Of a DNA stretch of 64,000 nt, positions 1-64,000 are shown in pieces (the first letter of the stretch is position 1; the number at the start of each line of letters is the position of its first letter). Origin of the DNA: Candidatus Omnitrophota bacterium (GTDB lineage Bacteria > Omnitrophota > Gorgyraeia > Gorgyraeales > Gorgyraeaceae). The stretch is taken from assembly GCA_041653835.1 (NCBI GenBank), contig JBAZEP010000001.1, positions 19,082-83,081 of the forward strand, given 5' to 3'. Below the pieces are notes generated by a model, which made no database searches, was not told the origin of the DNA, and saw only the letters and a list, made by a program, of their open reading frames with translations. Both the position numbers and the translations under genes were made by a program.

Positions 1-214
1 TTCCCATTTTCTCAAAACTCTCCCTGGAAGGTACCGTACCCGTGAGAGTAATAAATTTTTTCATGTCGCTTATTTTCCGCTCAAGCTCTTCGTCAATTAT
101 CGAATTGCCCTCTTTAAGGAACGGGCTGAGGAAGAATATGTATATTCCCGCCAACGCGGCAAGGATTATAAGCCCCTGCTTCAGCATATTCTTTTCTTTC
201 GGCATTTTTGCCAT
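1..214 (-). CDS. PilO-like pilus assembly protein, N-terminal part (gene continues beyond the window start)
   Basis: Minus-strand ORF has ATG at 214..212, 3 nt downstream of the pilM-pilN stop, and is not in the ORF track because it runs off the window. Own translation gives MAKMPKEKNMLKQGLIILAALAGIYIFFLSPFLKEGNSIIDEELERKISD..., a single TM helix followed by a coiled-coil-like segment, as in PilO/PilN. Confidence 0.35.
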   Translation of the reverse strand, partial: MAKMPKEKNMLKQGLIILAALAGIYIFFLSPFLKEGNSIIDEELERKISDMKKFITLTGTVPSRESFEKMG

Positions 215-215
215 A

Positions 216-1739
216 CTAACTCCCCGTCAGGACAACATCCATAGTAATGCTGAACTTCACTATCTCTTCGCCCGTATTCCTGTCGTTCTCCACCGAAGAC
301 GATACCGGCCGCACATCCCCAAAGCCCGGCAGTCCTTTAAGGTTAGACACGAAATTATTTACCGATTGATAAGAAAGCGCCTTTCCGTTAACGTCCATAC
401 GGCCGACCCCGTCTTTTTCCAGCGATATAACGCCCGACAGGTCCGTGATCCAGACGTCTTTCGGAAGTATCTCCGCGACAGCGCCGAATATGCCCAGCCA
501 GACAGCCCGTGAAGAAGCTGTCTGGTATAGCGATCGCATCTTGCTCCTCAGGACACTCTCTTCTTCTCGTATATCCTTTATCCTGGGCTCATATACCCTG
601 TACGTCTCTATCATCTCCTCTATCTTGTCCAGCCTGCTCTTCTTTATATAATAATCCTGCCTCGCGAATATAGAAAGGCTGATGACTATCATCGCGGCCG
701 CTGCTATCGAAAATCCGGAATAAAGGCGTTTTTGAAAAACCGATTTTTTCTCAAGAAGCGTTTCTTTGAGGAAATTGACTTCTATCCTAAGGCCGGTCAT
801 GCCCCTGAGCGCGGCGCCAACGGCAACGGAAAACTGGCTCTTGAGCCCGCTTGCCTGAAGTTTCTGGAACACGTCTTTGGATATCCTGAGTTTCCTGAAG
901 GGATCCATGATCCTGGGTTTTACATTAAACCTGGAGGTAAAAGCGGATTCCACTCCCTCCATAGTGCTTCCTCCCCCTGTCAGGAAAAACTGTTCTATCC
1001 TCTTATCCTGCGGTGCCTCTTCCCCCGCCTGCATGAAATAATATTCCAAAGACCTTTCCACTTCCGCGATAAGTTCATCCACGCCCTGGCCCTTGGCCTC
1101 CTCTATACGTTCGCCCGCTATAGGAAAACTCCTCAGCCATACGTTACCTTTATTGGATATGATAAGATTGGTGGACTTCGCGCCTATATCGAGTATCGCC
1201 CCGGGAGCTTCATCGTTGAAATCCTCATTGAACAGCATGCAGTTATAAACGCTTATCGGCGCCACATCTATCAATTCCGCGGACAGCCTGACGGAATCAA
1301 GCTTTAAGACTATTTCTTCCACAATATTCTTTTTTATAGCCACTATAACGGCCTTTTTGGAGGTCTCCTTGCTTTTATTCAAAAAAGACCAGTCCCACAT
1401 AACCTCGTTAAGATTAAAAGGGATCTGGTTCTGGGCTTCGAATTTCATTGTTTGTTTTAATTTGTCTTCCTTTATATTAAGGAGCTTTATGAACCTCACG
1501 AAAACCGACTGGCCGCTTACGGATATGTTTACACTACCGGCCTTTATGCCGTTCTCCGATAATAATTCGGAAATAAGCTGTACAGTAACCTTGTCTTTGT
1601 CAAGCTTCGGGTCTTTAGGTATCTCTTTTATGCCCGCCCTGGTAAGCAGAATGCTATCCTTGTCTTTTTTGAGTTCGACGAGCTTTATGAAACGCGAGCC
1701 TATATCCAGGGCTATAGAACTTGTCTTGAATACAGCCAT
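216..1739 (-). CDS. pilM: Type IV pilus assembly protein PilM fused to a PilN-like membrane/coiled-coil domain
   Basis: 507 aa. The N-terminal ~340 aa is an actin-like ATPase fold of PilM type (ALDIGSRFIKLVEL..., ILDIGAKSTNLII). It is followed by a TM helix (FSIAAAAMIVISLSIF) and a coiled-coil C-terminus typical of PilN/PilO. Confidence 0.7.
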   Translation of the reverse strand: MAVFKTSSIALDIGSRFIKLVELKKDKDSILLTRAGIKEIPKDPKLDKDKVTVQLISELLSENGIKAGSVNISVSGQSVFVRFIKLLNIKEDKLKQTMKFEAQNQIPFNLNEVMWDWSFLNKSKETSKKAVIVAIKKNIVEEIVLKLDSVRLSAELIDVAPISVYNCMLFNEDFNDEAPGAILDIGAKSTNLIISNKGNVWLRSFPIAGERIEEAKGQGVDELIAEVERSLEYYFMQAGEEAPQDKRIEQFFLTGGGSTMEGVESAFTSRFNVKPRIMDPFRKLRISKDVFQKLQASGLKSQFSVAVGAALRGMTGLRIEVNFLKETLLEKKSVFQKRLYSGFSIAAAAMIVISLSIFARQDYYIKKSRLDKIEEMIETYRVYEPRIKDIREEESVLRSKMRSLYQTASSRAVWLGIFGAVAEILPKDVWITDLSGVISLEKDGVGRMDVNGKALSYQSVNNFVSNLKGLPGFGDVRPVSSSVENDRNTGEEIVKFSITMDVVLTGS

Positions 1740-1925
1740 CTATTTTGTCCTTCCCATTATGGCCCTCAATCTCTTTATATCATCTTCTGTATATTCCCTC
1801 CACCCGTTAAGCGCGTTCCTCCTGGCAGGCGGGAATAACTTTCTGTTCTCATATCTTACGAGCGTCTGTTTCGATATGCCCAGAAGCTGGGCGGTCTGGG
1901 TAACAGAATAATATTTTTCTTTCAT
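1740..1925 (-). CDS. Small HTH DNA-binding protein (MerR/excisionase-type helix-turn-helix), 61 aa
   Basis: Sequence MKEKYYSVTQTAQLLGISKQTLVRYENRKLF... has an HTH_17/MerR-like N-terminal helix-turn-helix. An SD GAGGTGG lies 7 nt upstream of ATG 1925..1923. The ORF track starts further upstream at 1997 but no RBS supports that start. Its stop abuts the pilM start, so the two are translationally coupled. Confidence 0.6.
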   Translation of the reverse strand: MKEKYYSVTQTAQLLGISKQTLVRYENRKLFPPARRNALNGWREYTEDDIKRLRAIMGRTK

Positions 1926-1974
1926 ATATGCCACCTCGCTATTTAATAACATGTTTAGCTCCATAGACAATTCA

Positions 1975-2029
1975 CCCCATTCCAAATCTGATAGCAAGTT
2001 TCCGGCTATCTATTAGATTTGGAACGGGG
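1975..2029. repeat. 55-bp palindromic leader element with terminal inverted repeats CCCCATTCCAAATC...GATTTGGAACGGGG (copy A)
   Basis: Arms CCCCATTCCAAATCTGATAG / CTATCTATTAGATTTGGAACGGGG form a ~20-bp stem. It lies in the 5' leader of the HTH-pilMN operon and shares its termini with the element at 7197-7252. Confidence 0.6.
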
Positions 2030-2082
2030 ATTTTCTATATCAAAAACCTAAAAACAGCATGTATCCTGATACAGAGTGATAC

Positions 2083-2111
2083 AACTATATACTATCTGAT
2101 AGTATTTGTCA
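2083..2111 (-). promoter_or_regulatory. Sigma70-type promoter TTGACA-N17-TATAGT with a perfect 13-bp palindrome ACTATCAGATAGT in the spacer (candidate operator)
   Basis: Minus strand reads TTGACAaatactatcagatagtaTATAGT. The -35 box is at 2106-2111 and the -10 box at 2083-2088 in plus coordinates. The palindrome at 2091-2103 shares the CTATC(A/T)GATAG motif with the leader hairpin at 1975-2029. Confidence 0.45.
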
Positions 2112-2130
2112 AGATAACGGGGTAAAAATA

Positions 2131-2167
2131 GTGACTAGTGACTAGTGATTAGTAGCTGGTAAGTGGT
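2131..2167. repeat. Tandem degenerate heptamer repeat (GTGACTAGT GACTAGT GATTAGT AGCTGGT AAGTGGT)
   Basis: Five consecutive 7-mers with the pattern RNYWRGT lie between the stop of the 615-aa gene and the HTH promoter. Confidence 0.4.
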
Positions 2168-2186
2168 TTGAAATAAATGGGTTGAG

Positions 2187-4034
2187 TTATTCTTCTTTCC
2201 AGAACCTGAAAGGCTTCTTTTTTTCCGGAACAGGCTTTACAGCTCCTTTTTCGCTTATGGTCCAGGTCCTTTCCGCTGGAGAAGGATCCATTTCATCGAG
2301 ATCTATCTTAGTGTTCTTGTTGACATCCTTGGCGGATTGGACCTTAAAATAGTGGTTGCCTTCTTTCAGATCCTTTCTTGTGACAGAGGTATCTTTGACC
2401 CAGCCGGACCATTCCTCATCGTCAAACTTCCACCTGAACAGGCAGTCTTCAACGCTCCCTTTGAACGTAAAAAGGGCTTCTTTGGATTTTGTCCATAAGC
2501 TCGGCCCGCTTGTAATTATGGTATCGGGCGCTATTATTATAAGCTCTATAGTATCGCTGTATATCTCGGATTCGTTCCCCGCCATATCCTTGAATTTTAT
2601 ATATACCCTGCGGGTACCGCTTATAGGTGTAAGCGTCCAGTTTTCTTTCCTGGTCTTAAATGATTCCCATTGCTCGGTATCGAACACGCCGTCGTTTGAA
2701 AGCACCATACCCTGGACCTCTGTAGTAGAATCAGTGGCGCCAAGCATAAGATTGACATATACGGAATTCGTGACGGCATCCTGATTATTTATTATAAGAT
2801 ACCCCGCGGGGCCTTTCGTATCGACCGTGAAGCTCCACACTACTTGGGATGCCTTATTGCCTACAAAATCAGCGACTTCCAGGGAGATCACGTTCTCGCC
2901 TTCGCTAAGCGGTACAGAGGGGATATATACCACGCTCTGCGCTTCATCATCATACGCGGCGTTTACATTGGATTTATTTACCTTCATATTTATGGCGTCC
3001 GGATTCACGCCGCTCTTGTCATCCGTGGCGCTAATGGTAACGGTCGGCTTATCATCAGCCAGGATCGAGCCCCTGGAAGGAGAATAGCTGCCTATGACAG
3101 GGCTGCCCCTGTCTATCCATAATTCAAAAGAGGCTATATCTCCCCAGTTACCGGCTGAATTCTCGGCCTTGATGCTGAATACCCTTACCCCGTCCCCGAG
3201 AAGGTCCTGGGGAGTCTGATAAAAATACCCGGTTGTATCTATCTCATTATCCGGGATATCGCCCCACGCGTAACTATAGCCTACGGGCTGGGCGCCTTCC
3301 GTAGGATATTCCCAATATATGTACGGATCCCCGCAGTCCTGCCATAATTTAGCTGGTATGTTTTGCCCGCCGGGCGCGGTCTGCGCCCATACCACAGGCA
3401 CCTCGATCTGGCCTGACGCTATCTTGAACCCGTTTACGGCGGTTTCCCAGCCTGAATAGTCATACCCATCGCTTACCCTCACCCGCCATTTGTAATCCAC
3501 ATAACCTTCCGTGGTAGGAAGTATGGGCGTGGTATATTCCTGGGAACCGGATTTGATTATGCCGGAATCAACTTCTATTGTCTGAAAATTATTCTTGGAT
3601 AGCTGGACATGGTAATAACGCTGGGGGTCTTCATCCTTATCCGCGACAGCCCATTTAAGCGTCGGGGGGTTGTTAAGCGTAGGCTGTCCGTCGTTATACG
3701 CGGTTATGGTCAAGCGGGGTATGGCATTTTTGGTGGAAAGCAGCCCGCCGTATATCTTGTAGCTGGTGCCCGCGACAGCCCCGGTAGCCAGGGCGGAACC
3801 AACGCTGTTCTCGGCGTTATAACTTTTCGAAACCACGCTCGCGCCTCCGCTGTCCGCCACGCCGGTATGCAGCTTATAATTTTTACTGCTGGATACGCTG
3901 GCCGTTACTATGCCGGAAAAAATAAAAAAGACCGCTGTTAAGAACACAACGGCCTTCAATATAAGGTATCTCTCTGGTTTAAATCGGCTCATATTTAAAT
4001 CAATTATATTCTCACAATATAAAAAATCAAGCAA
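2187..4034 (-). CDS. Membrane-anchored cell-surface protein, Thr/Ser/Gly-rich beta-rich repeats, function unknown (pilus-locus associated)
   Basis: 615 aa with an N-terminal TM/signal anchor (LILKAVVFLTAVFFIFSGIVTA) and a long extracellular region with Ig-like/beta-sandwich character. No catalytic motif was recognised. It is co-oriented with and 9 nt downstream of the GspK-like gene. Confidence 0.45.
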   Translation of the reverse strand: MLDFLYCENIIDLNMSRFKPERYLILKAVVFLTAVFFIFSGIVTASVSSSKNYKLHTGVADSGGASVVSKSYNAENSVGSALATGAVAGTSYKIYGGLLSTKNAIPRLTITAYNDGQPTLNNPPTLKWAVADKDEDPQRYYHVQLSKNNFQTIEVDSGIIKSGSQEYTTPILPTTEGYVDYKWRVRVSDGYDYSGWETAVNGFKIASGQIEVPVVWAQTAPGGQNIPAKLWQDCGDPYIYWEYPTEGAQPVGYSYAWGDIPDNEIDTTGYFYQTPQDLLGDGVRVFSIKAENSAGNWGDIASFELWIDRGSPVIGSYSPSRGSILADDKPTVTISATDDKSGVNPDAINMKVNKSNVNAAYDDEAQSVVYIPSVPLSEGENVISLEVADFVGNKASQVVWSFTVDTKGPAGYLIINNQDAVTNSVYVNLMLGATDSTTEVQGMVLSNDGVFDTEQWESFKTRKENWTLTPISGTRRVYIKFKDMAGNESEIYSDTIELIIIAPDTIITSGPSLWTKSKEALFTFKGSVEDCLFRWKFDDEEWSGWVKDTSVTRKDLKEGNHYFKVQSAKDVNKNTKIDLDEMDPSPAERTWTISEKGAVKPVPEKKKPFRFWKEE

Positions 4035-4043
4035 AATGTGGCA

Positions 4044-7000
4044 TTAACGTTCAAAGACCACCCAGATTTTCTTTTCGGAAAGGACCTTGCTTCCTTCCAG
4101 CACCTGGCCCGTCACTATGATCCTGTAGCAATCCGAATGCACCGTGACAAGGTTCGATATCTGCTTGAACCTGTTCTTTTTATCAGCGTCATTGGAGCCT
4201 AACGCGTGCGTGGAAATAAGGTCGCCTATGCCTAAATTAAGGCCGTTCTTATTGCCGAACACCCTGTTATTGATGATATTATCCGCCGCGGCGTCATCTA
4301 TGCCAGGCAGCGAGTTTAGAACATTTTTGGAGGCTGTATTCACGTTTATCCTGCCGTATAAATTATTAACGGGATCCAGCCTTATGAAATCGAAATGCGC
4401 CGCGCCTGTCTCGGACGCGTTCCTTACCTTTATTTCCAGGACATTTTCCGGAGTGGAAACAGCGCTGCCGGTGCCTATCTCTACATTCCCGAATGTTATC
4501 CCGTTATCGGGCCCGGGCGTGAGAGCGGGGGTAAAATCAGTCCACGTCTCATCCGCGAGGCGCATCGATACGGCTACAGCCTCGCCCTCTTCACCGAATA
4601 TTTTCAGCCTGTAATGCCCGTTTTCCAAACCGTCCCCGGCATCCCACTTCCATGTACCTGTGGAATCTTTTTTTCCGCTTTCGCACCGGTCCGTAAAAGG
4701 CTCGGCCCTCTGGACCACCTTCCATCCGCCTTCGGAACCTTCGACAAGATTGTTTTCCGCTTCCAGCCTGGCCCCGAACACCGTAAGCCTGTCCGCTATC
4801 TTGGCGATATCCTCCAGTGATAACATTTTCCATGGCTCCATCCCGAGCGATATAAAAGCGATCTCGCCGATCGACGAAAAATTCTTATTCTTTACGCTGG
4901 TCTCGGTATCATAGTGCTCGATGATCTCCTCGCCTATCTTTTCTTTCATCCCGTCATTGTTGTTGGCAAGCCCGGGCGTACCTCCTTTTTTAGCCAGGCA
5001 GGCGTACCAGTTATCCGGTATGCCGTTACTATTCGAATCTACGGCGTAAGCCGGATCTGATTTTTCCAGCGCTTTATAATCCGCCACATTGCCTGAGAAA
5101 TATTCCTGCTTGTCCACTATATGGCCCATGGGGTCTTTGAGGGTTATAAAATTCCCTCCCATGAAAGAGCTGTCGCCCAATAGATCAGAGCCCGGGGAAA
5201 CAGCTCTTAAAAAATGCAGCGCCGCGGATTTTTCTTTGCCCCATATTGAAACAAACGATATGCCGTTACCGTTTATGCCTCCCTGCGTATCATCCTTATC
5301 CACACAAAGAACAAGATGTTCATGCGGCCCTATGACTGTCCCGAGAGGGACGGTCGCGGGCCAGCCTTCCTTGCTCGGGCCCTCTACGGTCCACCCGTCA
5401 ATAGAAACCTCTTTCGGCGTCAGGTTTATCAACTCTATATATTCCGCGTCGGGCGCCTGGCTGAGTTCTATGGCCCTGAAATATGTAGAGCCCGTCTCCC
5501 TGTTATTCTGTATCCTTACCGTAAGCTTTCCGCTCGAAACAACCGCCGCTTTCCCGCCCCCGAACAAATCCCCGTCCATGACATTGGAAGAACGGCTGCC
5601 CCCTATCTCCACATCGCCTATTTCCTGGCCGCCTGAACCGCTGAACAATTTTATGTAATATTTTCCATCGGGCAGGTCCTTCCATGTCCATTCGCCTTCC
5701 CCTGTCTTGCCGCCTCCATGCTCATCGTTCTGATAGAATCCGTTCTGCCATACCCAATCCCCGCCCGGGTCCTGGCCGCTAAAAACACTCCTGGAAATAG
5801 CCGGCCTTATCATTACCTCATTTATCCTTATACCTTCCACGCCCCTTATTTCAGCCACGCTGAAATTCTGCTGGCCCATCCTGGGATATAATTCGAGATA
5901 GGAAAAATAGGACGGGTTCCCGGAACTGTTCTTGACGGAGAGGTTCAATATCTTGTTTTCGAACGAAATAGTCCCTATCCTCAATATCTCGCCGTGCCTT
6001 ACTGAATTCTGGGTCATGCCGTTTACGGTAATGTCGCCTACTGCCTCATCTTTGACACCGAACACACCTATATAGTATTCGCCTTCCGGCAGGTTGACCC
6101 AGGTAATGGCATAAGGCTGGCCGTCTTTCACATCGCTTTGATAACAACTGCCTTTCCAGAGCCAATCGCCTACCGGACCCCTGTTCACGGCAGCGAGCCT
6201 GTTATATAATTTAGGTATCAGGCTCTGGCTGAAATCGCTGTCGCAGGCGTCTATTATGTTTACCGCTTTCTGGAAAGGGTCGCTCACGCCCGCGTCCTGA
6301 AGCAATATGGCGAGCGCCTGGCTGTCCATCGAATTTATATTATTTTTCAACCTGCCTTCCACGTCCAGATTTTTGTCGAGCGAATAAGTAGTTATATAAG
6401 CGTATATTTTCGTCAAATCCTCCCTGGAGATGGATTTTATCTTGCTTATCTCAAAAGGCGTTTCAAACGCCCTGTCATCGCCATAAAGATCCAGAGGGTT
6501 ATATTCCAGGGGCTCGTCTATACCCTCGCCCGCCTCGTCCACTATGCCGTCCGAATTATTATCTATGCCGTCGGAATCTAGTATCCGCTGGTTCCGGTTA
6601 TCATCCACATCCGCCTCGCCCGGCTGGCCGTCAGGCCCATACCTGAAACCAACGATATCTTCATAAATAACTTCGGGTTCTTTTAACCCAAGGGAGGCTA
6701 TAAACTCTTTCAAGTCCAATTCATGAGGCATCCATCCTTCCGTGACCTTCAGGGGAGAAAGATTATGCTTATAAGCGAGGTTTATGTCCAGGAAAGCGGT
6801 CTCATCCTTGACTAAAACAGCGTATCTGCCCGTAACCTCGCCTTCCTCATCGTACACGTTCAGCCATTTCGAATCAGCGGTGCCATCGCCGTCATTATCG
6901 ACATCGCTTCCGGCAAAAACCGTATGCCATTTGTCCTCAAAACTGTCTATATCCCTGCCATCTTCTTTCAGGACCTGCCGGGCATATGTAACGCCTGCCT

Positions 7001-7154
7001 GCGCGAGGTATGACGCCCTCGTAGCTTCCAGGTAGTTGCCGGCAGCCTTGAGGTCGAGTCTCATCGTAAACGCGAAAGATACTGCCATTATACCCGCTAC
7101 AGCCAGAATGCTGATAACAAGTATAAGCGCGATCCCTTTATTTTGCTTGATCAT
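4044..7154 (-). CDS. Giant GspK/PilX-like minor pseudopilin with inserted lamin-tail-like domains and a C-terminal helix-hairpin-helix
   Basis: The N-terminus MIKQNKGIALILVISILAVAGIMAVSFAFTMRL is a GspK-type pseudopilin helix. The C-terminus RINVNTASKNVLNSLPGIDDAAADNIINNR matches the GspK HhH motif. The middle holds repeated IRINEVM.../EYIELINLTPKEV lamin-tail-domain-like segments. Start was moved from the ORF-track 7217 to ATG 7154. Confidence 0.6.
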   Translation of the reverse strand: MIKQNKGIALILVISILAVAGIMAVSFAFTMRLDLKAAGNYLEATRASYLAQAGVTYARQVLKEDGRDIDSFEDKWHTVFAGSDVDNDGDGTADSKWLNVYDEEGEVTGRYAVLVKDETAFLDINLAYKHNLSPLKVTEGWMPHELDLKEFIASLGLKEPEVIYEDIVGFRYGPDGQPGEADVDDNRNQRILDSDGIDNNSDGIVDEAGEGIDEPLEYNPLDLYGDDRAFETPFEISKIKSISREDLTKIYAYITTYSLDKNLDVEGRLKNNINSMDSQALAILLQDAGVSDPFQKAVNIIDACDSDFSQSLIPKLYNRLAAVNRGPVGDWLWKGSCYQSDVKDGQPYAITWVNLPEGEYYIGVFGVKDEAVGDITVNGMTQNSVRHGEILRIGTISFENKILNLSVKNSSGNPSYFSYLELYPRMGQQNFSVAEIRGVEGIRINEVMIRPAISRSVFSGQDPGGDWVWQNGFYQNDEHGGGKTGEGEWTWKDLPDGKYYIKLFSGSGGQEIGDVEIGGSRSSNVMDGDLFGGGKAAVVSSGKLTVRIQNNRETGSTYFRAIELSQAPDAEYIELINLTPKEVSIDGWTVEGPSKEGWPATVPLGTVIGPHEHLVLCVDKDDTQGGINGNGISFVSIWGKEKSAALHFLRAVSPGSDLLGDSSFMGGNFITLKDPMGHIVDKQEYFSGNVADYKALEKSDPAYAVDSNSNGIPDNWYACLAKKGGTPGLANNNDGMKEKIGEEIIEHYDTETSVKNKNFSSIGEIAFISLGMEPWKMLSLEDIAKIADRLTVFGARLEAENNLVEGSEGGWKVVQRAEPFTDRCESGKKDSTGTWKWDAGDGLENGHYRLKIFGEEGEAVAVSMRLADETWTDFTPALTPGPDNGITFGNVEIGTGSAVSTPENVLEIKVRNASETGAAHFDFIRLDPVNNLYGRINVNTASKNVLNSLPGIDDAAADNIINNRVFGNKNGLNLGIGDLISTHALGSNDADKKNRFKQISNLVTVHSDCYRIIVTGQVLEGSKVLSEKKIWVVFER

Positions 7155-7196
7155 GTTTTCATTATACAAAGCGGGCACAAGATTTGCAAACAAAAA

Positions 7197-7252
7197 CCCC
7201 GTTCCAAACCTATGCAAATCTCTTAGAGCTTACATCCAGGCTTGGAACGGGG
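7197..7252. repeat. 56-bp palindromic leader element CCCCGTTCCAAACC...GGCTTGGAACGGGG (copy B)
   Basis: It has the same terminal 12-14 bp as copy A at 1975-2029. It lies 43-98 nt upstream of the GspK-like start codon, an equivalent position to copy A. Confidence 0.6.
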
Positions 7253-7279
7253 CACATTGCTTACATGAAACTGGTTTAT

Positions 7280-7954
7280 CTATTTTCCTTTTAACTTATC
7301 CACTAATTCCTGTATCAATTTTCCGGCTATATCTTTTGAACCTATCCCGACAGCGAGCGCGAATGCCAGGCCTATGCTCCCGAGCAAAACCGTAATAGTA
7401 GTGTTCAGTATAGCGGTCGCTATGCTCAACTGCTCCAGCGTCATGATAACCGCGAATATGACTATCACGGTCTGCGTTACCTGGCTGAGCAATTTCGCCT
7501 GTTTTATGCCGGCGTTCATGGAAGCGGTCATGACTATCGAGCCTACAATACTCGCGAAAAATATACCGAGCGAGATTATGAAAATAGCCGCGATGACATT
7601 AGGTATGTATAATATGACCTTATCCAGCAGGGACGCGACTACCGTCATGCCGAGCGCATTCAGGGCCGTCATGAATACAAGAAGCATCACTATCCAATAT
7701 ACAAGCCCGCCCATTAATTCCGAAAGCGTGTTTTTTATTCCGCCTCTTCTCAATACGTCCGCGAGCCCTGATTTTTCGCTGGCGGTGTCAAACTGTATCA
7801 TCTTCAGCAGTTTGACCACTACATTCTTTAATACAGCCGCGATAATCCAACCTACCACAAGTATTACAAGTATCCCTATCAAGGTAGGTAAAAATGTGGC
7901 TGCCCTCACCAACATAGCCTTAACAGGCTCAATCACTATCATATTCCAATCCAT
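7280..7954 (-). CDS. Polytopic membrane protein with repeated conserved TM helices (MscS-associated TM_helix-like)
   Basis: 224 aa with about 6 predicted TM helices and repeated motifs (LLDKVILYIPNVIAAIFIISLG..., LEQLSIATAILNTTITVLLGS...). The family assignment is tentative. Confidence 0.35.
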   Translation of the reverse strand: MDWNMIVIEPVKAMLVRAATFLPTLIGILVILVVGWIIAAVLKNVVVKLLKMIQFDTASEKSGLADVLRRGGIKNTLSELMGGLVYWIVMLLVFMTALNALGMTVVASLLDKVILYIPNVIAAIFIISLGIFFASIVGSIVMTASMNAGIKQAKLLSQVTQTVIVIFAVIMTLEQLSIATAILNTTITVLLGSIGLAFALAVGIGSKDIAGKLIQELVDKLKGK

Positions 7955-7987
7955 ACACTACCCCCCTTTCTGTTCTTTAATGAGCAC

Positions 7988-8134
7988 GTCACTTATGGAA
8001 CGAACGAAGCGAGTGAACATAAGTGACTGCGCGAATTAAATACTTGACATTTTTCTATTGTTTTAACCGCTGGAAAAATGTCAAGTATCAAATTCAGCCA
8101 TATGACTTACGTCGTTTCACTCCGTAAGTCATGG
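7988..8134. repeat. Cluster of three perfect intergenic hairpins between gpmA and the membrane-protein gene
   Basis: H2 is GTCACTTATG/CATAAGTGAC at 7988-8027. H1 is ATACTTGACATTTTTC/GAAAAATGTCAAGTAT at 8040-8088, a 16-bp stem. H3 is CATATGACTTACG/CGTAAGTCATGG at 8098-8134. H3 contains the 14-mer CTCCGTAAGTCATG that recurs at 27048-27061. Confidence 0.55.
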
Positions 8135-8172
8135 CTTTATTTGATAAAGTATATCCTACGTTTTTATAATCG

Positions 8173-8931
8173 TCAAGGGCGGCCGGATTTTCCCTGGTTC
8201 GCGACAGACGCTATCGCGGAATTTATTTTTTCCTGGTCTCCCAGATAATAATGCTTTACAGGAGCGAGATCCTTGGTAAGTTCATAAACAAGCGGGATGC
8301 CTGTAGGGATGTTTAGTTTCACTATTTCTTCTTCGGATATATTGTCTAAATATTTTACAAGCGCCCTTAAACTGTTCCCATGCGCGGCTATAATGATCTT
8401 TTTCCCGGATCTCAGCGCGGGCGCGATAGTTTCTTTCCAGTATGGAACCACCCTGGCAACCGTCTCTTTCAAGCTCTCCGTAAGGGGAATGTCCTTCTCG
8501 GGGATATCTTTATACCTGGGATCGTTACCGGGATACCTTGGATCTTTTCTTTCAAGAGGTTCGGGCGGGATATCATAACTTCTCCGCCATATAAGCACCT
8601 GCTCTTCCCCGAATTTCCTGGCCATCTCGGATTTATTAAGACCCTGCAATCCGCCATAATGCCTTTCATTCAGGCGCCACGAGTTATATATAGATATCCA
8701 CATGAGGTCCATCTCATCCAGGGCAAACCACAATGTCCTGATGGCTCTTTTAAGGACAGAGGTATAGGCGGTATCGAATATATAACCTTCTTTTTTTAAA
8801 ACCCTTCCCGCATCCCTGGCCTCTAACATGCCTTTCTCGGACAGGTCGACATCGGTCCAGCCGGTAAATTTATTCTCTTTGTTCCAGACGCTCTCTCCAT
8901 GCCTTAAAAGGACCAGGCGTATATTTGCCAT
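8173..8931 (-). CDS. gpmA: 2,3-bisphosphoglycerate-dependent phosphoglycerate mutase
   Basis: The N-terminus carries the [12 protein letters not shown] histidine phosphatase signature. The protein is 252 aa, typical of dPGM, and carries the C-terminal histidine-phosphatase motif (AHGNSLRAL). Confidence 0.93.
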
Positions 8932-9019
8932 ATCTCAATTCTCCTCTTCTATTTGATTTAATATACAACAGTTGGCTTGAAAAATCAACTATTTCGGCGG
9001 GATTTCGCTATTTTAAAAA

Positions 9020-12000
9020 TTATAAATCAGTCGCGCGGTGCTTACCGTTCAATCCATTGTGGTTCTTGAGTATCGCGTTGGTACTGGGGTTTCCAAGCCA
9101 TATATCTCCTACCTTCCACGTAAGAGCGCAATCCTCTCTTTTAATTCCTTTCAATCTTACAAGATATACAGCTTGCCCATTATAAAAATGGGTCAATTCC
9201 AAAGGGATAGTCATCCATGCCGCGTTATCCGGGGTATCAGGAGAGGACAAGGCATTGGTCCTCACATACACCCTTGGCGGCTCTATGCCTGGGGCTATGC
9301 GCAGGTTAATGGATATATCTTCATAGCCGTCACTCAGATCCACCAGCATAGTATCTCCCAAAGAAGGGCTTACGCCGGAGATCTGAATGCCATAGACAGA
9401 AAGATTCACATTTGCGGCTGTCATAGCGTTATTGCGGGGCGCAAGTTCTATATCAAAGGTATCTTTTCCTTTTATTTCATCGCTCCACCACGCAAGATAC
9501 GCGGCCATTTCATTGAGAACATTCAGTTTCCGGCTTAATGGTATGGAATTCACTTCGGTCAAGGCATAAGCATTACGATCTCTATAATATAAGTCTATAT
9601 CTTTTTCCATCGCTTCCCAAAACGCCTGTTCTGTATTATCATAAGGCACTATCACATTGACGCCTACCTTGCCGTGAAGCTGGGTGCCGCCTTCTATCCA
9701 TGGAGCCGCCAGCTGTTTTCCGCCGTTGTCAGTAACAGCGGATTCTTTATATTCTTCCGCGCCTGTTCTTCTTCTTGAAACCTGGACCTGCAACTGTGTA
9801 GCCGCGAGAAGCACTCTTTGTTCATCCGGGGTAAACTTATCAACCAGGATAAACGTGCCCTTATAAACTGAATTATTTCCGTTTTTATTCTTGTCGTTTT
9901 CTATCTCTTCTGCCAATTCTTTCAGTTCTTTATAAACACGGATGCTCGGTTCATAAGGCTGAACATTGCCGAATATTATTACCTGGGCGCCTTCTTTTAC
10001 AGACCTTCTTATATTCTCTTTGGTAAATGCCTTTAGGTCTTCGGTGCCGCCTTGCTCAGGGTTGCCCTCTCCGATACCCAACTTCTCAGGAACACACCTC
10101 CCGCTATATGATATGATGAATTTTTCTGGGTCAATATCCAGATATCCTGAAATAATCAATGGCTTACCCCTCTTTTCTTTCAGCATATTTAACAGGCTTT
10201 CTTTCGCCTTCTTATCAGCGGATATCATTTGACCCACAGTAGGATGTTCTACATCCGCGCCAGGATACAATTCCAGCAATATTTTACGGAATTCTTTCGC
10301 CGATAGTTCCCGTAAGTCCCCGTTCGCTAGGCCGCGTAAAGGCCGCGCGTCAATATAACTCATTTCAAATGCCTGTATGCGTGAAACACCGCTGGGCATA
10401 TGGGATGTCCTTAACCCAACACTGCTGTCATCTACGATAATCTCTCCATTATCAAGTTTTCTTAGATAAAGGTAATGATATGCATCATCGATATACCTTT
10501 TATTTTTTAAGAATTCCCTCACCTCTTCGATAGACTTAAAATGTTTGAGCACCCTGTTATTATAAGTATGCGTGAAACCGGACACCGGTATTTTGGCCAA
10601 AGTTTTGTATTTCCCCGGATCTTTTTGATATAAAAATCTCCTGTAAAATGCGGCAGGAAGCACCTGGCCGTCGTGCAGGCTCAGTAAAACATCTTTCCAG
10701 CCTTTCTTCCCCATGGTTTTATCCGCCATTTCAGCCATCCTGTTTGTCAAAACAATGACCGCCGATGAGAAAAAATCCGTAAACTCATCCTGCGCAACCC
10801 TGCTGTCTTCCTGATCATATTTATAGAGCTTGCCCACATAATATCCATCTTTGTCGCGGACTAAATAATCCTCTATCTCAAATATCTCTATGTCTCCCTT
10901 TTCATTCGGCACTTCTATTTGTTTGATGCGCATATAAACTTCGCACTGAAGAGTTCTACCTCTAAATTCGACTTCCAGATCATCCATTATCTTTTTTCCT
11001 GGATCCTCATTAAAATCATTATAATAAGGCTCTGCCCACACCAATCTCGCTTTATCTTTTACAAAACGTTTTATGGCTACACTCTTGAAAACCGTAACCC
11101 TGCCAAGGCCTCCTGCCATGCGGGAAATCTCGGGCGCGGCAATAACAATGGTCTTTCCTATGATATTCTTCGCGTATTTCTCGAGCCACTCATCCGGTAT
11201 TTCGGACGACGGCTGTAAGGTAAGCCTGATAGTGTTAAATATAGGGTGGTTATAAAATTCTCCGGCCTTATTTCCAAGGCCATAATCTTTTTCAATATCA
11301 GAAATGTCTTCTATAAGTTTATTTTCCGAAGATTTGTCCATTGTGGAAATAGCGTCCCATATAGGATAATACGCCTCGACAGGATAATAAGACCAGAGTT
11401 TCTGGGCATGTTCTTCATAACCTAAAAGTATGGCCATAAGCTGGGACGGGCGGCCAAGCTTAGACATTATCTCTTTTCTTATATAGTCATAGTCATTACA
11501 CCATAGCGCCGCCTTTTGTTTTTGCGCTTTATTAAAAATCCCGTAAGACCCATTATCCTTTGTAACCAGGCCTGCCGCCGAGAGCTCATCCAGTAACCCC
11601 GCGACATATTCCGCGGAAAGCTTTACATCTTGTTTTAAAATTCCCAGGGCCTTCATCTCAGACTCAAGTTTTTCCTTTATCCCTTCGGCTGTCACAGAAC
11701 CTTTTCCTTTTAAAACCATATTTAAAGCCGCCTGGAGTTTTGACCACTTCGGCTCTGTCACGACCTGCCCGCTCCTGAGGAATAAAAGCGCGGCAGGGTC
11801 CATCATGCCCCTGGATAGTTTATCTTTTTCAATTACCCGGATATCCGCCCTGTAACGATTTTCCTTCAAATCAACGCAGAACGTATACATCTTCATGCTG
11901 TTACTGCCCGTCTCATCCTTCAGGTCGATCTCTATGATTTTCTCATACTCATCGACCACAGACTGCAGCTTCACCTCGACCTTCCCTTTATGATCTAAAA

Positions 12001-13876
12001 TTTCTTTTACCGTCTCTCTTACTTTTTTTGAGAATTCCGAAAAACCAGGAAAAAGTTTTTCACCTTCTTTCGCTAAATCCACATATTCCTGGCTTGCGTA
12101 CATAAAAGAAAGCGGATTCGGATACCCCTCTGCGGTCCCTGAATATTCCATAATGGAAATCCTTGACCTGTCTTTTTCCGGCAGGCTGAGCCACGCCATA
12201 TATACACCGAGATAATACGCCTTTAATTTATCTGGATTCCACTCCCCATTACTGTCTTTCCCTATGGCATTTATAATGGGCGCATACTGGCCTTCATCGT
12301 GGTCATCAAAAATTACCCATGAGGACTGATACTCCGGCAAACTCCATACCCTGGACCTGAGTAAATTCTGCAGCGTCTCAAAAGAAGTCTTGCCTCCATT
12401 CCCATTTCCGTATTTTTTCAATTCTTCATAAATCCCTGACGCGTCTTTTTTCGATTTTGAATATACAAAGTCCGCCTGAGGCACATGAGGAAAATATTCC
12501 CATTCCCCGATAATTCCAAGGCCAAGCATATGGGCGTTTTCCCAGACCTTATGTCCCTTATCGCCCAATCCTCCCATCTGATCGCACCTTATCCATTTGA
12601 CACCCAGATTCCTGAGCCTCCTCAAAAACCACGTCGCTAACGCAACTGTTTCATCCTTGGAGTAATCAAGTTTATTCGTCCATAGCCCTGCCTTATCGGC
12701 ATAGCACATATCCGGGAATGGGCGGCCTGCTGAGTCGCTTACCCCGGTATGCTCAAATACTACATCTACTATTATTTCTATACCGTTCTTCCTGGCCGCT
12801 TTTAGAAGTGATCTAAAATCCTCGTCAGTTCCATACCGCGGTTCAAAATATAAACCCGCGTACTCATACGGGCTTAACAAGGGCCCCATCACCTGCAGGC
12901 TTCCGGTAAGCTGTATGGCGTCATAACCCTTATACCTCGCGATATTATCCGCCAGCCATCTGAATTTATTCGTCCCGGATTCTGACTCCGCGTCGAGGTT
13001 TATCTGTCTTGTGATCTTTGGTTTTTTCTCAGGCGATTTTCCTTCTTCCAAAAATTCAGATTTATCCGCGATATGTTTTTTGACTCTTTTGATAAAAGCC
13101 GTCATCCTCCCATCCGCGCTTTTAATGCTTTCCAGGTACTCTATAAATTTCGCGGGTGACCCTATCATTGTGATATCCCCGCCGATTTCCGAGCCATCCT
13201 CCGGGATCTGATCTATGTACGCGATAAGATGCCTTACCAGGTCATAACGTAACGGGAATTCCTTCTGGAGTTCCATTTTTAATCCCCCGGCATTTTTCAA
13301 GGTTTTGGCCGCGGCTTTTAACTTATGGATATCACTGCCTTTCGCCGTATTGAATTTATTTATAAAAATCTTCAAATACCTGTCCGCGGACCTGTCATGC
13401 GTATCTTTCCCAGGTTTCAGTCTCGCGGCATGCTGCGCGATCTGATAAGCCTGCTGATGATTGTTATGGAAGTAGATGTATGCCGCGTAACTCATCAGCA
13501 GCCTGTAGAGCTGATCTTTGCTTGTCCCGATATTTTTCCCAAACGTGTCCACCAGGCCCGCGCTGAACGCGACAGGCTCTGCGCCTGCTGCCTCGCGCGC
13601 TTCTTCCATTTTCTTTCCCTGCTCTTCATAATTAACAGAAAAAATATCCTGGGCAAGGGCAAAGGCGGAATTTGGAACTGATAAGCCTCGCGCCGCGTTC
13701 AGCTGCCTGTCATAATTACTGCTTGAAGCAAGAGGCACTCTGAGAGCCTTGCCGTAAATATATACGCTATGAATACTTTTGTTGGAAATAGACCCAGGCC
13801 AAATCGCGAGAAAGGATGCCTGGATTAATACAGAGATGACTAACTTATTGAATATTTTATTCTTGCAAGCTGTCAT
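9020..13876 (-). CDS. Giant secreted multidomain alpha-glucan enzyme: GH13 alpha-amylase-family domain fused to an alpha-glucan phosphorylase/glycosyltransferase-like domain plus a C-terminal beta-rich module
   Basis: 1618 aa with an N-terminal signal peptide. GH13 regions are present: I DVVFEH, II GVKWIRCDQMG, III GEWEY, IV FDDHDE. Downstream lies a GGLGR motif (ISRMAGGLGRV) and ESAVTDNGGK, which resembles the EASGTxxMK PLP-lysine motif of GT35 glucan phosphorylases. The last ~150 aa look like a carbohydrate-binding module. Confidence 0.55.
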   Translation of the reverse strand: MTACKNKIFNKLVISVLIQASFLAIWPGSISNKSIHSVYIYGKALRVPLASSSNYDRQLNAARGLSVPNSAFALAQDIFSVNYEEQGKKMEEAREAAGAEPVAFSAGLVDTFGKNIGTSKDQLYRLLMSYAAYIYFHNNHQQAYQIAQHAARLKPGKDTHDRSADRYLKIFINKFNTAKGSDIHKLKAAAKTLKNAGGLKMELQKEFPLRYDLVRHLIAYIDQIPEDGSEIGGDITMIGSPAKFIEYLESIKSADGRMTAFIKRVKKHIADKSEFLEEGKSPEKKPKITRQINLDAESESGTNKFRWLADNIARYKGYDAIQLTGSLQVMGPLLSPYEYAGLYFEPRYGTDEDFRSLLKAARKNGIEIIVDVVFEHTGVSDSAGRPFPDMCYADKAGLWTNKLDYSKDETVALATWFLRRLRNLGVKWIRCDQMGGLGDKGHKVWENAHMLGLGIIGEWEYFPHVPQADFVYSKSKKDASGIYEELKKYGNGNGGKTSFETLQNLLRSRVWSLPEYQSSWVIFDDHDEGQYAPIINAIGKDSNGEWNPDKLKAYYLGVYMAWLSLPEKDRSRISIMEYSGTAEGYPNPLSFMYASQEYVDLAKEGEKLFPGFSEFSKKVRETVKEILDHKGKVEVKLQSVVDEYEKIIEIDLKDETGSNSMKMYTFCVDLKENRYRADIRVIEKDKLSRGMMDPAALLFLRSGQVVTEPKWSKLQAALNMVLKGKGSVTAEGIKEKLESEMKALGILKQDVKLSAEYVAGLLDELSAAGLVTKDNGSYGIFNKAQKQKAALWCNDYDYIRKEIMSKLGRPSQLMAILLGYEEHAQKLWSYYPVEAYYPIWDAISTMDKSSENKLIEDISDIEKDYGLGNKAGEFYNHPIFNTIRLTLQPSSEIPDEWLEKYAKNIIGKTIVIAAPEISRMAGGLGRVTVFKSVAIKRFVKDKARLVWAEPYYNDFNEDPGKKIMDDLEVEFRGRTLQCEVYMRIKQIEVPNEKGDIEIFEIEDYLVRDKDGYYVGKLYKYDQEDSRVAQDEFTDFFSSAVIVLTNRMAEMADKTMGKKGWKDVLLSLHDGQVLPAAFYRRFLYQKDPGKYKTLAKIPVSGFTHTYNNRVLKHFKSIEEVREFLKNKRYIDDAYHYLYLRKLDNGEIIVDDSSVGLRTSHMPSGVSRIQAFEMSYIDARPLRGLANGDLRELSAKEFRKILLELYPGADVEHPTVGQMISADKKAKESLLNMLKEKRGKPLIISGYLDIDPEKFIISYSGRCVPEKLGIGEGNPEQGGTEDLKAFTKENIRRSVKEGAQVIIFGNVQPYEPSIRVYKELKELAEEIENDKNKNGNNSVYKGTFILVDKFTPDEQRVLLAATQLQVQVSRRRTGAEEYKESAVTDNGGKQLAAPWIEGGTQLHGKVGVNVIVPYDNTEQAFWEAMEKDIDLYYRDRNAYALTEVNSIPLSRKLNVLNEMAAYLAWWSDEIKGKDTFDIELAPRNNAMTAANVNLSVYGIQISGVSPSLGDTMLVDLSDGYEDISINLRIAPGIEPPRVYVRTNALSSPDTPDNAAWMTIPLELTHFYNGQAVYLVRLKGIKREDCALTWKVGDIWLGNPSTNAILKNHNGLNGKHRATDL

Positions 13877-13957
13877 ATTAAAAATACCGGTGTGCCCTCT
13901 TTAGATAGGCTATATTATATGAAATCCATTGTAAAAGTAAAGGTTAAATATTGCCGA

Positions 13958-14884
13958 TTAGATGGCCTCCCTGAATCCCTTACCGCTTATATTAAACATA
14001 TCCTTTTTCTTTATAACTAGCCCTATCACATAACCTGATTCCGCGTCTATTATTTTGGTGATAGAAGCTATATTATTTAATTTTAAGCTCTTTACAAATT
14101 CCATTACCTTTAAAACTATTTCCTGGCTTTTTTCCAAATCGCGCTGTTCCGGAGGCATATAATCCATAAAAACCAGGTCGCCTCCGCCCGGCAGGATATC
14201 ATTCCATATCCTGCCGAAATGATAACCGAAAGAAACTTTTTCTCTTTCGCTATCATTCAATGCCATAAGGCTTTCATGGATATATATGGAAGTAATATAA
14301 AGCCACGTATTGTACAACAAAACGCCTGTTATTTTTTCCCCTGGTTTTAACTCTTCGTCCATGATCCTGCCTAAAAAATCATGCTTCAGGTAATTCCCTT
14401 TAAAAAACCTGCCGCCTGACGCGCCAAGAGGAGCATCATCCACATTAATAAAATTCCCCGCCATTACAGGATTGCCGCCGGAACCTAAATTCAGCACTAC
14501 ACTGCCTTTTCTCCACTCCGATCCATACCCTATTGAATTAAACATAGCCGCGGCATTATGAGATATTTCATCTTTATAAATATGGTCATTATGTTTCAAC
14601 AGGCTTATCCTGATACTCTTTGCCCCGGGATCAGACTTTTCCTGCTCAGATAAAACCAGGCGCATTTCATTATAATTGGAAGGATTTATCGGCACCCTTA
14701 AAGACATATCTTCTATATGTATGCTAAATATATTTTTATTGGAAGTGGCTACGGGATAGATCTGCCCGGAAAACAGGAACATCTGGGCTAATATAAGGGA
14801 TATTAATTTGACAAAGGTTTTATATTTATCATTCGTCATATTAAAAAACCCGGGCAAGTCTCTTGATTTAATATCCTCTGCCAT
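13958..14884 (-). CDS. Hypothetical protein, with a Gly-rich VLNLGSGGNP motif of possible methyltransferase type
   Basis: 308 aa with an N-terminal hydrophobic segment. The only motif is weak similarity to class I SAM-binding motif I, so there is no confident family. Confidence 0.3.
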   Translation of the reverse strand: MAEDIKSRDLPGFFNMTNDKYKTFVKLISLILAQMFLFSGQIYPVATSNKNIFSIHIEDMSLRVPINPSNYNEMRLVLSEQEKSDPGAKSIRISLLKHNDHIYKDEISHNAAAMFNSIGYGSEWRKGSVVLNLGSGGNPVMAGNFINVDDAPLGASGGRFFKGNYLKHDFLGRIMDEELKPGEKITGVLLYNTWLYITSIYIHESLMALNDSEREKVSFGYHFGRIWNDILPGGGDLVFMDYMPPEQRDLEKSQEIVLKVMEFVKSLKLNNIASITKIIDAESGYVIGLVIKKKDMFNISGKGFREAI

Positions 14885-15050
14885 GGGAGAGAGGCCTTAT
14901 TTAATAAGAGGCATTGCCCGAGAAATAGTGTTTTATATAGGTCCATGGCTTTTCCTATAATTAATACTTTTAAAAACTCTATTATTAGTATACCCAATAA
15001 ACCCTTTTGTGTCAATATTTGGAGTTAAATTTTTATACTACTGGGTGGCG

Positions 15051-15599
15051 TTATTTGGAAAGTGTTATGGACTGCTGAGATTGATATTTGCCTTTACGAT
15101 CAGCGTAAGTAACATCGCATTGCTCGTCTGATTCAAAAAAAACTACCTGGCCAATGCCTTCATTGGCGTAAAGCTTCGCGGAAGCGGCTGATGTATTGCT
15201 TATGGCTATGGTCAGATACCCTTCCCAGGACGGCTCGAGAGGAGTAACATTCACTATCACGCCGAGCCTGGCATATGTGCTCTTGCCGGTACATAGCGCC
15301 AGAACATTCGGCGGCATTTTAAAATATTCCAGCGACCTGGCAAGGATAAAAGAATTCGGGGGGATCGCGCATACAGCGCCTTTAAAATCTTCGAACAACC
15401 CGGGATTGATATTTTTGGGATCGGTTATGTCTTTACCCGAGCCTTTGAATATCTTAAATTCATCGGCTATCCTTATGTCATAGCCGTAACTGGAAAGGCC
15501 GAATGAAATATTGTTTTTCTTGACCTGGTCCGGCTCGAACGGCTTTATCATGTCATATTCCAAAGCCATTTTTTTGATCCAGGAGTCAGCTTTCAGCAT
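15051..15599 (-). CDS. dcd: dCTP deaminase
   Basis: Carries the [10 protein letters not shown] motif and a Dcd/dUTPase-fold C-terminus. Start was chosen at [10 protein letters not shown] (15599) instead of the ORF-track 15662, which would run into nrdJ. Confidence 0.88.
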
Positions 15600-17905
15600 T
15601 TGGAATATCCGCAGGAACGGCAGACCACACAGCCTTCTTCGTGCCTGAGCGCGGCGCCGCAATCAGGGCACACGCCGACTACGGTACCGAGTTTATCCTC
15701 TATCATAGTATGGGGGGAATGCTTTTCCATATCCTCTTCCACGTGATGCATCTTGCCGTTGCCAAGCCTTAATTCCAGGACCCTGGCTATGGCGTCCGAG
15801 CACGAAAAAATCCTTCCGCTTTTCTCCCACGACGGGGACGGGCATCTTATGCCCCTTAGCTGTTCTATTATTTTACTATTTTCCACCCCGGAGCGGAGCG
15901 CCAGGGATACGAGCCTCCCTATGGCCTCAAGCTGGCTCGCCGCGCATCCGCCTGCCTTACCCATCTGTATGAAGACCTCGAAAGGCAAAGACCTGTCATC
16001 CACATTTATGGTGATATAAAGATTGCCGCACCCTGTCGCGACTTTCGTGGTGGTACCGTTGGTAACGACAGGCCTCGGACGAGGCGCCACGCTTTTCTTT
16101 TCCGCGGTATCGGCCGCCGCGGACGCCGCCCTTGTCTCTTTCTTCGTAGAATCACTGGAATTGATATTAAGCACTTGTTCCTCCCTGCTCTTGTCCCTGT
16201 ATATGGTCACACCTTTGCATCCTAATTTGAAAGCCAGCATATACACCTCTTTCACGTCGTCTTTAGAGGCGTCATGCGGGAAATTAACGGTCTTGGATAC
16301 CGCGTTATCGGTATATTTCTGGAACACGGCCTGCATCCTTATGTGCCAGAGAGGCGCTATGTCATGGGAAGTAACGAATATCTTTTTATATTTTTCCGGT
16401 ACCGCGTCTATGTCCCTGATCGACCCTTTTTCAGCGATCTCTTCCATAAGTTTCCTGGAATAAAATCCTTCTTTCCTGGCAATCTCCTCAAACAATCCGT
16501 TGACCTCGATAAGTTTGTCATTGTCCATCACGTTCCTGTAATACGACAACGCGAATAACGGTTCTATCCCGCTCGAGGAATTGGAGATTATCGATATCGT
16601 GCCTGTAGGCGCGATCGTCGTAAGAGTGGCGTTCCTTAATCCTTCCGCGCCTTTTTTGCCGTATATGCTTTCTTTGAATCCGGTAAAAGCGCCTCTTTTT
16701 TTGGAAAGCTCCTCCGATTTTACCCTGGCTTCATCCAATACGAATTTCATTATTTTTTCACCGAGCCGGACAGCCTCCTCGCTATTATAAGGTATCTCGA
16801 GTTTTATAAGCATATCCGCCCATCCCATTACCCCAAGCCCTATCTTCCTGTTGGTCCTGGTCATCTTTTCTATTTCCGGCAGGGGGAATTTATTCATATC
16901 TATAACATTGTCTAGAAAATGGACTCCCGAATGAACAAGTCCCTTTAACGCCGCCCAATCAACTTCTTTTTTGCCGTCTTCCCCGCGCACAGCCCTGGCT
17001 AAATTCACAGATCCGAGATTACAGCTTTCGAAAGGTAAAAGAGGCTGTTCGCCGCATGGGTTCGTGCTTTCTATTTCCCCAAGCGCCGGGGTAGGATTGT
17101 CTTTGTTTATCCTGTCGACGAACACGATCCCGGGTTCCCCGTTCTTCCAGGATAATTCCACTATCAGGTCAAAGACCTCCCTGGCATTCATCTTCCTGAC
17201 CTCTTTTTTATTGTGGGGGTCTACCAACGAATATTCCTCGCCGGCTATGACCTTGTTCATGAAATCTTCGGTAATAGCTATCGAGATATTGAAATTCGTT
17301 ATTTCCTTGTCATTCTCTTTGCACCTGATAAATTCCATTATATCAGGATGGTCGACGCGCAGGATGCCCATATTGGCGCCGCGCCTGGTCCCGCCCTGCT
17401 TGACCGCCTGCGTAGCGGCGTTGAACACCTTCATGAAAGATACAGGCCCGCTCGAAACCCCGCCCGTGGACCGCACAACACTGTTTTTGGGCCTGAGCCT
17501 CGAAAAACTAAAACCTGTGCCGCCGCCGCTTTTGTGGATCATCGCGGTATTTTTTATCGCGTCAAAAATGGATTCCATGGAATCGCCCACGGGAAGGACA
17601 AAACACGCGGAGAGCTGGCCCAGCTCTTTTCCCGCGTTCATAAGCGTGGGTGAGTTGGGCATAAATTCGAAACTCGACATGATCTCATAAAATCTATTCT
17701 CCGTCTCTTTTATTTCCTGGCTGGAGGCGCCGTACGCTTTGTCCGCCTTCGCTATATATCGGCTCACTCTCCTGAACATGCCCTCGGGTGTCTCGATGAC
17801 TTTTCCGTCCTTGTCTTTCATGAGATATCTTCTTTCCAAAACCTTGAGGCAATTCTCCGAGATGTTCAGTTTCTTTTCGACCTTGGTCTTCAATTCCATT
17901 ATCAA
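15593..17905 (-). CDS. nrdJ: Adenosylcobalamin-dependent ribonucleotide reductase, class II, with C-terminal zinc ribbon
   Basis: 770 aa. The active-site region reads NPCGEQPL...CNLGSVNL. The C-terminus carries CPDCG...CVVCRSCG. Confidence 0.9.
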
Positions 17906-17957
17906 CTCCTCCGAATTTTACGCGCTAAAATTTTACAACTCCAACAAGAAATAAGTA

Positions 17958-17995
17958 TAGCACTTGTCAATTAGATGTCAAGTTAAAAAAACACA
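17958..17995 (-). promoter_or_regulatory. Putative sigma70 promoter (TTGACA-N16-TATACT) for nrdJ, followed by a ~55-nt leader with an AT-rich hairpin before the SD
   Basis: Minus strand reads aacTTGACAtctaattgacaagtgcTATACTtatt. The leader contains GTAAAATTTTAGCGCGTAAAATTCGGAGG, a P3-like hairpin followed by the same AAAATTCGGAGG 12-mer that ends the leader element upstream of moxR. Confidence 0.4.
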
Positions 17996-18058
17996 ACCTA
18001 TTGATATTTTTTTATAGACGATGTCTATATGTGGTATTTAGACAAACTCCTTGTCCGG

Positions 18059-18817
18059 TCAAATTATATCGACGCTGGTATCGGGGATCCAGCCTTTTAA
18101 ATCTCCGGAAAGATCGATTTCATACCATCCCTGGGCCTTTTCCAGGACAACAATCTTCGCACCTTCATGAAGCGTAAATTGCACAAGATAATCTTCTTTT
18201 GGCCCGCTGCGCGCGTCTACCTTTTCAGCCGTTATGATCCCCTTTTTTATGAAATCCTCATCCCTGATCTTGGCGGCTAAAAATATAAGGGCGGCAAATA
18301 ATACAACTCCGAGAGAACCGGCAGCATAAAGCATGCCTTTTCTTCTCGCAACAAAAAAAATGGAAAGGATCAAAAGCAGTATTACGGCAAGATAAAAAAA
18401 TGAGCACGCCGCAGTCAATTCGTCCAGAGATACCCTGTCATAAAGGAAAGCCGCGGCGTCAAGGATCAGCCCCCTCTCTCCGGCGCTTATTTTATCTACG
18501 GCCGCAGAGCGGGCGATCTCCAGGTTGAACCTGATATTCCTGTCACGCGGCGCTTCTCTCAACGCCCTCTCATAATTCAAGATGGCTTTGCCTGTCTTTT
18601 TTAATTTATAATAACTGTTGCCTAAATTGTAAAATACCTCCGGGCTGACCCTGTCCATTTTTATGAGCTGTTCGTAAAAAGAAACGGCCTTGTCATAATC
18701 CCCGTCTTCATAACACGCGTTCCCTTTTTCATACAACCCTTCCGGACTGTCCGCCGCCTTCAAGCTCCCGGAAAACGCGAAAAACATCAAAAGACAAAGA
18801 AGCGGTATATTCCTCAT
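18059..18817 (-). CDS. batE: BatE-like aerotolerance protein (TPR repeats + TM + C-terminal SH3b domain)
   Basis: Signal peptide and TPR repeats (YYNLGNSYYKLKK) are followed by a TM helix and a C-terminal SH3-like domain. It is the last gene of the Bat operon, with a 4-nt overlap with batD. Confidence 0.7.
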   Translation of the reverse strand: MRNIPLLCLLMFFAFSGSLKAADSPEGLYEKGNACYEDGDYDKAVSFYEQLIKMDRVSPEVFYNLGNSYYKLKKTGKAILNYERALREAPRDRNIRFNLEIARSAAVDKISAGERGLILDAAAFLYDRVSLDELTAACSFFYLAVILLLILSIFFVARRKGMLYAAGSLGVVLFAALIFLAAKIRDEDFIKKGIITAEKVDARSGPKEDYLVQFTLHEGAKIVVLEKAQGWYEIDLSGDLKGWIPDTSVDII

Positions 18818-20622
18818 ATGATCCTCTCCAGGTCCATTATTATCCCCTCCGCCTCTTTAAGCGTGTTCTCCATATCTTCCCTGGAAAACTTTACCGGCGC
18901 GAACCGGGCCATATCGCAATCATCGAATAATATCTTTACCTTCGCGATGACATCATCTCTTACCCCGGAACCTTTTAATCTATACTCCAGCAGGTCTTTT
19001 GTGATAGACGGATGCGGGATGTTCAATTTATCGGCAATATATTCTATTACCGCCCTGTATATCTCGGTATAAAATTCCCCGGCCGCGTTCCCCGCCATTA
19101 TTTTTTTTGCTCCTTTGAGCCTTTTGGAGGCGGAACCTCGTGCCCGCAGCGACCTCGCGTAGCCTATATCAGTCTTCAACCTGTTTACATACAGGGTATA
19201 TAAATAAAGCGCGATGAGGATAAAAAGCGGGAATATATTAAGCGATAAAAATATTTTATTTTTGTATAGAAATCTATTTTTAGATTTAAGCGCCGTAGGA
19301 AAAAGTTTTATATGCGCTATGTCTTTTTTCAGAAGACGCACTTCTTCCGGGGCAGAGCGCATAATAGCAGCGGGTTCTTCTTTTGATCCCGTGACATTTA
19401 CGGCCATGGCTTCGACCCGTTTATTTACATAGTCTTTCAGGGCGGGGTCGAAATAGCTGTATTCTATGGGGCCTATCGACAACTCCTCTTCCTTGCCGGG
19501 GATTATCATCTTTTCAAATATCTTCTCTCCCTGGACCACATAGTTATCCTTCGAGATATTTTCGGAACTTCCGGCTTCGTAAAATTTAGCGTCCGGGATA
19601 TCCGGGATCGCGGGTGATGATATTGTTTTTATATTGCCTTTTCCTTTTATGCCGATCTTCAGGTTTACAGGCTGGTTTTCTTCCACTGAATTTTTATCGA
19701 CGCTTACGGAGATATCAAAACTTCCCACGTCTCCCTTGAAATTCAGCGGCCTGCCCTGGTCAGGCAAAGGCATTATTTCCACTTTTATAGGTTCCGTCAT
19801 GAGGATCACGGGTTTTCCCCTTTTTAACATTCCGAACGGGTCGCGGTCAAATATATCAAAAGGATTTTTTGAGAAAAACCTGTCTATGTCTTCCACGCTG
19901 GCTTCTAATCTCGCCTGCCCTATCGTGAATTCTCCCGGGCCCGTGGCGAAAAGCGCGGTCTTGATCTCCGTCACAAGATATCTCGTACCGTTTATGATTT
20001 TATAATATTTTTTCTGGGGAGGCATATCTTCCGTCCAAAAACCCGTGGTGGAAGGCGGATTATATACAGGATTATCAAATAAATTAACCGCCTGGTACAC
20101 CGCGAAAGTAAGGGTTATCTGTTCATTCACATATGCCCTGAGCTTATCTACATATGCTTCTATGAAGAGCTCTTTCCCTTGCTCGGGCCTGGCGCCTTCT
20201 TCTCCGGATTGAGCGGGGAGCGGCTGGTTTTGTTGTTGGGCGCCCGGCGGCAATACCTTGATATTTATAGGGCCTGCTGAATATACCTTACCTTTGTAAT
20301 CTATGGTAAAAGGCCCTAACTCGTGATCCCCCGCGCTATTAGGCACCAGTATATAATTAAATGATATCGAACTAGAAATCTTATTGTTTATAATAGACAG
20401 GTTCTGGGATCTTCCTGAAGAATAAGCTGTAAAACCTTTCAACTCCGGGATATCCGGCTGTGGGATATCGGATGCGCTGCCGGTCACGGTTATGGTAAGG
20501 GACAATTGGCTGTCTATGGTGATTTCCCGCTTGTCTGTATCCGCGGAAATACTTATATCATCGGCGTAACAAACCGGGGCTATTAAAAAACCTAATAAAA
20601 AAATGCTTATAATATATCTCAT
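18814..20622 (-). CDS. batD: BatD-like oxygen-tolerance protein
   Basis: 602 aa with a signal peptide, a large beta-rich periplasmic region and a C-terminal TM plus cytoplasmic tail. Its position after batC matches the Bacteroides/Leptospira Bat operon order. Confidence 0.7.
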   Translation of the reverse strand: MRYIISIFLLGFLIAPVCYADDISISADTDKREITIDSQLSLTITVTGSASDIPQPDIPELKGFTAYSSGRSQNLSIINNKISSSISFNYILVPNSAGDHELGPFTIDYKGKVYSAGPINIKVLPPGAQQQNQPLPAQSGEEGARPEQGKELFIEAYVDKLRAYVNEQITLTFAVYQAVNLFDNPVYNPPSTTGFWTEDMPPQKKYYKIINGTRYLVTEIKTALFATGPGEFTIGQARLEASVEDIDRFFSKNPFDIFDRDPFGMLKRGKPVILMTEPIKVEIMPLPDQGRPLNFKGDVGSFDISVSVDKNSVEENQPVNLKIGIKGKGNIKTISSPAIPDIPDAKFYEAGSSENISKDNYVVQGEKIFEKMIIPGKEEELSIGPIEYSYFDPALKDYVNKRVEAMAVNVTGSKEEPAAIMRSAPEEVRLLKKDIAHIKLFPTALKSKNRFLYKNKIFLSLNIFPLFILIALYLYTLYVNRLKTDIGYARSLRARGSASKRLKGAKKIMAGNAAGEFYTEIYRAVIEYIADKLNIPHPSITKDLLEYRLKGSGVRDDVIAKVKILFDDCDMARFAPVKFSREDMENTLKEAEGIIMDLERII

Positions 20623-20628
20623 ATCCCA

Positions 20629-20665
20629 AAGGCGACAAAAATGACACTGTCACTTTTGTCGCCTT
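20629..20665. repeat. Core-palindrome element copy 1: 12-bp perfect stem AAGGCGACAAAA/TTTTGTCGCCTT around TGACACTGTCA
   Basis: Intergenic between batC and batD. Sequence is aaggcgacaaaa-aTGACACTGTCAc-ttttgtcgcctt. The same 11-nt core recurs at 36827-36837 and 49265-49275 inside different perfect stems. Confidence 0.7.
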
Positions 20666-20676
20666 ACGTAGTGTCG

Positions 20677-21441
20677 TTACCAGTCTTTATCCACTCTATA
20701 CCGGCCTTCCGCAGGCCTCTTCCTTAACTCTTCCTGTAAATCTTTTTCGTCATCCTTTACCGCGTCCAGGAGCCTGACCGCGTCTTCTCTGGACATCTGC
20801 TCTTCGCGCTCTGCTGTAGAAGGCTTTTTCTCGGCACCCTCAGTCTCAGGCTTTTCTTCCCCGGCGGACTTCTGTTTATTTTCCTGCATCCCGTTCCCTT
20901 CTTCGGGTTTTTCCTGTTCCGCTTTCTGCCCCTGTGCTTCCTGCTGTTCAGCGCTTTTCTGTTCTTGTTTTTCCTCTTCCCCTTTGCCTTGTTCCTGCTT
21001 AGATTCCTGTTCCTTCTGTTCTTCCAGCTTCTTTTTTATGAACTCTATATTATATTTAGCGTCTTCGTCATCCGGATTTATCTCAAGGCTTTTTTTATAA
21101 TCCTCTATCGCCTCGGGTAATTTTCCCATCCTGTAATGCGTATTGCCCATATTATAATACGCCTTTTGCCGGAGTTCACTATCTTTTGAATCAAGTGTTC
21201 TTTGGTATTGGTTGAACGCGTCTTCATATTTCTCCAGCTCGTACAGGCCGTTGCCTATATTATAACGGAGCTTCCCGTTCTCCGGATTTTCCGTCTGCGC
21301 CTCGCGCCATTTGGACAGCGCCTCGTCGATCTTCCCTTCTTTATAGAGCCTGCCCGCCTCTTTATTCTTCGAGACAAGGGAATCGCCCCAAGTCCAGCCA
21401 AGAGTTGAAACACAGAATAAAAATATCAGCGCGAGTCTCAT
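20677..21441 (-). CDS. batC: BatC-like TPR-repeat protein with Glu/Lys/Gln-rich low-complexity C-terminus
   Basis: Signal peptide and TPR repeats (YYNMGNTHYRMGKLPEAIEDYKKSLEINP) are followed by an acidic low-complexity tail. Confidence 0.7.
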   Translation of the reverse strand: MRLALIFLFCVSTLGWTWGDSLVSKNKEAGRLYKEGKIDEALSKWREAQTENPENGKLRYNIGNGLYELEKYEDAFNQYQRTLDSKDSELRQKAYYNMGNTHYRMGKLPEAIEDYKKSLEINPDDEDAKYNIEFIKKKLEEQKEQESKQEQGKGEEEKQEQKSAEQQEAQGQKAEQEKPEEGNGMQENKQKSAGEEKPETEGAEKKPSTAEREEQMSREDAVRLLDAVKDDEKDLQEELRKRPAEGRYRVDKDW

Positions 21442-22439
21442 TTCTTTTTCTTATCTCCTATTATAAACTCCACGCACAATAATATCAAAGCTATCCCGAG
21501 AAAATACTGGAACCTGTCTTCATATCGCGTAAACAGCCTGCTCGAAAGTTCTTTCTTTTCCATTTTGCTTATATCGCCATAAATCCTGTCAAGCTCCAAC
21601 CCGCCGGCCGTAGCGCGATAATATTTACCGTCCGTAACAAGCGCTATCTTCCGGAGCGTCTCCTCATCCAGCCTGCTCATTACAACCTCTCCCCTCTTGT
21701 CTTTTTTATATCCGCTTGTCTGGCCGGACTGATCCACGACAGGGATAGGCTCGCCTTTTGATGTGCCTATACCTATTGTATATACAACGATGCCCGCTTT
21801 TTTAGCCTCATTGGCGGCCCCTATCGGGTCTGTGTCATGGTCTTCACCGTCCGTTAGAAGCACCAGCACCTTATGTTTTCTCTCTTTTTTCGCGAACCCT
21901 TTCACGGCATTTTTGATCGCGTCCCCTATGGCTGTTCCGGGCTTAGGCATCATGCCCGGCGATATCACGCTCAAAAACATTTTCGCCGCGTTATAATCCA
22001 GCGTCAATGGGCATTGCATAAAACTATTTCCCTCGAAGGTAAGGATACCTATCCTGTCGCCTTTTAATTTATCGATAAGAGACCTGATCTCCAGTTTGGC
22101 CTTTTCCAGCCTGTCCGGCTTTATGTCCCGGGCCCGCATGCTCAAAGACGTGTCTATGGCTATTATGATATCAACCCCGTAACGTTTCGCCATGGTAAGG
22201 CTGGCGCCGAGCTGGGGCATGGCCAAAGAAAAAATTAAGAAGATCACGGTTATTGTTATTAAAATTTTTTTCGCTTTTTCCTTGGCCGGGCTTTTTGATA
22301 AAAAAAGCTTTTCTATCAAAACCGGGTCCCCGAATTTTTCTATCTTCCTCCTTCTATCTATCGCGATAAATATGTAAAACACCGCCAATAGCGGTATCAA
22401 TAAAAAAAGGTTAAGGTATGCGGGCGAGCCCCAATGCAT
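21438..22439 (-). CDS. batB: BatB-like von Willebrand factor A domain membrane protein
   Basis: Carries two N-terminal TM helices and a VWA MIDAS motif DTSLSM ... LLTDGEDHD. Confidence 0.8.
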   Translation of the reverse strand: MHWGSPAYLNLFLLIPLLAVFYIFIAIDRRRKIEKFGDPVLIEKLFLSKSPAKEKAKKILITITVIFLIFSLAMPQLGASLTMAKRYGVDIIIAIDTSLSMRARDIKPDRLEKAKLEIRSLIDKLKGDRIGILTFEGNSFMQCPLTLDYNAAKMFLSVISPGMMPKPGTAIGDAIKNAVKGFAKKERKHKVLVLLTDGEDHDTDPIGAANEAKKAGIVVYTIGIGTSKGEPIPVVDQSGQTSGYKKDKRGEVVMSRLDEETLRKIALVTDGKYYRATAGGLELDRIYGDISKMEKKELSSRLFTRYEDRFQYFLGIALILLCVEFIIGDKKKK

Positions 22440-22447
22440 AAAAACTC

Positions 22448-23455
22448 CTAAGGTATTTTTCTGAACATGGTGTTGGCCAGCGCTGTCTCCGCGAGAAGCA
22501 GTATGAAACCGGGCAATATGAAAAACCCCGCTAACTCGGTATAGTCCGCGTATTCCTTTGTCTCTATCTTTGTTTTTTCAAGCTTGCCTATCGTATCGTA
22601 AATCTCCCTCAATCCGTCTTTATCCTTTGCCCTGAAATACAACCCGCCCGTATCGGCGGCTATAGTTTTAAGGAGTGCTTCGTCTATTTCTGTTTCCACG
22701 CGCACATATCTTTTTCCGAAAAAAGGATCATCCATCGGATACATGGCGCCGCCCGGTTTTCCCGCGCCTATTGTATATATCTTTATCCCGAGCGCCTTTG
22801 CCGCCCTGGCCGCGGTCAGGGGATCTATGGTGCCGGTGTTATTGATGCCATCCGTCAAAAGTATGATTATCCTGCTTTTCGCGCCGGAATCCCTGAGCCT
22901 GTTTACGGCATTGGCGATCGCCATGCCTATGGCGGTCCCGTCTTCTATCATGCCTATATCCACTTTATCCAGGAGCTCCAGGAGCGTCCCATAGTCGATA
23001 GTGAGGGGGCACTGGGTCATGCTGTATCTTGAAAAAATAACCAGGCCAATCCTGTCATTCTGCCTGGATATTATGAACTCTCTTAAAGCATCTTTTGCCG
23101 CGCCCAATCTGTTCTGCGGGACAAAATCTTCGGCTTTCATACTGCCCGAGATATCCAGAGTAAGCATAATATCGATGCCCTCGGTTATTATCTCTTCCTC
23201 CTTTTGCCCTGCCTGGGGCCTGGCGAGCGCCAGGATAAAAATAAATACAGCGGCCATCCTCAATATCATAGGCAGATGCCTGTATCTGACGCGCATCCCG
23301 GGAGTTATATTCTTGGGAATGGCTATGTCTGAAAATATGATCCCTGCTTCGCGCAATTTAGCCCGCCTGAAATAATACCAGATAAGCAACGGGATGACAC
23401 CGAGCAATAATAAAAATAAAGGATTGGCGAATCTCATTAAAACCTCAAAACCCAA
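22448..23455 (-). CDS. batA: BatA-like von Willebrand factor A domain membrane protein
   Basis: Carries N-terminal TM helices and a VWA MIDAS motif DISGSM ... LLTDGINN. Confidence 0.8.
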   Translation of the reverse strand: MGFEVLMRFANPLFLLLLGVIPLLIWYYFRRAKLREAGIIFSDIAIPKNITPGMRVRYRHLPMILRMAAVFIFILALARPQAGQKEEEIITEGIDIMLTLDISGSMKAEDFVPQNRLGAAKDALREFIISRQNDRIGLVIFSRYSMTQCPLTIDYGTLLELLDKVDIGMIEDGTAIGMAIANAVNRLRDSGAKSRIIILLTDGINNTGTIDPLTAARAAKALGIKIYTIGAGKPGGAMYPMDDPFFGKRYVRVETEIDEALLKTIAADTGGLYFRAKDKDGLREIYDTIGKLEKTKIETKEYADYTELAGFFILPGFILLLAETALANTMFRKIP

Positions 23456-23467
23456 ACCCGCATTGGG

Positions 23468-23980
23468 TCACCCCAATGCGGGTTTGGGGGTGGTCACATC
23501 TACAATCTCTTCCGCTTTTTTATATGCCTCTTCTGTTTCTTCCACGGCAGGCGTATATTTCGCGAATTTAACCATATCGCAGTCTTCAAGAAAACTATTT
23601 ATCGTGTCCGCGTGCCGGCGTTCCATGCCTGTAGACCTCATCTCCTGAAAAAGCTCCCACGTAGTCCTGTCCATGGCGGATATGACAAACCTGTTTTCTA
23701 TATATGCCCTGATTATATCCGAAAGCCTTATATAATATTCTTTGATCATTCCTTTTTCCGCGAGCCGCATGCCTTTAAGGGCATTTAAAGCATCCCTGGC
23801 TATCTCATCCGCCGGCCTCGGGGACAGGGAAGGCCCCTCTTTTTTCCTTTTTTTAATCCTAAAGTACATAATGACTGCTGTTATGATAAGTAACGCTAAA
23901 AGCAAAGCAAGAAGCCGGGCAAGCGGAAATTTCCCGGCTATATCCACAATGTCTTTTAACGGCCTTATATCATCATTCAT
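23468..23980 (-). CDS. Small membrane protein of MoxR-VWA operons (DUF4381-like)
   Basis: 170 aa with one N-terminal TM helix and a cytoplasmic helical domain. It sits between the DUF58 and VWA genes, as in described Bat operons. Confidence 0.45.
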   Translation of the reverse strand: MNDDIRPLKDIVDIAGKFPLARLLALLLALLIITAVIMYFRIKKRKKEGPSLSPRPADEIARDALNALKGMRLAEKGMIKEYYIRLSDIIRAYIENRFVISAMDRTTWELFQEMRSTGMERRHADTINSFLEDCDMVKFAKYTPAVEETEEAYKKAEEIVDVTTPKPALG

Positions 23981-24198
23981 CCGCTGATCTCCGCTATTTT
24001 TTTATTGCTTGTCCCGCCCGATACTATCCTGATATCGCGTTCCCTGACGCCGAATTTCACCGAAAGAAGTTCTATTACCCTTTTATTCGCCTTCCCTCTT
24101 TCCGGCGGAGGGGATACCTTTACCTTGTAATTATTTTCCGATATCTTTTCAACACCCTCTCTTTTAGCTCCCGCTATAACCTTTAAATTTATTTTCAT
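23977..24198 (-). CDS. DUF167 / YggU-family small protein
   Basis: 73 aa. The stretch VKVSPPPERGKANKRVIELLSVKFGVRERDIRIVSGGTSNKKIAEI matches the YggU pattern (..apP.dGkAN..l...L...f.v....v.i..G..sr.K.v.i). It has 4-nt overlaps with both neighbouring genes. Confidence 0.6.
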   Translation of the reverse strand: MKINLKVIAGAKREGVEKISENNYKVKVSPPPERGKANKRVIELLSVKFGVRERDIRIVSGGTSNKKIAEISG

Positions 24199-24208
24199 AA
24201 TATCACCT

Positions 24209-25087
24209 CTACCGGAATCTTCTAGCGCGCATCTTGAAAAAACGTATCAACGGCTGTATATAAGGTTTATCCGTGGAGATGTCTATTGAATCGATGCCGA
24301 TGGACCTGAATGCCTTATTCCTGGCGTCCACGGAAAAATCCTTTTTCTTCGCGAACTCCTTTTTTAGGGAACTATCCCCTGTATCAACGAATAAAATCTC
24401 CCCGGTTTCCGCGTCCTCGAATTCCACAAGGCCTATATCTGGAAGTATTTTTTCCGCGGGATCGGATATGGAGATAGCCGTGATATCATGCCGTTTATTG
24501 ATTATCCTCAGGAGTTTCTCGTAACCGGAATCCATAAAATCCGAGATAAGGAATACGACCGAACGTTTATTCAGGACTCTGCCAAGATATTCAAGCGCGG
24601 AATTTATGGATGTTTTCCTGGACCCGGGCTTATAATACAGGAGTTCCCTTATCACCCTCAATACATGCGGCCTGCCTTTTTGGGGGGGGATGAATTTTTC
24701 CACTTTATCCGTGAATAACAAGAGCCCTATCTTGTCGTTATTTTTTATAGCGCTGAGAGAAAGCACCGCCCCTATCTCCGCCATCAATTCCGTCTTCATC
24801 TTGTTCCTGGTGCCGAAACCCCCGGAACCGCTGATGTCAGCCATTATTATTACGGTAAGTTCCCTTTCTTCTACGAATTTTTTGACGTATGGATGGCCTG
24901 TCCTGGCGGTGACGTTCCAGTCTATCGAACGTATGTCGTCGCCCGGCACATATTCCCGGACCTCGTGGAACTCCATGCCCCTGCCTTTGAATACAGACTC
25001 GTATTCTCCGGCAAAGACATCGTTCACGAGCCTCCCGGTCATTATCTCTATCTGCCTGACTTTCTTTAGGATTTCCTTCGGGATCAT
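24209..25087 (-). CDS. DUF58 protein (VWA-like, MoxR partner)
   Basis: 292 aa with a DUF58-type motif around ELTVIIMADISGSGGFG and DKIGLLLFTD. It overlaps moxR by 4 nt. Confidence 0.8.
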   Translation of the reverse strand: MIPKEILKKVRQIEIMTGRLVNDVFAGEYESVFKGRGMEFHEVREYVPGDDIRSIDWNVTARTGHPYVKKFVEERELTVIIMADISGSGGFGTRNKMKTELMAEIGAVLSLSAIKNNDKIGLLLFTDKVEKFIPPQKGRPHVLRVIRELLYYKPGSRKTSINSALEYLGRVLNKRSVVFLISDFMDSGYEKLLRIINKRHDITAISISDPAEKILPDIGLVEFEDAETGEILFVDTGDSSLKKEFAKKKDFSVDARNKAFRSIGIDSIDISTDKPYIQPLIRFFKMRARRFR

Positions 25088-26091
25088 GGAACTTCTATTT
25101 CATCAAAAATTTTCTTTACTATATCCTCGCTCGTCATCTCTTCGGCCTCCGCTTCGTAGGTAACGATAACGCGGTGCCTGAGGATATCCATGCCCACCGC
25201 CTTTATATCCTCGGGGATCACATAACCCCTGCCGCGTATAAAGGCATGCGCCTTACTGGCTATATTAAGGTATATCGATGCCCTCGGGGACGCCCCATAG
25301 GCGATGAAATTTTTTATGTTCAGTTTATAGTCTTCGGGTAAACGCGTCGCGTAAACTATATTCACTATGTAATCTTTTATTTTTTCATCCATATATATCT
25401 CATTCACTATCTCCCTGGCCTTCAGGATATCCTGCGGAGAGACTATCGCCTTTACTTCTTCCGGGTTATGCCCTGCCATGCGCTCCATAATTTCCTTTTC
25501 TTCTTTCTTATCCGGATATACTACCTTTATTTTCAGCATGAACCTGTCTATCTGCGCCTCGGGCAGGGGATATGTCCCCTCCTGCTCTATGGGGTTCTGC
25601 GTAGCGAGTACCAGGAATGGCTCTTCCAGCGGAAAGGTTTTTTCTCCTATGGTAACCTGCCTTTCCTGCATAGCTTCAAGAAGCGCGCTCTGCACCTTCG
25701 CGGGTGCCCTGTTGATCTCATCCGCGAGTATAAGATTCGAGAATATAGGGCCTTTTTTTGTAGTGAAAGTTCCGTCTTTAGGATTATATATAGGCGTCCC
25801 TATTAAGTCCGCTGGTAATAGATCAGGCGTGAATTGAATTCGCTGGAATTTAGTCTGGATACATCTGGCAAGCGTTTTGACCGCGAGCGTCTTGGCTAAG
25901 CCGGGTACTCCTTCTATCAATATATGGCCGTTCGCCAGGATGGCTATAAGGAGCCTGTCCACAAGATAACGCTGTCCTACTATCACCTTTGATAACTCCC
26001 GCGTTATTTCCTGGATAAACAGGCTTGAGCCTTTGACCTTCTCGTTGATTTGTCTGATGTCCTGGCCGTACTTTGGGTTGAAATCGGTCAT
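25084..26091 (-). CDS. moxR: MoxR-family AAA+ ATPase
   Basis: Walker A reads ILIEGVPGLAKT, with Walker B/sensor in the MoxR arrangement. It is the first gene of the Bat operon. Confidence 0.9.
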   Translation of the reverse strand: MTDFNPKYGQDIRQINEKVKGSSLFIQEITRELSKVIVGQRYLVDRLLIAILANGHILIEGVPGLAKTLAVKTLARCIQTKFQRIQFTPDLLPADLIGTPIYNPKDGTFTTKKGPIFSNLILADEINRAPAKVQSALLEAMQERQVTIGEKTFPLEEPFLVLATQNPIEQEGTYPLPEAQIDRFMLKIKVVYPDKKEEKEIMERMAGHNPEEVKAIVSPQDILKAREIVNEIYMDEKIKDYIVNIVYATRLPEDYKLNIKNFIAYGASPRASIYLNIASKAHAFIRGRGYVIPEDIKAVGMDILRHRVIVTYEAEAEEMTSEDIVKKIFDEIEVP

Positions 26092-26096
26092 ATTTA

Positions 26097-26169
26097 CCTC
26101 CGAATTTTGTGAAACAAAATTCGTCCCGAGTCCGCCCCGCCACCAAAGATGGCGGTCGAGACGAGGGAC
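26097..26169 (-). ncRNA. Structured 5' leader element copy 1: P1 GUCCC/GGGAC enclosing a CGCCA/UGGCG hairpin, then an AU-rich hairpin, then SD GGAGG and the moxR ATG
   Basis: Minus strand reads GTCCCTCGTCTCGACCGCCATCTTTGGTGGCGGGGCGGACTCGGGACGAATTTTGTTTCACAAAATTCGGAGGtaaatATG. Two further copies, with compensatory stem substitutions, are at 53859-53924 and 43683-43757. Confidence 0.6.
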
Positions 26170-26177
26170 TTTTTCCT

Positions 26178-27011
26178 TTATATTTGCATATTCTCCAATC
26201 TTTTTACCCTCTCCCTTATAGGCGGGTGCGTGCTGAAAAGCGCGGCTATGGCGCTGGCGCTCAAAGGATTTACTATAAATAAATGCGCTGTTGCCTGGTT
26301 TGCGGCCATTGGATAAACCTTATTGCCTTTTTCTAATTTTAAAAGCGCGCGGCTTAACCCTGAAGTATTACCCGCTATCCTCGCGCCTTTTGTGTCCGCG
26401 GCGTATTCCCTGGTCCTGGAAATCGCTAGTTGTATCAGCATAGCGGCTATGGGCGCCACTATCAGCATGACCAGCACCCCTATTCCGTTCCTGTCCCTCG
26501 AGGACCTGCCTCCGAATATAGCCGCCCACCTTGCCCAGTTGGCTATCATGGTGATCGCGCCCGCGATAGTAGCTGTTACGGTCATTATCAGGGTGTCCCT
26601 GTTCTTTATATGCGAAAGTTCATGCGCTATTACGCCTTTCAATTCTTCCCTGTCCAGGAGATTCAATATACCCTGGGTAACGCACACAGCCGCGTGTTTG
26701 GGTGAACGGCCCGTGGCAAAGGCATTAGGGGTGTCCTGCGGGGCTATGTATATTTTAGGCATAGGCATATCAGCTGACATCACAAGGGTTTTGACTATAT
26801 TATAAAGTTCAGGCACTTCTTTTATGTCCGCTTCCTTGGCCCTGTACATCTTAAGCACTATCTTATCGCTTAGCCAATACGACACCATATTCATCATAAA
26901 AGCGAATATAAACGCGTAGATAGCGCCTGCTTGTCCCCCGAAATACCCGCCTATTAATACAAAAATCATGGTCAGGATGACCAGCAATAGGCCTGTTTTG
27001 ATATAATTCAT
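26178..27011 (-). CDS. htpX: Zinc metalloprotease HtpX (M48 family)
   Basis: Carries the HELSH zinc motif, 4 TM helices and the typical 277-aa length. SD GAGGAGG lies upstream of its ATG. Confidence 0.9.
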   Translation of the reverse strand: MNYIKTGLLLVILTMIFVLIGGYFGGQAGAIYAFIFAFMMNMVSYWLSDKIVLKMYRAKEADIKEVPELYNIVKTLVMSADMPMPKIYIAPQDTPNAFATGRSPKHAAVCVTQGILNLLDREELKGVIAHELSHIKNRDTLIMTVTATIAGAITMIANWARWAAIFGGRSSRDRNGIGVLVMLIVAPIAAMLIQLAISRTREYAADTKGARIAGNTSGLSRALLKLEKGNKVYPMAANQATAHLFIVNPLSASAIAALFSTHPPIRERVKRLENMQI

Positions 27012-27070
27012 AAATCCTCCTCAAATGAGCAGGCAACTTACATCGCGCCAATGTGCTCCGTAAGTCATGT

Positions 27071-27101
27071 CCTCACTTAAATGAAGAGAGCCCTCATGCC
27101 G
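27071..27101 (-). terminator. Rho-independent terminator downstream of the small membrane protein gene
   Basis: Hairpin GAGCCCT-catgccgc-AGGGCTC is followed on the minus strand by the U-rich run TCTTCATTT. Confidence 0.5.
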
Positions 27102-27139
27102 CAGGGCTCATCTTCGATTAATCATATTTTATAACAACC

Positions 27140-27364
27140 TTATTTCTTCTCTTCTGTCTTGGGTTTCGCTTCTTCTTTCTTCGCCTGCATACAGTCTTTT
27201 ACTTCGCTTATGCCGGCAAAAAGAGCCGCGAGGCCGCCTAAGATCAATATAGGTGGAACCGAACCTTTAAGCAGTGTCACAAAACTATACCACCATGTCG
27301 CGAGGCCCCATATACCTAATATAATGCTTATTAGTCCGCCAAGTACTGTTATATATTTACCCAT
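27140..27364 (-). CDS. Small two-TM membrane protein with Lys/Glu-rich tail
   Basis: 74 aa with two hydrophobic helices and a charged KKEEAKPKTEEKK tail. It has a strong SD AAGGAGGAG, its own consensus promoter and its own terminator. Confidence 0.45.
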   Translation of the reverse strand: MGKYITVLGGLISIILGIWGLATWWYSFVTLLKGSVPPILILGGLAALFAGISEVKDCMQAKKEEAKPKTEEKK

Positions 27365-27400
27365 TTTTACTCCTCCTTTTACTATTTTAACGATATCAAT

Positions 27401-27444
27401 TTATACCATTTAAAGGCGGGATTGTCAATACCTTTATAGGTATT
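27401..27444 (-). promoter_or_regulatory. Sigma70 promoter TTGACA-N17-TATAAA with an overlapping 18-bp palindrome AATACCTTTATAGGTATT (candidate operator)
   Basis: In plus coordinates the -35 box is at 27424-27429 and the -10 box at 27401-27406. The palindrome at 27427-27444 overlaps the -35 box and the stop codon of the upstream lipoprotein gene. Confidence 0.45.
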
Positions 27445-28018
27445 TACCCAGGCTTGTCCATGTCTTGGGGCCCACGACACCGTCCGGGACAAGGCCTTTT
27501 GACTTTTGAAAGTCTTTTATCGCCTGCCTTGTCCTGGGACCTATTTTACCGTCGATCGATCCTGGATCGAAACCCGCGTTTTTCAAAGCGGTCTGGATCT
27601 CTTTGGTGGTAGGCCTGAACTCGGAAACAGAAGCCTCTTTCTGTCTCGCCCCTTTTGTTTTAGGCGAATAGCCTTTCCTGGATTCGAGTATTTCTTTTGC
27701 CCTTCTTGAATCCTCAAGCTGGGTCAGGGTGGTCTTATCTATATAACCCGTGCTCTTGAGGCCTATGGATTCCTGGTACGCCTTTATGGCGTCGCGGGTC
27801 TCTTTACCCATCCTGCCGTCTGTATTGCCCGGCTCATAACCCTCGCTTTTCAATATGACCTGGACTTCTTCTATCTTCGGATTGATAATGTCAGTGCTTC
27901 CCACGAGTTTTTCCTCTTCCCGCTGGTACTGGACCGATTTAGGCACAATATTGCATCCATAGAAAGACAATGCCATCAATATGGCCGCAATAATATAACC
28001 TCTGTTCCTCATATTCAT
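27434..28018 (-). CDS. Lipoprotein with two peptidoglycan-binding (PG_binding_1-like) repeats
   Basis: Lipobox SFYGC. Two repeats of the form GxxDGxxGxxTRxAIKxFQxxxGL ... G.VGP.T. Confidence 0.6.
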   Translation of the reverse strand: MNMRNRGYIIAAILMALSFYGCNIVPKSVQYQREEEKLVGSTDIINPKIEEVQVILKSEGYEPGNTDGRMGKETRDAIKAYQESIGLKSTGYIDKTTLTQLEDSRRAKEILESRKGYSPKTKGARQKEASVSEFRPTTKEIQTALKNAGFDPGSIDGKIGPRTRQAIKDFQKSKGLVPDGVVGPKTWTSLGKYL

Positions 28019-28086
28019 TCCCCCTTTGTGATTTTTGGTTATTATAGCAAAAAATCCATGTAAAGTGAAGGGTTTAATGATAAAAT

Positions 28087-29334
28087 ATGCTTATGTTAAA
28101 ACAAATTATTTCATCCAAGTTTTGTCTTTCATGCGACGTGTGCTGCAGGTTCCTGGATATAAAAGCGCAACTGAGGCCTGTTTTTCTCCCGTTTGAAATA
28201 ACTTCCAGGATAAAGCCGCATCTGGACGAGACGCGCCGCGTAAAGTTAAAACCTTTCAAAAATATGTACACCTGCCGGTTTTTCGGCAAAACAGGCAATA
28301 AATGTTCTATTTACGCGAAAAGGCCTTTTGATTGCAGGCTTTACCCGTTTGCGATAATGTTCGATGAGAAAAGAGAAAACATCATCCTCGGCATAGATAA
28401 AAAATGCCCGTTTGCCGTAGAGCCCGGTAACGAAAGAACGATAAAAAACTATTTTCACTATCTCGTGGAGTTACTGGAAAGAAAAGATATCGCGTCTTCA
28501 ATAGCCGAGAATCCGGCATTCATAGGCGATTTTCAGGAAGACGTACTGCAATTCTCTTCCCTGGATACCCTTAAAAAACTCATCATCGATAATCCCGAAA
28601 AAAAAGGTTTTAAGGAAATTTCGCTGAAGGATAAAGCGCTGTTCGATGACTTTTTTAAAAAAACCGGGCGGATTGACTCTAGCAGGAATTTCGTAAGCCT
28701 CTACATCTGGAAAGAGAAAAACCCGGTCTGGTGGAAGATGAAAGACAAAAGCCCGGAGATACTGCTTGAGACAGAGTCCGGCTATATAGATTTCAATTCC
28801 CTGGAAAAATTCCAGGACTATATATACCTTAGAGAAGACCTGTCAAGCCTTAAAGGTAATAAATATAAACACAAAAGATCGGCGTGCAATTATTTCTCGA
28901 AAAATTATAAATTTAAATATCTCCCTTATAAACAAAGTATGAAGAATGACTGTTTTAAATTATTTTCAAAATGGGCTTCCGCCAGAAAACAAAAATTTCC
29001 GGATCTTTATTACTATAAACTTCTCGAGGATAGTTTTTCCGCTCATAAACTGGCGATAGAAAATTATAAAGCCCTAGGATTGACAGGCAGGGTCATAAAG
29101 ATAAGGGGAAAGATAGCCGCCTATACCTTTGGGTTTGAACTGAAGGAAGATATGTTCTGCATCCTGCTGGAAGTCTGCGATTTGAAATTCAAAGGCATCT
29201 CGGAATTTATTTTCAGGGAGTTCTGCGGGGAAATGGCTCAATATAAATACATCAACACCATGGACGACTCAGGCCTTGAAAACCTGCGTATATCAAAACT
29301 ATCTTACCATCCTGTTTATCCCCAGCAGATATGA
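28087..29334 (+). CDS. Fusion protein: YkgJ-type CxxCxxCC Fe-S/Zn-binding domain + C-terminal DUF2156-like (acyltransferase-fold) domain
   Basis: The N-terminus has CLSCDVCC ... C..C...RP.DCRLYP, the UPF0153/YkgJ signature. The C-terminal ~250 aa resemble the LPG-synthase C-terminal domain family; this assignment is tentative. Confidence 0.45.
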   Translation: MLMLKQIISSKFCLSCDVCCRFLDIKAQLRPVFLPFEITSRIKPHLDETRRVKLKPFKNMYTCRFFGKTGNKCSIYAKRPFDCRLYPFAIMFDEKRENIILGIDKKCPFAVEPGNERTIKNYFHYLVELLERKDIASSIAENPAFIGDFQEDVLQFSSLDTLKKLIIDNPEKKGFKEISLKDKALFDDFFKKTGRIDSSRNFVSLYIWKEKNPVWWKMKDKSPEILLETESGYIDFNSLEKFQDYIYLREDLSSLKGNKYKHKRSACNYFSKNYKFKYLPYKQSMKNDCFKLFSKWASARKQKFPDLYYYKLLEDSFSAHKLAIENYKALGLTGRVIKIRGKIAAYTFGFELKEDMFCILLEVCDLKFKGISEFIFREFCGEMAQYKYINTMDDSGLENLRISKLSYHPVYPQQI

Positions 29335-32300
29335 TCGAAATCGCAGTTACCGCACTTGTCTTTATCCCGGCAAGGAAGCTTCTCAAAACGCCGGTCCTGG
29401 ATATTTTTCCACGCGTTCTTTATAATAGCCGTCATCTCGTCCACCATGTCTTCCGTGAGCGCTACCCGGAATTCAGTGGGCTCAGCTTCCTTGATGCCGT
29501 ATTTTATCAGATTGGCTTTCGCGGGTTCCACAAATACAAGGACGCCGTGGCTTACAAGCGTATCCTTATCCTGCCTGGTCTTGTCCCTTTCGTACAAAAG
29601 TTTATAGCACACAAGCTGCCTCAGGTAGCCGTCACACTCCTCGCTTTCCAGGCCCTTGACCCCGAATATGCCTCTGGCGTGTTTATTGGGCTGGCCTGTT
29701 TTATAATCCACCACCCTTACACACTTATTTTTTTCGTCTTCCATCTCCAGTTTATCGTACTTACCCGTAAAAATTATACCATCTATATTGACAGGCATTT
29801 TATTCTCCAGGCCGATAGGCTTTACAGGCGACTTGGAAATCTTACTGTAATATTTCCTTAAGCCTTCGAACCTTTCTATGCAGTTCAGTTCTATTGCCTT
29901 TTCAGGGCCCTGGTATTTTAAAGTTTCTATGAACCTCTCCTTGAAAAATTGGAAATTCGGGAACTTTTTTGTCCTGATATATTCCCTGTACAGGTTTTCC
30001 AGGCCCGCATGCACCGCGTTTCCGAAAATAAGGCTTCGTTTTTTAGCCGAAGGCAGCATTAAGACATTGTCATAAAGGAACTTTCTCCTGCACCTGAGAT
30101 AGTTATCCAGACTTGTGGGGTTTAACGCCATGTCCCTGACCAGGTCGCTTAAAACCTTTTCTGTTCCGATAAATGGCTCCATGAGATCTGTTTTTTCAAG
30201 AAAACTTACCAGGATGTCTTCTTCTTTAAAGCCGGCCTCTTCGGACACTATGCCGAGTTTATGCAGGAATACGCTGGGAACGGAATTTTCCTCGGGACTC
30301 GCGGTAAAAACAATATTACTCCTTGCCCGCGATACAGCCACGTAAAAAAGCCTGGTCTCGTCATGAGCGCTCAATTCTTTGAGCCTTTCCCTGCTGTCAA
30401 CCTTTTCGACGGTTTTCATCAGGCCCCTGGGAAGCGGGATAGTGTCCGGCCTTGGTTTTATGGGCCAGCTTTTATCCTGGAGGCAGAACGGGATTATGAC
30501 ACTATGGAATTCCTGGCCTTTGGAACCATGCGCTGTAAAGATCCTTACTCCGTTTTGCGTCATTGTCACGAGTTCCCCCTGTAGCGCCATGCCATGTTCA
30601 TTCCTTGTCCTTATTTCCTCCACAAAATCCTTTAAAGTCATGCCGGGCTTTGACAGGTCCGAACTCTTTACCATATTTATAAAAGACGAAAGCGCCCTGA
30701 GTTCCCTGATCCTCATAACATCTTCTTTATCGTATTTCTCCAGGATATGCTTATAGATCCCTGCATCCTCTATATATTCCATCAGGATCGTATGCGCCGG
30801 CTTGAACGGGGAATTCTCAATAAGTTTTTTTATTATGTCCCTCGCGTTTTTCAGATTTTTTGAGAGCTCCTCAGAATTTAAAAGCTCCGATAATATCTTA
30901 GCGTCTTCTTTATTTCTCTTTTTTTTGTTGACCTTGGCTATCAGGCCCAGCGTATCCTCAAGCGGAATTTTAAAATAATCCGCCGTCAGGATCCTGTACA
31001 GGATCCTATCCCTGTCTTCATAATTCTCCGGCTCCAGGCCCGCGAGCTCCAATACATCCAGCATCTGCCTGACCCTGGGCTCTGGTCTTATGTCCTCTTT
31101 TCCGTCTGTCGCGTACGGGATGCCCGCCTGCAGAAATTTATCTATTACCCTTAATATCAGATCCCTTTTTCTGACCAGGACCGCTATATTATTGTAAGGA
31201 TTATTCCTGTCTTCGGGGCCCAGGTCTTTCGAGGATTCGATCTCAGCCTTGAACTCTTTTACTTTTTTCACGATAAAATTCAGCTCTTCGGCCTCCCGGG
31301 TAAACTCGTGATAGCTTATCGACTTTTTCCTGAAATCCACTATGTTTATGAGCTCTTTATCGCCTGTCCGTTCCGCTTCCGGCACCTCTTTTATTAATGT
31401 CCGGGCAAGTCCTATTATCTCTTTTGTCGATCGGTAGTTATTTTTCAAAGATATTGTCTCTATGTTTTTGAATTTCTTTTTCAGTTCCCTGAAATTACCT
31501 ACACTGGCGCCTTGGAACCTGTATATGGACTGGTCATCGTCTCCCACACAGCATATGTTCGGGCCGGCGCCTTTCAGCACGGAAAATAATAATTTAAGCT
31601 GGGCGCCATTCGTATCCTGGAACTCGTCCACCATAAAAAACTTATACTGGTCCTGGTATTTTTTCTTTAAAATCGGCTCGCTGTCCAGCGCGCGGATAGC
31701 CATCATTATCATATCGTCATAATCATATCTGCCCCGCTCGTCAAAAACCTCTTTATTGCCTTTGGATTTAAGTTTCTCGTACTGGTCATAGACAATAGCC
31801 AGCGCCTTTATCCTTGGTATATGTTTTTCCTCTATATGCACGCCGTCGGGTTTTATCGTCTTTACATATTCCAGGAATTCCTTCGGGTCCACGCCCTCCC
31901 TTTTAAGGTCGCTTATCTTTTTCTGTATCTCTTTCTCGTAACTATACGGCGCGTTGAAAGGCCTTATTTCAGAGATGCCCTGGGCGTGATCCAGGATATA
32001 CTCTATTGCCCTCACCTGCTCGATATCCTCTATCTGTATCCTCTCCTGGATATAATTAGCCGCTTCCTCGGAATCCAGCAGAATCGAATTCGCGAAACTA
32101 TGGAATGTCGCGACATATATGTCATAACCCTTAAATCCTATGATCTTCGCGAGCCGCTCTTTCATTGCCTTGGCTGCTGCGTTCGTGTAAGTAAGTATCA
32201 GGATATTTTCCGGAAGGGCTTTTTCAAGACGTATTATATTCGCGGCGCGCACCGAGAGTATCTGGGTCTTGCCTGTCCCTGGCCCAGCGAGCACCAGCAC

Positions 32301-32375
32301 CGGGCCTTCAACAGCATCCACCGCTTTTTTCTGCTCTATATTCAATTCTTTATAGAATTTTTCAAAATTTTTCAT
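29316..32375 (-). CDS. UvrD/PcrA-family SF1 helicase fused to a C-terminal Cas4/AddB-type PD-(D/E)XK nuclease with a 4-Cys Fe-S cluster
   Basis: The N-terminal Walker A is AGPGTGKT. The C-terminal domain has an early Cys (YLRCRRKF), DYK and QLVCY motifs, and a CRDKDKCGNCDFDHIC triad, which is the Cas4/AddB iron-sulfur nuclease signature. Confidence 0.75.
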   Translation of the reverse strand: MKNFEKFYKELNIEQKKAVDAVEGPVLVLAGPGTGKTQILSVRAANIIRLEKALPENILILTYTNAAAKAMKERLAKIIGFKGYDIYVATFHSFANSILLDSEEAANYIQERIQIEDIEQVRAIEYILDHAQGISEIRPFNAPYSYEKEIQKKISDLKREGVDPKEFLEYVKTIKPDGVHIEEKHIPRIKALAIVYDQYEKLKSKGNKEVFDERGRYDYDDMIMMAIRALDSEPILKKKYQDQYKFFMVDEFQDTNGAQLKLLFSVLKGAGPNICCVGDDDQSIYRFQGASVGNFRELKKKFKNIETISLKNNYRSTKEIIGLARTLIKEVPEAERTGDKELINIVDFRKKSISYHEFTREAEELNFIVKKVKEFKAEIESSKDLGPEDRNNPYNNIAVLVRKRDLILRVIDKFLQAGIPYATDGKEDIRPEPRVRQMLDVLELAGLEPENYEDRDRILYRILTADYFKIPLEDTLGLIAKVNKKKRNKEDAKILSELLNSEELSKNLKNARDIIKKLIENSPFKPAHTILMEYIEDAGIYKHILEKYDKEDVMRIRELRALSSFINMVKSSDLSKPGMTLKDFVEEIRTRNEHGMALQGELVTMTQNGVRIFTAHGSKGQEFHSVIIPFCLQDKSWPIKPRPDTIPLPRGLMKTVEKVDSRERLKELSAHDETRLFYVAVSRARSNIVFTASPEENSVPSVFLHKLGIVSEEAGFKEEDILVSFLEKTDLMEPFIGTEKVLSDLVRDMALNPTSLDNYLRCRRKFLYDNVLMLPSAKKRSLIFGNAVHAGLENLYREYIRTKKFPNFQFFKERFIETLKYQGPEKAIELNCIERFEGLRKYYSKISKSPVKPIGLENKMPVNIDGIIFTGKYDKLEMEDEKNKCVRVVDYKTGQPNKHARGIFGVKGLESEECDGYLRQLVCYKLLYERDKTRQDKDTLVSHGVLVFVEPAKANLIKYGIKEAEPTEFRVALTEDMVDEMTAIIKNAWKNIQDRRFEKLPCRDKDKCGNCDFDHICWG

Positions 32376-32387
32376 ATCAAAACGCCT

Positions 32388-32428
32388 AAGGGAACATTTA
32401 AGACATTGTCTTAAATGTTCCCTTAGAG
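32388..32428. repeat. 41-bp perfect palindrome (20-bp arms CTAAGGGAACATTTAAGACA / TGTCTTAAATGTTCCCTTAG)
   Basis: Lies between the helicase-nuclease start and the flavin reductase stop. Its centre is GACAtTGTC. Confidence 0.6.
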
Positions 32429-32989
32429 CTGTTTGCCGATGGAAAAGGCGGAACCCAGGCGTTTGCCCACACCGTGATAAGTATAAACTTCCGGATCGTA
32501 TAGAAAAGGCTTTACTTTCTCGATATCGGGCAAGCCGTCTTTCCCCAGTATATCTTCCTCTGCTTTAATATCCAATATCTCTCCTATAAACTGCGTGTGG
32601 AGGCCTATTTCCACGGTATTAATGACCCTGCATTCCAAAATAAGTGGAAATTCTTTTATATACGGCGCGTCTACCAGCTCGCTTTTTACCGGGGTCAATT
32701 TTGTCCTCGCGAATTTATCCTCATTCTTCCCGGACACAAGCCCGAAATAATCAGCCTCTTTCACGTATTTTTCAGAAGGGACATTGACTGTAAAGGCTTT
32801 TTTATCCATGATATTTCCGTAAGAATATGTAGCCTTGCGCAGGGATATCCCAACGCATGGAGGCCTTGAACAGCAAACTCCGCCCCACGCCACAGCAGCC
32901 GCGTTCGCCTTCCCGCTTTTATCGTAACTTCCTATGATCCAGACAGGGGTCGGGAAAACAAGGGCCTTAGCACCTAATGATTTTTTCAT
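32423..32989 (-). CDS. Flavin reductase-like FMN-binding protein
   Basis: 188 aa with a flavin_reduct fold (FPTPVWIIGSYD...NAAAVAWGGVC). Confidence 0.7.
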   Translation of the reverse strand: MKKSLGAKALVFPTPVWIIGSYDKSGKANAAAVAWGGVCCSRPPCVGISLRKATYSYGNIMDKKAFTVNVPSEKYVKEADYFGLVSGKNEDKFARTKLTPVKSELVDAPYIKEFPLILECRVINTVEIGLHTQFIGEILDIKAEEDILGKDGLPDIEKVKPFLYDPEVYTYHGVGKRLGSAFSIGKQL

Positions 32990-33035
32990 AACGCACCTCT
33001 CTATTTTGGAGCTATATTATAACACTCTTATTTAA

Positions 33036-33096
33036 AGACGTCTACCTAACTGATGGGAGTCGGACTCCCTATGGGAGTCCGACTCCCATAGTCTAC
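33036..33096. promoter_or_regulatory. Tandem twin 15-bp perfect palindromes GGGAGTCGGACTCCC and GGGAGTCCGACTCCC, flanked by direct GTCTAC repeats (candidate operator pair)
   Basis: The palindromes lie at 33055-33069 and 33073-33087, 18 bp centre to centre. GTCTAC occurs at 33040-45 and 33091-96. They sit in the divergent region between the flavin reductase gene and the NSS transporter, directly upstream of the -35 box. Confidence 0.5.
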
Positions 33097-33101
33097 AGCG
33101 A

Positions 33102-33130
33102 TTGACAGATGCGCTGCTATTGAGTATAAT
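33102..33130 (+). promoter_or_regulatory. Perfect-consensus sigma70 promoter TTGACA-N17-TATAAT giving a (near-)leaderless transporter mRNA
   Basis: The -35 box is at 33102-33107 and the -10 box at 33125-33130. ATG at 33141 lies only ~10 nt after the -10 box and no SD is present. Confidence 0.55.
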
Positions 33131-33140
33131 TTTCTATAGC

Positions 33141-34694
33141 ATGAAAAAACGAGATAGCTGGAAATCAAGGCTCGGGATAATCATGGCTGTCGCGGGCAGC
33201 GCCATAGGCCTGGGGAATTTCCTGCGTTTCCCTGTCCAGGCCGGCCAGAACGGCGGCGGGGCATTCATGATCCCGTATTTCATATCCATTATCCTCCTGG
33301 GCATACCCCTAATGTGGATTGAATGGACCATTGGCAGGTTCGGCGGAGGTTTCGGCCACGGAACCGCGCCCGGGATATTCCACAACATGTGGACAAAGAA
33401 CAGGTTCATAAAATATTTCGGGGTAATAGGCATATTCGGGCCTCTTGTAATTTTCATATATTACACCTACATAGAATCATGGACGCTTGCGTACGCGTTT
33501 TTTTCCCTGACCGAAAAATACGGGCAGGTCGCCGGCCAGGATACAATGGTATCCCTTTTAAAAGGGTTTCAGGGCCTTGAGAAAAATCAGTTTTTCTCGG
33601 ATATGCGATATGCGTATGTATTCTTCCTTATAACTTTCTGCGTCAACACCTGGATTATCTATAAGGGCATATCGGGCGGCATAGAAAAGATCTGTAAAAT
33701 AGCCCTGCCCGTACTTTTTATATTCGGCGTGATACTGGCAATAAGGGTATTGACCCTGGGCGCGCCGGATCCTTTGAAACCCGATTGGAATATACTGAAC
33801 GGGTTAGGATGGCTTTGGAACCCTGATTTCTCTTCACTTAAAGACGCTAAGGTATGGCTGGCGGCCGCGGGCCAGGTACTCTTTACGCTGAGCGTCGGCA
33901 TCGGAGTTATACTTACCTACGCGAGTTACCTCAAAAAAACAGACGATATCGTGCTTTCCGGCCTCACAGCCGCGAGCACGAATGAATTCGCTGAGGTTAT
34001 ATTAGGATCATCGATAATAATACCGGCGGCGTTCGCGTTCTTCGGGCCCGTAGACATAACGAATATAGCCAAGAGCGGAGCGTTCAACCTCGGGTTCGTG
34101 ACAATGCCTCTTATATTTGACAAGGTATCTCTCGGCGCGTTTTTCGGATGCCTATGGTTCCTGCTGCTGTTCCTGGCTGGGATAACCTCATCCATATCCT
34201 TGGCCCAACCCGCGGTAACATTCCTTGAGGATGAATTCAATATCTCTAAGAAAAAAGCTGTTATTATTTTCGGAGCCGCCTCTTTTATATTATGCCAGCC
34301 CGCCATATTCTTCCTTAAAAACGGGGTCGTGAACGAACTGGATTTCTGGGGCGGGACATTCTGCCTCGTATTATTCGCCGCGGTAGAGGTCATACTTTTC
34401 GGATGGATCTTCGGCATGGAAAAAGCATGGGAGGAGATACATCACGGCGCGGACATGAAACTTCCTCGCGTATATAAGTTCATAATGAAATACATAACTC
34501 CTTTATTCCTTATATTCATACTCATCGCGTGGTTTTATCAGCAGGCTATACCGATTCTCTTCATGAGAGGAATAGAACAAAGCGATAAGCCTTATATATT
34601 AGGTATAAGGCTTATGCTTTTGGGGATTTTTTTCACCCTGGCGGTCCTCGTAAAAATCGCCTGGCAAAAAAGAAAAACCAAGGTTAAGACATGA
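33141..34694 (+). CDS. Sodium-dependent transporter, SNF/NSS (neurotransmitter:sodium symporter) family
   Basis: N-terminus WKSRLGIIMAVAGSAIGLGNFLRFPVQAGQNGGGAFMIPY plus 11-12 TM helices. Start was moved to ATG 33141; the ORF-track start at 33102 is a TTG inside the -35 box. Confidence 0.9.
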   Translation: MKKRDSWKSRLGIIMAVAGSAIGLGNFLRFPVQAGQNGGGAFMIPYFISIILLGIPLMWIEWTIGRFGGGFGHGTAPGIFHNMWTKNRFIKYFGVIGIFGPLVIFIYYTYIESWTLAYAFFSLTEKYGQVAGQDTMVSLLKGFQGLEKNQFFSDMRYAYVFFLITFCVNTWIIYKGISGGIEKICKIALPVLFIFGVILAIRVLTLGAPDPLKPDWNILNGLGWLWNPDFSSLKDAKVWLAAAGQVLFTLSVGIGVILTYASYLKKTDDIVLSGLTAASTNEFAEVILGSSIIIPAAFAFFGPVDITNIAKSGAFNLGFVTMPLIFDKVSLGAFFGCLWFLLLFLAGITSSISLAQPAVTFLEDEFNISKKKAVIIFGAASFILCQPAIFFLKNGVVNELDFWGGTFCLVLFAAVEVILFGWIFGMEKAWEEIHHGADMKLPRVYKFIMKYITPLFLIFILIAWFYQQAIPILFMRGIEQSDKPYILGIRLMLLGIFFTLAVLVKIAWQKRKTKVKT

Positions 34695-34786
34695 ACACAT
34701 CCGGCTGGCTGTTCCTGATTACATCGTGGGGGATCATTATAACTCTTGCCGTATATTGCTTCAGCAAGGTCCTGTCCAAAAAATAA
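34691..34786 (+). CDS. Possible 31-aa single-TM peptide translationally coupled to the transporter (ATGA overlap)
   Basis: Sequence MNTSGWLFLITSWGIIITLAVYCFSKVLSKK. Its ATG overlaps the transporter stop codon TGA. It is below the ORF-track size cutoff. Small hydrophobic subunits downstream of Na+ symporters are known. Confidence 0.3.
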   Translation: MNTSGWLFLITSWGIIITLAVYCFSKVLSKK

Positions 34787-34794
34787 CTGCTTCC

Positions 34795-34980
34795 TTATTC
34801 TATGATTATCGCCTCGACAGGGCATTCGTCTTTGGCCTGTTTGGCGCAATCCTCGCTCGCGGGAGGAACTACCGCTGCCTTTACAACCGCTTTATCATCT
34901 TTCATTTCAAAAACATCCGCGCATGTATTGACGCACAACCCGCATCCAACGCATAGCTCCTGGTCGACTTTTGCTTTCAT
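34795..34980 (-). CDS. 4Fe-4S ferredoxin
   Basis: MKAKVDQELCVGCGLCVNTCADVF...CAKQAKDECPVEAIII carries the CxxCxxCxxxC...C cluster motif. Start was chosen at MKAK; the ORF track starts 10 aa upstream. Confidence 0.7.
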   Translation of the reverse strand: MKAKVDQELCVGCGLCVNTCADVFEMKDDKAVVKAAVVPPASEDCAKQAKDECPVEAIIIE

Positions 34981-35046
34981 TTTATTCTCCTCTCGGTTAA
35001 AATTACCCACATATGATATATTTGAGCTTTTCTATTGTCAATAAAA

Positions 35047-36171
35047 TTATTCCGGGGAAAGACGAGTGATAAACTCCGCGAACATCATGTCCTGGATGTA
35101 AAAACCGTTTTTATCCGCTCTTTTGACAAGCCCCTTCTCTTCCAGGCGATAAAGAAAATTTTTTATGTTGGCTATGGGAAATTTCCTGGCGTGGCTGCCC
35201 ACGATCATCATGGTGGTAAAATCTTTTATGGTCAGGGGCCTTTTTTCTTCGGCGAGTATTTTCAACAGGTCTTTTTCCCTGTCACTGGCCTTTGACAAAA
35301 GGAAATCAAAATAATCTTTCCCTAATTCCTTCAGCGTCCTCGTAAGAGCGCTGTCCCATACACCGGCCTCTACCTTGCCCTCTATCTGACTGTCGTAGAG
35401 ATGGCTCGCCAGAAGTTGGACTTCATACGGATGACCAAGGGTATATTCGAAAATGTACTTTTTTACCTTATCTTCGAACGCAACGCCCGTGCCTTTCAGG
35501 GTCATGTCTATGGTAGCTGAGACTTCTTTTTCTTTTAAATTTTCCACGTTCAGTCTCTTCCTGAAGAACCTCCCGACAGGGTCATGTTTATCGATAAACG
35601 CGGCCCAGCCAGCGGGCGTGGAAGAAAGTATAAACATAAATCTTGTCTCTTTGACTATATCATCACTGCTTAAAACCGCTCTTAAAATATCTATTGTATT
35701 CGATACCTCCATAAGATTCTGCGCGTCATCCAGCAAAATAATCGCCAGTTTCGCGTCCAGCGCCTTCCACAACCCGAGCAGAAATTTCGTAAATTGGACC
35801 TGGGGATTGGATAGGGACTTTTTTTTGGAAAACAGCTCCGGGATTTTTTCCTGGAAACTCCCGGCTTCGGGAAAACCCATCACCATCTCCTCGGCTATCA
35901 GATGGACCGCGTCGAGCGCGTTATTCTTAGCGGTAAACCTCGAAAGCCCGCAGAAAGCCGCGGGCATGCCTTTTTCCCTGGCCACCCTCCTGAATTGCTT
36001 TAAAAGCGATGTCTTTCCCGCGCCCCACTCTCCCAGCACTACCAGATGACTTGGCCGTGACCTTGCGGCTTCTTCCAGGTTTGACCTGAATTCTTCTAAT
36101 TCACTGTTCCTGCCGCCGAATATCTTCGGCTCCCAGCCTGATTGAGGGGTAAAAGGGTTTGGAGATATCAT
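35047..36171 (-). CDS. AAA ATPase of the archaeal-type ATPase family (PF01637-like) with C-terminal winged-helix domain
   Basis: NPFTPQSGW...FGGRNSELEEF precedes Walker A GEWGAGKTS. Walker B is IILLDDAQ. The C-terminus has a wHTH (LYRLEEKGLVKR). Confidence 0.6.
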   Translation of the reverse strand: MISPNPFTPQSGWEPKIFGGRNSELEEFRSNLEEAARSRPSHLVVLGEWGAGKTSLLKQFRRVAREKGMPAAFCGLSRFTAKNNALDAVHLIAEEMVMGFPEAGSFQEKIPELFSKKKSLSNPQVQFTKFLLGLWKALDAKLAIILLDDAQNLMEVSNTIDILRAVLSSDDIVKETRFMFILSSTPAGWAAFIDKHDPVGRFFRKRLNVENLKEKEVSATIDMTLKGTGVAFEDKVKKYIFEYTLGHPYEVQLLASHLYDSQIEGKVEAGVWDSALTRTLKELGKDYFDFLLSKASDREKDLLKILAEEKRPLTIKDFTTMMIVGSHARKFPIANIKNFLYRLEEKGLVKRADKNGFYIQDMMFAEFITRLSPE

Positions 36172-36803
36172 ATAGTAAAAGCAGACGGACACAATTTATT
36201 TATCTTGCATTCGCCGCATAATGGTTTTCTCGCGTTACAAATCTTTCTTCCATGTAATATCAATAGATGGGAAAAGACCCTCCAGCCCCTGCGCGGTACT
36301 ATTTTCATCAGGTCTTCTTCTATCTTTTCGGCATTAGAATTTCCCGTCAGACCAAGCCTTCCGGATAACCTTATCACATGGGTATCTACCACTATCCCGG
36401 CTGTTATACCGAACCCTGAAGAAAGGATCACATTCGCCGTCTTCCTGCCTATGCCGGGCAGGGACGTCAAACTATCCATACTATCCGGCACTCTGCCTTT
36501 AAAATCGCTCAATATCTTTTTCGCGGAACCGATTATTCCCTTTGCTTTATTCTTATAAAAACCTGTAGAATGTATATCTTTTTCAAATTCTTTAACATCT
36601 GCTCTCGCGAAATCAGCTACCGTTTTATATTTCTTAAATAACCCCGGCGTCACCTGGTTCACTCTTACATCCGTGCACTGCGCGGAAAGTATAGTGGCTA
36701 CCAAAAGCTGCCAGGGATCTTTAAATTTGAGCGCTATCCTGGCGTTGGGATATTCTTTTTTCAAAATTGCTATTATCTTTTTAACTCTTTTTAATGCTTT
36801 CAT
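36168..36803 (-). CDS. nth: Endonuclease III (DNA glycosylase/AP lyase, HhH-GPD with 4Fe-4S)
   Basis: HhH motif LPGIGRKTANVIL. Catalytic Lys/Asp context. C-terminal CxxxxxxCxxCxxxxxC (CNARKPLCGECKINKLC). Confidence 0.9.
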   Translation of the reverse strand: MKALKRVKKIIAILKKEYPNARIALKFKDPWQLLVATILSAQCTDVRVNQVTPGLFKKYKTVADFARADVKEFEKDIHSTGFYKNKAKGIIGSAKKILSDFKGRVPDSMDSLTSLPGIGRKTANVILSSGFGITAGIVVDTHVIRLSGRLGLTGNSNAEKIEEDLMKIVPRRGWRVFSHLLILHGRKICNARKPLCGECKINKLCPSAFTI

Positions 36804-36814
36804 CAACCTATCGC

Positions 36815-36849
36815 AATGTTATATTCTGACACTGTCAGAATATAACATT
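36815..36849. repeat. Core-palindrome element copy 2: stem AATGTTATATTC/GAATATAACATT around TGACACTGTCA
   Basis: It fills almost the whole 48-nt gap between the tauE-like stop and the nth start. The 11-nt core is identical to that at 20641-20653 and 49265-49275, but the stem sequence is completely different. Confidence 0.7.
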
Positions 36850-36851
36850 AG

Positions 36852-37211
36852 CTATTTGCCGAAGAACATATATATAGAAATAAATAGAAGCAGACATGCA
36901 AAAAGCCTCTTCAGCATGAGATTAGGCACTAACTGAACAACCGAAGCGCCTATAAAGCCTCCTATAATGAACCCTAAAGCCACGAATGCCGCTACCTTTA
37001 TATTTATATTCCCTGCCTTATAATATGTTATTACAGCCAGTATCCCTACCGGCAATAGAAGCGCGGCGAGTGCCGTGCCCTGGCTAAGGTGCTGGGAAAA
37101 TTTAAAAATGTAAATAAGAGCAGGGATCAATATTACAGCCCCTCCTATGCCGAAGAAGCCCGAGAATACCCCCGTTACAAGCCCTATTAATATGCTAAAA
37201 AAAGTGTTCAT
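36852..37211 (-). CDS. Half-size TauE/SafE (TSUP) family membrane protein (4 TM)
   Basis: 119 aa with a GIGGAVILIPAL motif. This is one repeat unit of the usually duplicated TSUP fold. Confidence 0.55.
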   Translation of the reverse strand: MNTFFSILIGLVTGVFSGFFGIGGAVILIPALIYIFKFSQHLSQGTALAALLLPVGILAVITYYKAGNINIKVAAFVALGFIIGGFIGASVVQLVPNLMLKRLFACLLLFISIYMFFGK

Positions 37212-37247
37212 GTTTACTTTATTTACCGTGTATGGTAGATTATATCT

Positions 37248-38696
37248 ATGATTATAAAGACAGACCCTGACATTATCAAGGGATATTTTGAGGACTATTC
37301 AGGCCTTCTCGGAGGATACGCGGACAAAGTTATATTGCCCGGCGACGAAAAAGAAGCCCGCGATATATTGCTCGAGGCGGCCTCAAAAAATATACCTGTT
37401 ACGATATCCGGAGGCGGAACAGGCGTTACAGGCGGCCGCATACCATTCGGCGGGTGGGTAATTTCCACCGAACGCCTGGATAAAATAATAGAAATAGACA
37501 CCTCTTCTCTTACCGCGGCCCTTCAGCCCGGGGTAAGGCTTTCGGACCTTGAGAAAGAGTTGTCAAAAAAAGGCCTCGCGTATCTCCCTGACCCCACGGA
37601 GCCCAACGCGTTCCTCGGAGGCACTATATCCACGAACGCGTCCGGCGCGAAAGGTTTCAAATACGGGCCTACGCGCAACTATATAAACAGGCTGAAGGTC
37701 CTTTTTTCCACCGGGGACATCATAGATATAAAACGCGGGGATTATTTTATAAAAAAAGGCGGGCAATTCCCGCTCAAACTGAAATCCGGGGAGATAAAGA
37801 TCAATATCCCTGATTATTCTATGCCGGATGTAAAAACAGCGGCTGGTTATTACATCAAGGACAACATGGACCTCCTGGACTTATTCATCGGGCATGAAGG
37901 CACGCTGGGCATCATACTCGAGGCGGGCATCGCGCTCGGAAAAAGGCCCGAGGCGGTAATGAGTTTTTTCAGTTTTTTTCCTTCGGAAAACGACGCTATA
38001 AGTTTTGTAAGGGACGCGAAGGCTTATGACGCCATGTCGCTGGAATATATGGACACGAATTCCCTCGCGCTATTGCGCGAGAAATACCCGTCCATCCCTT
38101 CGTCCGCGAAAGGGCTTATATATTTCGAGCAGGATTATAAAAAAGAGAGTGAGTCGGAGAAAACAGACAGCTGGATGAAACTGCTTGAAAAACACAGGGC
38201 GATGACCGAAGATTCGTATTTCGCGGATTCGGACAAAGAAAGAGCGAAACTGAAAGAACTGAGGCACGCGCTCCCGGACGCCGTAAATGAGATCGTGAAA
38301 AAAAATAAAATGCCCAAGGTCGGGACTGATATAGCGGTGCCGGACGCGAGATTCGGGGAGATGCTGGGATTTTATAAAGAAAAACTGTCTTCTTCCAATA
38401 TAGATTATCTTATATTCGGGCATATAGGCGAAAGCCATATGCATGTAAATATGCTCCCACGCACAGAAGAGGAATTCAAAAAAAGCAGGCTTGTTTATAC
38501 CGAATTCGTTAAAAAGGCGGTGGCTATGGGCGGAACAGCGTCCGCGGAACACGGCATAGGAAAATTGAAACACCCGTTCCTGGAAATAATGTACGGCAGG
38601 GATAATTTAAAGCAGATGGCGCTTCTCAAAAAATCCCTGGATCCCGCCTGCATATTGGGGCTCGACAACATATTCCCGAAAGAATACTTAAAATGA
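37248..38696 (+). CDS. FAD-linked oxidase of the GlcD / D-lactate dehydrogenase family
   Basis: FAD_binding_4 N-domain (TISGGGTGVTGG) and FAD-oxidase C-domain (HIGESHMHVN...EHGIGKLK). Confidence 0.8.
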   Translation: MIIKTDPDIIKGYFEDYSGLLGGYADKVILPGDEKEARDILLEAASKNIPVTISGGGTGVTGGRIPFGGWVISTERLDKIIEIDTSSLTAALQPGVRLSDLEKELSKKGLAYLPDPTEPNAFLGGTISTNASGAKGFKYGPTRNYINRLKVLFSTGDIIDIKRGDYFIKKGGQFPLKLKSGEIKINIPDYSMPDVKTAAGYYIKDNMDLLDLFIGHEGTLGIILEAGIALGKRPEAVMSFFSFFPSENDAISFVRDAKAYDAMSLEYMDTNSLALLREKYPSIPSSAKGLIYFEQDYKKESESEKTDSWMKLLEKHRAMTEDSYFADSDKERAKLKELRHALPDAVNEIVKKNKMPKVGTDIAVPDARFGEMLGFYKEKLSSSNIDYLIFGHIGESHMHVNMLPRTEEEFKKSRLVYTEFVKKAVAMGGTASAEHGIGKLKHPFLEIMYGRDNLKQMALLKKSLDPACILGLDNIFPKEYLK

Positions 38697-39763
38697 AGAC
38701 TATTATAGCTGTCCCGGATTTTACGCGTGAGGCGCATCTTAAAAAAATCCTCCCTCCTGTCTTGAAAGATAACGCCGGAGCGGAGATAATAATCGCCACC
38801 GGCCTCCACAGGTCCCCCACTAAAAAAGAGATCAGGAAGAATTTGGGCGCTATCACGGATAAAATAAATATATCTGTCCATAACCACAGGGATGCCCTGT
38901 ATTTCGGAAGATCAAAGGCCGGCGTGCCTGTCTGGCTGAATAAAAAACTAAAAGAAGCTGACCGCGTAATAACAGTTGGTGTCGTGGAACCCCATCTATA
39001 CGCGGGCTACAGCGGAGGCGTAAAGGTAGTCGCGATAGGCCTGGCAGGAGAAAAGACAATAAACTATACCCATCACCCGAGATTTCTGGATTCCAGCGGC
39101 ACAAAAATAACAAATCTGCGGAATAACCCATTTCAAGACTATATACAGGAAATTATTTCCATCATACCTATAAAATATTCCATAAATATAGTAAATGATA
39201 ACAAAGGCGATATCCTGAAAATATTTAAAGGGGCGCCGGAAAACTCCTTCAGGAATGCCGTGAAATATTCCAAGAAGATTTTTGAAAAAAAGGTATACGG
39301 TTGTTTCGATATCGTAATATGCGGTACGCCTGCCGGAAAGGGCATTAATATGTACCAGGCATCCCGCGCCTTCAATTACATCGCGAATACAAAAAAACCA
39401 GCTATAAAAAAGAATTCCCTTCTACTTGTAAAGGCCGGCCTGGAAGAAGGTTTCGGAAGAGGCCTTGGCGAAAAACGTTTTATGAAAAAGCTGCTGGAGA
39501 TGAAGGATCCGGATAAACTTATAGATAAGATAAAGAAAGGCGGCTGTCTCGCCGGTGAACACAGGGCTTATATGGTGGCGAAGGCGCTCAAAAAAGCGAA
39601 ACTTGGTTTTATATCAAAAAACGCGCGTTTATATAAAAATAAAGTCCTGCCGTTTTTATTTTTCGGGAGTCTTAAAGAAACCGGGCAATATATAAGAAAG
39701 AATTTCAGGAACCCGCGGATATGCCGCGTTAAAAACGCGTTTACCAACATACTGACCAATTAA
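38693..39763 (+). CDS. LarA-like (lactate racemase domain, DUF2088) protein
   Basis: ATGLHRSPTKKE ... ITVGVVEPHLYAGYSGGVKVVAIGLAG matches the LarA N-domain motifs. It overlaps the GlcD-like gene by 4 nt, suggesting a lactate-utilisation pair. Confidence 0.55.
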   Translation: MKTIIAVPDFTREAHLKKILPPVLKDNAGAEIIIATGLHRSPTKKEIRKNLGAITDKINISVHNHRDALYFGRSKAGVPVWLNKKLKEADRVITVGVVEPHLYAGYSGGVKVVAIGLAGEKTINYTHHPRFLDSSGTKITNLRNNPFQDYIQEIISIIPIKYSINIVNDNKGDILKIFKGAPENSFRNAVKYSKKIFEKKVYGCFDIVICGTPAGKGINMYQASRAFNYIANTKKPAIKKNSLLLVKAGLEEGFGRGLGEKRFMKKLLEMKDPDKLIDKIKKGGCLAGEHRAYMVAKALKKAKLGFISKNARLYKNKVLPFLFFGSLKETGQYIRKNFRNPRICRVKNAFTNILTN

Positions 39764-40449
39764 AAATCCCTGCTGACAGCCAGGGAAACTTTTTCCCCGT
39801 CAAAAAAAGCGGTTTCCACGTTCAATCTTATATTCCTGGTTATAATATAATCTACCCCCGCGACAATGCCAACTTTTTTTTCAGATTTAATCCGCTGCCG
39901 GTCATGGTCATTTACCCATTTTATGAAATCCAGGCTTCCGTACCTCGGGCCTGAATAAGGCTCGAACCTGCCTATGCGCCTGGAGACAAGCAGCGAGCCC
40001 TGCCATTCGTCCACGATGGCTTTATAGTTATCGCTGGCGACGGACGCGGCGTGCGGATGAACGCTTATATGCTGGAAACCCGCGACAGCCTTGAGCCCGC
40101 TATCCTTGTCGTCGTACAGCTTTACCCTGAATCCATACGCCCCCGCGAAGCCGGTATCGAACGCCAGGTTTCCGGGATCGCTGTTTTCCCAGCGCACATT
40201 CCCTACCCCTATCTTGCCGTCAAGCGACAGCCAGTCGAACAAGGCGTATGAACCAGTGATAAAATACCTGTTCCCGCTCACGCCTCCCTCGCTATTATCA
40301 AGATTCCTGTCCAGGAGCATGTCCGCCTGGACACCCCATACCCAGTGCTTTTTTTCAGGCATATGAGTGCCATAACAGGGCGCGGCAAAAGAAACCGCCT
40401 GGCACACCACCATAAGGTTTATAACAAAAAATAAAAATACTTTTAACAT
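39760..40449 (-). CDS. Outer-membrane beta-barrel protein
   Basis: Signal peptide, alternating amphipathic beta strands and a C-terminal aromatic residue (…SRDF). Confidence 0.45.
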   Translation of the reverse strand: MLKVFLFFVINLMVVCQAVSFAAPCYGTHMPEKKHWVWGVQADMLLDRNLDNSEGGVSGNRYFITGSYALFDWLSLDGKIGVGNVRWENSDPGNLAFDTGFAGAYGFRVKLYDDKDSGLKAVAGFQHISVHPHAASVASDNYKAIVDEWQGSLLVSRRIGRFEPYSGPRYGSLDFIKWVNDHDRQRIKSEKKVGIVAGVDYIITRNIRLNVETAFFDGEKVSLAVSRDF

Positions 40450-40458
40450 GACTGCCCC

Positions 40459-41259
40459 CTAAAGCATTTTCCTGCCTTTTTCCGCAAGCTCTTTCAGGTC
40501 AGGCCATAATTTTTTCCCCTTCATGACAACCACTATCAGATCACGCCTTTTATCATATTTTATATACCCTAGAAAACACTGCCCCGCCTTGATCGTGTAT
40601 CCCGTCTTTCCAAGCATGGAATAAGGGGTATCTTTCCATAAACTCTTATTATGGTTCCTTAATTTTATCCGCCTGCCGGTATTCAACTCCGTTATCTCCG
40701 CGTTTTTTATCCGCAGGATATCGAGAAGCCTCTTATCTTTTATGGCCTCGCGCATTATAAGCGCCAGGTCATAAGCGGTGGAATATTGCCCTTTGGCGGG
40801 CAAGCCGTTGGATGTCTCGAAATTGGTATTGCGGCAGCCTATTTTCCGGGCAGCCTCGTTCATCAGTTTGGTGAAAGCCTTTTCCGTGCCTGCCACGCTT
40901 TCGGCGAGGGCTATGCTCGCGTCATTCCCGGAGTTCAGCAAGAGCGCCTTGAGCATGTCTTCCGTGGAATACCGCTCCCCTTTTTTAATGTCCACCTTGC
41001 TCGGCGGGGCGAATGCCGCGTTCCTTGAAACAACCACTTTTTTATTAAGGGGTGACCTTCTCAAAACCACCAGCGCCGTCATTATCTTCGTGGTGGATGC
41101 GGGCGCGAGTTTAGTATGGGGATTTTTGGAATAAACAAGCTTCTTATTCCAGATCTTCATCAGGACCGCTGAACGGGCGGTGACATAGACCGTTTCTTTC
41201 GCTAAAAGATTAGAACTTAAAAATATTATGAATAGGGGGATGAGGATTTTTCGGAACAT
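40459..41259 (-). CDS. dacA: D-alanyl-D-alanine carboxypeptidase (PBP5/6-type serine peptidase S11)
   Basis: SxxK motif (ASTTKIMT), SGN motif (LLNSGNDAS), KTG motif (GKTGYT) and a signal peptide. Confidence 0.85.
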   Translation of the reverse strand: MFRKILIPLFIIFLSSNLLAKETVYVTARSAVLMKIWNKKLVYSKNPHTKLAPASTTKIMTALVVLRRSPLNKKVVVSRNAAFAPPSKVDIKKGERYSTEDMLKALLLNSGNDASIALAESVAGTEKAFTKLMNEAARKIGCRNTNFETSNGLPAKGQYSTAYDLALIMREAIKDKRLLDILRIKNAEITELNTGRRIKLRNHNKSLWKDTPYSMLGKTGYTIKAGQCFLGYIKYDKRRDLIVVVMKGKKLWPDLKELAEKGRKML

Positions 41260-41532
41260 TTAACCTTGATGCATTTCGCGGGTTTCTTTGGATACGTCTT
41301 TGAGCGCCGCCTTGGCGCGCTCGAGCTCCGCGTTAAGCCTGTTCGTGACAAGCAGGTGTTTATACGAAAGCAGGCTGAACGACAGGTTAAAAAAAGCGAG
41401 CAGCAGCAGATATATATTTACCTTGTTGTTGAGCAGGAAATACACGAAAAAAAATATCCCGAGTATGATAAGGAGCCTGTTAATCCTGGCTACCGCCTCG
41501 ATAAATATTTCCGCGCTTGTAAATTTTGCCAT
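41260..41532 (-). CDS. Small membrane protein, hypothetical
   Basis: 90 aa with two TM helices. It lies immediately upstream of dacA and has no recognisable family. Confidence 0.3.
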   Translation of the reverse strand: MAKFTSAEIFIEAVARINRLLIILGIFFFVYFLLNNKVNIYLLLLAFFNLSFSLLSYKHLLVTNRLNAELERAKAALKDVSKETREMHQG

Positions 41533-41568
41533 ATGCGCCCTTTTCTATTAATAATAGTATATACTAAA

Positions 41569-43194
41569 TTAACGCGGTGTAAATTTATTTGTTATAGGCA
41601 TGCGCCTGTCTTTCCCGAACGCCATGGGCGTAATCTTTATGCCGGGGGGGGCCTGTCGCCTTTTATATTCGCTCCGGTCTATCATATTCAATATCTTCTT
41701 CACGATTTCTACATGTCCCAGCTCTTCCGCTATATCCTCAAACCCTTTATTTTTTTCTATATAAAGGTCTATGACGCTGTCCAAAAAATCATAAGGCGGC
41801 AGGGTATCCTGGTCTTTCTGGTTCGGCCTTAATTCAGCGGTAGGCGCTCTCTTAAAAACACTTTCGGGTATGATCGTCCTTCCTTCTTTTTTATTCCTGT
41901 ATTGTGTCAGTTCGTAAACAAGTTTTTTCGGCACATCCTTTATCACACTGAACCCGCCTGCCATATCGCCATAAAGGGTGCAGTATCCGGCGCTTACCTC
42001 GCTCTTATTGCCTGTATTGAGCACCAGGTACCCGAATTTATTGGAAAATGCCATAAGTATATTGCCCCGTATCCTGGCCTGGATATTTTCCTCGGCTATA
42101 TTCGGCTCTATGCCTTTGAAATGAGGCCTTAATGTATCGAGATAAGAACCGAATATATTATCTATAGGTATCACGCGTAATTTTATATCCAAATTATCCG
42201 CTATTGTCTTCGCGTCTTCCTGCGTGCCTTCCGAAGAATACCTGGACGGCATGCTGAGCGCCAGCACATTTGCCCTGCCGAGCGCGTCGGCCGCGATATA
42301 CGCCACCAGCGCGGAATCTATCCCTCCGCTCAGGCCTAACGCGACCTTATTGAAATTATTTTTGCGCACGTAATCCTTTAAGCCCAGTACAAGCGCGGAA
42401 TATACCTCTTCTTCCCCGGAAACCTGGCTGAATTTCCGATCTGCTTTTTCCGCTCCTTTGCCGATAGCGAGATCCAATACCAGCAGGTCCTCCTGGAAAG
42501 CCCTTGCCTCCGCAATGACCCCGCCATTCCTTCCGAATAAAGCGCTCCTGCCGTCGAATACCAGTTCATCCTGCCCGCCTATAAGATTGCAATATACGAC
42601 AGGCATGCCCAATCTTTTTGCTTTTGCCCCGATTATTTTCCTGCGCTCCCCGATCTTATCAATATGATATGGCGAAGCGGATATATTCACCAGGAAATCC
42701 GCCTTTTTAAAAATCTTGTTTTCCGCGGCCGTGTCCTTTGCCCAGATATCCTCGCATATATTTACCGCGAAAGAAAAACCCTTTATTTTCAGCAGGGCAT
42801 TTCCGGAACCCGGCGTAAAATACCGCTTCTCGTCAAAAACGCCGTAATTGGGCAGGTGTTTCTTGTGATAGACATAGGTTATTTTTTTATCGCGCACTAC
42901 CGCGGCGCTATTATAGACATTCCCGTTTTTCCTGTCCGCGAATCCTATTACCGCGGTTATGCCGCCTGTCTCCCTGGATATTTTTTCCAGATACCTTATA
43001 TTATCTTTTATAAAATGCGGCTTTAAAAGCAGGTCTTCGGCCGGATAACCGGTTATACTGAGTTCCGGGAACACAATCAGGTCTACATGGCGGGACGCCG
43101 CCTGTCTTACGCAGCACGATATCCTGTTCGAGTTGCCTTCCATGTCCCCGACTGTGGTATTTATCTGGCCTATCGCTATTTTTACGGTTTTCAT
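41569..43194 (-). CDS. nadE: Glutamine-dependent NAD+ synthetase (N-terminal CN-hydrolase + NAD synthase domains)
   Basis: Nitrilase-fold N-domain (IAIGQIN..., FPELSITGYP) and PP-loop SGGIDS in the C-domain. 541 aa. Confidence 0.9.
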   Translation of the reverse strand: MKTVKIAIGQINTTVGDMEGNSNRISCCVRQAASRHVDLIVFPELSITGYPAEDLLLKPHFIKDNIRYLEKISRETGGITAVIGFADRKNGNVYNSAAVVRDKKITYVYHKKHLPNYGVFDEKRYFTPGSGNALLKIKGFSFAVNICEDIWAKDTAAENKIFKKADFLVNISASPYHIDKIGERRKIIGAKAKRLGMPVVYCNLIGGQDELVFDGRSALFGRNGGVIAEARAFQEDLLVLDLAIGKGAEKADRKFSQVSGEEEVYSALVLGLKDYVRKNNFNKVALGLSGGIDSALVAYIAADALGRANVLALSMPSRYSSEGTQEDAKTIADNLDIKLRVIPIDNIFGSYLDTLRPHFKGIEPNIAEENIQARIRGNILMAFSNKFGYLVLNTGNKSEVSAGYCTLYGDMAGGFSVIKDVPKKLVYELTQYRNKKEGRTIIPESVFKRAPTAELRPNQKDQDTLPPYDFLDSVIDLYIEKNKGFEDIAEELGHVEIVKKILNMIDRSEYKRRQAPPGIKITPMAFGKDRRMPITNKFTPR

Positions 43195-43262
43195 ATGTTA
43201 TAATACAATATTAGCATAACCCGGAGAAATACGCAAATATGTACAGCTAAGCCGGCAGGTAC

Positions 43263-43682
43263 TCATCTCAACAGAAAGACACCGAGTATCACGAAACCCA
43301 TCCCCAGGGCCTTGACAAAGGTAAAACTCTCCCCGAAAAACAAAAGACCCAATAAAAAGGAAACCAGGGGATAAGTCCCGGCTATCGGGACCATCTTGGA
43401 CGCCTCTCCTTCTTTCAGCGCATTATAAAAAAATATCTGCCCGAGGATACTGGCTATAATACCTCCCATAGCCAGCAATATCATGGTCTTGGGGTCGGCT
43501 TTAAAAACCGATTTCAGCAGGCCGCTGTTGAATGCCACCAGGATAACCGCTCCTATAAGCACACCGAACGAGCGTATTACCACACCTGATAAAGGCGCTA
43601 TGTTCGCAAGCCCTGTTTTTTCCACTATTGGCGCTATCCCCCACGTCAGCGCCGCCAGTATCGCGAAATAAAAAGGTTTCAT
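43263..43682 (-). CDS. Small EamA-domain (DMT superfamily) membrane protein
   Basis: 139 aa with 4 TM helices and a single EamA-like repeat. Confidence 0.5.
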   Translation of the reverse strand: MKPFYFAILAALTWGIAPIVEKTGLANIAPLSGVVIRSFGVLIGAVILVAFNSGLLKSVFKADPKTMILLAMGGIIASILGQIFFYNALKEGEASKMVPIAGTYPLVSFLLGLLFFGESFTFVKALGMGFVILGVFLLR

Positions 43683-43757
43683 CCTGCCCTCTCAAATTTT
43701 ACGAAGTAAAATTTGATCCCGAGCGATCATATCCATTCCTATCGAGCCGCGAGGGAC
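43683..43757 (-). ncRNA. Structured 5' leader element copy 3 (upstream of the EamA-like gene)
   Basis: Minus strand reads GGTCCCTCGCGGCTCGATAGGAATGGATATGATCGCTCGGGATCAAATTTTACTTCGTAAAATTTGAGAGGGCAGGATG. It has the same P1 (GUCCC/GGGAU) and UC/UC internal loop as copies 1 and 2. P1b is GCG/CGC where copy 1 has GUC/GAC. The AU hairpin has two compensated changes relative to copy 1. Confidence 0.55.
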
Positions 43758-43832
43758 CTCCTACTTCAAGTTTAAATATAAGATAACATATCTAATTTGC
43801 AAATGGAATAAAATAATAAACTCGTATATAAT

Positions 43833-44720
43833 ATGATTATGTTCAAAGCGGGCAGGGTAGCCATAATCGGAAGGCCGAATGTAGGGAAGTCCACACTTCT
43901 TAATGTGCTTGTCAGGGAAAAGGTCTGCATCGTATCGGACAAGCCCGAGACCACGCGCGACAATATCCAGGGAATAATATCCGGCGAAGATTTCCAGATC
44001 GTGCTTGTCGATACCCCGGGCATGCACCGGCCCAAAAACCTCCTTGGAAAATTGATGGTACGCAAGGCGCAGGCCTCTGTCATGGAAACGGATCTGAACC
44101 TCATCCTTATAGATGCCGCGAGCGGCATCACAAAAGAGGACATAGAGATATTCGGGCTCATGCCGGGAAAATCCAATATCCTTATCATAAATAAGATAGA
44201 CAAGATTGACAGGCGCCGCCTGCTCCCTCTTATCGAAAAAGCCGTAAAATTCAATTTCAAGGAAATCATACCTGTCTCCGCGATCAAAAAAGACGGGACA
44301 GATATAGTATTCAATAAAATACTGGAATACCTGCCTGAAGGCTATGCCTTATTCCCGGAAGACCAGTTGAGTGATAAAAGCGAAAGATTTATCGTGCAGG
44401 AGATAATACGGGAAAAGACCCTAGAAACCACATACCAGGAAGTACCTCATTCCGTAGCTGTCACCGTAGAGGAGATGAAAGAAAAAAAAGACAGGGACAA
44501 TAACGACATAGTCTATATAAGGGCTAATATATATTGTGAAAAGGACAGCCAAAAAAGCATCATTATCGGCAAGGATGGCAAGATGCTCAAAAGAATAGGC
44601 GAGACTTCGCGAAAAGATATAGAGAATTTCCTGCGGAAAAAGGTTTTCCTCGACCTGTGGGTCAAGGTCTATGAGAACTGGCGCAAGGATCCTTTTGCCC
44701 TGAAAAATCTGGGCTATTGA
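43833..44720 (+). CDS. era: GTPase Era
   Basis: G1 GRPNVGKST, G3 DTPG, G4 NKID and a C-terminal KH domain. Start may instead be the ATG at 43839. Confidence 0.92.
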   Translation: MIMFKAGRVAIIGRPNVGKSTLLNVLVREKVCIVSDKPETTRDNIQGIISGEDFQIVLVDTPGMHRPKNLLGKLMVRKAQASVMETDLNLILIDAASGITKEDIEIFGLMPGKSNILIINKIDKIDRRRLLPLIEKAVKFNFKEIIPVSAIKKDGTDIVFNKILEYLPEGYALFPEDQLSDKSERFIVQEIIREKTLETTYQEVPHSVAVTVEEMKEKKDRDNNDIVYIRANIYCEKDSQKSIIIGKDGKMLKRIGETSRKDIENFLRKKVFLDLWVKVYENWRKDPFALKNLGY

Positions 44721-45529
44721 TGAGTGTGGTGGTCAAGGTGCTGGTGAGGATGGGCATGCACCTTACCTTCGTGCTTGTGGCTGTGGATATGCACGAGATT
44801 ATTGTCCTGGAGTAACTGCATGTCATTCAATACCTCGTCCGGCCTGCCTGATCCCACTATTTTTTTATCCTGGCTGAATACATAAACAACGTCCGATATT
44901 TCCTCCACGATATGCAGGTCATGAGTAGCCGTAATAATAGTTTTGCCTGATATATTCGCTTTTATAAGAAGGTCTATAATATGCCTGGTGGTCAGCGGGT
45001 CGAGGCCGGCAGTCGGTTCATCCAGTATCAGGACATCCGGATCTATCACCAATACGGAAGCGATACTTACCTTGCGTTTTTCCCCTATGCTCAATTGATG
45101 AGGCGCCCTGTCCATCAACCCTTTTATATTCAATATCCCGCATATCTCGTCCAGGCGCCTTATAGACTCTTCTCTTGGAAGCCCTAACTGTAAAGGCCCG
45201 AACATAATATCCTCCCCGACGGTAGGGCAGAATAACTGGACATCCGGATTCTGGAAAACAAGCCCTATTTTTTTTCTGAAGTTTACCGAGTATTTTTCGT
45301 CATTGAAAGAACTCTCTTTCAGCTCAGCCCCGAATATTTTGACAATACCTTTGTCAGGAAAAATAAGCCCGTCCAGCATCTGCAGGAGAGTGGACTTGCC
45401 TGACCCGTTAGCGCCTATAATAGTTATCTTCTCTCCCTGTTTTATGTCCATATCTATGCCCCGCAGCGCAGGATACTTGCCAAGATAAGAACACCAGACA
45501 TCTCTCAATTCAAATATTATACCGCTCAT
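44714..45529 (-). CDS. cbiO: ECF transporter ATPase (CbiO/NikO-type) with histidine-rich C-terminal tail
   Basis: Walker A GANGSGKST and ABC signature LSIGEKRKV. The C-terminus HIHSHKHEGKVHAHPHQHLDHHTHQ is a His-rich metal-binding-like extension. Confidence 0.85.
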   Translation of the reverse strand: MSGIIFELRDVWCSYLGKYPALRGIDMDIKQGEKITIIGANGSGKSTLLQMLDGLIFPDKGIVKIFGAELKESSFNDEKYSVNFRKKIGLVFQNPDVQLFCPTVGEDIMFGPLQLGLPREESIRRLDEICGILNIKGLMDRAPHQLSIGEKRKVSIASVLVIDPDVLILDEPTAGLDPLTTRHIIDLLIKANISGKTIITATHDLHIVEEISDVVYVFSQDKKIVGSGRPDEVLNDMQLLQDNNLVHIHSHKHEGKVHAHPHQHLDHHTHQ

Positions 45530-46266
45530 GCCTCTCCTTTATATCCTCTCGAAAGCATAGCCTTATATACATCCTGATTAAGTTTGCAGGAACGGACCCA
45601 CAGGCAGGCTATATTCCACGATACTATGCGCTGCCCTTTTTTGTAATGCATCCTTGACCCCGTCCTGCTTTTTATGGCAAGGTACATGTTTTCTACGATT
45701 TCCACAAACAAAAATATATACCTGTAACACATACCAAGCGTCATTACGAATACCTGCGGTATTTTGAAAACGCGCAGCGCCCTGAGTAATTCGAAATGCC
45801 TTGTCGTAATGCTCAAAAGTGCCGCGAACGATACGGAATCCGTGACGCGCATAATAAACAAACCTGCCCCATGCAGGCCCTGGCGCGTGATAACCATGTT
45901 TAAACCCGCTATCTTAAAAGCAACCAGCGCTTCCCCCGGTGTCGCGAAACTGAATAAAGCCGGCATGGCGATAAATAGCGAGAATAAGGGTATAAATACC
46001 AATGTCCTTTTGAGGAAAAACCCTAAATTTATTTTAGAAAAATATGCCAGGACAAGAGACGCTATATATAAATACAATAAAATAATTATGTCCTTTGCCA
46101 ATAATATCTGAATTATAAATAACAGGAATAACGCCAGTTTGATTTTCGGGCTAATCCGCTGTAAAAGGCCTTTTTTCAAGGCGTATTCATCGCTAAAAAC
46201 GGATTCCTTCAGAAGAGACAAAACTCTTAAAATAGAACGCTCTATGAAATTATTATTCTTCGGCAC
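45526..46266 (-). CDS. cbiQ: ECF transporter transmembrane (T) component CbiQ/NikQ
   Basis: 246 aa with 5-6 TM helices. The CbiQ-like topology and its position between cbiN and cbiO fit the assignment. Confidence 0.7.
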   Translation of the reverse strand: MPKNNNFIERSILRVLSLLKESVFSDEYALKKGLLQRISPKIKLALFLLFIIQILLAKDIIILLYLYIASLVLAYFSKINLGFFLKRTLVFIPLFSLFIAMPALFSFATPGEALVAFKIAGLNMVITRQGLHGAGLFIMRVTDSVSFAALLSITTRHFELLRALRVFKIPQVFVMTLGMCYRYIFLFVEIVENMYLAIKSRTGSRMHYKKGQRIVSWNIACLWVRSCKLNQDVYKAMLSRGYKGEA

Positions 46267-46269
46267 GGC

Positions 46270-46605
46270 TTATTTGCCTTTCTTTGTAAGAATCTTTCCT
46301 ATAATCAATACCACTGCCGCCACTGCCGCTATGCCGATTACCGCTGACATTATATAAGCAATGCTCAGCGACGGCAATCCTTTTTCTTCCCAGCCTTTGA
46401 AAGCATAATCAGGAATGGGCGCGCTCCAGAGGCTGGAAAGTTTTTCCAGGCCTTGGGGAATATATCCGGTTAATTCTTTGATCATGTCCGCTCCCCATTC
46501 GCCCCACGCATCGCCTGCTTTAAAATGTTCCGGCAATAATAATCCCAAAGGCGACAGAGCTATAAGCACAGCCATGCCTATCCATAATTTGGTTATAAGT
46601 TTCAT
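46270..46605 (-). CDS. PDGLE-domain small membrane protein (CbiN/NikN-like accessory component)
   Basis: 111 aa from MKLITKLWIGMAVLIAL, with two TM helices flanking IPQGLEKL, a PDGLE-like motif. Start was moved from the ORF-track 46755 to ATG 46605, which overlaps the cbiM stop. Confidence 0.55.
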   Translation of the reverse strand: MKLITKLWIGMAVLIALSPLGLLLPEHFKAGDAWGEWGADMIKELTGYIPQGLEKLSSLWSAPIPDYAFKGWEEKGLPSLSIAYIMSAVIGIAAVAAVVLIIGKILTKKGK

Positions 46606-47288
46606 TACGCCACCTCCCCTTTCTCCAGGAATTCCGGAGATTGCTTCTGCAGATATTTCACGACCAACGCTGTCACAACAGCCTCTATCCACCCGAACAC
46701 CAGAAGATGCTCGCCTGCCATAGCCGGTATGGCTATATTCAATCCATACGGGCAATAAAGGGCCTGGCCCTCCGCTGTATGATGCAATAACGGCTGTAAT
46801 CCGAATTCTATGCCGGTCAATAGCGCAGCTATATTTAAAGCTATATAACCTGCTATGCCCGCGGCAATTATCCTCCTGTTAGAACCAATAGGGGCATTAT
46901 AACTGACTGCTTTGTAAATATAGTACCCGGTAAAAGGCAGGATAAACGCCATATTAAAACAGTTAGCGCCTATCGCTGTAATGCCGCCGTCCCCAAATAA
47001 TAAGGCCTGGATAACAAGCGCAACTGTGATAGCGATGCAGGCTGCCCATGGGCCCAGCAGTATAGCTACTAAAACTCCGCCTACGGCATGGCCCGTGGTG
47101 CCCCCCGGAATAGGCACATTGAACATCATTATCACAAAACTGAAAGCCGCACCAATAGCCAAAAACGGTACCTGAGCCGTTTTAAGGCTCTTTTTTACTA
47201 TCTTAGAAGCAAGCGCCCATATAGGCACCATCACGGCATACATTAAGCCGCTGGTTACAGGACCCAAATACCCGTCCGGTATATGCAT
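46605..47288 (-). CDS. cbiM: ECF transporter substrate-capture component CbiM/NikM
   Basis: The N-terminus MHIPDGYL is the hallmark metal-binding N-terminus of the family. 227 aa with 7 TM helices. Confidence 0.9.
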   Translation of the reverse strand: MHIPDGYLGPVTSGLMYAVMVPIWALASKIVKKSLKTAQVPFLAIGAAFSFVIMMFNVPIPGGTTGHAVGGVLVAILLGPWAACIAITVALVIQALLFGDGGITAIGANCFNMAFILPFTGYYIYKAVSYNAPIGSNRRIIAAGIAGYIALNIAALLTGIEFGLQPLLHHTAEGQALYCPYGLNIAIPAMAGEHLLVFGWIEAVVTALVVKYLQKQSPEFLEKGEVA

Positions 47289-47304
47289 ATTCTCCTCCTT
47301 TTAT

Positions 47305-48690
47305 TTAGAAGTCTATTTGCGCCCTCATGCCGCCGATAAATATACTGCTTGTATCATCTTCGACATCCTTTCCAAACGGATTCCATATATACTGGACATC
47401 CGGGCTGACGGATAGATGATTATTGACGTATATCCTGTAATACGTTTCCAGATGGCCCTCTGCCGCAGCCCTTGGGCTGGCAACGGAAGATGTGCCGATT
47501 TTTTTATAGTCATTGGATGGATATACCTGGCCTGCCGCGAAACCAAGAACATCTTTTTCCCTGCCCCATGATTTACCTTCCAATTGCAACCCGGCACTCC
47601 ATGACTGTTCCAGTGAGTATTCAAAACTATCCGCCGCAGCTTTGGTATTCGGGTTATATACTTTCGGATTCTGCCAGCCGTAACGGCAGAATAACGTAGC
47701 GATATCATTAGCCTTCTGGTCGAAACTTAAACCAAAACCATAGCTGTCTTCTTTCTGAGCGGAGGAGTCGTGCCATTTAGTATGAGCGGCGCTGTTGTTC
47801 CAGCCATATAACCTGTAGTTCCCCGGCTGGTTAAACAAGTTTGCCTTAAAAGTAACCTGGGCTATATTAAAAAGATTATCCCCTATCTTTTCCCAGTCGC
47901 CGTCCGCGTCTAAAATGCCGTATCCTAATTCAATGCACCCGTCCGGTATATAAGCTATGCGGATACCCGCTGTATTGTCCGGAAATTCCACCACAGGGGA
48001 ATTTCTGAATATCCTGCCAAGAAACTGGGTTGTCTCGTCATTGGCTATTTCGTTATTGTCAAAATAAATTGTGGGGTCTATTTTCCCGAAAACCGCCGCT
48101 GCTTTATCATTGAGTAAAACCTGTTCATACCAGAGTTCCGTAACCTGCACGTTTTCCGAGTCGCTCGCATCACGGTTAACATCACTATATAGGGTCAGGT
48201 TGTCTTCCAGGCCCGCGCCCTTACCCGCTTCAAGATGTAAAAAAGCTTTTCCGCCGGTTTCTTCGAATTCTTTACCTATAGTAATGTCTGTTGAATAGGA
48301 CGCGTCGGTCCTGGATTCTTTTTTGGTCACCCCGCTTGTAGCGTCATTGGTATTATTCGTTCCCTGGACTACCATAGTGGCGCCGACGCCTATTTCAAGG
48401 CCTTCCGCGATAGGTATGGGGACGCCTTCCTGCCTGTGCAAAGCCGTGCCAAACTCGCTTAGCTTTGATTCATACTCGGCGATTTTTTTATCCTGTTCAA
48501 GGATACATCTTTGCTGGTCCTCCATACATTTATCCTGTTTATTTAATCTTTCCTCCAAAATCTGGATGCGTGTCTTCAGTTTATCAATCTCATTCCTTAT
48601 GGGATTATCCTCAGCGAAAGAATTATTCCCAGCTAAAAATAAAAACACAATGGCAGTTAGGGCAATTTTTTTAAAACCCATCTTGAACAT
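47305..48690 (-). CDS. Outer-membrane porin with N-terminal coiled coil (OprB/carbohydrate-porin-like), candidate nickel/cobalt uptake porin
   Basis: Signal peptide MFKMGFKKIALTAIVFLFLAGNNSFA, then a ~70-aa coiled coil, then a beta-barrel ending in Phe. Start was moved to MFKM. It lies between nikR and cbiM. Confidence 0.5.
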   Translation of the reverse strand: MFKMGFKKIALTAIVFLFLAGNNSFAEDNPIRNEIDKLKTRIQILEERLNKQDKCMEDQQRCILEQDKKIAEYESKLSEFGTALHRQEGVPIPIAEGLEIGVGATMVVQGTNNTNDATSGVTKKESRTDASYSTDITIGKEFEETGGKAFLHLEAGKGAGLEDNLTLYSDVNRDASDSENVQVTELWYEQVLLNDKAAAVFGKIDPTIYFDNNEIANDETTQFLGRIFRNSPVVEFPDNTAGIRIAYIPDGCIELGYGILDADGDWEKIGDNLFNIAQVTFKANLFNQPGNYRLYGWNNSAAHTKWHDSSAQKEDSYGFGLSFDQKANDIATLFCRYGWQNPKVYNPNTKAAADSFEYSLEQSWSAGLQLEGKSWGREKDVLGFAAGQVYPSNDYKKIGTSSVASPRAAAEGHLETYYRIYVNNHLSVSPDVQYIWNPFGKDVEDDTSSIFIGGMRAQIDF

Positions 48691-48760
48691 TATCTTCCTC
48701 CTTTCCACTTTTATTGCTACTTTTTTTAAATTCGTGCCACCATAGTACAAAAAAATAATA

Positions 48761-49174
48761 TTAAAAATCCTTACCTAACGTCGTGACGCTGAGCGTCCCG
48801 TGTTTTACGCCCTTTACAACGCGTAATTTATCCGAGAGTTCCCTGATCTTGTTCGATTTTCCTTTTACGATAATTACTTCCAGGCAGTTATGGTGGTCCA
48901 AGTGGGCATGCTGGCTCGCCACTATCATGTCCTGGTACTCATGCTGTATGTCCACTATCACGTCCATCAATTCTCTTTTGTGGTGGTCGTACACGATGGA
49001 TATGGCGCCCGCGACTTCCTCGCCTTTATCCCACTCCTCTTTTACAAAGCTGTCTCGTATAAGGTCCCTTATCGCCTCAGAGCGGTTGGAATATTTCCTG
49101 CGGCCTATGAACCTGTCGAAATCTTCCAATAATCTCCTTTCCAGCGATACGCCGAACCTCACCAGTCCTGCCAT
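48761..49174 (-). CDS. nikR: Nickel-responsive regulator NikR (ribbon-helix-helix + nickel-binding domain)
   Basis: N-terminal RHH (RFGVSLERRLLEDFD...YSNRSEAIRDLIR). C-terminal His/Cys nickel-site residues (DHH...HEY...HAHLDHHNC). Confidence 0.85.
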   Translation of the reverse strand: MAGLVRFGVSLERRLLEDFDRFIGRRKYSNRSEAIRDLIRDSFVKEEWDKGEEVAGAISIVYDHHKRELMDVIVDIQHEYQDMIVASQHAHLDHHNCLEVIIVKGKSNKIRELSDKLRVVKGVKHGTLSVTTLGKDF

Positions 49175-49252
49175 ATAATCTATCCTCTTTTTAGCATGCC
49201 CGTGCTACTTATTTTAAAATTATAGCACTATTTTCCGCAAAGTCAAGCACAA

Positions 49253-49287
49253 AAGTTACATTTGTGACACTGTCACAAATGTAACTT
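49253..49287. repeat. Core-palindrome element copy 3: stem AAGTTACATTTG/CAAATGTAACTT around TGACACTGTCA
   Basis: Lies between the large glycoside-phosphorylase-like gene (stop overlapped) and nikR. It is the third occurrence of the identical 11-nt core inside an unrelated perfect 12-bp stem. Confidence 0.7.
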
Positions 49288-52200
49288 AGGAGAGATGGGC
49301 GTCTATTCTTTTTATTTTTCGGGTTCTTATGTCCAGGGCGTACGGCGGGTTTATTATGTCTCCCTGGATGTCTATTTTTCTTCCATCGTCGTATTCCAAT
49401 GTCATGGAAGTTATCCTCGCGGAATTTTTACCTGCGGTATTTTTCATTTCGGGATTGTGGTAAACTACGAGGGTTTTACCTAAAAATTTGAACGCGTATG
49501 TATTTTTTGGAAAGCCTTTGGAGGCCTTTTTCGTAAAAAGCCTTGACGGCAGCGCCGGGCTGAACCTCAGGCTTAACCCGTGTTTTTCATTTACGAAAAA
49601 CGGATTCCTGCCAGCGCTCATGACCAGCCATATATTCAGCATTTCCGCGGTAGAACCGCTCAGGCGCGCGACAAAACCCCTGCCGTGCATCTCAGGCTCG
49701 GGAAAAGCGCTGGAAACTATAAAAGAAGAATTCTCGAAGACGCTTCTCCCATATCTCCCGGGCTTTTGGAACGGGATCAGGACATTTTCGAACTCCGCGA
49801 AAAAGTCCTCATAAAGCCCTTTTTTCAATATCTCGAGCAGGTATTTATATTCCATGTGGAGCCATATTGATTCGTTTTCCAGCCAGCCCGGGGTAAATAT
49901 GGTGGAGCGGCCCGCTTCTTTGGATACATCTTCCAGGGATTCATTGATCCTGTACATCTTTAATTTGACGTCGTACAATCCGGTCTTTTTGAGAGAGTCA
50001 TACAATGCCTTTGCTTTTCCGGCGTCAGATTCGGTCTTCAACGCCCTTACGGGCCCTTCCAGGAACAGGGGCAGCCTTATACTCTTGAATTCCGTCGGCC
50101 TTACCAGGGGAAGGCCTTTTACGGGATCCTGCCTGCCCAATAACTCATATTTCACGACCTCATTTATAAAATATGTGGTGTACGCTTTTTTAGCCGGGTC
50201 ATACGCCTTCGCGGCCGCGCTGTCCGCCTTCAAAAGGAACCTGTCCAGCGCGGTCCTCAATTCCCCGGCGTTCATGGTTTTTTCTCTTCCGCTGAATCCG
50301 AGTTTTGTTCTATGCCTGTATTCTTCTTTGGCGGAATTGGACTTGTCCCAATAATTAAAATCGCTGCCGTCTTCTTTTATCGCATCCTCCAGATTTTTTA
50401 TGAACTCATGCAGTTCTTCCGGGAGATTAATGGTCAAACAATCATCTATATCGAGCTTTTTAAAGGCATTCAGTATGAATACAAGCTGGCGTTTCAATTC
50501 AAAGACCTCGGGAACCGAGGAACCGCAAAGCCCGGGCAGGCCGTTCATGGAATCGCACCAGCCCGGCTTATCAGCCTCCATTTCAATGCCTATGCCGGAC
50601 GGGTCGAGCGAAGATATCTTGTTTGCCGCGACGCAAAGCATCTTTACCAGGAGCGAAACCTTGTAAATATCCCCTTCCCCGTTATTCATCCGCATCGCGT
50701 GGGGATCGACAACGCGCTGTTTTATCAGATGGGTCTTTTTGGCGTCATGCTCCAGCGAATGGTATTGCCTTACAACACCCTCGCTCTTTAGAAGATATCT
50801 CCCTGAACGAGGTTTCACACAGAACATGTTGTCATAAAAGGTAAATTCTTTCTTATCCAGGAATATTTCTTTTAACTTATCGGGGTATACCCCCAGATAA
50901 CTTTCTACCAGATCCAGATTATAAGTCCAATGATCCACCCAATACCCTTCCCCGTGTTCCGCATCATAGATAATAACACAGTTTTTTGACAGGATATCGA
51001 GTAATTCGCGCCAGGATATTTTTAATTTTATGCCTTGCTTCTCTATTTCCATAAATAAGCTGCCGGGCGTAAACTCCGCGGACAGGGCAGGCTCTAATTT
51101 TTCGATATCAGCCGCGCTCATACTGTCTTTAAGCGCTGCCCTTAACGCCCCGGGGTCTTTCAACTTGAACTTTACCCCCCTTAAGACCAGCGGGTTATAT
51201 CCGTCCGACTGTATAAGGTTATAGAAATACAGTATATTGAAGTCCTTTATATCCGGGTCAAAGAATACATCGCTCCTGCGGTTCTGGTTTATATCCCTGT
51301 AGTTGCCGTCGCCCTGCGAAAAATAAGCCGGCTCTATCGAAAACTTATTGTAATCCCTTTCTAGATCCCCGTGTTTGCGCGAATACACATAAAACGCGTA
51401 GGTGTGGGCATTGGAACATGTCAGGGGTATCCCGCCCCTTATCACGTTGTCCAGGAATGCCTGGCCGCAATATGTATCGTACCTTTCATCCGCGCTCGCG
51501 GTAAAGATATTACCCCGGATCTCATTTATTATATTTTTATTCTCTTCTCTTTTCTCCGAGAAAAACTGTTCCGTTGACAGGATAGGGAGGAAAGAATTCA
51601 ATTTATCCTTCGAGCTCATGTGGCCCGATATGGCGTTGACTTTGATCTCTTCGCCCTTCCCGAGCTTAAAAGCCGCGTAAGCCATGGCGCTGGGCAATTT
51701 ATTCCGGTTCATCTGGTTCTTTGGTATCTTGAACCTGGCGGCGTCAACAAAATTAACAGGGTATGAAAAATCCGTTATATTATCGAATATCGCTTCCGGA
51801 TCTACCACGACAGGGAGCGGCCTTCCTGAAACAGAAGAGAGATAAAAATTCCCCTCTTCCACGAACTTGACCTCTGAGGCATCCTTGGGATCGACCTTTA
51901 ACCTGTAAAAAGGCGCGTTGCGCTCCAGGTTCTCCACCACCATCCATGCCTCGATAGTGCGCCTCATTTTTTGCAGAAAGAAATTGGAAGTGCCGTAAGG
52001 GATTATAAGAGGGGCACCGTCCAGCATTTCGCAGGAGATATCTTTTTTGGAGATATTCCTGATGGTAACTATCCTGGCAAGCCCGGCGAAAGGCTGGTTC
52101 GGTATCGTAAAATATTTTACCTCCACGCTCAAACCCAGAGTGGAGTTTATTTCCTCGATCCTCAGCTCATGCCCGCTGACGAACATGCGCTGTTTTATGA

Positions 52201-52528
52201 CGGCGTCTGTCTCACCCGAATAGGATTTGAAAGGCTCGTAGAAAATCCCGGCCTTACCCTTTTTGAGCTTCAAAAATGTGCGAAAACCCTGCGACGAGAC
52301 CAGCTGGTACGCCCTGTTCGCCGGGAAAAATTCCATTATCGAGCTGTCTTTGCCTTTTATCCCGAAACTACAGACAGCCTGCCCGCGGTTCACGTAGAAA
52401 ACCCACATGGGTATGCCGAATAACCCGGCTATCCCCGGAAGGAAATTGGAAAAAGTCCCTGCTAAATTATAATTCTCTATAACAAATTCGTTATTCGAAT
52501 CTATATAATATTTTACCTTTTTGTCCAT
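49286..52528 (-). CDS. Large (~1080 aa) glycoside hydrolase/phosphorylase-like protein, family unassigned (possibly GH94-type beta-glucan phosphorylase)
   Basis: Size and N-terminal beta-sandwich-like region followed by a long helical region are consistent with (alpha/alpha)6-barrel glycoside phosphorylases, and it is adjacent to GH5. No catalytic motif could be verified by eye. Start was moved to MDKKVKYY to remove the overlap with GH5. Confidence 0.35.
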   Translation of the reverse strand: MDKKVKYYIDSNNEFVIENYNLAGTFSNFLPGIAGLFGIPMWVFYVNRGQAVCSFGIKGKDSSIMEFFPANRAYQLVSSQGFRTFLKLKKGKAGIFYEPFKSYSGETDAVIKQRMFVSGHELRIEEINSTLGLSVEVKYFTIPNQPFAGLARIVTIRNISKKDISCEMLDGAPLIIPYGTSNFFLQKMRRTIEAWMVVENLERNAPFYRLKVDPKDASEVKFVEEGNFYLSSVSGRPLPVVVDPEAIFDNITDFSYPVNFVDAARFKIPKNQMNRNKLPSAMAYAAFKLGKGEEIKVNAISGHMSSKDKLNSFLPILSTEQFFSEKREENKNIINEIRGNIFTASADERYDTYCGQAFLDNVIRGGIPLTCSNAHTYAFYVYSRKHGDLERDYNKFSIEPAYFSQGDGNYRDINQNRRSDVFFDPDIKDFNILYFYNLIQSDGYNPLVLRGVKFKLKDPGALRAALKDSMSAADIEKLEPALSAEFTPGSLFMEIEKQGIKLKISWRELLDILSKNCVIIYDAEHGEGYWVDHWTYNLDLVESYLGVYPDKLKEIFLDKKEFTFYDNMFCVKPRSGRYLLKSEGVVRQYHSLEHDAKKTHLIKQRVVDPHAMRMNNGEGDIYKVSLLVKMLCVAANKISSLDPSGIGIEMEADKPGWCDSMNGLPGLCGSSVPEVFELKRQLVFILNAFKKLDIDDCLTINLPEELHEFIKNLEDAIKEDGSDFNYWDKSNSAKEEYRHRTKLGFSGREKTMNAGELRTALDRFLLKADSAAAKAYDPAKKAYTTYFINEVVKYELLGRQDPVKGLPLVRPTEFKSIRLPLFLEGPVRALKTESDAGKAKALYDSLKKTGLYDVKLKMYRINESLEDVSKEAGRSTIFTPGWLENESIWLHMEYKYLLEILKKGLYEDFFAEFENVLIPFQKPGRYGRSVFENSSFIVSSAFPEPEMHGRGFVARLSGSTAEMLNIWLVMSAGRNPFFVNEKHGLSLRFSPALPSRLFTKKASKGFPKNTYAFKFLGKTLVVYHNPEMKNTAGKNSARITSMTLEYDDGRKIDIQGDIINPPYALDIRTRKIKRIDAHLS

Positions 52529-52541
52529 TGGGGTAATTTTA

Positions 52542-53753
52542 TCAGATACGCCCGAAACTGGCAAGTAAATTAGCAAGAGGCTCGTTCTTTTTGAAGCCTT
52601 CGGTCTTCCATGACCCTATTATGGCGTTTTTATGCCCTTTCCAGAGAGTATAAAAATTCTCAAAACCGTAAACAGGCCCCTGGCGGCTGATCCATGGCGG
52701 ATTTGCCGTATATTGGTATATGCCGTCCGGAAATACGCTGTTGGAGACTGCCTTATATGTCCAATATGTCCAATGAAATCCGAACTCCTTAAAGCATTCC
52801 AGCGTATCCCTGACCCATTCGAGCTCACCGGAGCATTTTCCGCATCTCGAGTTCACTCCGAACTCGCCCGCGAAAACCGGCACATTCCATTTCTTGGAAT
52901 AACCGTGGTATGTTCCAAGTATCTCTTTTATTTTTTTAAAATTCCATGTTTCGCCGTTAATCCTGCCCGGGTAGCTGAGGTCCCTGTGAAAATTAAAAGT
53001 AAACTCCAAGGGATGATAAAAATGGATGCTGTAAGAAAGATTATCCGCGAACGGCTCGCCTATGTCTTCCAGGCGTTGTGACCATATATTGCCTTCCAGG
53101 AATATGATGTGCCCGCTATCCACCGCCCTTATCCGTTTTACAGCCTCTTTATAGAACGGCCTCAGTATTCCAGCGCCGCCTTTTTTTATGACAGGCTCAT
53201 TCAATATATTGTAACCCGCAACACCCTCTTCGCCTTTAAAATTCTCCGCCAACTCTTCCCATAACCTGTAATAACGTTCGCGGCATTTTTTATCTTTCCA
53301 TAAGGACATTTCGCCGTCGCTGTCCGCGTGCCAATCCTGGTTCTGCGAGCCAGGCGCGGCGTGCATGTCCAGGATACAGTAAATATCACGTTTCTTGCAC
53401 CATGAAACAGCTTTTTTCAAGAGGCCGATGCCGTTCTTATTTATAGAATGATTTTTGTCCTGATTCTCTATGAGTTTATGATTAAAGGGGAGGCGGACGC
53501 AGTTAAAACCAAGATTCGCTATATTTTTAAAATCCTCTTCTTTTATAAAATTATTCCTGAACTCTCTGGTAAAATTCTCCAGTTCTTTACCGCCCCAGCG
53601 CCTTGCCATCTCAGCTTTGAACGATTTCTCGGATATATTCCTGCCGTAAAGTATATACCCCTCCATCATAAGCCATCCGCCAAGGTTCACGCCGCGGAGA
53701 ATGATCTTTTTGCCCATAGAATCTATTATGGCGCTATCTTTTGTCTTTAACAT
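52542..53753 (-). CDS. Glycoside hydrolase family 5 (beta-glycanase/cellulase-like)
   Basis: The GH5 acid/base motif NILNEP is present, together with a second conserved glutamate region (FAGEFG) and GVNLGGWL near the N-terminus. Confidence 0.7.
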   Translation of the reverse strand: MLKTKDSAIIDSMGKKIILRGVNLGGWLMMEGYILYGRNISEKSFKAEMARRWGGKELENFTREFRNNFIKEEDFKNIANLGFNCVRLPFNHKLIENQDKNHSINKNGIGLLKKAVSWCKKRDIYCILDMHAAPGSQNQDWHADSDGEMSLWKDKKCRERYYRLWEELAENFKGEEGVAGYNILNEPVIKKGGAGILRPFYKEAVKRIRAVDSGHIIFLEGNIWSQRLEDIGEPFADNLSYSIHFYHPLEFTFNFHRDLSYPGRINGETWNFKKIKEILGTYHGYSKKWNVPVFAGEFGVNSRCGKCSGELEWVRDTLECFKEFGFHWTYWTYKAVSNSVFPDGIYQYTANPPWISRQGPVYGFENFYTLWKGHKNAIIGSWKTEGFKKNEPLANLLASFGRI

Positions 53754-53775
53754 TAAAAGGTTGGGCAGTTTAAGC

Positions 53776-53853
53776 TCATGCCCGGGAGCAAGTACTGCAG
53801 CCTTCTTTACAATGCGCCACAGGTCTTAACATATAATGTATCGTGACCTTCAT
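53776..53853 (-). CDS. Possible 25-aa upstream ORF (MKVTIHYMLRPVAHCKEGCSTCSRA) with strong SD, between leader element copy 2 and GH5
   Basis: GGAGG lies 5 nt upstream of ATG 53853..53851. The ORF ends 22 nt before the GH5 start. It is below the ORF-track size cutoff and whether it is coding is uncertain. Confidence 0.3.
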   Translation of the reverse strand: MKVTIHYMLRPVAHCKEGCSTCSRA

Positions 53854-53858
53854 GACAG

Positions 53859-53924
53859 CCTCCGAATTTTGTGGAACAAAATTCGTCCCGAGTCTCGCCA
53901 TCTACAGGTGGCGGAACGAGGGAC
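53859..53924 (-). ncRNA. Structured 5' leader element copy 2 (starts at the ogg stop codon, ends in the SD of the small ORF)
   Basis: Minus strand reads GTCCCTCGTTCCGCCACCTGTAGATGGCGAGACTCGGGACGAATTTTGTTCCACAAAATTCGGAGGctgtcATG. It is ~90% identical to copy 1 outside the loops. The P2 loop and the P3 loop (UCC vs UUC) differ. Confidence 0.6.
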
Positions 53925-53925
53925 C

Positions 53926-54555
53926 TCACTTGAATACAAACCCGGTCTCCCTGGACCAAAACAATAGGTCCAGTTCGTCCATGGGTATCCTGATATTCCT
54001 GCAAAAATCCCTGACCCTGTCCTCTACCCTGAGATATTCTTTTTTAGTCAATGATTTTGGGATCCTTTCTATAACCCCATAATCCTTCAGGTTTTTGAGT
54101 ATATGCACGTCCAGTATCGCCAGGTCCTCCCCGAAACCTATATTCCTTAAAAAATGGCTCGCCTCTTTATAGCCTATGCCTTTGACGTTTTCGACGAGCC
54201 ATTCCCTGGTCTTGAGTATATCCTTTTCGTCTATACAGCCCCTTATGGCAAAATGCCCGTTCTTTTTAAATAATCCCCTGGCGTTCACGATAAACTCGGC
54301 TTTCTTATTCAGGAACCTTGCCGCTTTCAGGTACGGGCTTATGGCCTTTGGACTGCCGCTGAATAGCAGGCCTTTCTTTTTCAGTTCCTTTATCGCCTTG
54401 TCGCACTCGATCGCTTCAGCCTGGGGCGTCAATATGCAGAAACACAACTCAGAAAAGACATGCCTATCGCCTTTTTTATAACTATCCTTAAAATCGTTAA
54501 GCCTTTTTTTAATCTCTTTTTTTCTTCTTCTGTACTCTTTCAAAAGTTTTTTCAT
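53926..54555 (-). CDS. ogg: 8-oxoguanine DNA glycosylase / N-glycosylase-DNA lyase (Ogg2/archaeal-type HhH-GPD)
   Basis: 209 aa with HhH-GPD motif VKGIGYKEASHFLRNIG and catalytic D in LDVHI. Confidence 0.65.
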   Translation of the reverse strand: MKKLLKEYRRRKKEIKKRLNDFKDSYKKGDRHVFSELCFCILTPQAEAIECDKAIKELKKKGLLFSGSPKAISPYLKAARFLNKKAEFIVNARGLFKKNGHFAIRGCIDEKDILKTREWLVENVKGIGYKEASHFLRNIGFGEDLAILDVHILKNLKDYGVIERIPKSLTKKEYLRVEDRVRDFCRNIRIPMDELDLLFWSRETGFVFK

Positions 54556-54572
54556 AGCTTCCGCTGTTAATG

Positions 54573-54809
54573 TCAGGTTATGCCGAGGGCGCGGGAGATA
54601 GCGTCCTTGTCAAAGCCCACTATTATAGTACCGTCTATATCCAGGACAGGCACTCCCATCTGGCCGGACTTTTCCATCATCTCGCTGCCCGCCTGGGGAT
54701 CGGCGCCCACGTCTATATTTTCGAACGGGATGTTGTTTTTCCTCAAAAAATCCTTTGTCATCATGCAATAAGAACACGTGGATGTGGAATATAGTTTAAC
54801 GTTAGGCAT
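54573..54809 (-). CDS. Glutaredoxin-like protein (CxxC thioredoxin fold)
   Basis: 78 aa with the CSYC active site in a thioredoxin-fold context (VKLYSTSTCSYCMMTKDFL), of Grx/NrdH type. Confidence 0.75.
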   Translation of the reverse strand: MPNVKLYSTSTCSYCMMTKDFLRKNNIPFENIDVGADPQAGSEMMEKSGQMGVPVLDIDGTIIVGFDKDAISRALGIT

Positions 54810-55284
54810 AACACCTCCTCCTTAATAACGACAGTTTAACGACATGCCTCTGTTCTTCTTTTATCAAACCTTCTATTATCCCGCGTTCCGCTTCCGGGAC
54901 AAAATTCTTCATCTCGTAATAAAATAATATGGAATCCCTTTCGAAACTCAACCCGAGCTCCACCGCCCGCTTCCCGTCCCTGACAGTCTCCGCCATGGCC
55001 TTGCCTTTTTTCTTTTTTGTGAAAATATACCCCTCGGATAACGCCTTTATATAACCGAAATAATCATCCGTATACGCCCCGGGCAGCTCGTATTTTTTAA
55101 CCGCCGAAACCATCTTCCTAAACACCTCCATATGCTTTTTTTCCTGGCCCGCCAGGTAGTTGAAGATATTCTTCGCGGCCTTTGTTTTCGACCTCGCCGC
55201 CACCGCCTTATAAAAATCAAAACCGTTCTTTTCTATCTGGATAGCCATTTCAGCTATCTCACTCCCGGAAAATATAACGTTCAT
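54802..55284 (-). CDS. Ferritin-like diiron protein (rubrerythrin family without rubredoxin domain)
   Basis: Two E-x-x-H motifs (QEKKHMEVF and EEQRHVVKL) in a four-helix-bundle-length protein of 160 aa. Confidence 0.6.
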   Translation of the reverse strand: MNVIFSGSEIAEMAIQIEKNGFDFYKAVAARSKTKAAKNIFNYLAGQEKKHMEVFRKMVSAVKKYELPGAYTDDYFGYIKALSEGYIFTKKKKGKAMAETVRDGKRAVELGLSFERDSILFYYEMKNFVPEAERGIIEGLIKEEQRHVVKLSLLRRRCYA

Positions 55285-55853
55285 GCTCCCTCCCCGGCTA
55301 TTTTAGCCCCGATATTAAAAGCCTCCTCCAGGCAGGCTGGGTATTTGGCTATGCCGCCTTTCTTGTCCGCGCCCGGGCAAAAAAGTTCATATTTATACGC
55401 CGCGTTTATGACGGCGAAAAAATTCCTGACCACCGCTCTGGCGTTCTCAAAAAAATCCTTCCTGCCGCTGCCTTCCACGGATATAAAAACGCCCGGGATC
55501 TTCTTATAGCCGGCGTCTTTTTTCAACACGTATTTAGCCCGCCACGCGCACTGAAACCTGTCTATCATCATCTTGGATTGGGCGCTTATAGAACCGAAGA
55601 ATATCGGCGACGCGAACACTATGGCGTCCGCCTCTTTTATCTTTTTATATACCGCGCCCATATCATCATTTATGAGGCAGGAGCCATCGTCCGGCATTTC
55701 TTCGCATTCCTGGCACGGGACAAATTCCAGGCTGTTCAGGATAATCTTCTCCGTATCAGCGCCTTTACTCCTGGCGCCTTCGAGAAGTTTATCCAGCAAT
55801 ATCTCAGTATTTCCGGCCGGCCTTGGACTGCCGTTTATGCCTAATATTTTCAT
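55281..55853 (-). CDS. NADPH-dependent FMN reductase family flavoprotein with Cys cluster (iron-sulfur-flavoprotein-like)
   Basis: Flavodoxin-like fold from MKILGINGSPRPAGNT, plus a compact CQEC...C motif. Start was set at MKIL (55853), 1 nt overlap with the rubrerythrin stop. Confidence 0.7.
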   Translation of the reverse strand: MKILGINGSPRPAGNTEILLDKLLEGARSKGADTEKIILNSLEFVPCQECEEMPDDGSCLINDDMGAVYKKIKEADAIVFASPIFFGSISAQSKMMIDRFQCAWRAKYVLKKDAGYKKIPGVFISVEGSGRKDFFENARAVVRNFFAVINAAYKYELFCPGADKKGGIAKYPACLEEAFNIGAKIAGEGA

Positions 55854-55854
55854 A

Positions 55855-56427
55855 TCAATAGTTTTCCGCCATGACCTCGTAATACGCCCTGGGGTGCGCG
55901 CACGCGGGACACTTATCCGGCGCTTCAGCCCCTTCATGGACATAACCGCAGTTGCGGCATTTCCATTTGACCGCTTTATCTTTTTTAAATACGGTGTTGT
56001 CTTTTATGTTTTTCCAGAGTTTTCTATACCTGGCTTCGTGCTGTTCTTCCACCTCCGCGATTTCCTTGAACTGGACAGCCACTTCCTCAAAACCCTCTTT
56101 GCGGGCAATCGCTTCGGCGTCTTTGTATAACATTGTCCATTCCAGTTTCTCGCCGTCCGCGGCCGCTTTCAGGTTATCCAGCGTATTCCCTATTACGCCC
56201 GCCGGGTAAGACGCGGTAATCTCCACATCGCCGCCTTCCAGCAATTTGAAAAATCTCTTGGCATGCTCTTTCTCGTTATCGGCTGTTTCCAGGAATATGC
56301 CTGATATTTGCTCATAGCCTTCCCTCTTAGCCGCAGCCGCGAAATAAGTATAACGGTTCCTTGCCTGCGATTCCCCCGCGAACGCCGCCAGGAGATTTTT
56401 TTCCGTCTGACTGCCTTTAAGTGTCAT
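55855..56427 (-). CDS. rbr: Rubrerythrin (diiron domain + C-terminal rubredoxin-like domain)
   Basis: The N-terminus TEKNLLAAFAGESQARNRY and the ExxH motifs define the diiron domain. The C-terminal CRNCGY...CPAC is a rubredoxin-like FeS4 site. Confidence 0.9.
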   Translation of the reverse strand: MTLKGSQTEKNLLAAFAGESQARNRYTYFAAAAKREGYEQISGIFLETADNEKEHAKRFFKLLEGGDVEITASYPAGVIGNTLDNLKAAADGEKLEWTMLYKDAEAIARKEGFEEVAVQFKEIAEVEEQHEARYRKLWKNIKDNTVFKKDKAVKWKCRNCGYVHEGAEAPDKCPACAHPRAYYEVMAENY

Positions 56428-57590
56428 TGCACTACCCCCCTTACCTTGTTTTTCAGTTCTGTTAATTCGTTATCATCGGGTATCCACTGTATCTTCAGCC
56501 CTTTTACCGGCAATTCAAATTTAGCCGCTTCCAGGATATTCTCTATATCGCCCACGCTCTGGCCGCCCCAGCCGTAAGAACCGAACGCGATCCCGGTCCT
56601 GTTTTTAGGGGCGAGCCCTTTCATATAGGTAAGGAATGCCGAGACCGTGGGCAGCATGCCGTTATTCAATGTCGAAGAACCTACGCATATATATTTAGCT
56701 TCCAGGAGAGATGCCATTACATCCGATATATGGTTTGTCTGTAAGTTCTTTATCTCACACGGGATATTTTTTTCCTCGAAAACATCCATTATAGAATAAG
56801 CCATTTTTTCCGTGCTATGCCACATGGTGTCGTATATAACGATTGCTTTTTCTTTGCATATATTATCCGCCCATTTTTTGTAGCAGTCTATTATATCTTT
56901 CATATGGGTCCGCCATATCAACCCGTGGCTGGGCGCGATCATGGAAATGTCAACAGCCGAAAGGGCGTCCAACGCCTTATTCACCTGGCTGCCGTATGGT
57001 AAAACTATATTGGCGTAATATTTCGCCGCTTCTTCTTTAGCCCTGTCCCAGCCAAACTCATCTTCAAACCTCTCGCTGGACGCCACGTGCTGGCCGAACG
57101 CGTCATTGGGCAAAAGAAGCCTGTCCTCCGGGATATAGGTAGCCATGGAATCAGGCCAGTGGACCATGGGCATAAGGATAAATTTCAGGTTCCTCGCTCC
57201 TATATTGATGGAGTCTCCTGTATTAACTACCTTTAATTTCAGGTTTTCCTTGAAATGCTTTTTTAATTCTTTTTCGCCGTTAGGAGAACATACGATAACG
57301 GCGTTCTTCGCGATACCGGCCATGGCTGGGATACACCCCGAATGGTCCATTTCGGTATGACTGGATATTATATAGTCTATCCTGGAAGGGTCTATTACGC
57401 CTTTTATCCTCTCGAGCATCTCGTCAAACAAGTAATGTTTGACCGTATCCACGAGTACAATTTTCTCGTCTATTATCAGATAGGCATTATAAGTAGAGCC
57501 GAGACGCGTGGAATAACCATGAAAATTCCTCAACTCCCAATCTATACCGCCGACCCAATATACGCCTTTTTTGATCTCTAACGGTTTCAT
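56424..57590 (-). CDS. fprA: Flavodiiron protein (FprA / rubredoxin:oxygen oxidoreductase; NO/O2 reductase)
   Basis: Metallo-beta-lactamase-like diiron motif HTEMDH followed by a C-terminal flavodoxin domain. 388 aa. Confidence 0.9.
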   Translation of the reverse strand: MKPLEIKKGVYWVGGIDWELRNFHGYSTRLGSTYNAYLIIDEKIVLVDTVKHYLFDEMLERIKGVIDPSRIDYIISSHTEMDHSGCIPAMAGIAKNAVIVCSPNGEKELKKHFKENLKLKVVNTGDSINIGARNLKFILMPMVHWPDSMATYIPEDRLLLPNDAFGQHVASSERFEDEFGWDRAKEEAAKYYANIVLPYGSQVNKALDALSAVDISMIAPSHGLIWRTHMKDIIDCYKKWADNICKEKAIVIYDTMWHSTEKMAYSIMDVFEEKNIPCEIKNLQTNHISDVMASLLEAKYICVGSSTLNNGMLPTVSAFLTYMKGLAPKNRTGIAFGSYGWGGQSVGDIENILEAAKFELPVKGLKIQWIPDDNELTELKNKVRGVVQ

Positions 57591-57593
57591 GTT

Positions 57594-58286
57594 TTACACC
57601 TCTTTTATAAATTTGCTCTTTGACGCCCCGCACACTGGACAGACCCATGAATCAGGGATATCTTCGAAGGCCGTGCCGGGCTGGACACCGCCATCCGGGT
57701 CTCCCGCGTCCGGGTCGTATATATAACCGCACACAGTACATTTATATTTTTGCATGCTTCCTCCTTCGCGCCTGACACCTTCTTTTTTAATAAAGGTGGG
57801 CGCTGTATCGGGTGTAGTGCCGCGCTTTACCTGGTGGTAATAATCATACGTCATGGGTTTCCCTATCTTCAATACCTTCGAATCCGTCATCCTGCCTAGA
57901 AATAGCGTATGTGTAGCGCAATCAAGCCTGCCCATGACCTCCGCCTCGAGATAGCAGAGCGCGTTGTCCAGCGCCACAGGGCACCCTGAAGCCAGCTTTA
58001 TAAATTTAATGTCTTTGAATTTATCTTCCGACCTGCCTGACCTGAACCCGAACTTGCCTATAAAGCTCAGTGGTGTTTCCTCGGAAAGCATGGATACCGT
58101 AAACCTCTTACTGGATTCGATGTACTCATGCGTAAGGTTCTTTTTGTTGATGCTTGCGGCAATGGTTATGGGCTCGCTGGTAACCTGAAAAACAGTGTTC
58201 GCTATCTGGCCGTTAAGGAGCTCTTTCTTGTTCGAACTCACCACATACATGCCGTAACCTATATTGTGCAGGACATTTGGGTCCAT
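57594..58286 (-). CDS. Flavin reductase domain fused to C-terminal rubredoxin (high-molecular-weight rubredoxin, Hrb-like; FprA electron donor)
   Basis: N-terminal flavin_reduct fold. The C-terminal [10 protein letters not shown]...[10 protein letters not shown] is a classic rubredoxin CxxCG...CPxCG. Confidence 0.8.
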
Positions 58287-58295
58287 AAGGTTCCT

Positions 58296-59588
58296 TTATT
58301 TCTTTAATATCCTCTCAAGATCGTCTTTCGGGTTCGCTGTCAACCTCAGGTCAAATTTTTTCTGAAGCAGGGCAAATACATTCTTTGACAGAAAAGCCGG
58401 CGGGGTAGGCCCTATATACATGCCCCTGATATCAAGATACAACAAACTCAAAAGAATCGCAACCGCTTTTTGCTCGAACCATGACAATACCAGCGTCAAT
58501 GGCAGGCTGTTAAGATCTGTCTTAAACGCGCCTGCCAGCGCTTGGGCGATCTTGACCGCGGAATAAGCGTTATTACACTGGCCCACGTCGAGCAACCGCG
58601 GTATGCCTCCTATATCGCCGAAATCGAGCTTATTGAACCGGTATTTTCCGCAGGCAAGAGTGAGTATGACACAATCCTTGGGGACCATCTCGGCAAATTC
58701 TGTGTAATAATTCCTGCCGGGTTTCGCGCCATCACACCCGCCTATCAAAAAGAAATGTTTTATCTTCCCGGTTTTTACCGCGTCGATGATCTTATCAGCG
58801 AGAGCCAAAACCGCGGTATGGTGGAAACCTGTCATTATTTTCTTTCCCGGTTCGTCTTTCAGTGAAGGCAGGCCCTTTGCCTTTTCTATCAATTCGCTGA
58901 AATCCTTCCTGTCTTTTACGCGCCTTGACCCGGACACGCCTGTTATACCTATAGTAAACAACCTGTCCAGGTAACTGTTCTCAGGCGGTATTAAAACGCA
59001 GTTCGTCGTGACTAAAATAGCCCCGGGGAATTCCCTGAATTCTTTTTTCTGTTCCTGCCATGCCCCGCCGTAATTACCCGCGAGGTGCTTGAATTTTTTA
59101 AGCTCGGGATAACCGTGCGCGGGCAACATCTCCCCGTGCGTATAGACATTGATGCCCGTTCCTTCGGTTTGTCTCAACAATTCATACAGGTCCAGGAGGT
59201 CATGGCCTGTCACTAGTATTGCCGGGCCTTTTCTTGTGCCTGTCTCAACCGCTGTAGGCACAGGATTACCGAATCTTTGGGTATGCGCCTTGTCCAGGAG
59301 TTCCATTACCTTGATATTGATATAACCGCACCTCAAAACCATCTCGATATACTGGTCAAGGTCAAAACTTACATTGGTAATGGTCTTGAATAAGGCCTCG
59401 TGCATAAACGCGTCCACCTCTTCATCTATCGCGCCCAGTTCTCTGGCGTGATAAGCGTACGCGGCAATGCCTTTCAGCCCGAATAACAGTGTGTCCTGTA
59501 AACTCTGGACATCCTCGTTCTTACCGCACACCCCGATCTTTGTGCATCCTGTGCCGCCCGCTGTCTGTTCACACTGATAACAAAACAT
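58296..59588 (-). CDS. hcp: Hybrid cluster protein (hydroxylamine reductase), short class
   Basis: N-terminal MFCYQCEQTAGGTGCTKIGVCGK cubane-cluster motif. 430 aa, consistent with the short (class 3) Hcp. Confidence 0.9.
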   Translation of the reverse strand: MFCYQCEQTAGGTGCTKIGVCGKNEDVQSLQDTLLFGLKGIAAYAYHARELGAIDEEVDAFMHEALFKTITNVSFDLDQYIEMVLRCGYINIKVMELLDKAHTQRFGNPVPTAVETGTRKGPAILVTGHDLLDLYELLRQTEGTGINVYTHGEMLPAHGYPELKKFKHLAGNYGGAWQEQKKEFREFPGAILVTTNCVLIPPENSYLDRLFTIGITGVSGSRRVKDRKDFSELIEKAKGLPSLKDEPGKKIMTGFHHTAVLALADKIIDAVKTGKIKHFFLIGGCDGAKPGRNYYTEFAEMVPKDCVILTLACGKYRFNKLDFGDIGGIPRLLDVGQCNNAYSAVKIAQALAGAFKTDLNSLPLTLVLSWFEQKAVAILLSLLYLDIRGMYIGPTPPAFLSKNVFALLQKKFDLRLTANPKDDLERILKK

Positions 59589-59591
59589 TTT

Positions 59592-59843
59592 TTATCCTCC
59601 GGGTTTTATATTTCTGTTCTTGTATTTATTATATTTTTCTTCGCCTACGCATTCTTTCGCCATGCTGCACCAGTCAAGGCAGGAACCCGGCAGGCACCTG
59701 GCCGCCTTTTTCCCGCAATGGGGACATGTTGTTTCCACTTCATCAGACCATATCTCTATCTCTTTCCCGCATGAACATTTTATGTTTTCGGGAAAGGGTT
59801 CTTTTATCCTTTTGGAACCCGGGCACGTGTCGAAGAAACTCAT
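59592..59843 (-). CDS. Small Cys-rich protein (9 Cys, zinc-ribbon-like CSCG...CPHCG plus CxxxxC/CxxxC)
   Basis: 83 aa between hcp and the Fe-S protein gene, with 4-nt overlaps on both sides. No family was recognised. Confidence 0.4.
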   Translation of the reverse strand: MSFFDTCPGSKRIKEPFPENIKCSCGKEIEIWSDEVETTCPHCGKKAARCLPGSCLDWCSMAKECVGEEKYNKYKNRNIKPGG

Positions 59844-60553
59844 TTTACACCGCCCTGGATGCCTATTGTGATCTCTTTAAGCGCCGGTTTTTTGCCGGAT
59901 AATCTTACCGCCTCATCCACTACGCGGTTCAAGCCGAAACAACACGGCACTTCCATGTGCGCTATTGTCACGCTCTTTATGTCGTTGGCCTTAAATATCC
60001 CTGCCAGTTTCTCGATGTATAGCCCGGCGTCATCAAGCTTTGGACAGCAGATGATAAGCGCCTTTCCTTTCAGTATATCGCGGTGGAAATCCGGATAGGA
60101 AAATCCAACGCAATCAGCCGCTATAAGTAAGTCCGCGCTTTTAAGATACGGCGCCTCCGCAGGGACCAGCATCAGCTGGACCGGCCAGTTCGCGAGCTCG
60201 GAAAGGGTTTTTTCCGTTTTCGCGGCATTAGCGCCCGCGCCACCGGCTTTCAGCGTCCTGACCATTGTCCCGGGACATCCGAAAACTGGTTTTTTATCTT
60301 CCCGCTTTTTTATCTCCGCCAGATGCCTCTTCGTCTCTTTCTCATCAAACACAGCCGCGTCCCTTTCCTCTATAGTAATAGCCCCTTCCGGGCAATGGCC
60401 AAGGCACGCGCCTAATCCGTCACAATAGATATCCTTGACAAGCCTGGCCTTGCCGTCCACTATCCGGAGCGCGCCCTCGGCGCAATTCGGGACGCATAAA
60501 CCGCATCCGGTGCATTTTTCCTCGTCTATTTTTACGATCTGGCGTTTTGCCAT
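59840..60553 (-). CDS. Iron-sulfur protein: N-terminal 2x[4Fe-4S] ferredoxin domain + Cys-containing C-terminal domain
   Basis: CTGCGLCVPNC and CDGLGACLGHCP cluster motifs. The C-terminus has CCPKLDD and VPCCFG motifs. It sits in the hcp operon. Confidence 0.55.
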   Translation of the reverse strand: MAKRQIVKIDEEKCTGCGLCVPNCAEGALRIVDGKARLVKDIYCDGLGACLGHCPEGAITIEERDAAVFDEKETKRHLAEIKKREDKKPVFGCPGTMVRTLKAGGAGANAAKTEKTLSELANWPVQLMLVPAEAPYLKSADLLIAADCVGFSYPDFHRDILKGKALIICCPKLDDAGLYIEKLAGIFKANDIKSVTIAHMEVPCCFGLNRVVDEAVRLSGKKPALKEITIGIQGGVK

Positions 60554-60555
60554 AC

Positions 60556-60966
60556 CTACCTCGCCAAAGACCTTATGGTTATCCTATCCAGCTCTTTCAC
60601 TACAACCGCGTTGACCGCCTTCATCTTTTTTCTTAAAGGGCACGCGCTTCTCTCAGGGCAGATCTTTCCTTTAAGCAAACAGTTAGTAAGGTCTATCCTT
60701 CCCTGGAATATATTCATTATATCCGTTATCCTTATATTTTCCGGCCTGGACAAAAACATAAAGCCGCCCGCGTTGCCTTTATAGGAAGCCAGTACCTTCC
60801 TCTCCGCCAGCCTCTGCAGTATCCTTCTTAAAAATACCTTGGGAAGTTTTTCGGAACGCACTATATCTTCCACCGTCACTACCTTTTTGTCTTTCCGCGA
60901 CAGGGCCTTTGACATGTATATCAATGCCCTCAGCGCGTAATCCGTGTCCCTCGTCATAAATCTCAT
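60556..60966 (-). CDS. Rrf2-family transcriptional regulator (NsrR/IscR-like, 3-Cys Fe-S ligand motif)
   Basis: Winged HTH N-terminus (DYALRALIYM...). The C-terminus CLLKGKICPERSACP is the CX6CX5C cluster-ligand spacing of NsrR/IscR. It lies upstream of hcp, as in NsrR regulons. Confidence 0.8.
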   Translation of the reverse strand: MRFMTRDTDYALRALIYMSKALSRKDKKVVTVEDIVRSEKLPKVFLRRILQRLAERKVLASYKGNAGGFMFLSRPENIRITDIMNIFQGRIDLTNCLLKGKICPERSACPLRKKMKAVNAVVVKELDRITIRSLAR

Positions 60967-61037
60967 GCGGACTCCCTTTCAAATGATACTATTTTAGTAT
61001 CATATACAAGGATTGTCAAGCAAAAAATGTAAAAAGA

Positions 61038-61274
61038 TCAAACCGCCCTTACATATATGCATGACGCCAGTTCCTTGTCCACCGCGAACTGGCTCTTGTG
61101 TATCTGGAAAACAAATGAAGGAAACTTCTGTATAAGAACGATGTCGGCGTCAGGAAGAGCGCCTATGGCTATTATCCTCTGGAGCGTCGCGTTATCCTCT
61201 GTTTTTATATGCGATATCTTCGCTTTTTTATGCGGTTCCAGCTTCGTCAACGGTATTATTACGGCAGGTTTCAT
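61038..61274 (-). CDS. feoA: Ferrous iron transport protein A
   Basis: 78 aa with an SH3-like FeoA fold (LTKLEPHKKAKISHI...). It overlaps the feoB-C start by 4 nt. Confidence 0.75.
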   Translation of the reverse strand: MKPAVIIPLTKLEPHKKAKISHIKTEDNATLQRIIAIGALPDADIVLIQKFPSFVFQIHKSQFAVDKELASCIYVRAV

Positions 61275-62722
61275 AGTGTAACTCCCATACTTCTGAGGAT
61301 CATGTTCAGGGCATACGCAGCGCTGAAAGAGAAGACCAGTACGAACACCGATATCCCGATGCCCATTTTCCAGCCCCGTTCTTTTATGTTCATCAGGAAC
61401 TGCGCTATGCAGGGCAGGAATAACGTAAGCGCCACGCAGCTGACCACCAGCTGAACGCCGTCCAACTTTCCATGAGTGCTCATGTCATAAAGCCCTGCCG
61501 CGCCGTAATCACGCCTGAAAAAACCGAACAGGAATACCTTGGAGGCCTCGGAAGGTAAGCCTATGGCCTCCACCGGCCCTTTTAAAATATTTATAAGAAA
61601 ATCGAATAAATGGATAAGCCTGCCGAGCCATATCAAAAAACTTGCCCACAGGAAAAGCGGCATTATTTCCTTAAAATACCATTTTACCCTTACATAGGTT
61701 TTCACGATGACATTGGATAGATTAGGTATCCTGAGCGGGGGTATCTCCATATAAAAGGAAGGCCTTTCCCCCGGCAATATCTTCGAAGTCAGATAGCCCA
61801 CCAGCAGGAATATTGATCCTACCACAACCGCCCATAAGAGCATCGCCCTCGAATTATGCTGCAATAAAGCCATGATGACGCCGAGCTGCGCCGAGCACGG
61901 CACGGCAAGCGCGAGCAGTAACGTCGCGATAATGCGCTCCCTTTTGGTAGGCAATATACGCGTAACCATCGTAGCCATGGTAGCGCATCCGAAACCGAGA
62001 ACCATCGGTATTACCGCGCGGCCGCTAAGGCCTATCTTCTTAAAAGTCCTGTCTATAAGCATGGCTATCCTCGGCAGATAACCCGAATCCTCTATCAGCG
62101 AAAACACCAGGAAAAAGAAAGATGTTATCGGAAGTATTATAGCGAAGGCATACCTGAAAGCCATGGTAACAATGCCGTATTCGCCTATAAACAATTCATG
62201 CAAAAATTTCCACGGGATAAACCTTAACGTAACGGTTTCCGCGAAAGGCGTTATATACCTGTCAAATACACGAACCTCTATAAAATCTACCACCATGCCC
62301 GCGCCGAACTGGCCCACGAATTTATAAAGCCCTATATAAAGCGTGAGGAAAAGCAGCGGTATGCCCAGCAACGGGTTCATTACCAGCCTGCTTAACCTTT
62401 CCCCCAGGCTTATCCTGTCTTTTCCGAATTTTACCGTCTTCTTCACGATATCGCTTACCTCATCCTGCCTCCCGACAGCCAATTCATACGATATGTGGTT
62501 TTTATAATATTTCTTCGTGTCCGCGACTATTTCGCTTATACGGTTAAAATTGACAATGTCTTTTTCCCTGACCAGGCTTTTGATGCCGTCGTCTTCCTGT
62601 AAAAGAAGGATCGCGATAGAACGGGGCGAGAGATAATAGTCGTACCGTAACAGCTCCGCTATCTTTTCTATCGCCATTTCTATGGAATTTTCTATCGGGC
62701 CTTTATAGTCTCTTGTTTCCAT
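61271..62722 (-). CDS. feoB: Ferrous iron transporter FeoB, helical (GDI) + membrane permease portion (split gene, C-terminal ORF)
   Basis: The first ~110 aa match the FeoB GDI/helical domain, followed by polytopic permease domains with Gate motifs. It overlaps the G-domain ORF by 20 nt in another frame. Confidence 0.8.
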   Translation of the reverse strand: METRDYKGPIENSIEMAIEKIAELLRYDYYLSPRSIAILLLQEDDGIKSLVREKDIVNFNRISEIVADTKKYYKNHISYELAVGRQDEVSDIVKKTVKFGKDRISLGERLSRLVMNPLLGIPLLFLTLYIGLYKFVGQFGAGMVVDFIEVRVFDRYITPFAETVTLRFIPWKFLHELFIGEYGIVTMAFRYAFAIILPITSFFFLVFSLIEDSGYLPRIAMLIDRTFKKIGLSGRAVIPMVLGFGCATMATMVTRILPTKRERIIATLLLALAVPCSAQLGVIMALLQHNSRAMLLWAVVVGSIFLLVGYLTSKILPGERPSFYMEIPPLRIPNLSNVIVKTYVRVKWYFKEIMPLFLWASFLIWLGRLIHLFDFLINILKGPVEAIGLPSEASKVFLFGFFRRDYGAAGLYDMSTHGKLDGVQLVVSCVALTLFLPCIAQFLMNIKERGWKMGIGISVFVLVFSFSAAYALNMILRSMGVTL

Positions 62723-63206
62723 ACTCGCCTATCTTTTTTTTCAAATCATCCATACCCTTGCCTACTATCGAAACCGCGGGTATCACGGGTATCTTCAATT
62801 CTTTCTCGAGGACAGCCGTGTCCACCGAGATCCCTTCGTTTATCGCCTCGTCCATTATGTTCAGTACCAGTATGACATTCAAGCCCGCCTCAATAAGCTG
62901 AAGCGTCAAAATAAGCATCCTCTGGAGGTTTTTGGTGTCTATCACATGCACGATAACCCCCGGCCTCTCGTGTATCAATATATCCCTCGCCACCTTCTCC
63001 TCTTCGGTTATGCTGTATAACGAATACATGCCGGGCGTGTCTATCACCTCATATTCGACGCCGTCCAGGGTCATCTTCCCCCTGGAAACTTCCACGGTGG
63101 TGCCCGGGTAATTGGACACGACCGCGTATTGTTTCGTAAGATTATTGAACACTACGCTCTTCCCTACATTCGGATTCCCTACTATAGCTATCTTTTTAAT
63201 ATCCAT
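62703..63206 (-). CDS. feoB: Ferrous iron transporter FeoB, N-terminal G-protein domain (split gene, N-terminal ORF)
   Basis: G1 GNPNVGKS, G2 T, G3 DTPG, G4 NIMD. It ends ...DDLKKKIGEYGNKRL, just after an A8 run. Confidence 0.8.
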   Translation of the reverse strand: MDIKKIAIVGNPNVGKSVVFNNLTKQYAVVSNYPGTTVEVSRGKMTLDGVEYEVIDTPGMYSLYSITEEEKVARDILIHERPGVIVHVIDTKNLQRMLILTLQLIEAGLNVILVLNIMDEAINEGISVDTAVLEKELKIPVIPAVSIVGKGMDDLKKKIGEYGNKRL

Positions 63207-63210
63207 GCCC

Positions 63211-64000
63211 TTAAAATATCCCGTCCACGGCCGTGCCGCATTTGGGACAGCGGCCGTTATTTATATTGTTTTCTTTGATCTCGAAAACCGCTCTTTTTAT
63301 CAAACGGTTTTTACAATTATAACAATATGTGTCATTTCCTTCCAGTACATTTCCCAAATAAATATAACGCAGGCCGGCTTTTTCGCCCACAGCCTTCGCT
63401 GTCTTTAAAGTTTCCAGGGGCGTCGGGCCTGAATCCAGGTATTTATAATCGGGATGGAACCTGGAGACATGCCATGGTATATCCGTTCCTGTCCCGGCTA
63501 TAAATCCCGCGATGCCTTCCAATTCTTCCTTCGAATCGTTCTGGCCCGGGATGATCAAAGTGGTAACCTCGACCCACACGCCTGATTTTTTCATTGCCTT
63601 TATGGTCTCAAGCACGGGTTCCAGCCGGGCCTTGCAGAGTTTCGCGTAATAATCCTCGCTGAACGCCTTGAGGTCCACGTTGGCGCTGTCCAGGTAAGGC
63701 CTGATGGTATTGAGCGCCTCGGGCGTCATGTATCCGTTTGTCACGAAATTATTATAGAGCCCGCGCTCTTTCGCGAGTTTAGCCGTGTCATAAGCGTATT
63801 CAAAAAATATCGTGGGTTCCGTGTAGGTATAGGATATGCTTTTGCATCCTGCCGCTACAGCGGCCTCGACTATATCTTCAGGCTTTGTCTCTCCCTCCGA
63901 GGCTGCATTGTCCATTTTCGAAAGCTGGGATATCTCCCAGTTCTGGCAGAACGGGCACTTGAAATTACATCCTATGGTAGCTATCGAATACGACATCGAG
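63211..64000 (-). CDS. AmmeMemoRadiSam-system-type radical SAM enzyme (N-terminus truncated by window end)
   Basis: CNFKCPFCQNW, the CxxxCxxC radical SAM motif, lies 9 aa from the first Met. In this family about 70 aa precede the motif. The C-terminal CYNCKNR...CPKCG is a zinc ribbon. Confidence 0.75.
   Translation of the reverse strand, partial: SMSYSIATIGCNFKCPFCQNWEISQLSKMDNAASEGETKPEDIVEAAVAAGCKSISYTYTEPTIFFEYAYDTAKLAKERGLYNNFVTNGYMTPEALNTIRPYLDSANVDLKAFSEDYYAKLCKARLEPVLETIKAMKKSGVWVEVTTLIIPGQNDSKEELEGIAGFIAGTGTDIPWHVSRFHPDYKYLDSGPTPLETLKTAKAVGEKAGLRYIYLGNVLEGNDTYCYNCKNRLIKRAVFEIKENNINNGRCPKCGTAVDGIF

Follow-up and report, generated by a model that had tools for sequence, protein, structure and literature searches.

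Four open reading frames make up the locus, all of them on the minus strand and found in the list of open reading frames where the original prediction had put them (Table 1). They encode a 1036-residue GspK/PilX-like minor pilin (hereafter the giant pilin), a 601-residue protein with a string of immunoglobulin (Ig)-like domains, a 70-residue MerR-type helix-turn-helix (HTH) protein and a 507-residue PilM-PilN fusion. Judging from this gene content, the locus is part of a type IV pilus/type II secretion-like gene cluster of Omnitrophota.

The genes continue beyond the left edge of the window (the whole 64-kb stretch of DNA that was analysed), which cuts a PilO/GspM-like gene. Inspection of the flanking genome, suggested earlier as a check, placed further genes of the cluster just past this edge. 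On a longer contig with the same genes (L001), the PilO/GspM-like gene encodes 253 residues and is followed by a 189-residue gene in the PilP slot and by a secretin gene with a TPR-STN-Secretin_N layout, which starts ~1.3 kb past the edge. The PilO-like protein also matches Pfam T2SSM_b, the STN and Secretin_N domains were both found, and the PilP-slot protein has a weak match to HofP (E 0.04). Of the type IVa parts, PilM, PilN, a PilO-like protein, a PilP-slot protein and a secretin are present; the window has no ATPase. The original prediction had noted that the window holds neither a major pilin nor a secretin: the major pilin is indeed absent from all 64 kb, but the secretin is lacking only because the window stops short of it. 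Scanning the full 64 kb also gave no GspI or GspJ, no pilin with a Glu5-containing signal and no GspE, GspF, GspG or PilT. Since the major pilin, GspI/J, the ATPase and PilT are all lacking in the window, these partners are unseen in this genome, and a pilus is indistinguishable from a pseudopilus here.

Table 1. Features of the locus, by position in the window.
Feature	Position	Strand	Basis
PilO/GspM-like gene, first 71 codons, cut by the window edge	2..214	-	continuation on longer contig (same genes)
Gene, 507-aa PilM-PilN fusion	216..1739	-	Pfam PilM_2, PilN
Gene, 70-aa MerR-type HTH protein	1740..1952	-	Pfam MerR_1, E 3.6e-11
Second long hairpin, stem base CCCCGTTCCAA/TTGGAATGGGG	1975..2029	-	-31.2 kcal/mol, z -7.2
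Sigma-70-like promoter match TTGACA-17-TATAGT	2084..2112	-	11/12 consensus match; best of the region
Gene, 601-aa Ig-string protein	2187..3992	-	ATG 3992; Pfam Big_13, E 4.6e-9; homologs; model
Gene, 1036-aa giant GspK/PilX-like modular minor pilin (stop codon included)	4044..7154	-	ORF, identical NCBI protein, AlphaFold, Foldseek
Residues 934-1036: HhH part of alpha-domain and last two pilin beta-strands	4047..4355	-	Pfam HHH_3, T2SSK; model strands 1009-1035
Module M3, residues 807-933, third, more divergent copy	4356..4736	-	hhalign M1 vs M3 98.3%, M2 vs M3 98.6%
Small alpha/beta linker, residues 713-806	4737..5018	-	model secondary structure; no family match
Lamin-tail domain, residues about 567-712, single	5019..5456	-	Pfam LTD; Foldseek
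Module M2, residues 432-566, second copy, GDWxW ... GxYY ... YFxxIEL	5457..5861	-	hhalign; Foldseek CBM6
Module M1, residues 312-428, first beta-module copy	5871..6221	-	hhalign M1 vs M2 99.9%, E 1.3e-36
Residues 65-310: first pilin beta-strands and first half of GspK alpha-domain, conserved acidic loops	6225..6962	-	model, homolog conservation
Residues 1-64: leader ending at Gly7 (MIKQNKG/IALILV...), hydrophobic alpha-1 pilin helix, no Glu at +5	6963..7154	-	model helix 5-64
Sigma-70-like promoter match TTTGCA-18-TATAAT	7161..7190	-	10/12 consensus; pattern match only
Long hairpin with U-run	7197..7252	-	-37.3 kcal/mol, z -8.1

The distal of the two promoter matches lies directly upstream of ATG 7154, and the hairpin beyond it is probably the terminator of the upstream Msc-like gene, which it would separate from the pilus genes. 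The stronger match is situated in the 234-bp gap ahead of merR-pilMN, suggesting two transcription units. The second hairpin is in the merR-pilMN leader and has the same stem base as the first; it is not conserved in relatives.

The giant pilin starts at ATG 7154. The 1057 residues first assigned to it counted from a TTG within the hairpin that probably terminates the Msc-like gene; full-length homologs are nearly all of 1027-1066 residues (the closest 1034-1039) and an identical (100%) NCBI protein from a metagenome-assembled genome also has 1036. The claim that it is about three times the usual GspK size holds at the corrected length (GspK has about 280-330 residues). Members of the family were traced in at least 181 species-level genomes; at NCBI some copies go by GspK or by 'lamin tail domain-containing', and some homologs carry precomputed PF03934 or PF21687 matches. 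The giant GspK is phylum-wide in Omnitrophota. Calling the locus atypical was thus an overstatement, the PilM-PilN fusion being usual in three phyla and the giant GspK phylum-wide and partly annotated at NCBI.

The GspK core of the giant pilin

The AlphaFold model (pLDDT 89.5, pTM 0.86) has the fold of GspK, that is, a pilin fold with an HhH-containing alpha-domain set into the beta-sheet. The N-terminus, MIKQNKG followed by IALILVISILAVAGIMAV, has the class III-type signal of GspK, a short leader with Gly at its end and then some 20 hydrophobic residues lacking Glu at +5, with processing predicted after the glycine. Kyte-Doolittle hydrophobic windows cover 4-15, and Gly7, Ala9, Val13 and Ser15 are almost invariant among 47 homologs. 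The missing Glu5 is normal for GspK. NCBIfam T2SS_GspK (NF037980) matches over profile positions 2-83 (E 4e-17, 62.6 bits against a cutoff of 130) and Pfam T2SSK (PF03934) reaches 20.9 bits against 24.2; PilX_N and HHH_3 match besides, and Pfam N_methyl (IPR012902) gives no match. The GspK and T2SSK scores, as well as that of the lamin-tail profile below, are all under their curated cutoffs. Foldseek retrieved XcpX/GspK structures (9a1f_T, 6utu_C, 5vtm_X and 3ci0_K) with a probability of 1.00, although the insert keeps the TM scores low (0.35-0.44 on the target). The pseudopilin helix and the C-terminal HhH motif, both parts of the original prediction, are thus borne out by the alpha-1 helix, the sub-cutoff T2SS_GspK match, the Foldseek results and an HhH motif, RINVNTASKNVLNSLPGIDDAAADNIINNR, at residues 935-964.

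Conserved Asp-rich stretches are found at residues 84-91 (DVDNDGDG) and 193-215 (DSDGIDNNSDGIVDEAGEGIDEP). The prediction had seen them as inserted calcium-binding stretches; they exist, but they sit in the GspK core and alpha-domain, outside the inserts. Solved GspK/XcpX proteins bind 2-3 Ca2+ (PMC6211770), and by analogy the acidic loops of the giant pilin are putative metal-binding loops.

The HhH region also brings in a competence reading, whereby the tip pilin would capture DNA through a ComEA-like HhH and the lamin-tail domain (see below) and retraction would bring the DNA to the secretin. When the family profile was searched against PDB sequences, the HhH region scored better with EEPD1 (E 5.7e-7) and ComEA (E 1.2e-3) than with XcpX (E 2.6e-3; 5vtm_X residues 172-223). 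NCBIfam comEA matches the giant pilin weakly, and one homolog carries the JGI name 'DNA uptake protein ComE-like'. Bacterial lamin-tail domains are often fused to extracellular nucleases, and several competence pili use tip minor pilins, such as ComZ, as DNA receptors. However, every GspK alpha-domain has this HhH, on which T2SSK and the XcpX segment both align, as part of its structure, so that the motif does not discriminate. Moreover, ComEC, ComF and DprA were not found in or near the operon (the window and 75 loci, with a query set without com-specific queries), and the CBM6-like modules of the insert have no obvious DNA-binding role. We regard DNA uptake as distinctly unlikely.

Modules nested in the core

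The GspK alpha-domain is interrupted by a nested insert of some 620 residues, made up of three CBM6-like modules (M1-M3), one probable lamin-tail domain and a linker. Structure prediction of the inserts, likewise suggested as a check, gave three CBM6-like folds and one lamin-tail fold. The Pfam LTD profile (PF00932) matches once (E 3.9e-7; 30.8 bits, gathering score 34.3), a precomputed match to it is recorded for most homologs, and Foldseek aligns the domain with the lamin A/C Ig domain 3gef (probability 1.00, TM 0.58). M1, M2 and M3 are mutually homologous (hhalign probability 98-99.9%) and show no homology to the lamin-tail domain (0.6-1.9%). The repeated lamin-tail-like modules of the original prediction were therefore misassigned: there is a single probable lamin-tail domain, and what repeats is an unrelated, family-specific CBM6-like beta module in three copies.

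M2 matches the CBM6 structures 2cdo/2cdp (Foldseek probability 1.00, TM 0.6-0.67). The resemblance is one of fold only. Pfam gave no match for 23 module sequences, a PDB sequence search with the module gave nothing significant (malectin was best, E 0.2), and the modules fall outside CBM6 at the sequence level, where sugar-binding residues could not be mapped. M1 is missing in 17 of the 47 aligned homologs. Mean pairwise identity is 0.40-0.46 in the inserts compared with 0.43-0.50 in the core. The inserts, being conserved like the core, are thus under purifying selection, and this evenness argues against a rapidly evolving host-range adhesin.

Partner proteins and gene order in relatives

The 507-residue protein was described in the original prediction as PilM and PilN fused in one chain, and so it is. 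An actin-like PilM part (residues 1 to ~315) is followed by the PilN-type motif VNFLK (321-325), a single transmembrane helix (~339-360) and a periplasmic PilN part to residue 507. Both Pfam domains exceed their gathering scores (PilM_2, PF11104, E 3.6e-34, 118.7 bits; PilN, PF05137, E 1.5e-10, 41.4 bits). The match to NCBIfam Amuc_1101_fam (NF045709; E 7e-71, 239.9 bits) stays below the cutoff of 650, which makes the fusion, as far as profiles can tell, a relative of the Amuc_1101 family and not an equivalog. Fusions of this kind are frequent among Omnitrophota, Verrucomicrobia and Planctomycetota (Planctomycetes). The stop codon of the MerR-type gene abuts the pilMN start, and the gene keeps this position in ~30 Omnitrophota loci.

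The open reading frame after the giant pilin gene, put at 615 residues and called membrane-anchored in the prediction, exists, but it most likely starts at ATG 3992 and encodes 601 residues. A signal or anchor helix (residues 7-24) is followed by a flexible linker of ~65 residues with conserved NYKL/YKIYGG motifs, then by five Ig/FN3-like domains in tandem (93-580) and a tail with the conserved sequence KKPFxFWKEE. The helix resembles a cleavable Sec signal (...TAS/VSS), so that membrane anchoring is not established. The model (pLDDT 79) has five Ig-like domains, for which Foldseek returned generic Ig strings only, such as SiiE and GhpA. More than 100 homologs were found, and the named ones are nearly all from Omnitrophota. 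The protein would be a conserved accessory. Two identities were considered and rejected. PilY1 was dismissed as only Big_13 and Ig-like matches were obtained, with no C-terminal beta-propeller, and the CPR Pam pilus tip pilin PamT (NF058579) as the score was 28.6 bits against 240 and covered residues 27-105 (signal and linker) only.

Across related loci, PilMN is present in 38 of 45, the 601-residue gene lies downstream of the giant pilin gene in 36 of 45, and at least one secretin occurs in 27 of 34, two in 24. The PilO-slot protein of one relative has a weak Pfam Amuc_1100 match. In more distant relatives the giant gene follows GspF, GspI-like and GspJ-like genes, directly so in 27 of 51 related loci, an order absent in this window, and the I- and J-like pilins there both carry G/FTLIE signals. 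An outgroup locus reads GspE-PilT-GspE-GspF-GspG-GspG-H-I-J and then the giant gene.

In the present clade, the giant gene stands apart from GspF, I and J and instead heads an operon with the Ig-string protein and PilMNOP-secretin.

Gene order bears on the proposal that the giant pilin is a cell-surface or periplasmic protein that re-uses a pilin-like helix as an anchor, outside any filament. The lack of Glu5 and of a Pfam N_methyl match, the sub-cutoff scores and the separation from other pilin genes in this window would fit. Yet GspK normally lacks Glu5, the complete GspK fold is kept, with the pilin sheet closed by its terminal beta-strands, and the synteny with I-/J-like pilins and GspF extends across the phylum. 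We consider a stand-alone anchored protein very unlikely indeed.

The cluster could also encode a type II secretion pseudopilus, which would secrete folded proteins (glycoside hydrolases or the very large Omnitrophota proteins), with the GspK head staying periplasmic as a piston face or as a platform for docking substrate or secretin. The fused PilM-PilN shares the topology of GspL. The best HMM and fold matches of the giant pilin are to GspK/XcpX, the outgroup major pilins match Pfam T2SSG, as the PilO-like protein does T2SSM_b, the even conservation of the inserts fits an internal partner, and Omnitrophota T2SS/T4P genes flank giant-protein genes and glycoside hydrolases (bioRxiv 10.64898/2026.06.07.730766). 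Against this, the platform proteins match PilM_2, PilN and PilO, not GspL/GspM; within the fusion, PilM is complete and actin-like (TIGR01175, 126 bits, cutoff 133); PilT homologs lie in or near the cluster of several relatives (L003, L040, L041 and L074); GspC with its PDZ domain is absent; and lectin-like folds in a 115-kDa head do not fit easily with a periplasmic piston. A secretion role is, in our judgement, unlikely.

Discussion

We propose that the locus probably encodes parts of a type IVa-like pilus whose modular tip pilin bears a ligand-binding, probably glycan-binding, head. To the gene content, folds, domain order, conservation and synteny described above, this proposal adds what we infer from them, namely location at the tip, extrusion through the secretin, the binding of a ligand and its nature. 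A giant subunit at the tip, as originally suggested, with a role in adhesion or ligand binding, is the best-supported reading, given the GspK identity, the head folds and the synteny.

In solved GspK complexes, the alpha-domain faces outward, with the filament behind it. The 1036-residue protein would be a GspK/PilX-type minor pilin that caps the filament, its helix and beta-sheet anchoring it in a tip complex with GspI- and GspJ-like pilins. As the insert is borne by the outward alpha-domain, the filament would present a large multivalent ligand-binding head at its tip. The most likely ligand would be a glycan or cell-surface polymer, and the head might serve in attachment to surfaces or to host or prey cells, or in polysaccharide capture. 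Alignment and passage of the outer membrane would fall to the PilM-PilN fusion, the PilO-like and PilP-slot proteins and the secretin(s). In type IV filaments the HIJK complex forms the cap, and modular pilins carrying lectin or vWA modules have been demonstrated by experiment to be tip adhesins (PMC8179133, PMC9934059 for the adhesins). In Omnitrophota, type IVa pili are near-universal and have been proposed for host attachment (PMC10066038).

Several known systems provide comparisons. First, the capping subunits of the H-I-J-K tip, GspK/XcpX and PilX, share with the giant pilin a Gly-ended leader and an alpha-1 helix without Glu5. Also shared are a sheet interrupted by an HhH-like alpha-domain, acidic loops where GspK binds Ca2+ and, in relatives, the gene order after I- and J-like pilins; the giant pilin differs in its length, its nested residues and its sub-cutoff scores. 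Second, in modular type IV pilins (Streptococcus sanguinis PilB with vWA and PilC with lectin modules, CofB, ComZ), a pilin carrier displays at the tip grafted modules that bind ligands, carbohydrate-binding folds among them. As defined by Raynaud et al. 2021, such a protein combines a pilin module with extra non-pilus domains, which describes the giant pilin. In the examples given there the modules are C-terminal, attached via a short linker, whereas in the giant pilin they are nested in the alpha-domain and the chain then completes the pilin fold. Since the giant pilin lacks the IPR012902/N_methyl signature, the modular-pilin survey would have missed it. The accessible parts of Raynaud et al. 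2021 and Shahin et al. 2023 name neither an LTD nor a CBM6-like architecture for modular pilins.

Third, PilY1/PilC, the non-pilin tip adhesin of type IVa pili (about 110-120 kDa), is large like the giant pilin, tip-presented as the giant pilin is predicted to be, and equipped with variable binding modules and Ca-binding motifs. The slot of the 601-residue gene after a K-type pilin is the place of pilY1 in fimU-pilVWXY1 operons. However, both the giant pilin and the 601-residue protein lack the PilY1 beta-propeller; adhesin function appears built into the pilin here, and the giant modular pilin would take the role of the separate adhesin PilY1 in classical type IVa pili. Fourth, Akkermansia MUL2 (Amuc_1098-1102, with Amuc_1101 and Amuc_1100) resembles the locus in its long PilM-type protein, adjoining secretin and PVC-related lineage, but no giant GspK is described for it, and its own role in mucin handling is a proposal. 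Fifth, Verru_Chthon cassette protein A (TIGR02600, about 1300 residues), which is encoded with prepilin-type cassette proteins, aligns by its own N-terminus with that of the giant pilin (E 1.3e-5), but over 59 residues only and with 23 bits against a cutoff of 332.

A fuller version of the pilus proposal, which we put forward tentatively and consider doubtful as a whole, would be a phylum-wide Omnitrophota filament variant with a nested adhesin of three lectin-like modules and a lamin-tail domain in the capping pilin, an Ig-string partner, fused PilMN and two tandem secretins, with which these ultra-small, possibly host-dependent or predatory bacteria would grip the cell-wall glycans of host or prey or reel in polysaccharide, the latter as suggested for Akkermansia MUL2. 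The locus adds no new kind of machine: its components can be recognised, PilM-PilN fusions are frequent in PVC-related phyla and some copies are publicly named GspK. Being conserved across the phylum and partly annotated, the cluster is a variant of a known system.

Omnitrophota are widespread uncultured nanobacteria, whose suspected host dependence has been argued largely from type IVa pili (PMC10066038). The giant pilin is likely the business end of such a pilus, a conserved 115-kDa tip pilin with putative ligand-binding modules that can be expressed and tested, and these modules offer a concrete route to what Omnitrophota cells attach to. The idea of the modular pilin is extended as well, in that the GspK alpha-domain can host nested modules, and proteins built in this way are missed by signature-based catalogues. 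If glycan gripping proves true, the M module would be a new carbohydrate-binding family.

Gene starts and transcription units

The ORF analysis bore out four consecutive minus-strand ORFs at window positions 1–8000, with the sizes originally stated. They are listed in the table, together with the neighboring signals and the genes that follow the PilM-PilN fusion gene (pilMN) on a longer contig. The start of the giant gene was revised. The TTG at 7217, from which the GspK-like pseudopilin had been read as 1057 aa, falls within a hairpin that most likely serves the channel-like gene as its terminator; a promoter-like match precedes the ATG at 7154, and full-length homologs are nearly all 1027–1066 aa long (the closest, 1034–1039 aa). 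We therefore take the protein to be 1036 aa long. The 1036-, 601- and 507-aa forms all have 100% identical counterparts in one Candidatus Omnitrophota MAG at NCBI (WC312_00100, WC312_00095).

Features of the giant-gene locus in window coordinates, with the genes that follow pilMN on Logan contig L001
Feature	Position	Strand	Description
Channel-like gene	7280–7954	minus	224 aa; related to mechanosensitive channels; directly upstream of giant gene
Stable hairpin, then U-run	7197–7252	minus	−37.3 kcal/mol, z −8 (folding)
Sigma-70-like match TTTGCA-18-TATAAT	between hairpin 7197–7252 and ATG 7154		putative promoter, pattern match
Giant GspK ORF	4044–7217	minus	1057 aa from TTG; 1036 aa from ATG 7154
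Ig-string ORF	2187–4034	minus	615 aa from TTG; 601 aa from ATG 3992
Sigma-70-like match TTGACA-17-TATAGT	2084–2112	minus	best promoter-like match of region; putative, pattern match
Second hairpin	1975–2029	minus	−31.2 kcal/mol; stem base same as hairpin 7197–7252
MerR-type HTH ORF	1740–1997	minus	85 aa; 70 aa from ATG 1952
PilM-PilN fusion ORF	216–1739	minus	507 aa
Further gene, cut by left edge	2–214	minus	first 71 codons in window
L001 gene 1	after PilMN		253 aa; PilO and T2SSM_b domains
L001 gene 2	after gene 1		189 aa; PilP slot by position; weak HofP match, E 0.04
L001 gene 3	after gene 2		at least 641 aa; TPR, STN and Secretin_N domains; secretin

The giant gene and the 601-aa gene are spaced by 51 bp, and the 234-bp gap after the latter holds a promoter-like match and the second hairpin; the MerR-type gene, pilMN and the next gene then follow with gaps of 0–1 bp. 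Judged from this sequence layout, the co-transcription claimed for the Ig-string gene (then read as 615 aa) is likely with the giant gene, and merR-pilMN and the later genes likely form another block, the two probably having separate promoters.

The first hairpin, immediately upstream of the giant gene, and the second, within the merR-pilMN leader, share the stem base CCCCGTTCCAA/TTGGAA(C/T)GGGG, an 11-mer with 6 occurrences in the window versus 1.4 expected. The shared motif is not kept in related loci, with the exception of one inverted pair (L020 13361–13460), and its reading as a conserved MerR-like operator was rejected as a general feature because relatives lack it. The MerR-type HTH protein itself, 62–105 aa long and without an effector domain, is found between the Ig-string gene and pilMN in about 30 loci (for example, L004 9399–9611); its stop adjoins the pilMN start in the window, and the two genes overlap by one base in L020. 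A DNA-binding protein within a pilus-platform operon is unusual, and this one may autoregulate the pilMN operon.

A GspK fold with a nested insert

The N-terminus of the giant protein, MIKQNKG followed by IALILVISILAVAGIMAV, has a short leader that ends in a nearly invariant Gly and then a hydrophobic helix lacking Glu at +5; this is the pattern of GspK. At the other end, Pfam T2SSK and HHH_3 align to the motif quoted in the original prediction (residues 935–964); the pseudopilin helix and the C-terminal HhH of that prediction are both supported. Two stretches match NCBIfam T2SS_GspK, one of them the first 80 residues (E 4e-17, 62.6 bits, cutoff 130), and some homologs also match PilX_N and T2SSK_1st. 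An AlphaFold2 model built on 47 homologs (pLDDT 89.5, pTM 0.86) comprises a 60-residue alpha-1 helix, pilin strands at 81–117, a helical region at 148–304, four beta domains, HhH helices at 943–999 and two final strands at 1009–1035. When this model was searched against the PDB with Foldseek, XcpX/GspK was matched in four entries (9a1f_T, 6utu_C, 5vtm_X and 3ci0_K; probability 1.00, 16–19% identity), from which we conclude that the GspK fold is kept. That the giant protein should be a mere membrane anchor appears very improbable. In the model, the chain exits the alpha-domain after ~310 and re-enters it at ~934.

A rival reading is a competence pilus whose tip would bind DNA. In its favor, ComEA/EEPD1 outscore XcpX as matches to the HhH region, but every GspK has this motif, and we regard such a role as quite unlikely.

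The Asp-rich, putatively Ca-binding stretches noted earlier are present and conserved (DVDNDGDG at 84–91 and DSDGIDNNSDGIVDEAGEGIDEP at 193–215), but they had been placed in the insert; instead, they fall in the core of GspK and in the alpha-domain's first half. Since solved GspK and XcpX structures bind two to three Ca2+ ions (PMC6211770), Ca binding by the giant protein is plausible, by analogy, as an ordinary GspK trait.

One lamin-tail domain and three family-specific modules

Self-BLAST detected no internal repeats in the giant protein, and profile-profile comparison of sub-alignments was therefore required to reveal them. Three homologous modules of ~115–135 residues were found, M1 (312–428), M2 (432–566) and M3 (807–933), with pairwise homology probabilities of 99.9, 98.3 and 98.6%. 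The intervening region 567–712 showed a probability below 2% with each of them; it is the only lamin-tail domain (LTD), scoring 30.8 bits with Pfam LTD (gathering score 34.3), with a match in most homologs and a fold matching lamin A/C (3gef, probability 1.00). The repeated LTD-like modules first described were thus wrong in kind: there is a single LTD, and M1–M3 are unrelated to it.

The M modules carry the signature GDWxW, GxYY, GDV and YFxxIEL, and in the predicted structure of the inserts they resemble CBM6 carbohydrate-binding modules at the fold level (2cdo/2cdp, probability 1.00, TM 0.6–0.67). Their profile gave nothing significant among PDB sequences or in Pfam. A search of 1.84 billion representative proteins recovered near-complete modules mostly in proteins of 800–1100 aa, usually with 2–3 copies each, and all six that were scanned with Pfam (P0359, P0369, P0371, P0378, P0389 and P0410) are GspK/LTD/HhH proteins or fragments. 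In the many very long proteins, the match is confined to the GxYY hairpin of ~30 residues; of these, P0348 was scanned, and it contains a CHU_C type IX secretion signal domain along with domains of the DUF2141/CarboxypepD_reg type. A tie of the module to enzymes was considered and not borne out, because the scanned proteins with near-complete modules are all of the GspK/LTD/HhH type and the long proteins share the hairpin only. M1 is absent in 17 of the 47 homologs. Conservation is about equal inside and outside the insert, with mean pairwise identities of 0.40–0.46 for the inserted regions versus 0.43–0.50 for the pilin core.

The Ig-string protein

The 601-aa protein begins with a hydrophobic helix (7–24) followed by TAS|VSS, which looks more like a cleavable Sec signal than a stable anchor. 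A low-confidence linker of ~65 residues with conserved NYKL and YKIYGG motifs leads to five Ig/FN3-like domains (93–580), one of them Big_13, and to a conserved KKPFxFWKEE tail. Of the membrane-anchored beta-rich protein predicted originally, the beta-rich part stands and the anchor may not. Fold searches returned generic Ig strings only (SiiE, GhpA, titin), and homology to PilY1 was rejected as the protein has no propeller.

Signal and linker (residues 27–105, window 3680–3914), with the motifs SSSxNYKL ... YKIYxG, give a local match to NCBIfam CPR_pilus_PamT (E 8.7e-7, 28.6 bits, cutoff 240). PamT has been proposed as the tip pilin of Pam, a newly described chaperone-type pilus in CPR bacteria. 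The match is too weak and too local for membership, which was rejected; it may reflect a shared strand/linker element, or chance. Named homologs of the 601-aa protein are all ‘hypothetical’ and come nearly all from Omnitrophota MAGs, with one partial sequence labelled Anaerolineales; more distant matches are unrelated multi-domain proteins that share Ig-like domains only.

The pilus platform and its secretins

PilM and PilN are fused in one 507-aa chain as predicted, with both Pfam domains above their thresholds (PilM_2 118.7 bits, PilN 41.4 bits). The PilM part extends to ~315 and is followed by VNFLK (321–325), a single TM helix (~339–360) and a periplasmic PilN domain. We take VNFLK to correspond to the N-terminal INLLP peptide of PilN that PilM binds, and the overall topology is shared with GspL of type II secretion systems. 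Among curated families, PilMN comes closest to the NCBIfam ‘Amuc_1101 family PilM-like pilus complex protein’ (E 7e-71, 240 bits, cutoff 650); with a score so far under the cutoff, it is a relative of this family, not a member. The fusion is real but, contrary to the original view, not atypical in this part of the bacterial tree: fused homologs of 480–800 aa, named PilM at NCBI, are usual in Omnitrophota and are found in Verrucomicrobia and Planctomycetota too. We found no description of natural PilM-PilN fusions in the literature.

The window was said to hold neither major pilin nor secretin. The first absence stands: a regular-expression search of all six frames of the 64 kb gave no Glu5-type pilin, and tblastn with GspE, GspF, GspG, PilT and I/J-like queries had no match there. 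The second is a window-edge effect, since contig L001 (9383 bp), which carries an identical PilMN gene and reaches 3.2 kb further, has a secretin downstream of it.

Of the 34 loci that extend far enough, 24 carry two distinct secretin genes in tandem after PilMNOP (e.g., L002 9156–13153 and L008 18486–22500). The first encodes ~830–900 aa with TPR, STN, Secretin_N and Secretin domains, and the second ~500 aa with FecR_C/STN, Secretin_N and Secretin.

Gene order across relatives

Relatives of the giant protein are encoded in 181 genomes (GTDB, one genome per species). Synteny was compared across 75 loci, with blastp run against the window proteins and a classical outgroup locus. Of the 45 with enough downstream sequence, 36 have the 601-aa gene after the giant gene and 38 have PilMN downstream; at least one secretin was found in 27 of 34. 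Among the 51 loci with sufficient sequence on the other side, GspI-like and/or GspJ-like pilins with canonical G|FTLIE signals precede the giant gene in 27, usually with GspF before them, and another 21, the clade of the window, have the channel-like gene upstream in place of pilins. In distant MAGs labelled ‘bacterium’, the giant gene closes the series GspE-PilT-GspE-GspF-regulators-GspG-GspG-H-I-J-K and so occupies the K position; in the window’s genome it stands apart from these pilin partners. The window has no ATPase, no major pilin and no PilT by which a pilus could be told from a pseudopilus in this genome. A non-extruding type II secretion pseudopilus is considered unlikely.

The 224-aa channel-like protein consists of two ‘MS_channel_1st_1’ TM repeats only (NCBIfam msc 90.9 bits, cutoff 100), without the MscS cytoplasmic domain. 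In L027, a 371-kb contig of a relative in the window’s clade (66% identity), a second, compact type IV pilus-like cluster (1–7700) lies 2–10 kb upstream of the giant gene. It encodes PilB, PilC, a 149-aa major pilin, two minor pilins, a second PilM-PilN fusion (530 aa), PilO- and PilP/GspC-like proteins and a 398-aa PilX_N protein with a bactofilin/hexapeptide-like beta-helix, and it has no secretin.

Elsewhere on the minus strand of the window, a 1618-aa ORF (9020–13876) has a short alpha-amylase catalytic-domain match at residues 345–379 and no other Pfam match at E ≤ 0.01. A GH5 cellulase gene (52542–53753) overlaps the start of a 1096-aa ORF (49286–52576) that has no Pfam match at E ≤ 1e-5. 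The Bat/MoxR-type cluster at 18059–26091 (MoxR AAA_3 ATPase, DUF58, BatA-VWA, VWA, TPR, BatD and a TPR-SH3 protein) is an ordinary one, with no relation to the giant-GspK locus.

A proposed modular tip pilin

The tip complex of type IV filaments is made up of the H-I-J-K minor pilins, with K as the cap, and filament assembly begins from this complex (PMC9934059). Experiments have shown that pilins bearing grafted lectin or vWA modules act as adhesins, and ‘modular pilins’ of this kind are widespread (PMC8179133, PMC9934059). We propose that the 1036-aa protein would be a modular K-type tip pilin, the alpha-domain of which would present three CBM6-like modules and one LTD as a multivalent head; it would unite the roles of PilX and of the separate adhesin PilY1 of classical pili. 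The specialized filament with a giant tip subunit originally suggested is hence favored, by analogy, as far as the tip pilin goes. The modeled fold points, weakly, to a glycan or cell-surface polymer as the most likely ligand. Because the insert is evenly conserved, its ligand or partner seems more likely to be a conserved one than a fast-changing host receptor.

All parts of the locus are recognizable individually, and some copies of the giant protein are already auto-annotated as ‘GspK’ or ‘lamin tail domain-containing’. Several features are distinctive: ~620 residues nested within the GspK alpha-domain; two or three copies of a module that is specific to the family and folds like CBM6; the conserved pairing with the Ig-string protein; the incorporation of a small HTH gene into the pilMN operon; and two tandem secretins. 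We found no description of the giant GspK architecture in the literature, and none of the terms GspK, lamin and secretin occurs in the Omnitrophota papers. The modular-pilin survey relied on the N_methyl signature (PMC8179133); the giant protein has no such signature. Type IVa pili are almost universal in Omnitrophota, where attachment to host cells is their proposed role (PMC10066038), and the giant protein provides a testable handle on what these pili bind.

Follow-up and report, generated by a model that had tools for sequence, protein, structure and literature searches.

A single gene of the Candidatus Omnitrophota bacterium encodes a large protein that combines, in this order, an N-terminal leader with an LRVP box, a conserved region, a GH13 domain, an adaptor, a GT-B module of about 600 amino acids, and a C-terminal module. 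This protein is best explained as a conserved fusion of a GH13 domain with a GT5-like enzyme that makes or remodels alpha-glucan, a reading that we consider reasonably probable; judged from its domains, alpha-glucan synthesis or remodelling is its likely role. In such an enzyme, the GT-B module would use a nucleotide sugar to lengthen an alpha-1,4 chain by glucose, after which the GH13 domain would either cut and transfer, or trim, the chains made by the GT-B module. The domain logic would be that of a GlgA protein fused to a GH13 transferase, or that of the fungal Ags1 protein minus its membrane channel. The features on which this assessment is based are collected in Table 1; all coordinates are those of the window, the whole stretch of 64,000 nucleotides that was analysed.

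Table 1. Features of the GH13/GT5-like fusion gene and of its immediate upstream region
Feature	Residues	Position	Strand	Basis or remark
Whole ORF, 1618 aa + stop codon	1-1618	9020..13876	minus	ATG start
Predicted Sec-type leader	1-31	13784..13876	minus	hydropathy, conservation
LRVP box	45-48	13733..13744	minus	invariant core of the leader family
Alternative start M90	90	13607..13609	minus	NCBI record P0001, 1529 aa
Conserved region ahead of GH13	95-290	13007..13594	minus	no family match
Divergent GH13 domain	291-690	11807..13006	minus	PF00128, profile, catalytic residues
GH13 catalytic Asp	D432	12581-12583	minus	
GH13 catalytic Glu	E458	12503-12505	minus	
GH13 catalytic Asp	D527	12296-12298	minus	
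Adaptor region	691-879	11240..11806	minus	N-terminal to the GT-B module in 140 of 153 family proteins
GT-B glycosyltransferase module, GT5-like	880-1475	9452..11239	minus	AlphaFold, Foldseek, PF08323, hhalign
C-terminal module	1476-1618	9023..9451	minus	strand-rich in a low-confidence model
Promoter-like site (TTTACT, 16 nt, TATAAT)		13914..13941	minus	38 nt upstream of the ATG at 13876
Upstream neighbour ORF, 308 aa		13958..14884	minus	probable start M16; paralogous leader with LRVP box

The Reading Frame and Its Start Site

The original prediction of one continuous protein of 1618 amino acids was borne out. Its reading frame begins with an ATG codon and, as read from the sequence, is preceded by an in-frame stop codon eight codons 5' of this ATG. 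Two orthologues, P0002 and P0003, are 67% identical to it and possess the same full architecture; since they stem from other samples, the ORF is no assembly artefact. It is one genuine, conserved Omnitrophota protein.

The corresponding NCBI record (P0001) names only an alpha-amylase domain and places the start codon 89 residues too late, at M90. A purine-rich stretch suited to ribosome binding is present directly 5' of this codon. A better start downstream of the hydrophobic N-terminus would have spoken against a signal peptide, but the protein-level conservation of residues 1-60 in the orthologues, in differently built and unrelated proteins, and in the product of the adjacent gene led to the rejection of M90; the upstream ATG is thus the right start. 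The promoter-like site ahead of it lends this assignment weak positional support, as sites of this kind are no more numerous in the region than expected from shuffled sequence.

The N-Terminal Leader and the Question of Export

The N-terminus indeed looks like a signal peptide, as had been proposed: the segment at residues 8-30 is the only hydrophobic one that hydropathy analysis detects in the entire protein, and the leader is conserved and thus translated. It consists of a basic start (K5, K7, K11) and a 15-residue hydrophobic core (L12-W26) followed by P27-G28; cleavage may occur after S-I-S and before N. With a charge of +4 in the N-terminal flank versus +1 in the C-terminal flank, and a basic N-terminal flank in 88 of the 89 leaders of the family, the standard charge rules place the bulk of the protein outside and its N-terminus inside. 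Similar leaders are found in P0002, P0003, P0004, P0006, P0010 and the neighbouring ORF; L45, R46 and P48 of the LRVP box are invariant in an alignment of seven leaders, while position 47 is a valine in six of them and an isoleucine in P0004. In a large protein database, the sole match to a profile of the leader was a 69-aa fragment. Translocation across the cytoplasmic membrane is what such a leader predicts, and we are inclined to think that it really directs export.

[quoted passage not shown] Besides the NCBI start and the purine-rich stretch ahead of it, this reading accommodates the cytoplasmic nature of nucleotide-sugar chemistry and the presence, in sister proteins carrying the same module, of radical SAM, response-regulator receiver, PFK, GNAT and UDP-glucose dehydrogenase domains that need cytoplasmic cofactors. 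We nevertheless regard it as unlikely in view of the conservation of residues 1-60, of a hydrophobic core that spans just 15-17 residues before a proline is reached, and of the charge distribution within the leader family.

The opposite view, that of an exported effector acting on a host or prey or in a compartment shared with it, where it might build or loot glycogen with the nucleotide sugars of the host in a Chlamydia-like fashion, is in our estimate just as doubtful. In its favour are the Sec-type character of the leader and, three genes downstream, a locus resembling those for pili or type II secretion, which encodes a PilM-PilN fusion protein and a 1057-aa GspK-like pseudopilin. Giant Omnitrophota genes have been reported next to loci of this kind, and a predatory lifestyle has been inferred for the phylum. 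In Chlamydia, a set of glycogen enzymes that includes GT5 and GH13 proteins (GlgA, GlgB, GlgP, GlgX, MalQ, and phosphoglucomutase) operates outside the bacterium's own cytoplasm (PMC4829429), and the secreted enzymes use imported UDP-glucose (PMC4829429; PMC9251005). However, these are separate proteins with canonical enzyme sequences, and they leave the cell by virtue of type III secretion signals instead of Sec-type leaders; furthermore, the receiver and radical SAM domains of the sister proteins fit poorly with an effector. Omnitrophota are placed with the PVC group, as is Chlamydia.

The GH13 Domain and the Region Preceding It

Judged by its sequence, the domain between the conserved region and the adaptor is a very divergent member of the GH13 (alpha-amylase) family whose catalytic Asp/Glu/Asp triad is intact. 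It comprises a catalytic part (residues about 300-600) and a conserved tail (about 600-690). The PF00128 match (28.4 bits; threshold 22) spans residues 345-379 only, and a profile built from four sequences matched 258 GH13 chains in the PDB (best 3dhu, E 1.4e-7). The assertion that all four conserved regions of GH13 enzymes are present proved correct, and the regions differ in how they are recognized. Region I (DVVFEH, residues 371-376) alone aligns significantly; RCD432 of region II (WIRCDQ; R430, D432) and DDHD527 of region IV (FDDHDE; H526, D527) were aligned below threshold to FRCD of 9qf3 and ENHD of 3dhu, respectively, and region III (GEWE; E458) was identified by eye only. D371, H376, R430, D432, E458, H526 and D527 are invariant among the three full-length proteins and the more distant P0004 (down to 50% identity). 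In comparisons of the profile with the E. coli GlgB and GlgX proteins, the alignment was confined to the neighbourhood of region I; no GH13 subfamily or specificity can therefore be assigned. The region preceding the GH13 domain has no Pfam match and is common only to P0001, P0002, P0003 and P0004.

The GT-B Module

The original prediction had described the second enzymatic domain as glucan phosphorylase- or synthase-like, and this description is valid at the level of the glycogen synthase/phosphorylase GT-B superfamily, with GT5 as the nearest family. An AlphaFold model of residues 880-1475 (pLDDT 88; pTM 0.91) exhibits the two-lobed GT-B fold with two Rossmann-like lobes, while an earlier model of residues 880-1618 based on a four-sequence alignment had been unusable (pLDDT 40). 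Foldseek searches with the model retrieved GT5 synthases and GT35 phosphorylases at E-values between 1e-15 and 5e-19; the best match was the GT5 enzyme starch synthase IV from Arabidopsis (6gne; E 5e-19; target TM 0.75), and the same fold is shared by the E. coli GlgA protein, granule-bound starch synthases (GBSS; 3vue, 6gnf) and the Pyrococcus abyssi glycogen synthase (3fro).

Profile comparisons lead to the same neighbourhood. The Pfam model PF08323 matches the module marginally when the module is scanned alone (23.2 bits; threshold 22.7) and was not reported in the whole-protein Pfam scan; it is found in 49 of 63 scanned family members (22/27, 18/23 and 9/13) with a best E-value of 2e-21. 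A search of the PDB with a profile of the family returned four GT5 synthases (E 9e-4 to 0.02) besides a weak, unrelated match, and no GT35 chain; a profile of only three sequences had given no relevant PDB match, and a word-indexed search a single homologue. In hhalign comparisons, the E. coli GlgA protein is aligned over its full length (422-437 columns) with a probability of 91-96%. Among the key residues of the module (E916, G922-G923-L924-G925-R926, D1069, Q1071, H1103, R1260, K1265, F1348, E1375, E1378, G1396-G1397), this alignment equates E916 with E9 of GlgA, the GGL loop with G17-G18-L19, D1069 with D137, R1260 with R300, K1265 with K305, F1348 with Y355, and G1396-G1397 with G399-G400. 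The likeness to GT5 enzymes extends to the (H/N)D motif, the His of the HN motif, the Arg-x4-Lys phosphate clamp, a Glu in the catalytic loop and the C-terminal GG, and to the aromatic residue at the adenine-stacking position (1348), which is present in 105 of 122 members.

There are also clear differences from GT5 synthases. The module is larger by about 120 residues, has an Arg in place of the Asp that follows the GGLG loop, and is part of large modular proteins behind a leader. GGL of the GT5 motif KXGGL is fully conserved, but its lysine (K15) is lost, the column being M920 in the protein studied here and A, P, L or E in the family. The column of GlgA E377 is occupied by G1372, and a Glu follows three residues later (E1375); each of the 122 relatives has the catalytic-loop Glu at one of the positions 1372 and 1375, which alternate in a strictly reciprocal manner. 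Moreover, the active-site motifs GGLGR, ND.Q, T.HT and TEA(A/S)G are closer to those of GT35 than of GT5, so that the family placement is not clean. On the evidence of these comparisons, the module represents a sharply separated clade whose nearest relatives are the GT5 starch/glycogen synthases, and we somewhat favour a nucleotide-sugar synthase activity for it.

The lost K15 and the glycine in the E377 column would also suit a GT-B module that has become a non-catalytic glucan-binding or scaffolding domain, in which case the protein would simply be an amylase at the cell surface or in the periplasm. GH13 enzymes are common in both places. Such a degeneration is quite improbable, however: R1260, K1265, H1103, E1378 and the GGL loop, which would bind phosphate and catalyse transfer, are 100% conserved among 122 divergent relatives, and the Glu is never lost from both of its alternative positions. 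Active enzymes typically show a pattern of this kind, and the protein studied here has every invariant residue.

Two motifs had suggested that an amylase is fused here to a PLP-dependent alpha-glucan phosphorylase (GT35). Both are present, GGLGR at residues 922-926 and ESAVTDNGGK at residues 1378-1387; the resemblance of the latter to the PLP-lysine motif did not survive. hhalign places the PLP lysine of GlgP (K662) on A1380, a column that is occupied by D in 83 and by N in 31 of the 122 relatives and never by K, and K1387 lies seven residues away from this column and is L or I in 112 of the 122. The module has the anticipated GT-B fold but lacks the PLP lysine. What does connect the module to GT35 enzymes such as E. 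coli GlgP and rabbit muscle GP is the common fold superfamily, with many phosphorylases among the Foldseek matches (E 1e-18 to 1e-15; query TM about 0.66), an hhalign probability of 76-83% to E. coli GlgP for the C-terminal half, the Arg-x4-Lys clamp, and the four motifs named above, which in this comparison take the forms GGLGR(L/V), ND(T/G)(H/Q), T(N/T)HT and TEA(S/A)G. The long N-terminal regulatory region of GT35 enzymes is missing. Given that the N-terminal half aligns to GT5 only, that neither the protein nor any of the 63 scanned family members matches PF00343, and that GT35 catalysis requires covalently bound PLP (PMC11046441), the phosphorylase reading is, by sequence criteria, largely refuted and very improbable.

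The Adaptor, the C-Terminal Module and the Reuse of the GT-B Module

The adaptor of about 190 amino acids is found directly ahead of the GT-B module in 140 of 153 family proteins, and is another difference from GT5 enzymes. Its centre bears a weak resemblance to winged-helix proteins, with below-threshold matches in Pfam and the PDB only. It is not the N-terminal extension of GT35 enzymes, as it displays no similarity to the N-terminus of GlgP (probability 0.4%). The C-terminal module, by comparison, follows the GT-B module in just 7 of the 153 proteins. The earlier description of a beta-rich C-terminal module is right as far as a separate module is concerned; its beta-rich character is that of the low-confidence model, and neither Pfam nor the PDB contains a match, for which reason a starch-binding domain is a guess without support.

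The adaptor and GT-B module (about 190 and 600 amino acids, respectively) occur together in at least 259 protein clusters, as determined through an exhaustive HMMER search (E ≤ 1e-3), and most of these are large modular proteins. The 259 matches, which were not individually classified, are far fewer than expected had ordinary GT5 enzymes been within reach of the search. To judge from this distribution, the unit is a mobile module that is reused across large modular proteins. The five family members with a taxon label are all Omnitrophota; the taxonomic range rests on few labels, since a scan of a genome collection with poor patterns from a four-sequence alignment gave only two loci. Elsewhere in the family, the partners fused to the unit include GH77, a debranching enzyme domain (GDE_C), PFK, PGI, an Ig domain of the glucan-water-dikinase type, and PPDK_N; GH77, GDE_C, the Ig domain and PPDK_N provide the link to alpha-glucan. 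Calling the protein an unusual chimera was an overstatement, given that hundreds of large modular proteins contain the same module downstream of comparable leaders and that GT5 domains had already been noted in such proteins in a preprint; the specific pairing of GH13 with the GT5-like module is rare and was limited, among the 153 family proteins, to this orthologue group and P0004.

A more far-reaching proposal is that the adaptor and the GT-B module together constitute a new glycosyltransferase family intermediate between GT5 and GT35, combining an N-lobe of the synthase type with phosphorylase-like active-site motifs and lacking PLP, which is exported along with GH13 and other sugar enzymes for alpha-glucan metabolism outside the cell, be it in prey, in a host or in a shared compartment. 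We consider this combination of claims unlikely as a whole. If it were true, it would form a parallel to, and be independent of, the secreted glycogen pathway of Chlamydia, and the protein of 1618 amino acids with its single leader would be the smallest tractable model for extracellular alpha-glucan metabolism. The clade itself is well populated, mixes GT5 and GT35 motifs and has a relocated Glu; it may therefore deserve a family or subfamily of its own.

Comparison with Fungal Ags1 and Large Omnitrophota Proteins

Returning to the preferred reading of a GH13/GT5-like fusion that makes or remodels alpha-glucan, an architectural counterpart is the fungal alpha-1,3-glucan synthase Ags1/Mok1, in which one polypeptide likewise proceeds from a leader via GH13 to a GT5-type synthase; the likeness concerns architecture only. 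Chain synthesis by Ags1 is the task of its GT5 domain, and its GH13 domain is believed to link chains to one another through transglycosylation (PMC12305055). Unlike Ags1, the protein studied here is bacterial and lacks both a transmembrane segment separating the two domains and a multi-pass channel at its C-terminus. Hence, its GH13 and GT-B domains cannot face opposite sides of the membrane.

GT5 domains in large Omnitrophota proteins are already known. According to the preprint by West-Roberts et al. (10.1101/2023.11.21.568195), glycosyl transferases are the second most common domain class in the Archaeovorins of this phylum, with GT5 the most prevalent. The Archaeovorins share with our protein the phylum, the kind of GT5-like module, an N-terminal signal-like region, fused sugar-metabolism enzymes predicted to be extracellular, and nearby pilus or type II secretion-like genes. 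The protein studied here differs from them in its size of only 1618 amino acids and in having neither HEAT/TPR repeats nor transmembrane segments past the leader; a GH13 partner is not mentioned in the passages of the preprint that were consulted.

Two preprints describe large Omnitrophota proteins as joining cytoplasmic-looking enzymes behind signal peptides and leave the side of the membrane undecided. For this topology puzzle, the fusion protein offers a compact and conserved case with one leader, two recognizable enzymes and no additional membrane segments, and it renders the puzzle testable because it is small enough for expression, enzyme assays and fusion to topology reporters. A predicted Sec-type leader is in itself at odds with the need for a nucleotide sugar, that is, for a nucleotide-containing compartment.

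Gene Neighbourhood

Neither glgC nor any other glycogen gene was found in the annotated parts of the window, and the genomic context of P0005 was not informative. The 308-aa ORF directly upstream has no match in Pfam, NCBIfam or the PDB; a SAM methyltransferase was considered for it on account of a VLNLGSGG motif noticed by eye, and was discarded as none of these three resources supports it. The gene is missing at the syntenic place in the genome of P0003. Its leader is 41% identical to that of the 1618-aa protein over 59 amino acids (E 1e-8).

The fusion protein and its start

The open reading frame lies exactly where the original prediction placed it; it begins with ATG, and an in-frame stop codon is found eight codons 5' of this start. 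A word-indexed protein-database search returned four proteins (P0001-P0004). P0001 is the NCBI record of the query itself and belongs to a Candidatus Omnitrophota MAG; its start was called at M90, giving 1529 amino acids and dropping the conserved leader, and its product name, "alpha-amylase family glycosyl hydrolase" only, leaves about 1000 residues unannotated. P0002 (1629 amino acids) and P0003 (1647 amino acids) are orthologues with 67% identity, and since both have the architecture of the query, the fusion is, judged by these comparisons, not an assembly or frameshift artefact. P0004 (2392 amino acids) has only the leader, the pre-GH13 region and the GH13 domain in common with the query. 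A start downstream of the hydrophobic N-terminus had been raised as the finding that would speak against a signal peptide. M90 is directly preceded by a purine-rich stretch, and none is present at normal spacing before M1; despite this, the conservation of the leader at the protein level favours M1, and M90 was rejected. A promoter-like site lies 38 nt 5' of M1, although such sites are no commoner in the region than expected by chance. The corrected start is new here.

Features of the target protein and its surroundings in the window
Feature	Window position	Strand	Remarks
Query ORF	9020..13876	-	1618 aa
Query leader through LRVP box	13733-13876	-	leader family alignment
Region affected by the M90 start call	13607-13876	-	P0001
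Catalytic-loop swap	9749-9763	-	residues 1372-1376; 122-sequence family alignment
Pilus/type II secretion-like cluster	216-1739, 2187-4034, 4044-7217	-	three genes downstream of target
Leader-bearing upstream ORF	13958..14884	-	308 aa
dcd ORF	15051-15662	-	203 aa; TTG start as listed
OprB carbohydrate porin gene	47305-48750	-	
1096-aa ORF	49286-52576	-	TTG start as listed
GH5 cellulase gene	52542-53753	-	

The GH13 domain

Across the whole query, Pfam reported PF00128 alone (28.4 bits, threshold 22), covering only residues 345-379. In the PDB, a four-sequence profile of residues 291-700 matched 258 chains of GH13 proteins, with 3dhu as the top match (E 1.4e-7); below threshold, the same profile set WIRCD432QMGG opposite FRCDTAKH of Ruminococcus bromii Amy4 and FDDHD527E opposite LENHDN of 3dhu. 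The four GH13 regions seen in the original prediction are upheld by residues that are invariant as far as the 50%-identical P0004, namely D371 and H376 (region I), R430 and D432 (II), E458 (III), and H526 and D527 (IV). Against E. coli GlgB and GlgX, the profile could be aligned in the neighbourhood of region I only. The domain is a very divergent GH13 member that has probably retained catalysis.

Fold and family of the GT-B module

While a shallow alignment gave an unusable structure model, a 27-sequence alignment of relatives from an exhaustive HMMER search yielded a confident one for residues 880-1475 (pLDDT 88, pTM 0.91), to which we assign a GT-B fold by the modelled strand-helix pattern and the PDB matches, the fold that the structural check suggested earlier was to look for. 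In Foldseek searches of the PDB, GT5 synthases and GT35 phosphorylases are interleaved. The best GT5 match is Arabidopsis SSIV (6gne; E 5e-19, target TM 0.75), accompanied by GBSS (6gnf, 3vue) and the glycogen synthases of P. abyssi (3fro) and A. tumefaciens (1rzu), and the GT35 matches range from E 1e-18 to 1e-15 with a query TM of about 0.66. The description "phosphorylase/synthase-like" is thus apt at the level of the fold. Sequence profiles favour GT5. PF08323 scores 23.2 bits against 22.7 on the query module and occurs in 22 of 27, 18 of 23 and 9 of 13 scanned relatives (best E 2e-21), whereas the GT35 model PF00343 was found neither in the query nor in any scanned relative. A PDB search with a family profile gave four matches to GT5 synthases (E 9e-4 to 0.02) and a weak one to an unrelated protein; no GT35 chain was among them. 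In hhalign, the 122-sequence family alignment spans all of E. coli GlgA (91-96% probability, 422-437 columns) and only the C-terminal half of GlgP (76-83%). By sequence profiles, the module is therefore nearest to GT5.

Active-site residues and the PLP question

Residues were mapped through the hhalign alignment to E. coli GlgA, and their conservation was read from the 122-sequence family alignment.

Counterparts of GlgA active-site residues in the GT-B module
Query	E. coli GlgA	Family
E916	E9	100% conserved
G922-G923-L924	G17-G18-L19	100% conserved
D1069	D137	99% conserved
R1260, K1265	R300, K305	100% conserved
F1348	Y355 (adenine stacking)	aromatic in 105/122
G1396-G1397	G399-G400	95% conserved

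H1103, fully conserved, stands opposite GlgA V160, one column off H161, and is probably the counterpart of the latter. The lysine of KXGGL is not kept; the query has M920 at that position. Around the column of GlgA E377 the family shows a reciprocal swap, in which 83 of the 122 members read T-E-A-A-G and the other 39, including the query (E1375), read T-G-A-x-E. The swap is strict: no member has both glutamates or neither, and the catalytic-loop glutamate is therefore always present. The pattern suggests that the catalytic glutamate has moved by three residues, the loss at one position being compensated at the other.

The motifs GGLGR (residues 922-926) and ESAVTDNGGK (1378-1387) are located as originally reported, yet the proposed likeness of the latter to the PLP-lysine motif of phosphorylases did not survive. 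GlgP K662 (in TEASGTSNMK) falls on A1380 of the query, in a column occupied by Asp in 83 and Asn in 31 of the 122 sequences and by Lys in none; K1387, seven residues further on, is poorly kept (Leu 76, Ile 36, Lys 3). Covalently bound PLP is required for phosphorylase catalysis (PMC11046441), and with the lysine missing from all 122 members, an identity as a GT35-type phosphorylase is rejected. This refutation of the PLP reading is new. The impression of a phosphorylase still had a real basis, since four short family motifs fit E. coli GlgP better than GlgA.

Family motifs compared with GlgP and GlgA
Family	GlgP	GlgA
GGLGRV	GGLGRL	GGLADV
ND.Q	NDTH	HDWH
TTHT	TNHT	TVHN
TEAAG	TEASG	FEPCG

The invariant E1378 and the Asp or Asn at the former PLP-lysine column would suit a ribose pocket better than one for PLP. 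A nucleotide-sugar synthase is the reading of the module that we hold to be somewhat probable; a different transferase, or a phosphorylase that works independently of PLP, is unlikely, and a non-catalytic role for a module with so consistently present a loop glutamate is less likely again.

The adaptor and GT-B module as a family

The exhaustive search retrieved 259 clusters (50% identity) at E <= 1e-3, 193 of them at E <= 1e-30. That only 259 matches pass the former value argues for a sharply separated clade, with ordinary GT5 synthases below the threshold. The best 150 of the 259 are described here, without individual classification. Among these relatives, which are mostly proteins of 800-7335 amino acids together with a few shorter fragments, the module of about 595 residues takes varying positions. 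A region of about 190 residues (query 690-880) directly precedes it in 140 of 153 proteins, and adaptor and GT-B module therefore form the mobile unit. The adaptor gave winged-helix matches below threshold only, and it has no likeness to the N-terminal part of GlgP. All taxon labels seen for family members are Omnitrophota. The C-terminal module of the query type occurs in 7 of the 153 proteins, and GH13 is confined to this orthologue group and P0004. Elsewhere the module is joined to GH77 4-alpha-glucanotransferase, GDE_C amylo-1,6-glucosidase, PPDK_N with a PEP-utilising domain, and a glucan-water-dikinase-type Ig domain. Further partners are PFK, PGI, PfkB, ROK, an APH-type kinase, glpX FBPase, UDP-glucose dehydrogenase, radical SAM, a response-regulator receiver, GNAT and glutamate dehydrogenase. 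That alpha-glucan enzymes turn up as partners again and again speaks for an alpha-glucan as the substrate of the module. The definition of this family, including the glutamate swap and the mixture of GT5 and GT35 motifs, is new.

While the domains of the query can be identified directly, its activity has to be inferred. Most likely, the GT-B module would elongate alpha-1,4-glucan from a nucleotide sugar, and the GH13 domain of the same polypeptide would cleave and transfer the chains, or trim them. The same domain logic is found in GlgA plus a GH13 transferase and in fungal Ags1 (PMC12305055), whose membrane-spanning parts are missing in the query. The combination of GH13 with GT5 is known from fungi, and a preprint already describes a GT5-like module in Omnitrophota giants (10.1101/2023.11.21.568195); new here is a bacterial GH13 and GT5-like fusion without the membrane parts.

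The leader and the topology paradox

The query has a single hydrophobic segment (residues 8-30). Its first 60 or so residues can be aligned with P0002 and P0003, with K7, I8, L45, R46, V47 and P48 invariant. The layout comprises a basic start, a hydrophobic core of 15-17 residues ending in Pro, a stretch of some 15-20 residues more, and the LR(V/I)P box, which is a candidate processing site or sorting signal. With a charge of +4 before the short core and +1 after it, the leader is predicted to be a Sec signal or signal anchor with its N-terminus inside the cell. The adjacent upstream 308-aa ORF carries a paralogous leader (41% identity over 59 residues, E 1e-8), and the leader HMM also detects P0004, P0006 and P0010, all of different downstream architecture, as well as, outside the training set, a 644-aa ORF directly after P0004 (7966-9900 (+) of its locus, L006; E 3e-5). 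The leader thus marks several otherwise unrelated proteins, and in two genomes neighbouring genes both bear it. This LRVP leader family is new.

Complete N-termini were available for 130 family proteins, and in 89 of these a strongly hydrophobic window falls within the first 60 or so residues. In 88 of the 89, more positive charge lies on the N-flank than on the C-flank (medians +4 and 0), and 72 of the 89 lack a further transmembrane-like segment. By standard rules, these polypeptides would reside outside the cytoplasm. Many of them carry ATP-, SAM-, NAD- or acetyl-CoA-dependent domains, and the clash between export-type leaders and cofactor-dependent domains in P0006-P0153 is a topology paradox, which recurs in the query, where a leader of the Sec type conflicts with an enzyme that uses nucleotide sugars. 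Real export by the query leader is, in our view, somewhat more likely than not. West-Roberts et al. (10.1101/2023.11.21.568195) describe glycolytic domains with a predicted extracellular location and leave their localisation unsettled; a 2026 preprint reports a signal peptide or transmembrane helices in 94% of long Omnitrophota proteins. [quoted passage not shown] The query protein is of value mainly because it is small and offers a testable model of this Omnitrophota puzzle.

Genomic neighbourhood

Downstream of the query, on the same strand, lie gpmA and a gene for a small mechanosensitive-channel-like membrane protein. The pilus/type II secretion-like cluster encodes a PilM-PilN fusion, an Ig-domain protein of 615 residues and a GspK-like pseudopilin of 1057 residues that has a lamin-tail (LTD) domain; the preprint by West-Roberts et al. 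(10.1101/2023.11.21.568195) reports giant Omnitrophota genes near such loci. Upstream are the 308-aa ORF, dcd, ribonucleotide reductase (named after the domain families of the syntenic orthologue) and a Bat operon. The genome of P0003, from Hainich groundwater, has the same gene order minus the 308-aa gene. Glycogen genes were absent from the annotated parts of the window. The OprB porin gene argues for an outer membrane in this cell; it lies together with the 1096-aa ORF, which has no Pfam match and shares 35 nt with the cellulase gene, and with the GH5 cellulase, which has no obvious signal peptide. The dcd ORF shares 70 nt with the gene for ribonucleotide reductase, and its real start is probably further downstream, since the orthologue in L003 has 173 amino acids.

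Follow-up and report, generated by a model that had tools for sequence, protein, structure and literature searches.

The window analysed here, a 64-kb stretch of a Candidatus Omnitrophota MAG, carries five copies of a palindromic repeat, all intergenic and 35-51 bp long, and one possible remnant. Proteins encoded in the window are annotated as Candidatus Omnitrophota. The initial annotation had reported an identical 11-mer core with the same centre at three sites, which proved correct: TGACACTGTCA starts at positions 20642, 36827 and 49265, with a C as central base on the plus strand at each, where 0.01 occurrences are expected in the window, and 0 of 100 shuffles gave three. A covariance model, R2, was built from loci outside the window alone. 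It recovered exactly five members in the window, S1 to S4 at E-values of 4e-10 to 3e-7 and a fifth one at 9e-5, and nothing else at E<1. The features are as follows.

20627-20667, no strand assigned: S1, REP-like palindrome (37-bp palindrome at 20629-20665), core TGACAcTGTCA; R2 39 bits, E 1.3e-7
36812-36852, no strand assigned: S2, REP-like palindrome (perfect 35-bp palindrome at 36815-36849); R2 E 1.7e-7
49250-49290, no strand assigned: S3, REP-like palindrome (perfect 35-bp palindrome at 49253-49287); R2 E 4e-10
32386-32426, no strand assigned: S4, REP-like palindrome, perfect over 41 bp, core AGACAtTGTCT; R2 E 1.3e-8
8039-8089, no strand assigned: fifth family member, arms ATACTTGACATTTTT/AAAAATGTCAAGTAT fitting the family; E 1.4e-4, and 9e-5 with R2
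54556-54577, no strand assigned: possible decayed remnant, a 22-nt spacer with CTGTTAATGTCAG

Each of the first three had been called a perfect palindrome. This holds for S2 and S3, while S1 has one A/C mismatch, adjoining the core. The 41-bp palindrome S4 had been suspected to be a diverged relative; it is a true family member, located at 32386-32426 rather than 32388-32428. In the 8039-8089 copy, the core is replaced by 19 unrelated nucleotides. As for the remnant, CTGTTAATGTCAG is identical at 10 of 13 positions to the core of a full element found at the orthologous position of a related locus (L166, 5375-5415), and it may, with low confidence, be a decayed copy.

Position and folding of the copies

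S1 to S3 do lie in short gaps between minus-strand genes, but the co-directional setting is not a special feature, as neighbouring genes in these loci share their direction in 88% of all pairs (p = 0.21). S1 separates a batC-like TPR gene (stop at 20677) from the BatD gene (start at 20622). S2 follows the stop codon of a TauE-like gene (TAG, 36852-36854) by 2 nt and precedes the nth start by about 12 nt. In S3, the outer stem overlaps the TAA that ends the 1096-aa gene upstream, and on the minus strand a sigma70-like promoter for nikR comes after the element. The S4 stem contains the TAA stop of a flavin-reductase-like gene, and 10 nt separate it from the start of a UvrD/PD-(D/E)XK helicase-nuclease gene. 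Typically, copies are placed between a stop codon and the ribosome-binding site of the next gene, beginning -7 to +12 nt from the upstream stop and ending 10-30 nt ahead of the next start.

Folds of the window copies as single-stranded DNA have energies of -13 to -19 kcal/mol, and RNA folds of -20 to -29 kcal/mol; z-scores for the two kinds of fold are -6 to -12. Both types of fold consist of a 16-19-bp stem with a 3-nt loop, so that the 11-mer, which had been taken for the loop, is mostly stem.

The tight placement at stops and starts and the strong RNA folds would both fit hairpins whose main role is in host RNA, whether as terminators, as stabilisers of mRNA 3' ends, as RNase III sites or as translation uncouplers, the family being kept by host selection. 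In E. coli, mRNA upstream of a REP is stabilised by it, and REPs near stop codons affect translation. The single mismatch of S1 points in the same direction, as a minus-strand transcript, the sense strand, would pair G.U there. So does S3, which has a T-rich tail, is the only window copy to pass a simple terminator scan, and has a promoter after it. As had been stated, however, U-tracts are essentially missing after the hairpins. A T-run of at least four follows only 4 of 69 family copies, what comes next being a purine-rich ribosome-binding region, while a canonical terminator-type hairpin, GC-rich and followed by TTTT, does exist in the window at 23451-23488. Mismatches at position ±6, when scored for G.U pairing on the sense strand, were C.A in 10 cases and U.G in 9, a lack of bias that leaves no RNA-strand signature. 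Finally, an Rfam scan of the whole window at the gathering threshold gave 0 matches, so the element is no curated RNA family.

Orientation of the copies was also scored by the central base. A/T-centred copies were unbiased (A:T 33:26 on the sense strand), and give no sign of strand-specific insertion; G:C-centred copies were oriented 9:1 on the sense strand, in a small and non-independent sample.

A dispersed family with covarying arms

More than 100 relatives of the element were found in metagenomes and Omnitrophota genomes, the latter including both SAGs and MAGs. A 20-base family pattern matched 96 metagenome loci, against about 1 expected by our own estimate. When the pattern ACA-N4-TGACACTGTCA-N4-TGT was run over 185,579 genomes, 78 matches were obtained, mostly chance-level, non-palindromic and in unrelated taxa. 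True relatives among them were limited to the Omnitrophota ones and one contig of a "Planctomycetia" MAG, which is probably mis-binned, as it is 71-79% identical to Omnitrophota-like loci. Density is about one copy per 13-16 kb, with the 5 copies in 64 kb of the window and some 57 copies per 324 kb in related loci (about 20 of these beyond the seeds), and extrapolates to low hundreds of copies per genome. Nearly all copies stand alone. An occasional tandem pair is seen in L127, in L172 and ahead of the transposase genes described below, and the family does not show the REPIN organisation, in which two inverted REPs form a larger hairpin.

The arms of S1 to S3, said initially to differ completely, in fact share a common consensus, AAG(k)T(k)ACAyTTy, and all were recovered by R2, the model built from non-window loci only. 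In the family alignment, 95.7% of the cells are paired, compared to 80% in shuffles, and 14 of the 17 stem pairs show changes on both sides. Because the metagenome set was selected with a pattern that is itself palindromic, only the columns left unconstrained by it count as evidence for covariation: columns 5/37 (GC 44, CG 30, AU 10), 6/36 (UA 70, GC 26) and 8/34 (UA 61, GC 26).

Comparison of orthologous sites revealed at least 10 cases of presence/absence. S2 is missing at the orthologous junction of locus L110, which reads TAAATG, and S4 is missing at its orthologous site in the same locus; reciprocally, L110 and L166 have copies without counterpart in the window. More such pairs were found between L129 and L121, L121 and L160, and L136 and L140. 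A function required at each site is difficult to reconcile with such frequent presence/absence among close relatives. S3 has been retained in three genomes, L166 and L148 carrying it at the site orthologous to that of the window, with compensatory changes, which would also fit a host RNA element. Structure is likewise preserved between L130 and L138, where TGACA/TGTCA became CGACA/TGTCG together with a symmetric 1-nt indel and pairing was kept, and between L158 and L173. These compensatory differences could also result from replacement by another copy instead of evolution in place.

Alignments of filled and empty sites showed inserted segments of 38-60 nt, often with some 10-20 extra nt beyond the palindrome, and no consistent target duplication. 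This bears on whether the copies are miniature inverted-repeat elements moved by a DDE-type transposase, for example an IS630-like one duplicating TA. Copies are indeed dispersed and polymorphic, many of them read TAAG...CTTA, and the empty S4 site in L110 (TAG|G) fits TA-[35 bp]-TA. An IS630-like TA duplication, although it fits S4, does not fit copies flanked by C...G, nor the other filled/empty pairs. Moreover, covariation extends to the flanking pair, at position 19 (T-A 17, C-G 17), which is thus part of the palindrome rather than a fixed TA duplication. The loci showed no DDE transposase whose ends match the element, the sole recurrent neighbour being the Y1 enzyme described below, and we regard a DDE-type origin as very unlikely.

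Two further identities were tried and rejected. Promoter-like motifs occur (TTGACA in core and arms, TGGCAC in a variant core), and inspection showed no consistent -10 or -12 element at the right spacing. Integron attC sites were rejected as well, since the GTTRRRY/RYYYAAC boundaries are missing and the genes on either side form housekeeping operons.

A Y1 transposase gene between repeats

Inspection of the genes lying between pairs of elements led to a Y1/HUH transposase of the RAYT type; a regular-expression scan of 507 ORFs for HUH and Y motifs, with a Y-motif pattern that was too narrow, had found 0. In locus L058, the product of ORF 1971-2873 (minus strand) matches Pfam Y1_Tnp (PF01797) with 40.7 bits (E 2.9e-10), above the gathering score of 23. 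It matches NCBIfam REP_Tyr_transpos (NF047646) with 59 bits (E 4.8e-16), below the curated equivalog cut-off of 80. Homologues number 697, many of them named Omnitrophota, and nearly all of the best 120 of these 697 have a precomputed PF01797 match. In 16 homologues of 44-61% identity, the HuH motif (N-H-x-H; N75 H76 H78) and a Y-I-x-x-N-P motif (Y135 I136 N139 P140) are invariant (see PMC6006769 for the definition of the class 2 Y---NP tyrosine motif).

The protein is about 300 aa long and has, behind its Y1_Tnp core, a C-terminal helix-turn-helix resembling HTH_23/HTH_28. Its AlphaFold model (pLDDT 79, pTM 0.77) was used for a fold search against the PDB, where the top match was 4ER8_A, the structure of the E. 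coli RAYT in complex with a REP hairpin (target-normalised TM 0.75 over 159/165 residues, E 1.9e-5), followed by the TnpA of IS608, IS200 and ISDra2. A PDB search by sequence, with the RAYT and its profile, gave nothing significant (4er8 at E 0.84).

Repeats of the family abut the genes of nine distinct Omnitrophota RAYT proteins, as strong hairpins in eight cases and as a related weak repeat in one, which supports a REP/RAYT-like single-stranded DNA hairpin, one of the candidates of the initial annotation. A hom-thrC-RAYT-HTH-Tricorn_N synteny is found in four loci, which correspond to three distinct RAYT proteins; in other lineages, the gene lies within pur, atp or glycosyltransferase operons. 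A Y1/RAYT transposase, which the annotation had proposed to search for, is encoded next to family copies in these relatives and nowhere in the 64-kb window, so that the association is shown in relatives and not in the window's own genome. The sole lead to an own RAYT is MFA5389728.1 ("transposase, partial", Omnitrophota), whose accession number is about 1,550-1,580 above those of the window's proteins, MFA5388150-MFA5388181, and which is possibly the RAYT of the same MAG. For many RAYT homologues, the longest contig is just about 950-990 bp, and one 971-bp contig (L184) has both its ends inside the element.

Bracketing of a Y1 transposase gene in every lineage is left unexplained if the hairpins are primarily host RNA elements, and we consider this explanation unlikely. 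A host RNA role is compatible with a REP/RAYT system and may be a secondary one.

Core variants differ by RAYT lineage: TGACA.TGTCA, CAACA.TGTTG, AGGTA.TACCT, CGGTA.TACCG, AAGCA.TGCTT and GTGCC.GGCAC. In Omnitrophota SAG AM-312-B13, the RAYT gene is flanked by TGACAcTGTCA, and the rare C/G centre is shared too. Across genomes, the outer arms are conserved more widely than the core, and an identical, protein-read loop on freely varying, unrelated stems, as first pictured, does not survive at the family level. TGACAcTGTCA is rather the core variant typical of the window's genome, a genome-specific hairpin tip made of the stem top and the triloop.

These variants also bear on a last alternative, that TGACA-N-TGTCA, in a palindromic context, serves as a duplex-DNA operator, either for a dimeric regulator, as put forward at the start, or for an organiser, matS-like for example. 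Position ±6 behaves as two independent half-sites, with Y on each half, and the nikR promoter comes directly after S3. S3 also matches GTGACRNYGTCAC, a 13-bp palindrome which we take to be the MatP matS consensus. An operator needs no 17-20-bp arms covarying copy by copy, however, and four of the five window copies are a few nt from the next start or the previous stop, not at promoters. In addition, the core varies between related genomes, and one window copy has none. MatP, for its part, has been described in enterobacteria and vibrios. We find the operator extremely improbable. A matS/MatP identity was rejected on the details of the sites: G, which matS requires there, is present at both ±6 positions in S3 only and lacking in S1 and S2, the S4 core is AGACA, and the family has Y/R at ±6. 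The 11-mer also appears in a paper on MatP.

Interpretation and comparison with known systems

Family membership of the window copies, their dispersal, gain and loss, covariation and, in relatives, association with a RAYT gene are all observed. We conclude, with a probability of roughly 0.8, that the hairpins are a REP-type family of Candidatus Omnitrophota paired with a lineage-specific HUH/Y1 RAYT, in a REPtron-like bracketing. Against this count the lack of a RAYT gene in the window, of a canonical foot and of an orientation bias in A/T-centred copies, and the low scores of the enzyme in the NCBIfam and sequence-level PDB searches. REP/RAYT is an already known kind of element, encountered here in a new lineage and in an unusual form.

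By analogy with E. coli TnpA-REP and IS200/IS605, we infer the following scheme. Each copy, a 37-41-bp near-perfect palindrome, would fold on single-stranded DNA into its 16-19-bp stem and 3-nt loop, and the transposase would recognise this hairpin, cut the strand and rejoin it. Copies would so spread to new intergenic spots and get lost again, without target duplication. TGACAcTGTCA, forming the stem top and triloop, is plausibly the part read by the cognate enzyme, and the arms are diverged copies of one consensus. Their complementarity may be due to the loss, or failure to propagate, of copies that no longer fold, or else to mutual correction between the arms. Being located at or on stop codons inside operons, the copies are transcribed as well, which could bring a secondary RNA effect for the host.

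A bolder proposal, which is speculative and which we think rather unlikely, is that the HTH-bearing Y1 enzyme belongs to the large "orphan" RAYT subclass (2.1 / group 1 / TIRYT-like), reportedly devoid of REPs, and that the palindromes are kept perfect because one arm is actively corrected from the other or because the host selects for it. They would then act as intercistronic punctuation, landing at stop/start junctions such as TAATG, supplying or retaining a stop codon in the stem and having a new ribosome-binding region after them. Such an element would be no passive repeat, but would organise operon expression in a semi-domesticated state.

Among bacterial mobile repeats, none illustrate long persistence by vertical inheritance better than REP/RAYT systems. 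To our knowledge, nearly all of those characterised come from Proteobacteria, and a few from Cyanobacteria and Bacteroidetes. Our literature search returned no paper in which RAYT, REPIN or palindromic repeats are linked, in a relevant sense, to Omnitrophota or Omnitrophica. An abundant and well-defined system in this uncultivated phylum would widen their range, and provides a concrete candidate DNA substrate for a clade of HTH-bearing Y1 enzymes, REPs having been considered absent from the relatives of this clade. How palindromes stay perfect can be studied on a natural data set, made of perfect stems, symmetric indels and gains and losses at orthologous sites. On the practical side, short-read assemblies break at the repeats, and many a RAYT gene is found alone on a contig of about 950 bp; the repeats can thus serve as lineage markers and explain the fragmentation of Omnitrophota MAGs.

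Among known systems, Neisseria Correia elements and other bacterial MITEs are similar in being small, non-autonomous intergenic repeats beside genes, with hairpins in transcripts. Correia elements measure 100-155 bp, with 26-bp terminal inverted repeats and a TA duplication, whereas the Omnitrophota element has neither internal segment nor fixed duplication, and its partner is a Y1 rather than a DDE enzyme. With IS200/IS605 (IS608, ISDra2) it shares the HUH/Y1 fold, a presumed single-stranded DNA hairpin substrate and the lack of consistent target duplication. The differences are that the dispersed unit is gene-less, that no tnpB is present, that each RAYT appears to recur in conserved synteny or in a housekeeping operon and not as dispersed copies, and that the element is one symmetric hairpin, when the two ends of IS200/IS605 differ.

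REP/REPIN sequences and their RAYT (TnpA-REP) have been described as REPtrons in E. coli, Pseudomonas and Stenotrophomonas (PMC3116915, PMC3479197, PMC6006769). Common points are short extragenic palindromes (37-41 bp here), dispersed in what are probably many copies per genome and transcribed within or at the ends of operons, and a probably single Y1/HUH gene bracketed by its own repeat family in conserved synteny. As with REP/RAYT, repeat variants differ between enzyme lineages, and 4ER8 comes first among the fold matches of the enzyme. Unlike canonical REPs, which have a 5' GT[AG]G or CGTC foot (PMC6006769, PMC3733652), the Omnitrophota copies show no such foot in position counts over 69 of them, oriented and extended by 12 nt on the upstream and 22 nt on the downstream side, nor do the RAYT-flanking copies. 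Their stems are near-perfect, bulge-free and closed by a 3-nt loop, they are mostly singlets instead of inverted doublets, and they abut or contain the upstream stop codon. Compared to a canonical RAYT, the enzyme stands apart by its length of about 300 aa, its C-terminal HTH and a score below the NCBIfam RAYT cut-off.

The enzyme resembles TnpA-Y1 subclass 2.1 (Bertels RAYT group 1; "TIRYT"), a tentative assignment based on motifs and architecture. It has the motifs NH[x]H and Y[IV]HLNP and, past the tyrosine, the SS motif, which reads YRWSS in Omnitrophota (PMC6006769, Table 1), in a long protein with a C-terminal domain similar to HTH_23/HTH_28. Subclass 2.1 genes are described as having no adjacent REP-like sequences ("REP: no"), and TIRYT inverted repeats have the consensus GGGG[AT][CG]A[CG] (PMC6006769). 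The Omnitrophota gene differs from them in being flanked by hairpin repeats that are also dispersed over the genome.

A family of related palindromes

Three copies of the 11-mer TGACACTGTCA were found in the window (20642, 36827 and 49265), where about 0.01 are expected, and none of 100 shuffles reached three; the identity of this core at three sites, reported in the initial annotation, is thus confirmed. These sites (S1 to S3), a fourth palindrome (S4) and a fifth copy are listed here.

Palindromes of the window
S1, 20629-20665: 37 bp, single A/C mismatch adjoining the core; gap from a TPR/batC-like gene to BatD, minus-strand genes
S2, 36815-36849: perfect 35-bp palindrome; gap from a TauE-like gene to nth, minus-strand genes
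S3, 49253-49287: perfect 35-bp palindrome; gap from an unassigned 1096-aa gene to nikR, minus-strand genes
S4, 32386-32426: perfect 41-mer, core AGACAtTGTCT; gap from a flavin-reductase-like gene to a UvrD/PD-(D/E)XK helicase-nuclease, minus-strand genes
Fifth copy, 8039-8089: arms fitting the family, 19 nt in place of the core; covariance model E 9e-5

S1 to S4 all lie in short gaps between minus-strand genes, as described for the first three. Perfect palindromy, claimed for each of S1 to S3, holds for S2 and S3 but not for S1, and the 41-bp palindrome had been misplaced at 32388-32428. As single strands, S1 to S4 fold into stems of 16-19 bp with a 3-nt loop (DNA -15 to -19 kcal/mol, RNA -20 to -29, z-scores -7 to -12), so that the core, taken earlier for an 11-nt loop, is mostly stem.

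The arms had been called unrelated. By eye, those of S1, S3 and S4 have AAG..ACAwww.wGACA in common, and S2 can be aligned to S3 with indels. When 185,579 reference genomes were scanned, most matches were due to chance, and single-cell and metagenome genomes of Candidatus Omnitrophota yielded long perfect palindromes of like architecture, TAAGGTTACACTTYTGACA-C-TGTCARAAGTGTAACCTTA; window proteins carry the Candidatus Omnitrophota annotation too (e.g. MFA5388150.1, from a 96-kb contig). A 20-base family pattern then matched 96 metagenome loci, with about one chance match by our own estimate. In an alignment of 99 sequences, where this pattern forced pairing at many columns, 95.7% of cells were paired versus 80% in shuffles, with two-sided changes in 14 of 17 pairs. 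Pattern-free columns covary strongly (5/37: GC 44, CG 30, AU 10; 6/36: UA 70, GC 26; 8/34: UA 61, GC 26). At position ±6 the left side has Y and the right side R, each nearly independent of the other, and no sense-strand G.U preference was seen there. A covariance model built from non-window loci only matched the window at five places and nowhere else at E<1, the four palindromes scoring E 4e-10 to 3e-7. The arms therefore follow one family consensus, and S4, suspected of being a diverged relative, is one. We conclude that the family is a real, non-random feature.

Could the core be a duplex operator? The 11-mer appears in a paper on MatP, and S3 (49259-49281) contains GTGACACTGTCAC, a perfect match to the E. 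coli MatP matS consensus, GTGACRNYGTCAC. We judge this match coincidental, and an operator, matS-like or other, is disfavoured: the arms covary copy by copy, and the position of the copies does not suit such a role.

A subfamily with a GTGCC-W-GGCAC core keeps the outer arms of the family (CTAACTTTACAA...TTGTAAAGTTAG; L130 12908, L136 4416, L144 11814, L105 2899 and L100 8811, all related loci). The TGGCAC of this subfamily looks like a sigma54 -24 box, yet no proper -12 element stands at the right spacing.

Position at gene borders

Over 324 kb of related loci, about 57 copies were detected with the model, some 20 of them beyond the seeds, a density of 1 per 13-16 kb that equals that of the window. 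Copies start -7 to +12 nt from the upstream stop codon and end 10-30 nt ahead of the next start. The stop is often within the element, either as TAA forming its first bases or as TGA inside the arm GTTGACA, and a purine-rich ribosome-binding sequence follows downstream. Runs of four or more T followed only 4 of 69 copies, which extends to the whole family the earlier remark that the hairpins lack U-tracts. The co-directional setting, also remarked upon, is uninformative, as co-directional pairs make up 88% of all neighbouring gene pairs in these loci.

Other intergenic signals were seen in the window. At 23451-23488, a GC-rich 17-bp hairpin, CCCAAACCCGCATTGGG-TCAC-CCCAATGCGGGTTTGGG (plus strand; GTGA on minus), has TTTT after it on the minus strand and so the classical intrinsic-terminator shape; it overlaps with the stop codon of gene 23468..23980. 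Such terminators thus exist in this genome alongside the T-tract-less hairpins. Directly after S3 and upstream of nikR lies a near-consensus sigma70-type promoter (49246-49219, minus strand; TTGACT-16 nt-TATAAT with TG extension, 11/12 matches), whose flank CAAGCACAAA is kept in L166 and L148. Two adjacent GGGAGTC-N-GACTCCC palindromes at 33053-33091 (ATGGGAGTCGGACTCCCAT AGGGAGTCCGACTCCCAT), in the divergent gap between a flavin-reductase-like gene (minus) and a 530-aa gene at 33102 (plus), look like a putative tandem operator for a dimeric regulator.

A second, unrelated conserved intergenic motif has three window copies (26092-26177, the 5' part of 53754-53925, and 43683-43771 on the minus strand) and recurs at L172 366 and L174 333 and 6465. 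Its consensus is GAGGTCCCTCG..(variable hairpin)..GACTCGGGA-CGAATTTTGT-TTC-ACAAAATTCG-GAGG-N5-ATG; GTCCC and GGGAC are able to pair, and an AT-rich hairpin adjoins the ribosome-binding site. A gene-specific riboswitch was ruled out, since the downstream genes (MoxR AAA ATPase, GH5 cellulase, EamA) are unrelated, and the best Rfam match, TD-2, was insignificant (E 0.67). The motif could be a further family of repeats, or else a generic leader.

A Y1 transposase flanked by the repeats

Genes between closely spaced element pairs were inspected. In L058, from the Omnitrophota SAG AM-312-B13, a 284-300-aa ORF lies between two copies, one overlapping its stop and the other about 45 nt before its ATG. 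It matches Pfam Y1_Tnp with 40.7 bits (gathering score 23), carries a C-terminal HTH, and matches the NCBIfam equivalog for RAYT, the Y1/HUH tyrosine transposase associated with repetitive extragenic palindromes (REPs), with E 4.8e-16 at a score under the model cut-off. Many of its 697 homologues are named Omnitrophota or Omnitrophica, and N-H-x-H (HuH), Y-I-x-x-N-P and Y-x-W-S-S are invariant in 16 of them. The best PDB match of its AlphaFold model (pLDDT 79) is 4ER8, the E. coli RAYT with a REP hairpin (E 1.9e-5, TM 0.75), followed by the IS608, IS200 and ISDra2 TnpA.

Family repeats also adjoin the gene of 8 out of 8 further homologues (51-61% identity), which makes nine lineages in all. 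This supports the REP/RAYT-like single-stranded hairpin, one of several candidates put forward at first. Strong hairpins were present in eight lineages, in most cases on either side of the gene and in some with two or three in the upstream flank; in the ninth, the gene is accompanied by three copies of a repeat that is related but folds poorly. Repeats flanking the gene break short-read assemblies, hence the 971-bp contig L184 with both ends inside an element, and the many homologues (among P0002-P0120) whose longest contig in Logan assemblies is only about 950-990 bp. A hom-thrC-RAYT-HTH-Tricorn_N neighbourhood was found at four loci with three distinct RAYT proteins. In the Omnitrophota contig L181, a small GIY-YIG nuclease ORF (97 aa, 6429-6722), uncalled in the near-identical L182, lies inside an ATP synthase operon, near a RAYT located in the same operon.

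Flanking repeats differ in their apical core from one enzyme lineage to another (TGACA.TGTCA, CAACA.TGTTG, TTACA.TGTTA, AGGTA.TACCT, CGGTA.TACCG, CTGCA.TGCAT, AAGCA.TGCTT; GTGCC.GGCAC is a dispersed variant), and outer arms such as AAGTTGACA are shared more widely. The RAYT-flanking copies of AM-312-B13, and a dispersed copy on another of its contigs, have the core TGACA-C-TGTCA, with the rare C/G centre of the window. No RAYT gene was found within the 64-kb window. The accession of MFA5389728.1 ("transposase, partial", Omnitrophota MAG) lies about 1,550-1,580 above those of the window proteins; among matches to the SAG enzyme, this protein ranks second in identity (66%, covering 72% of the query).

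Gain, loss and comparison with known systems

Synteny with the window, at 70-78% identity, was found in three metagenome contigs. The S3 element is also present at the orthologous site of L166 and L148, with arms differing by compensated changes (AAGTTACAT..G, AAGGTTACAC..C, AAGTTTACAC..C). S2 and S4 are missing from L110, where the junctions read TAAATG and TAG-GGTAGAAAAT-ATG, and some copies of L110 and L166 are missing from the window. Other locus pairs gave at least 10 presence/absence cases. At a typical empty site the stop and start codons overlap or abut, e.g. TAATG; filled sites have the element plus some 10-20 extra nt, including a new ribosome-binding region. No consistent target duplication was found between filled and empty sites. 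A DDE-type MITE is disfavoured, since neither a fixed duplication nor a matching transposase was found.

Two kinds of difference separate orthologous copies with flanks about 92% identical: a double substitution (TGACA/TGTCA to CGACA/TGTCG) and a symmetric 1-base indel in both arms. Between L087 330 and L162 1049, with flanks 99-100% identical, two differences fall within the 41-nt element; the palindrome is perfect in one copy and has two mismatches in the other, which suggests faster change within the element or directed arm-to-arm correction. Palindromy is being maintained, whether by in-place compensation or by replacement with another copy. Two further sites were noted. At 54556-54577 the window has a 22-nt spacer with CTGTTAATGTCAG, a 10/13 match to the element core, where L166 (5375-5415) has a full element; loss of both arms with the core kept is hard to explain by simple deletion. 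Between convergent genes of L110 lies an element (10186-10226) through which the plus-strand ORF apparently runs without a stop, altering its C-terminal residues; in the window (29300-29335), the same genes have a 19-bp overlap.

The window hairpins are best explained as dispersed REP copies of a REP/RAYT system of the REPtron type, in which the RAYT gene is bracketed by its own repeats. The shared 11-mer would be a hairpin tip specific to the genome, and the arms diverged copies of a single consensus, kept complementary. From the fold, catalytic motifs, bracketing, gain/loss pattern and lack of target duplications, we infer that the Y1 enzyme would mobilise the element on single-stranded DNA. 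A role at the RNA level only (as terminator, stabiliser or RNase III site) leaves the transposase association, the polymorphism and the missing U-tracts without account; such a role is possible as a secondary function.

The Omnitrophota system has the core defining features of REP/RAYT systems: extragenic palindromes, dispersal, a Y1 gene flanked by its own repeats, and an enzyme with the fold and motifs of RAYTs. Several features set it apart. The GT[AG]G or CGTC foot that defines described REP superfamilies (PMC6006769; PMC3733652) is lacking, stems are near-perfect rather than bulged, and copies are mostly singlets, unlike REPIN doublets. Judged by its motifs (NHxH, Y[IV]HLNP, SS) and C-terminal HTH, the enzyme would match subclass 2.1 / group 1 / TIRYT, which is reported to have no associated REPs (PMC6006769). 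Our literature search for such repeats in Omnitrophota found none. REP/RAYT systems are known; what would be new is a variant REP-like family with its cognate RAYT in Candidatus Omnitrophota.
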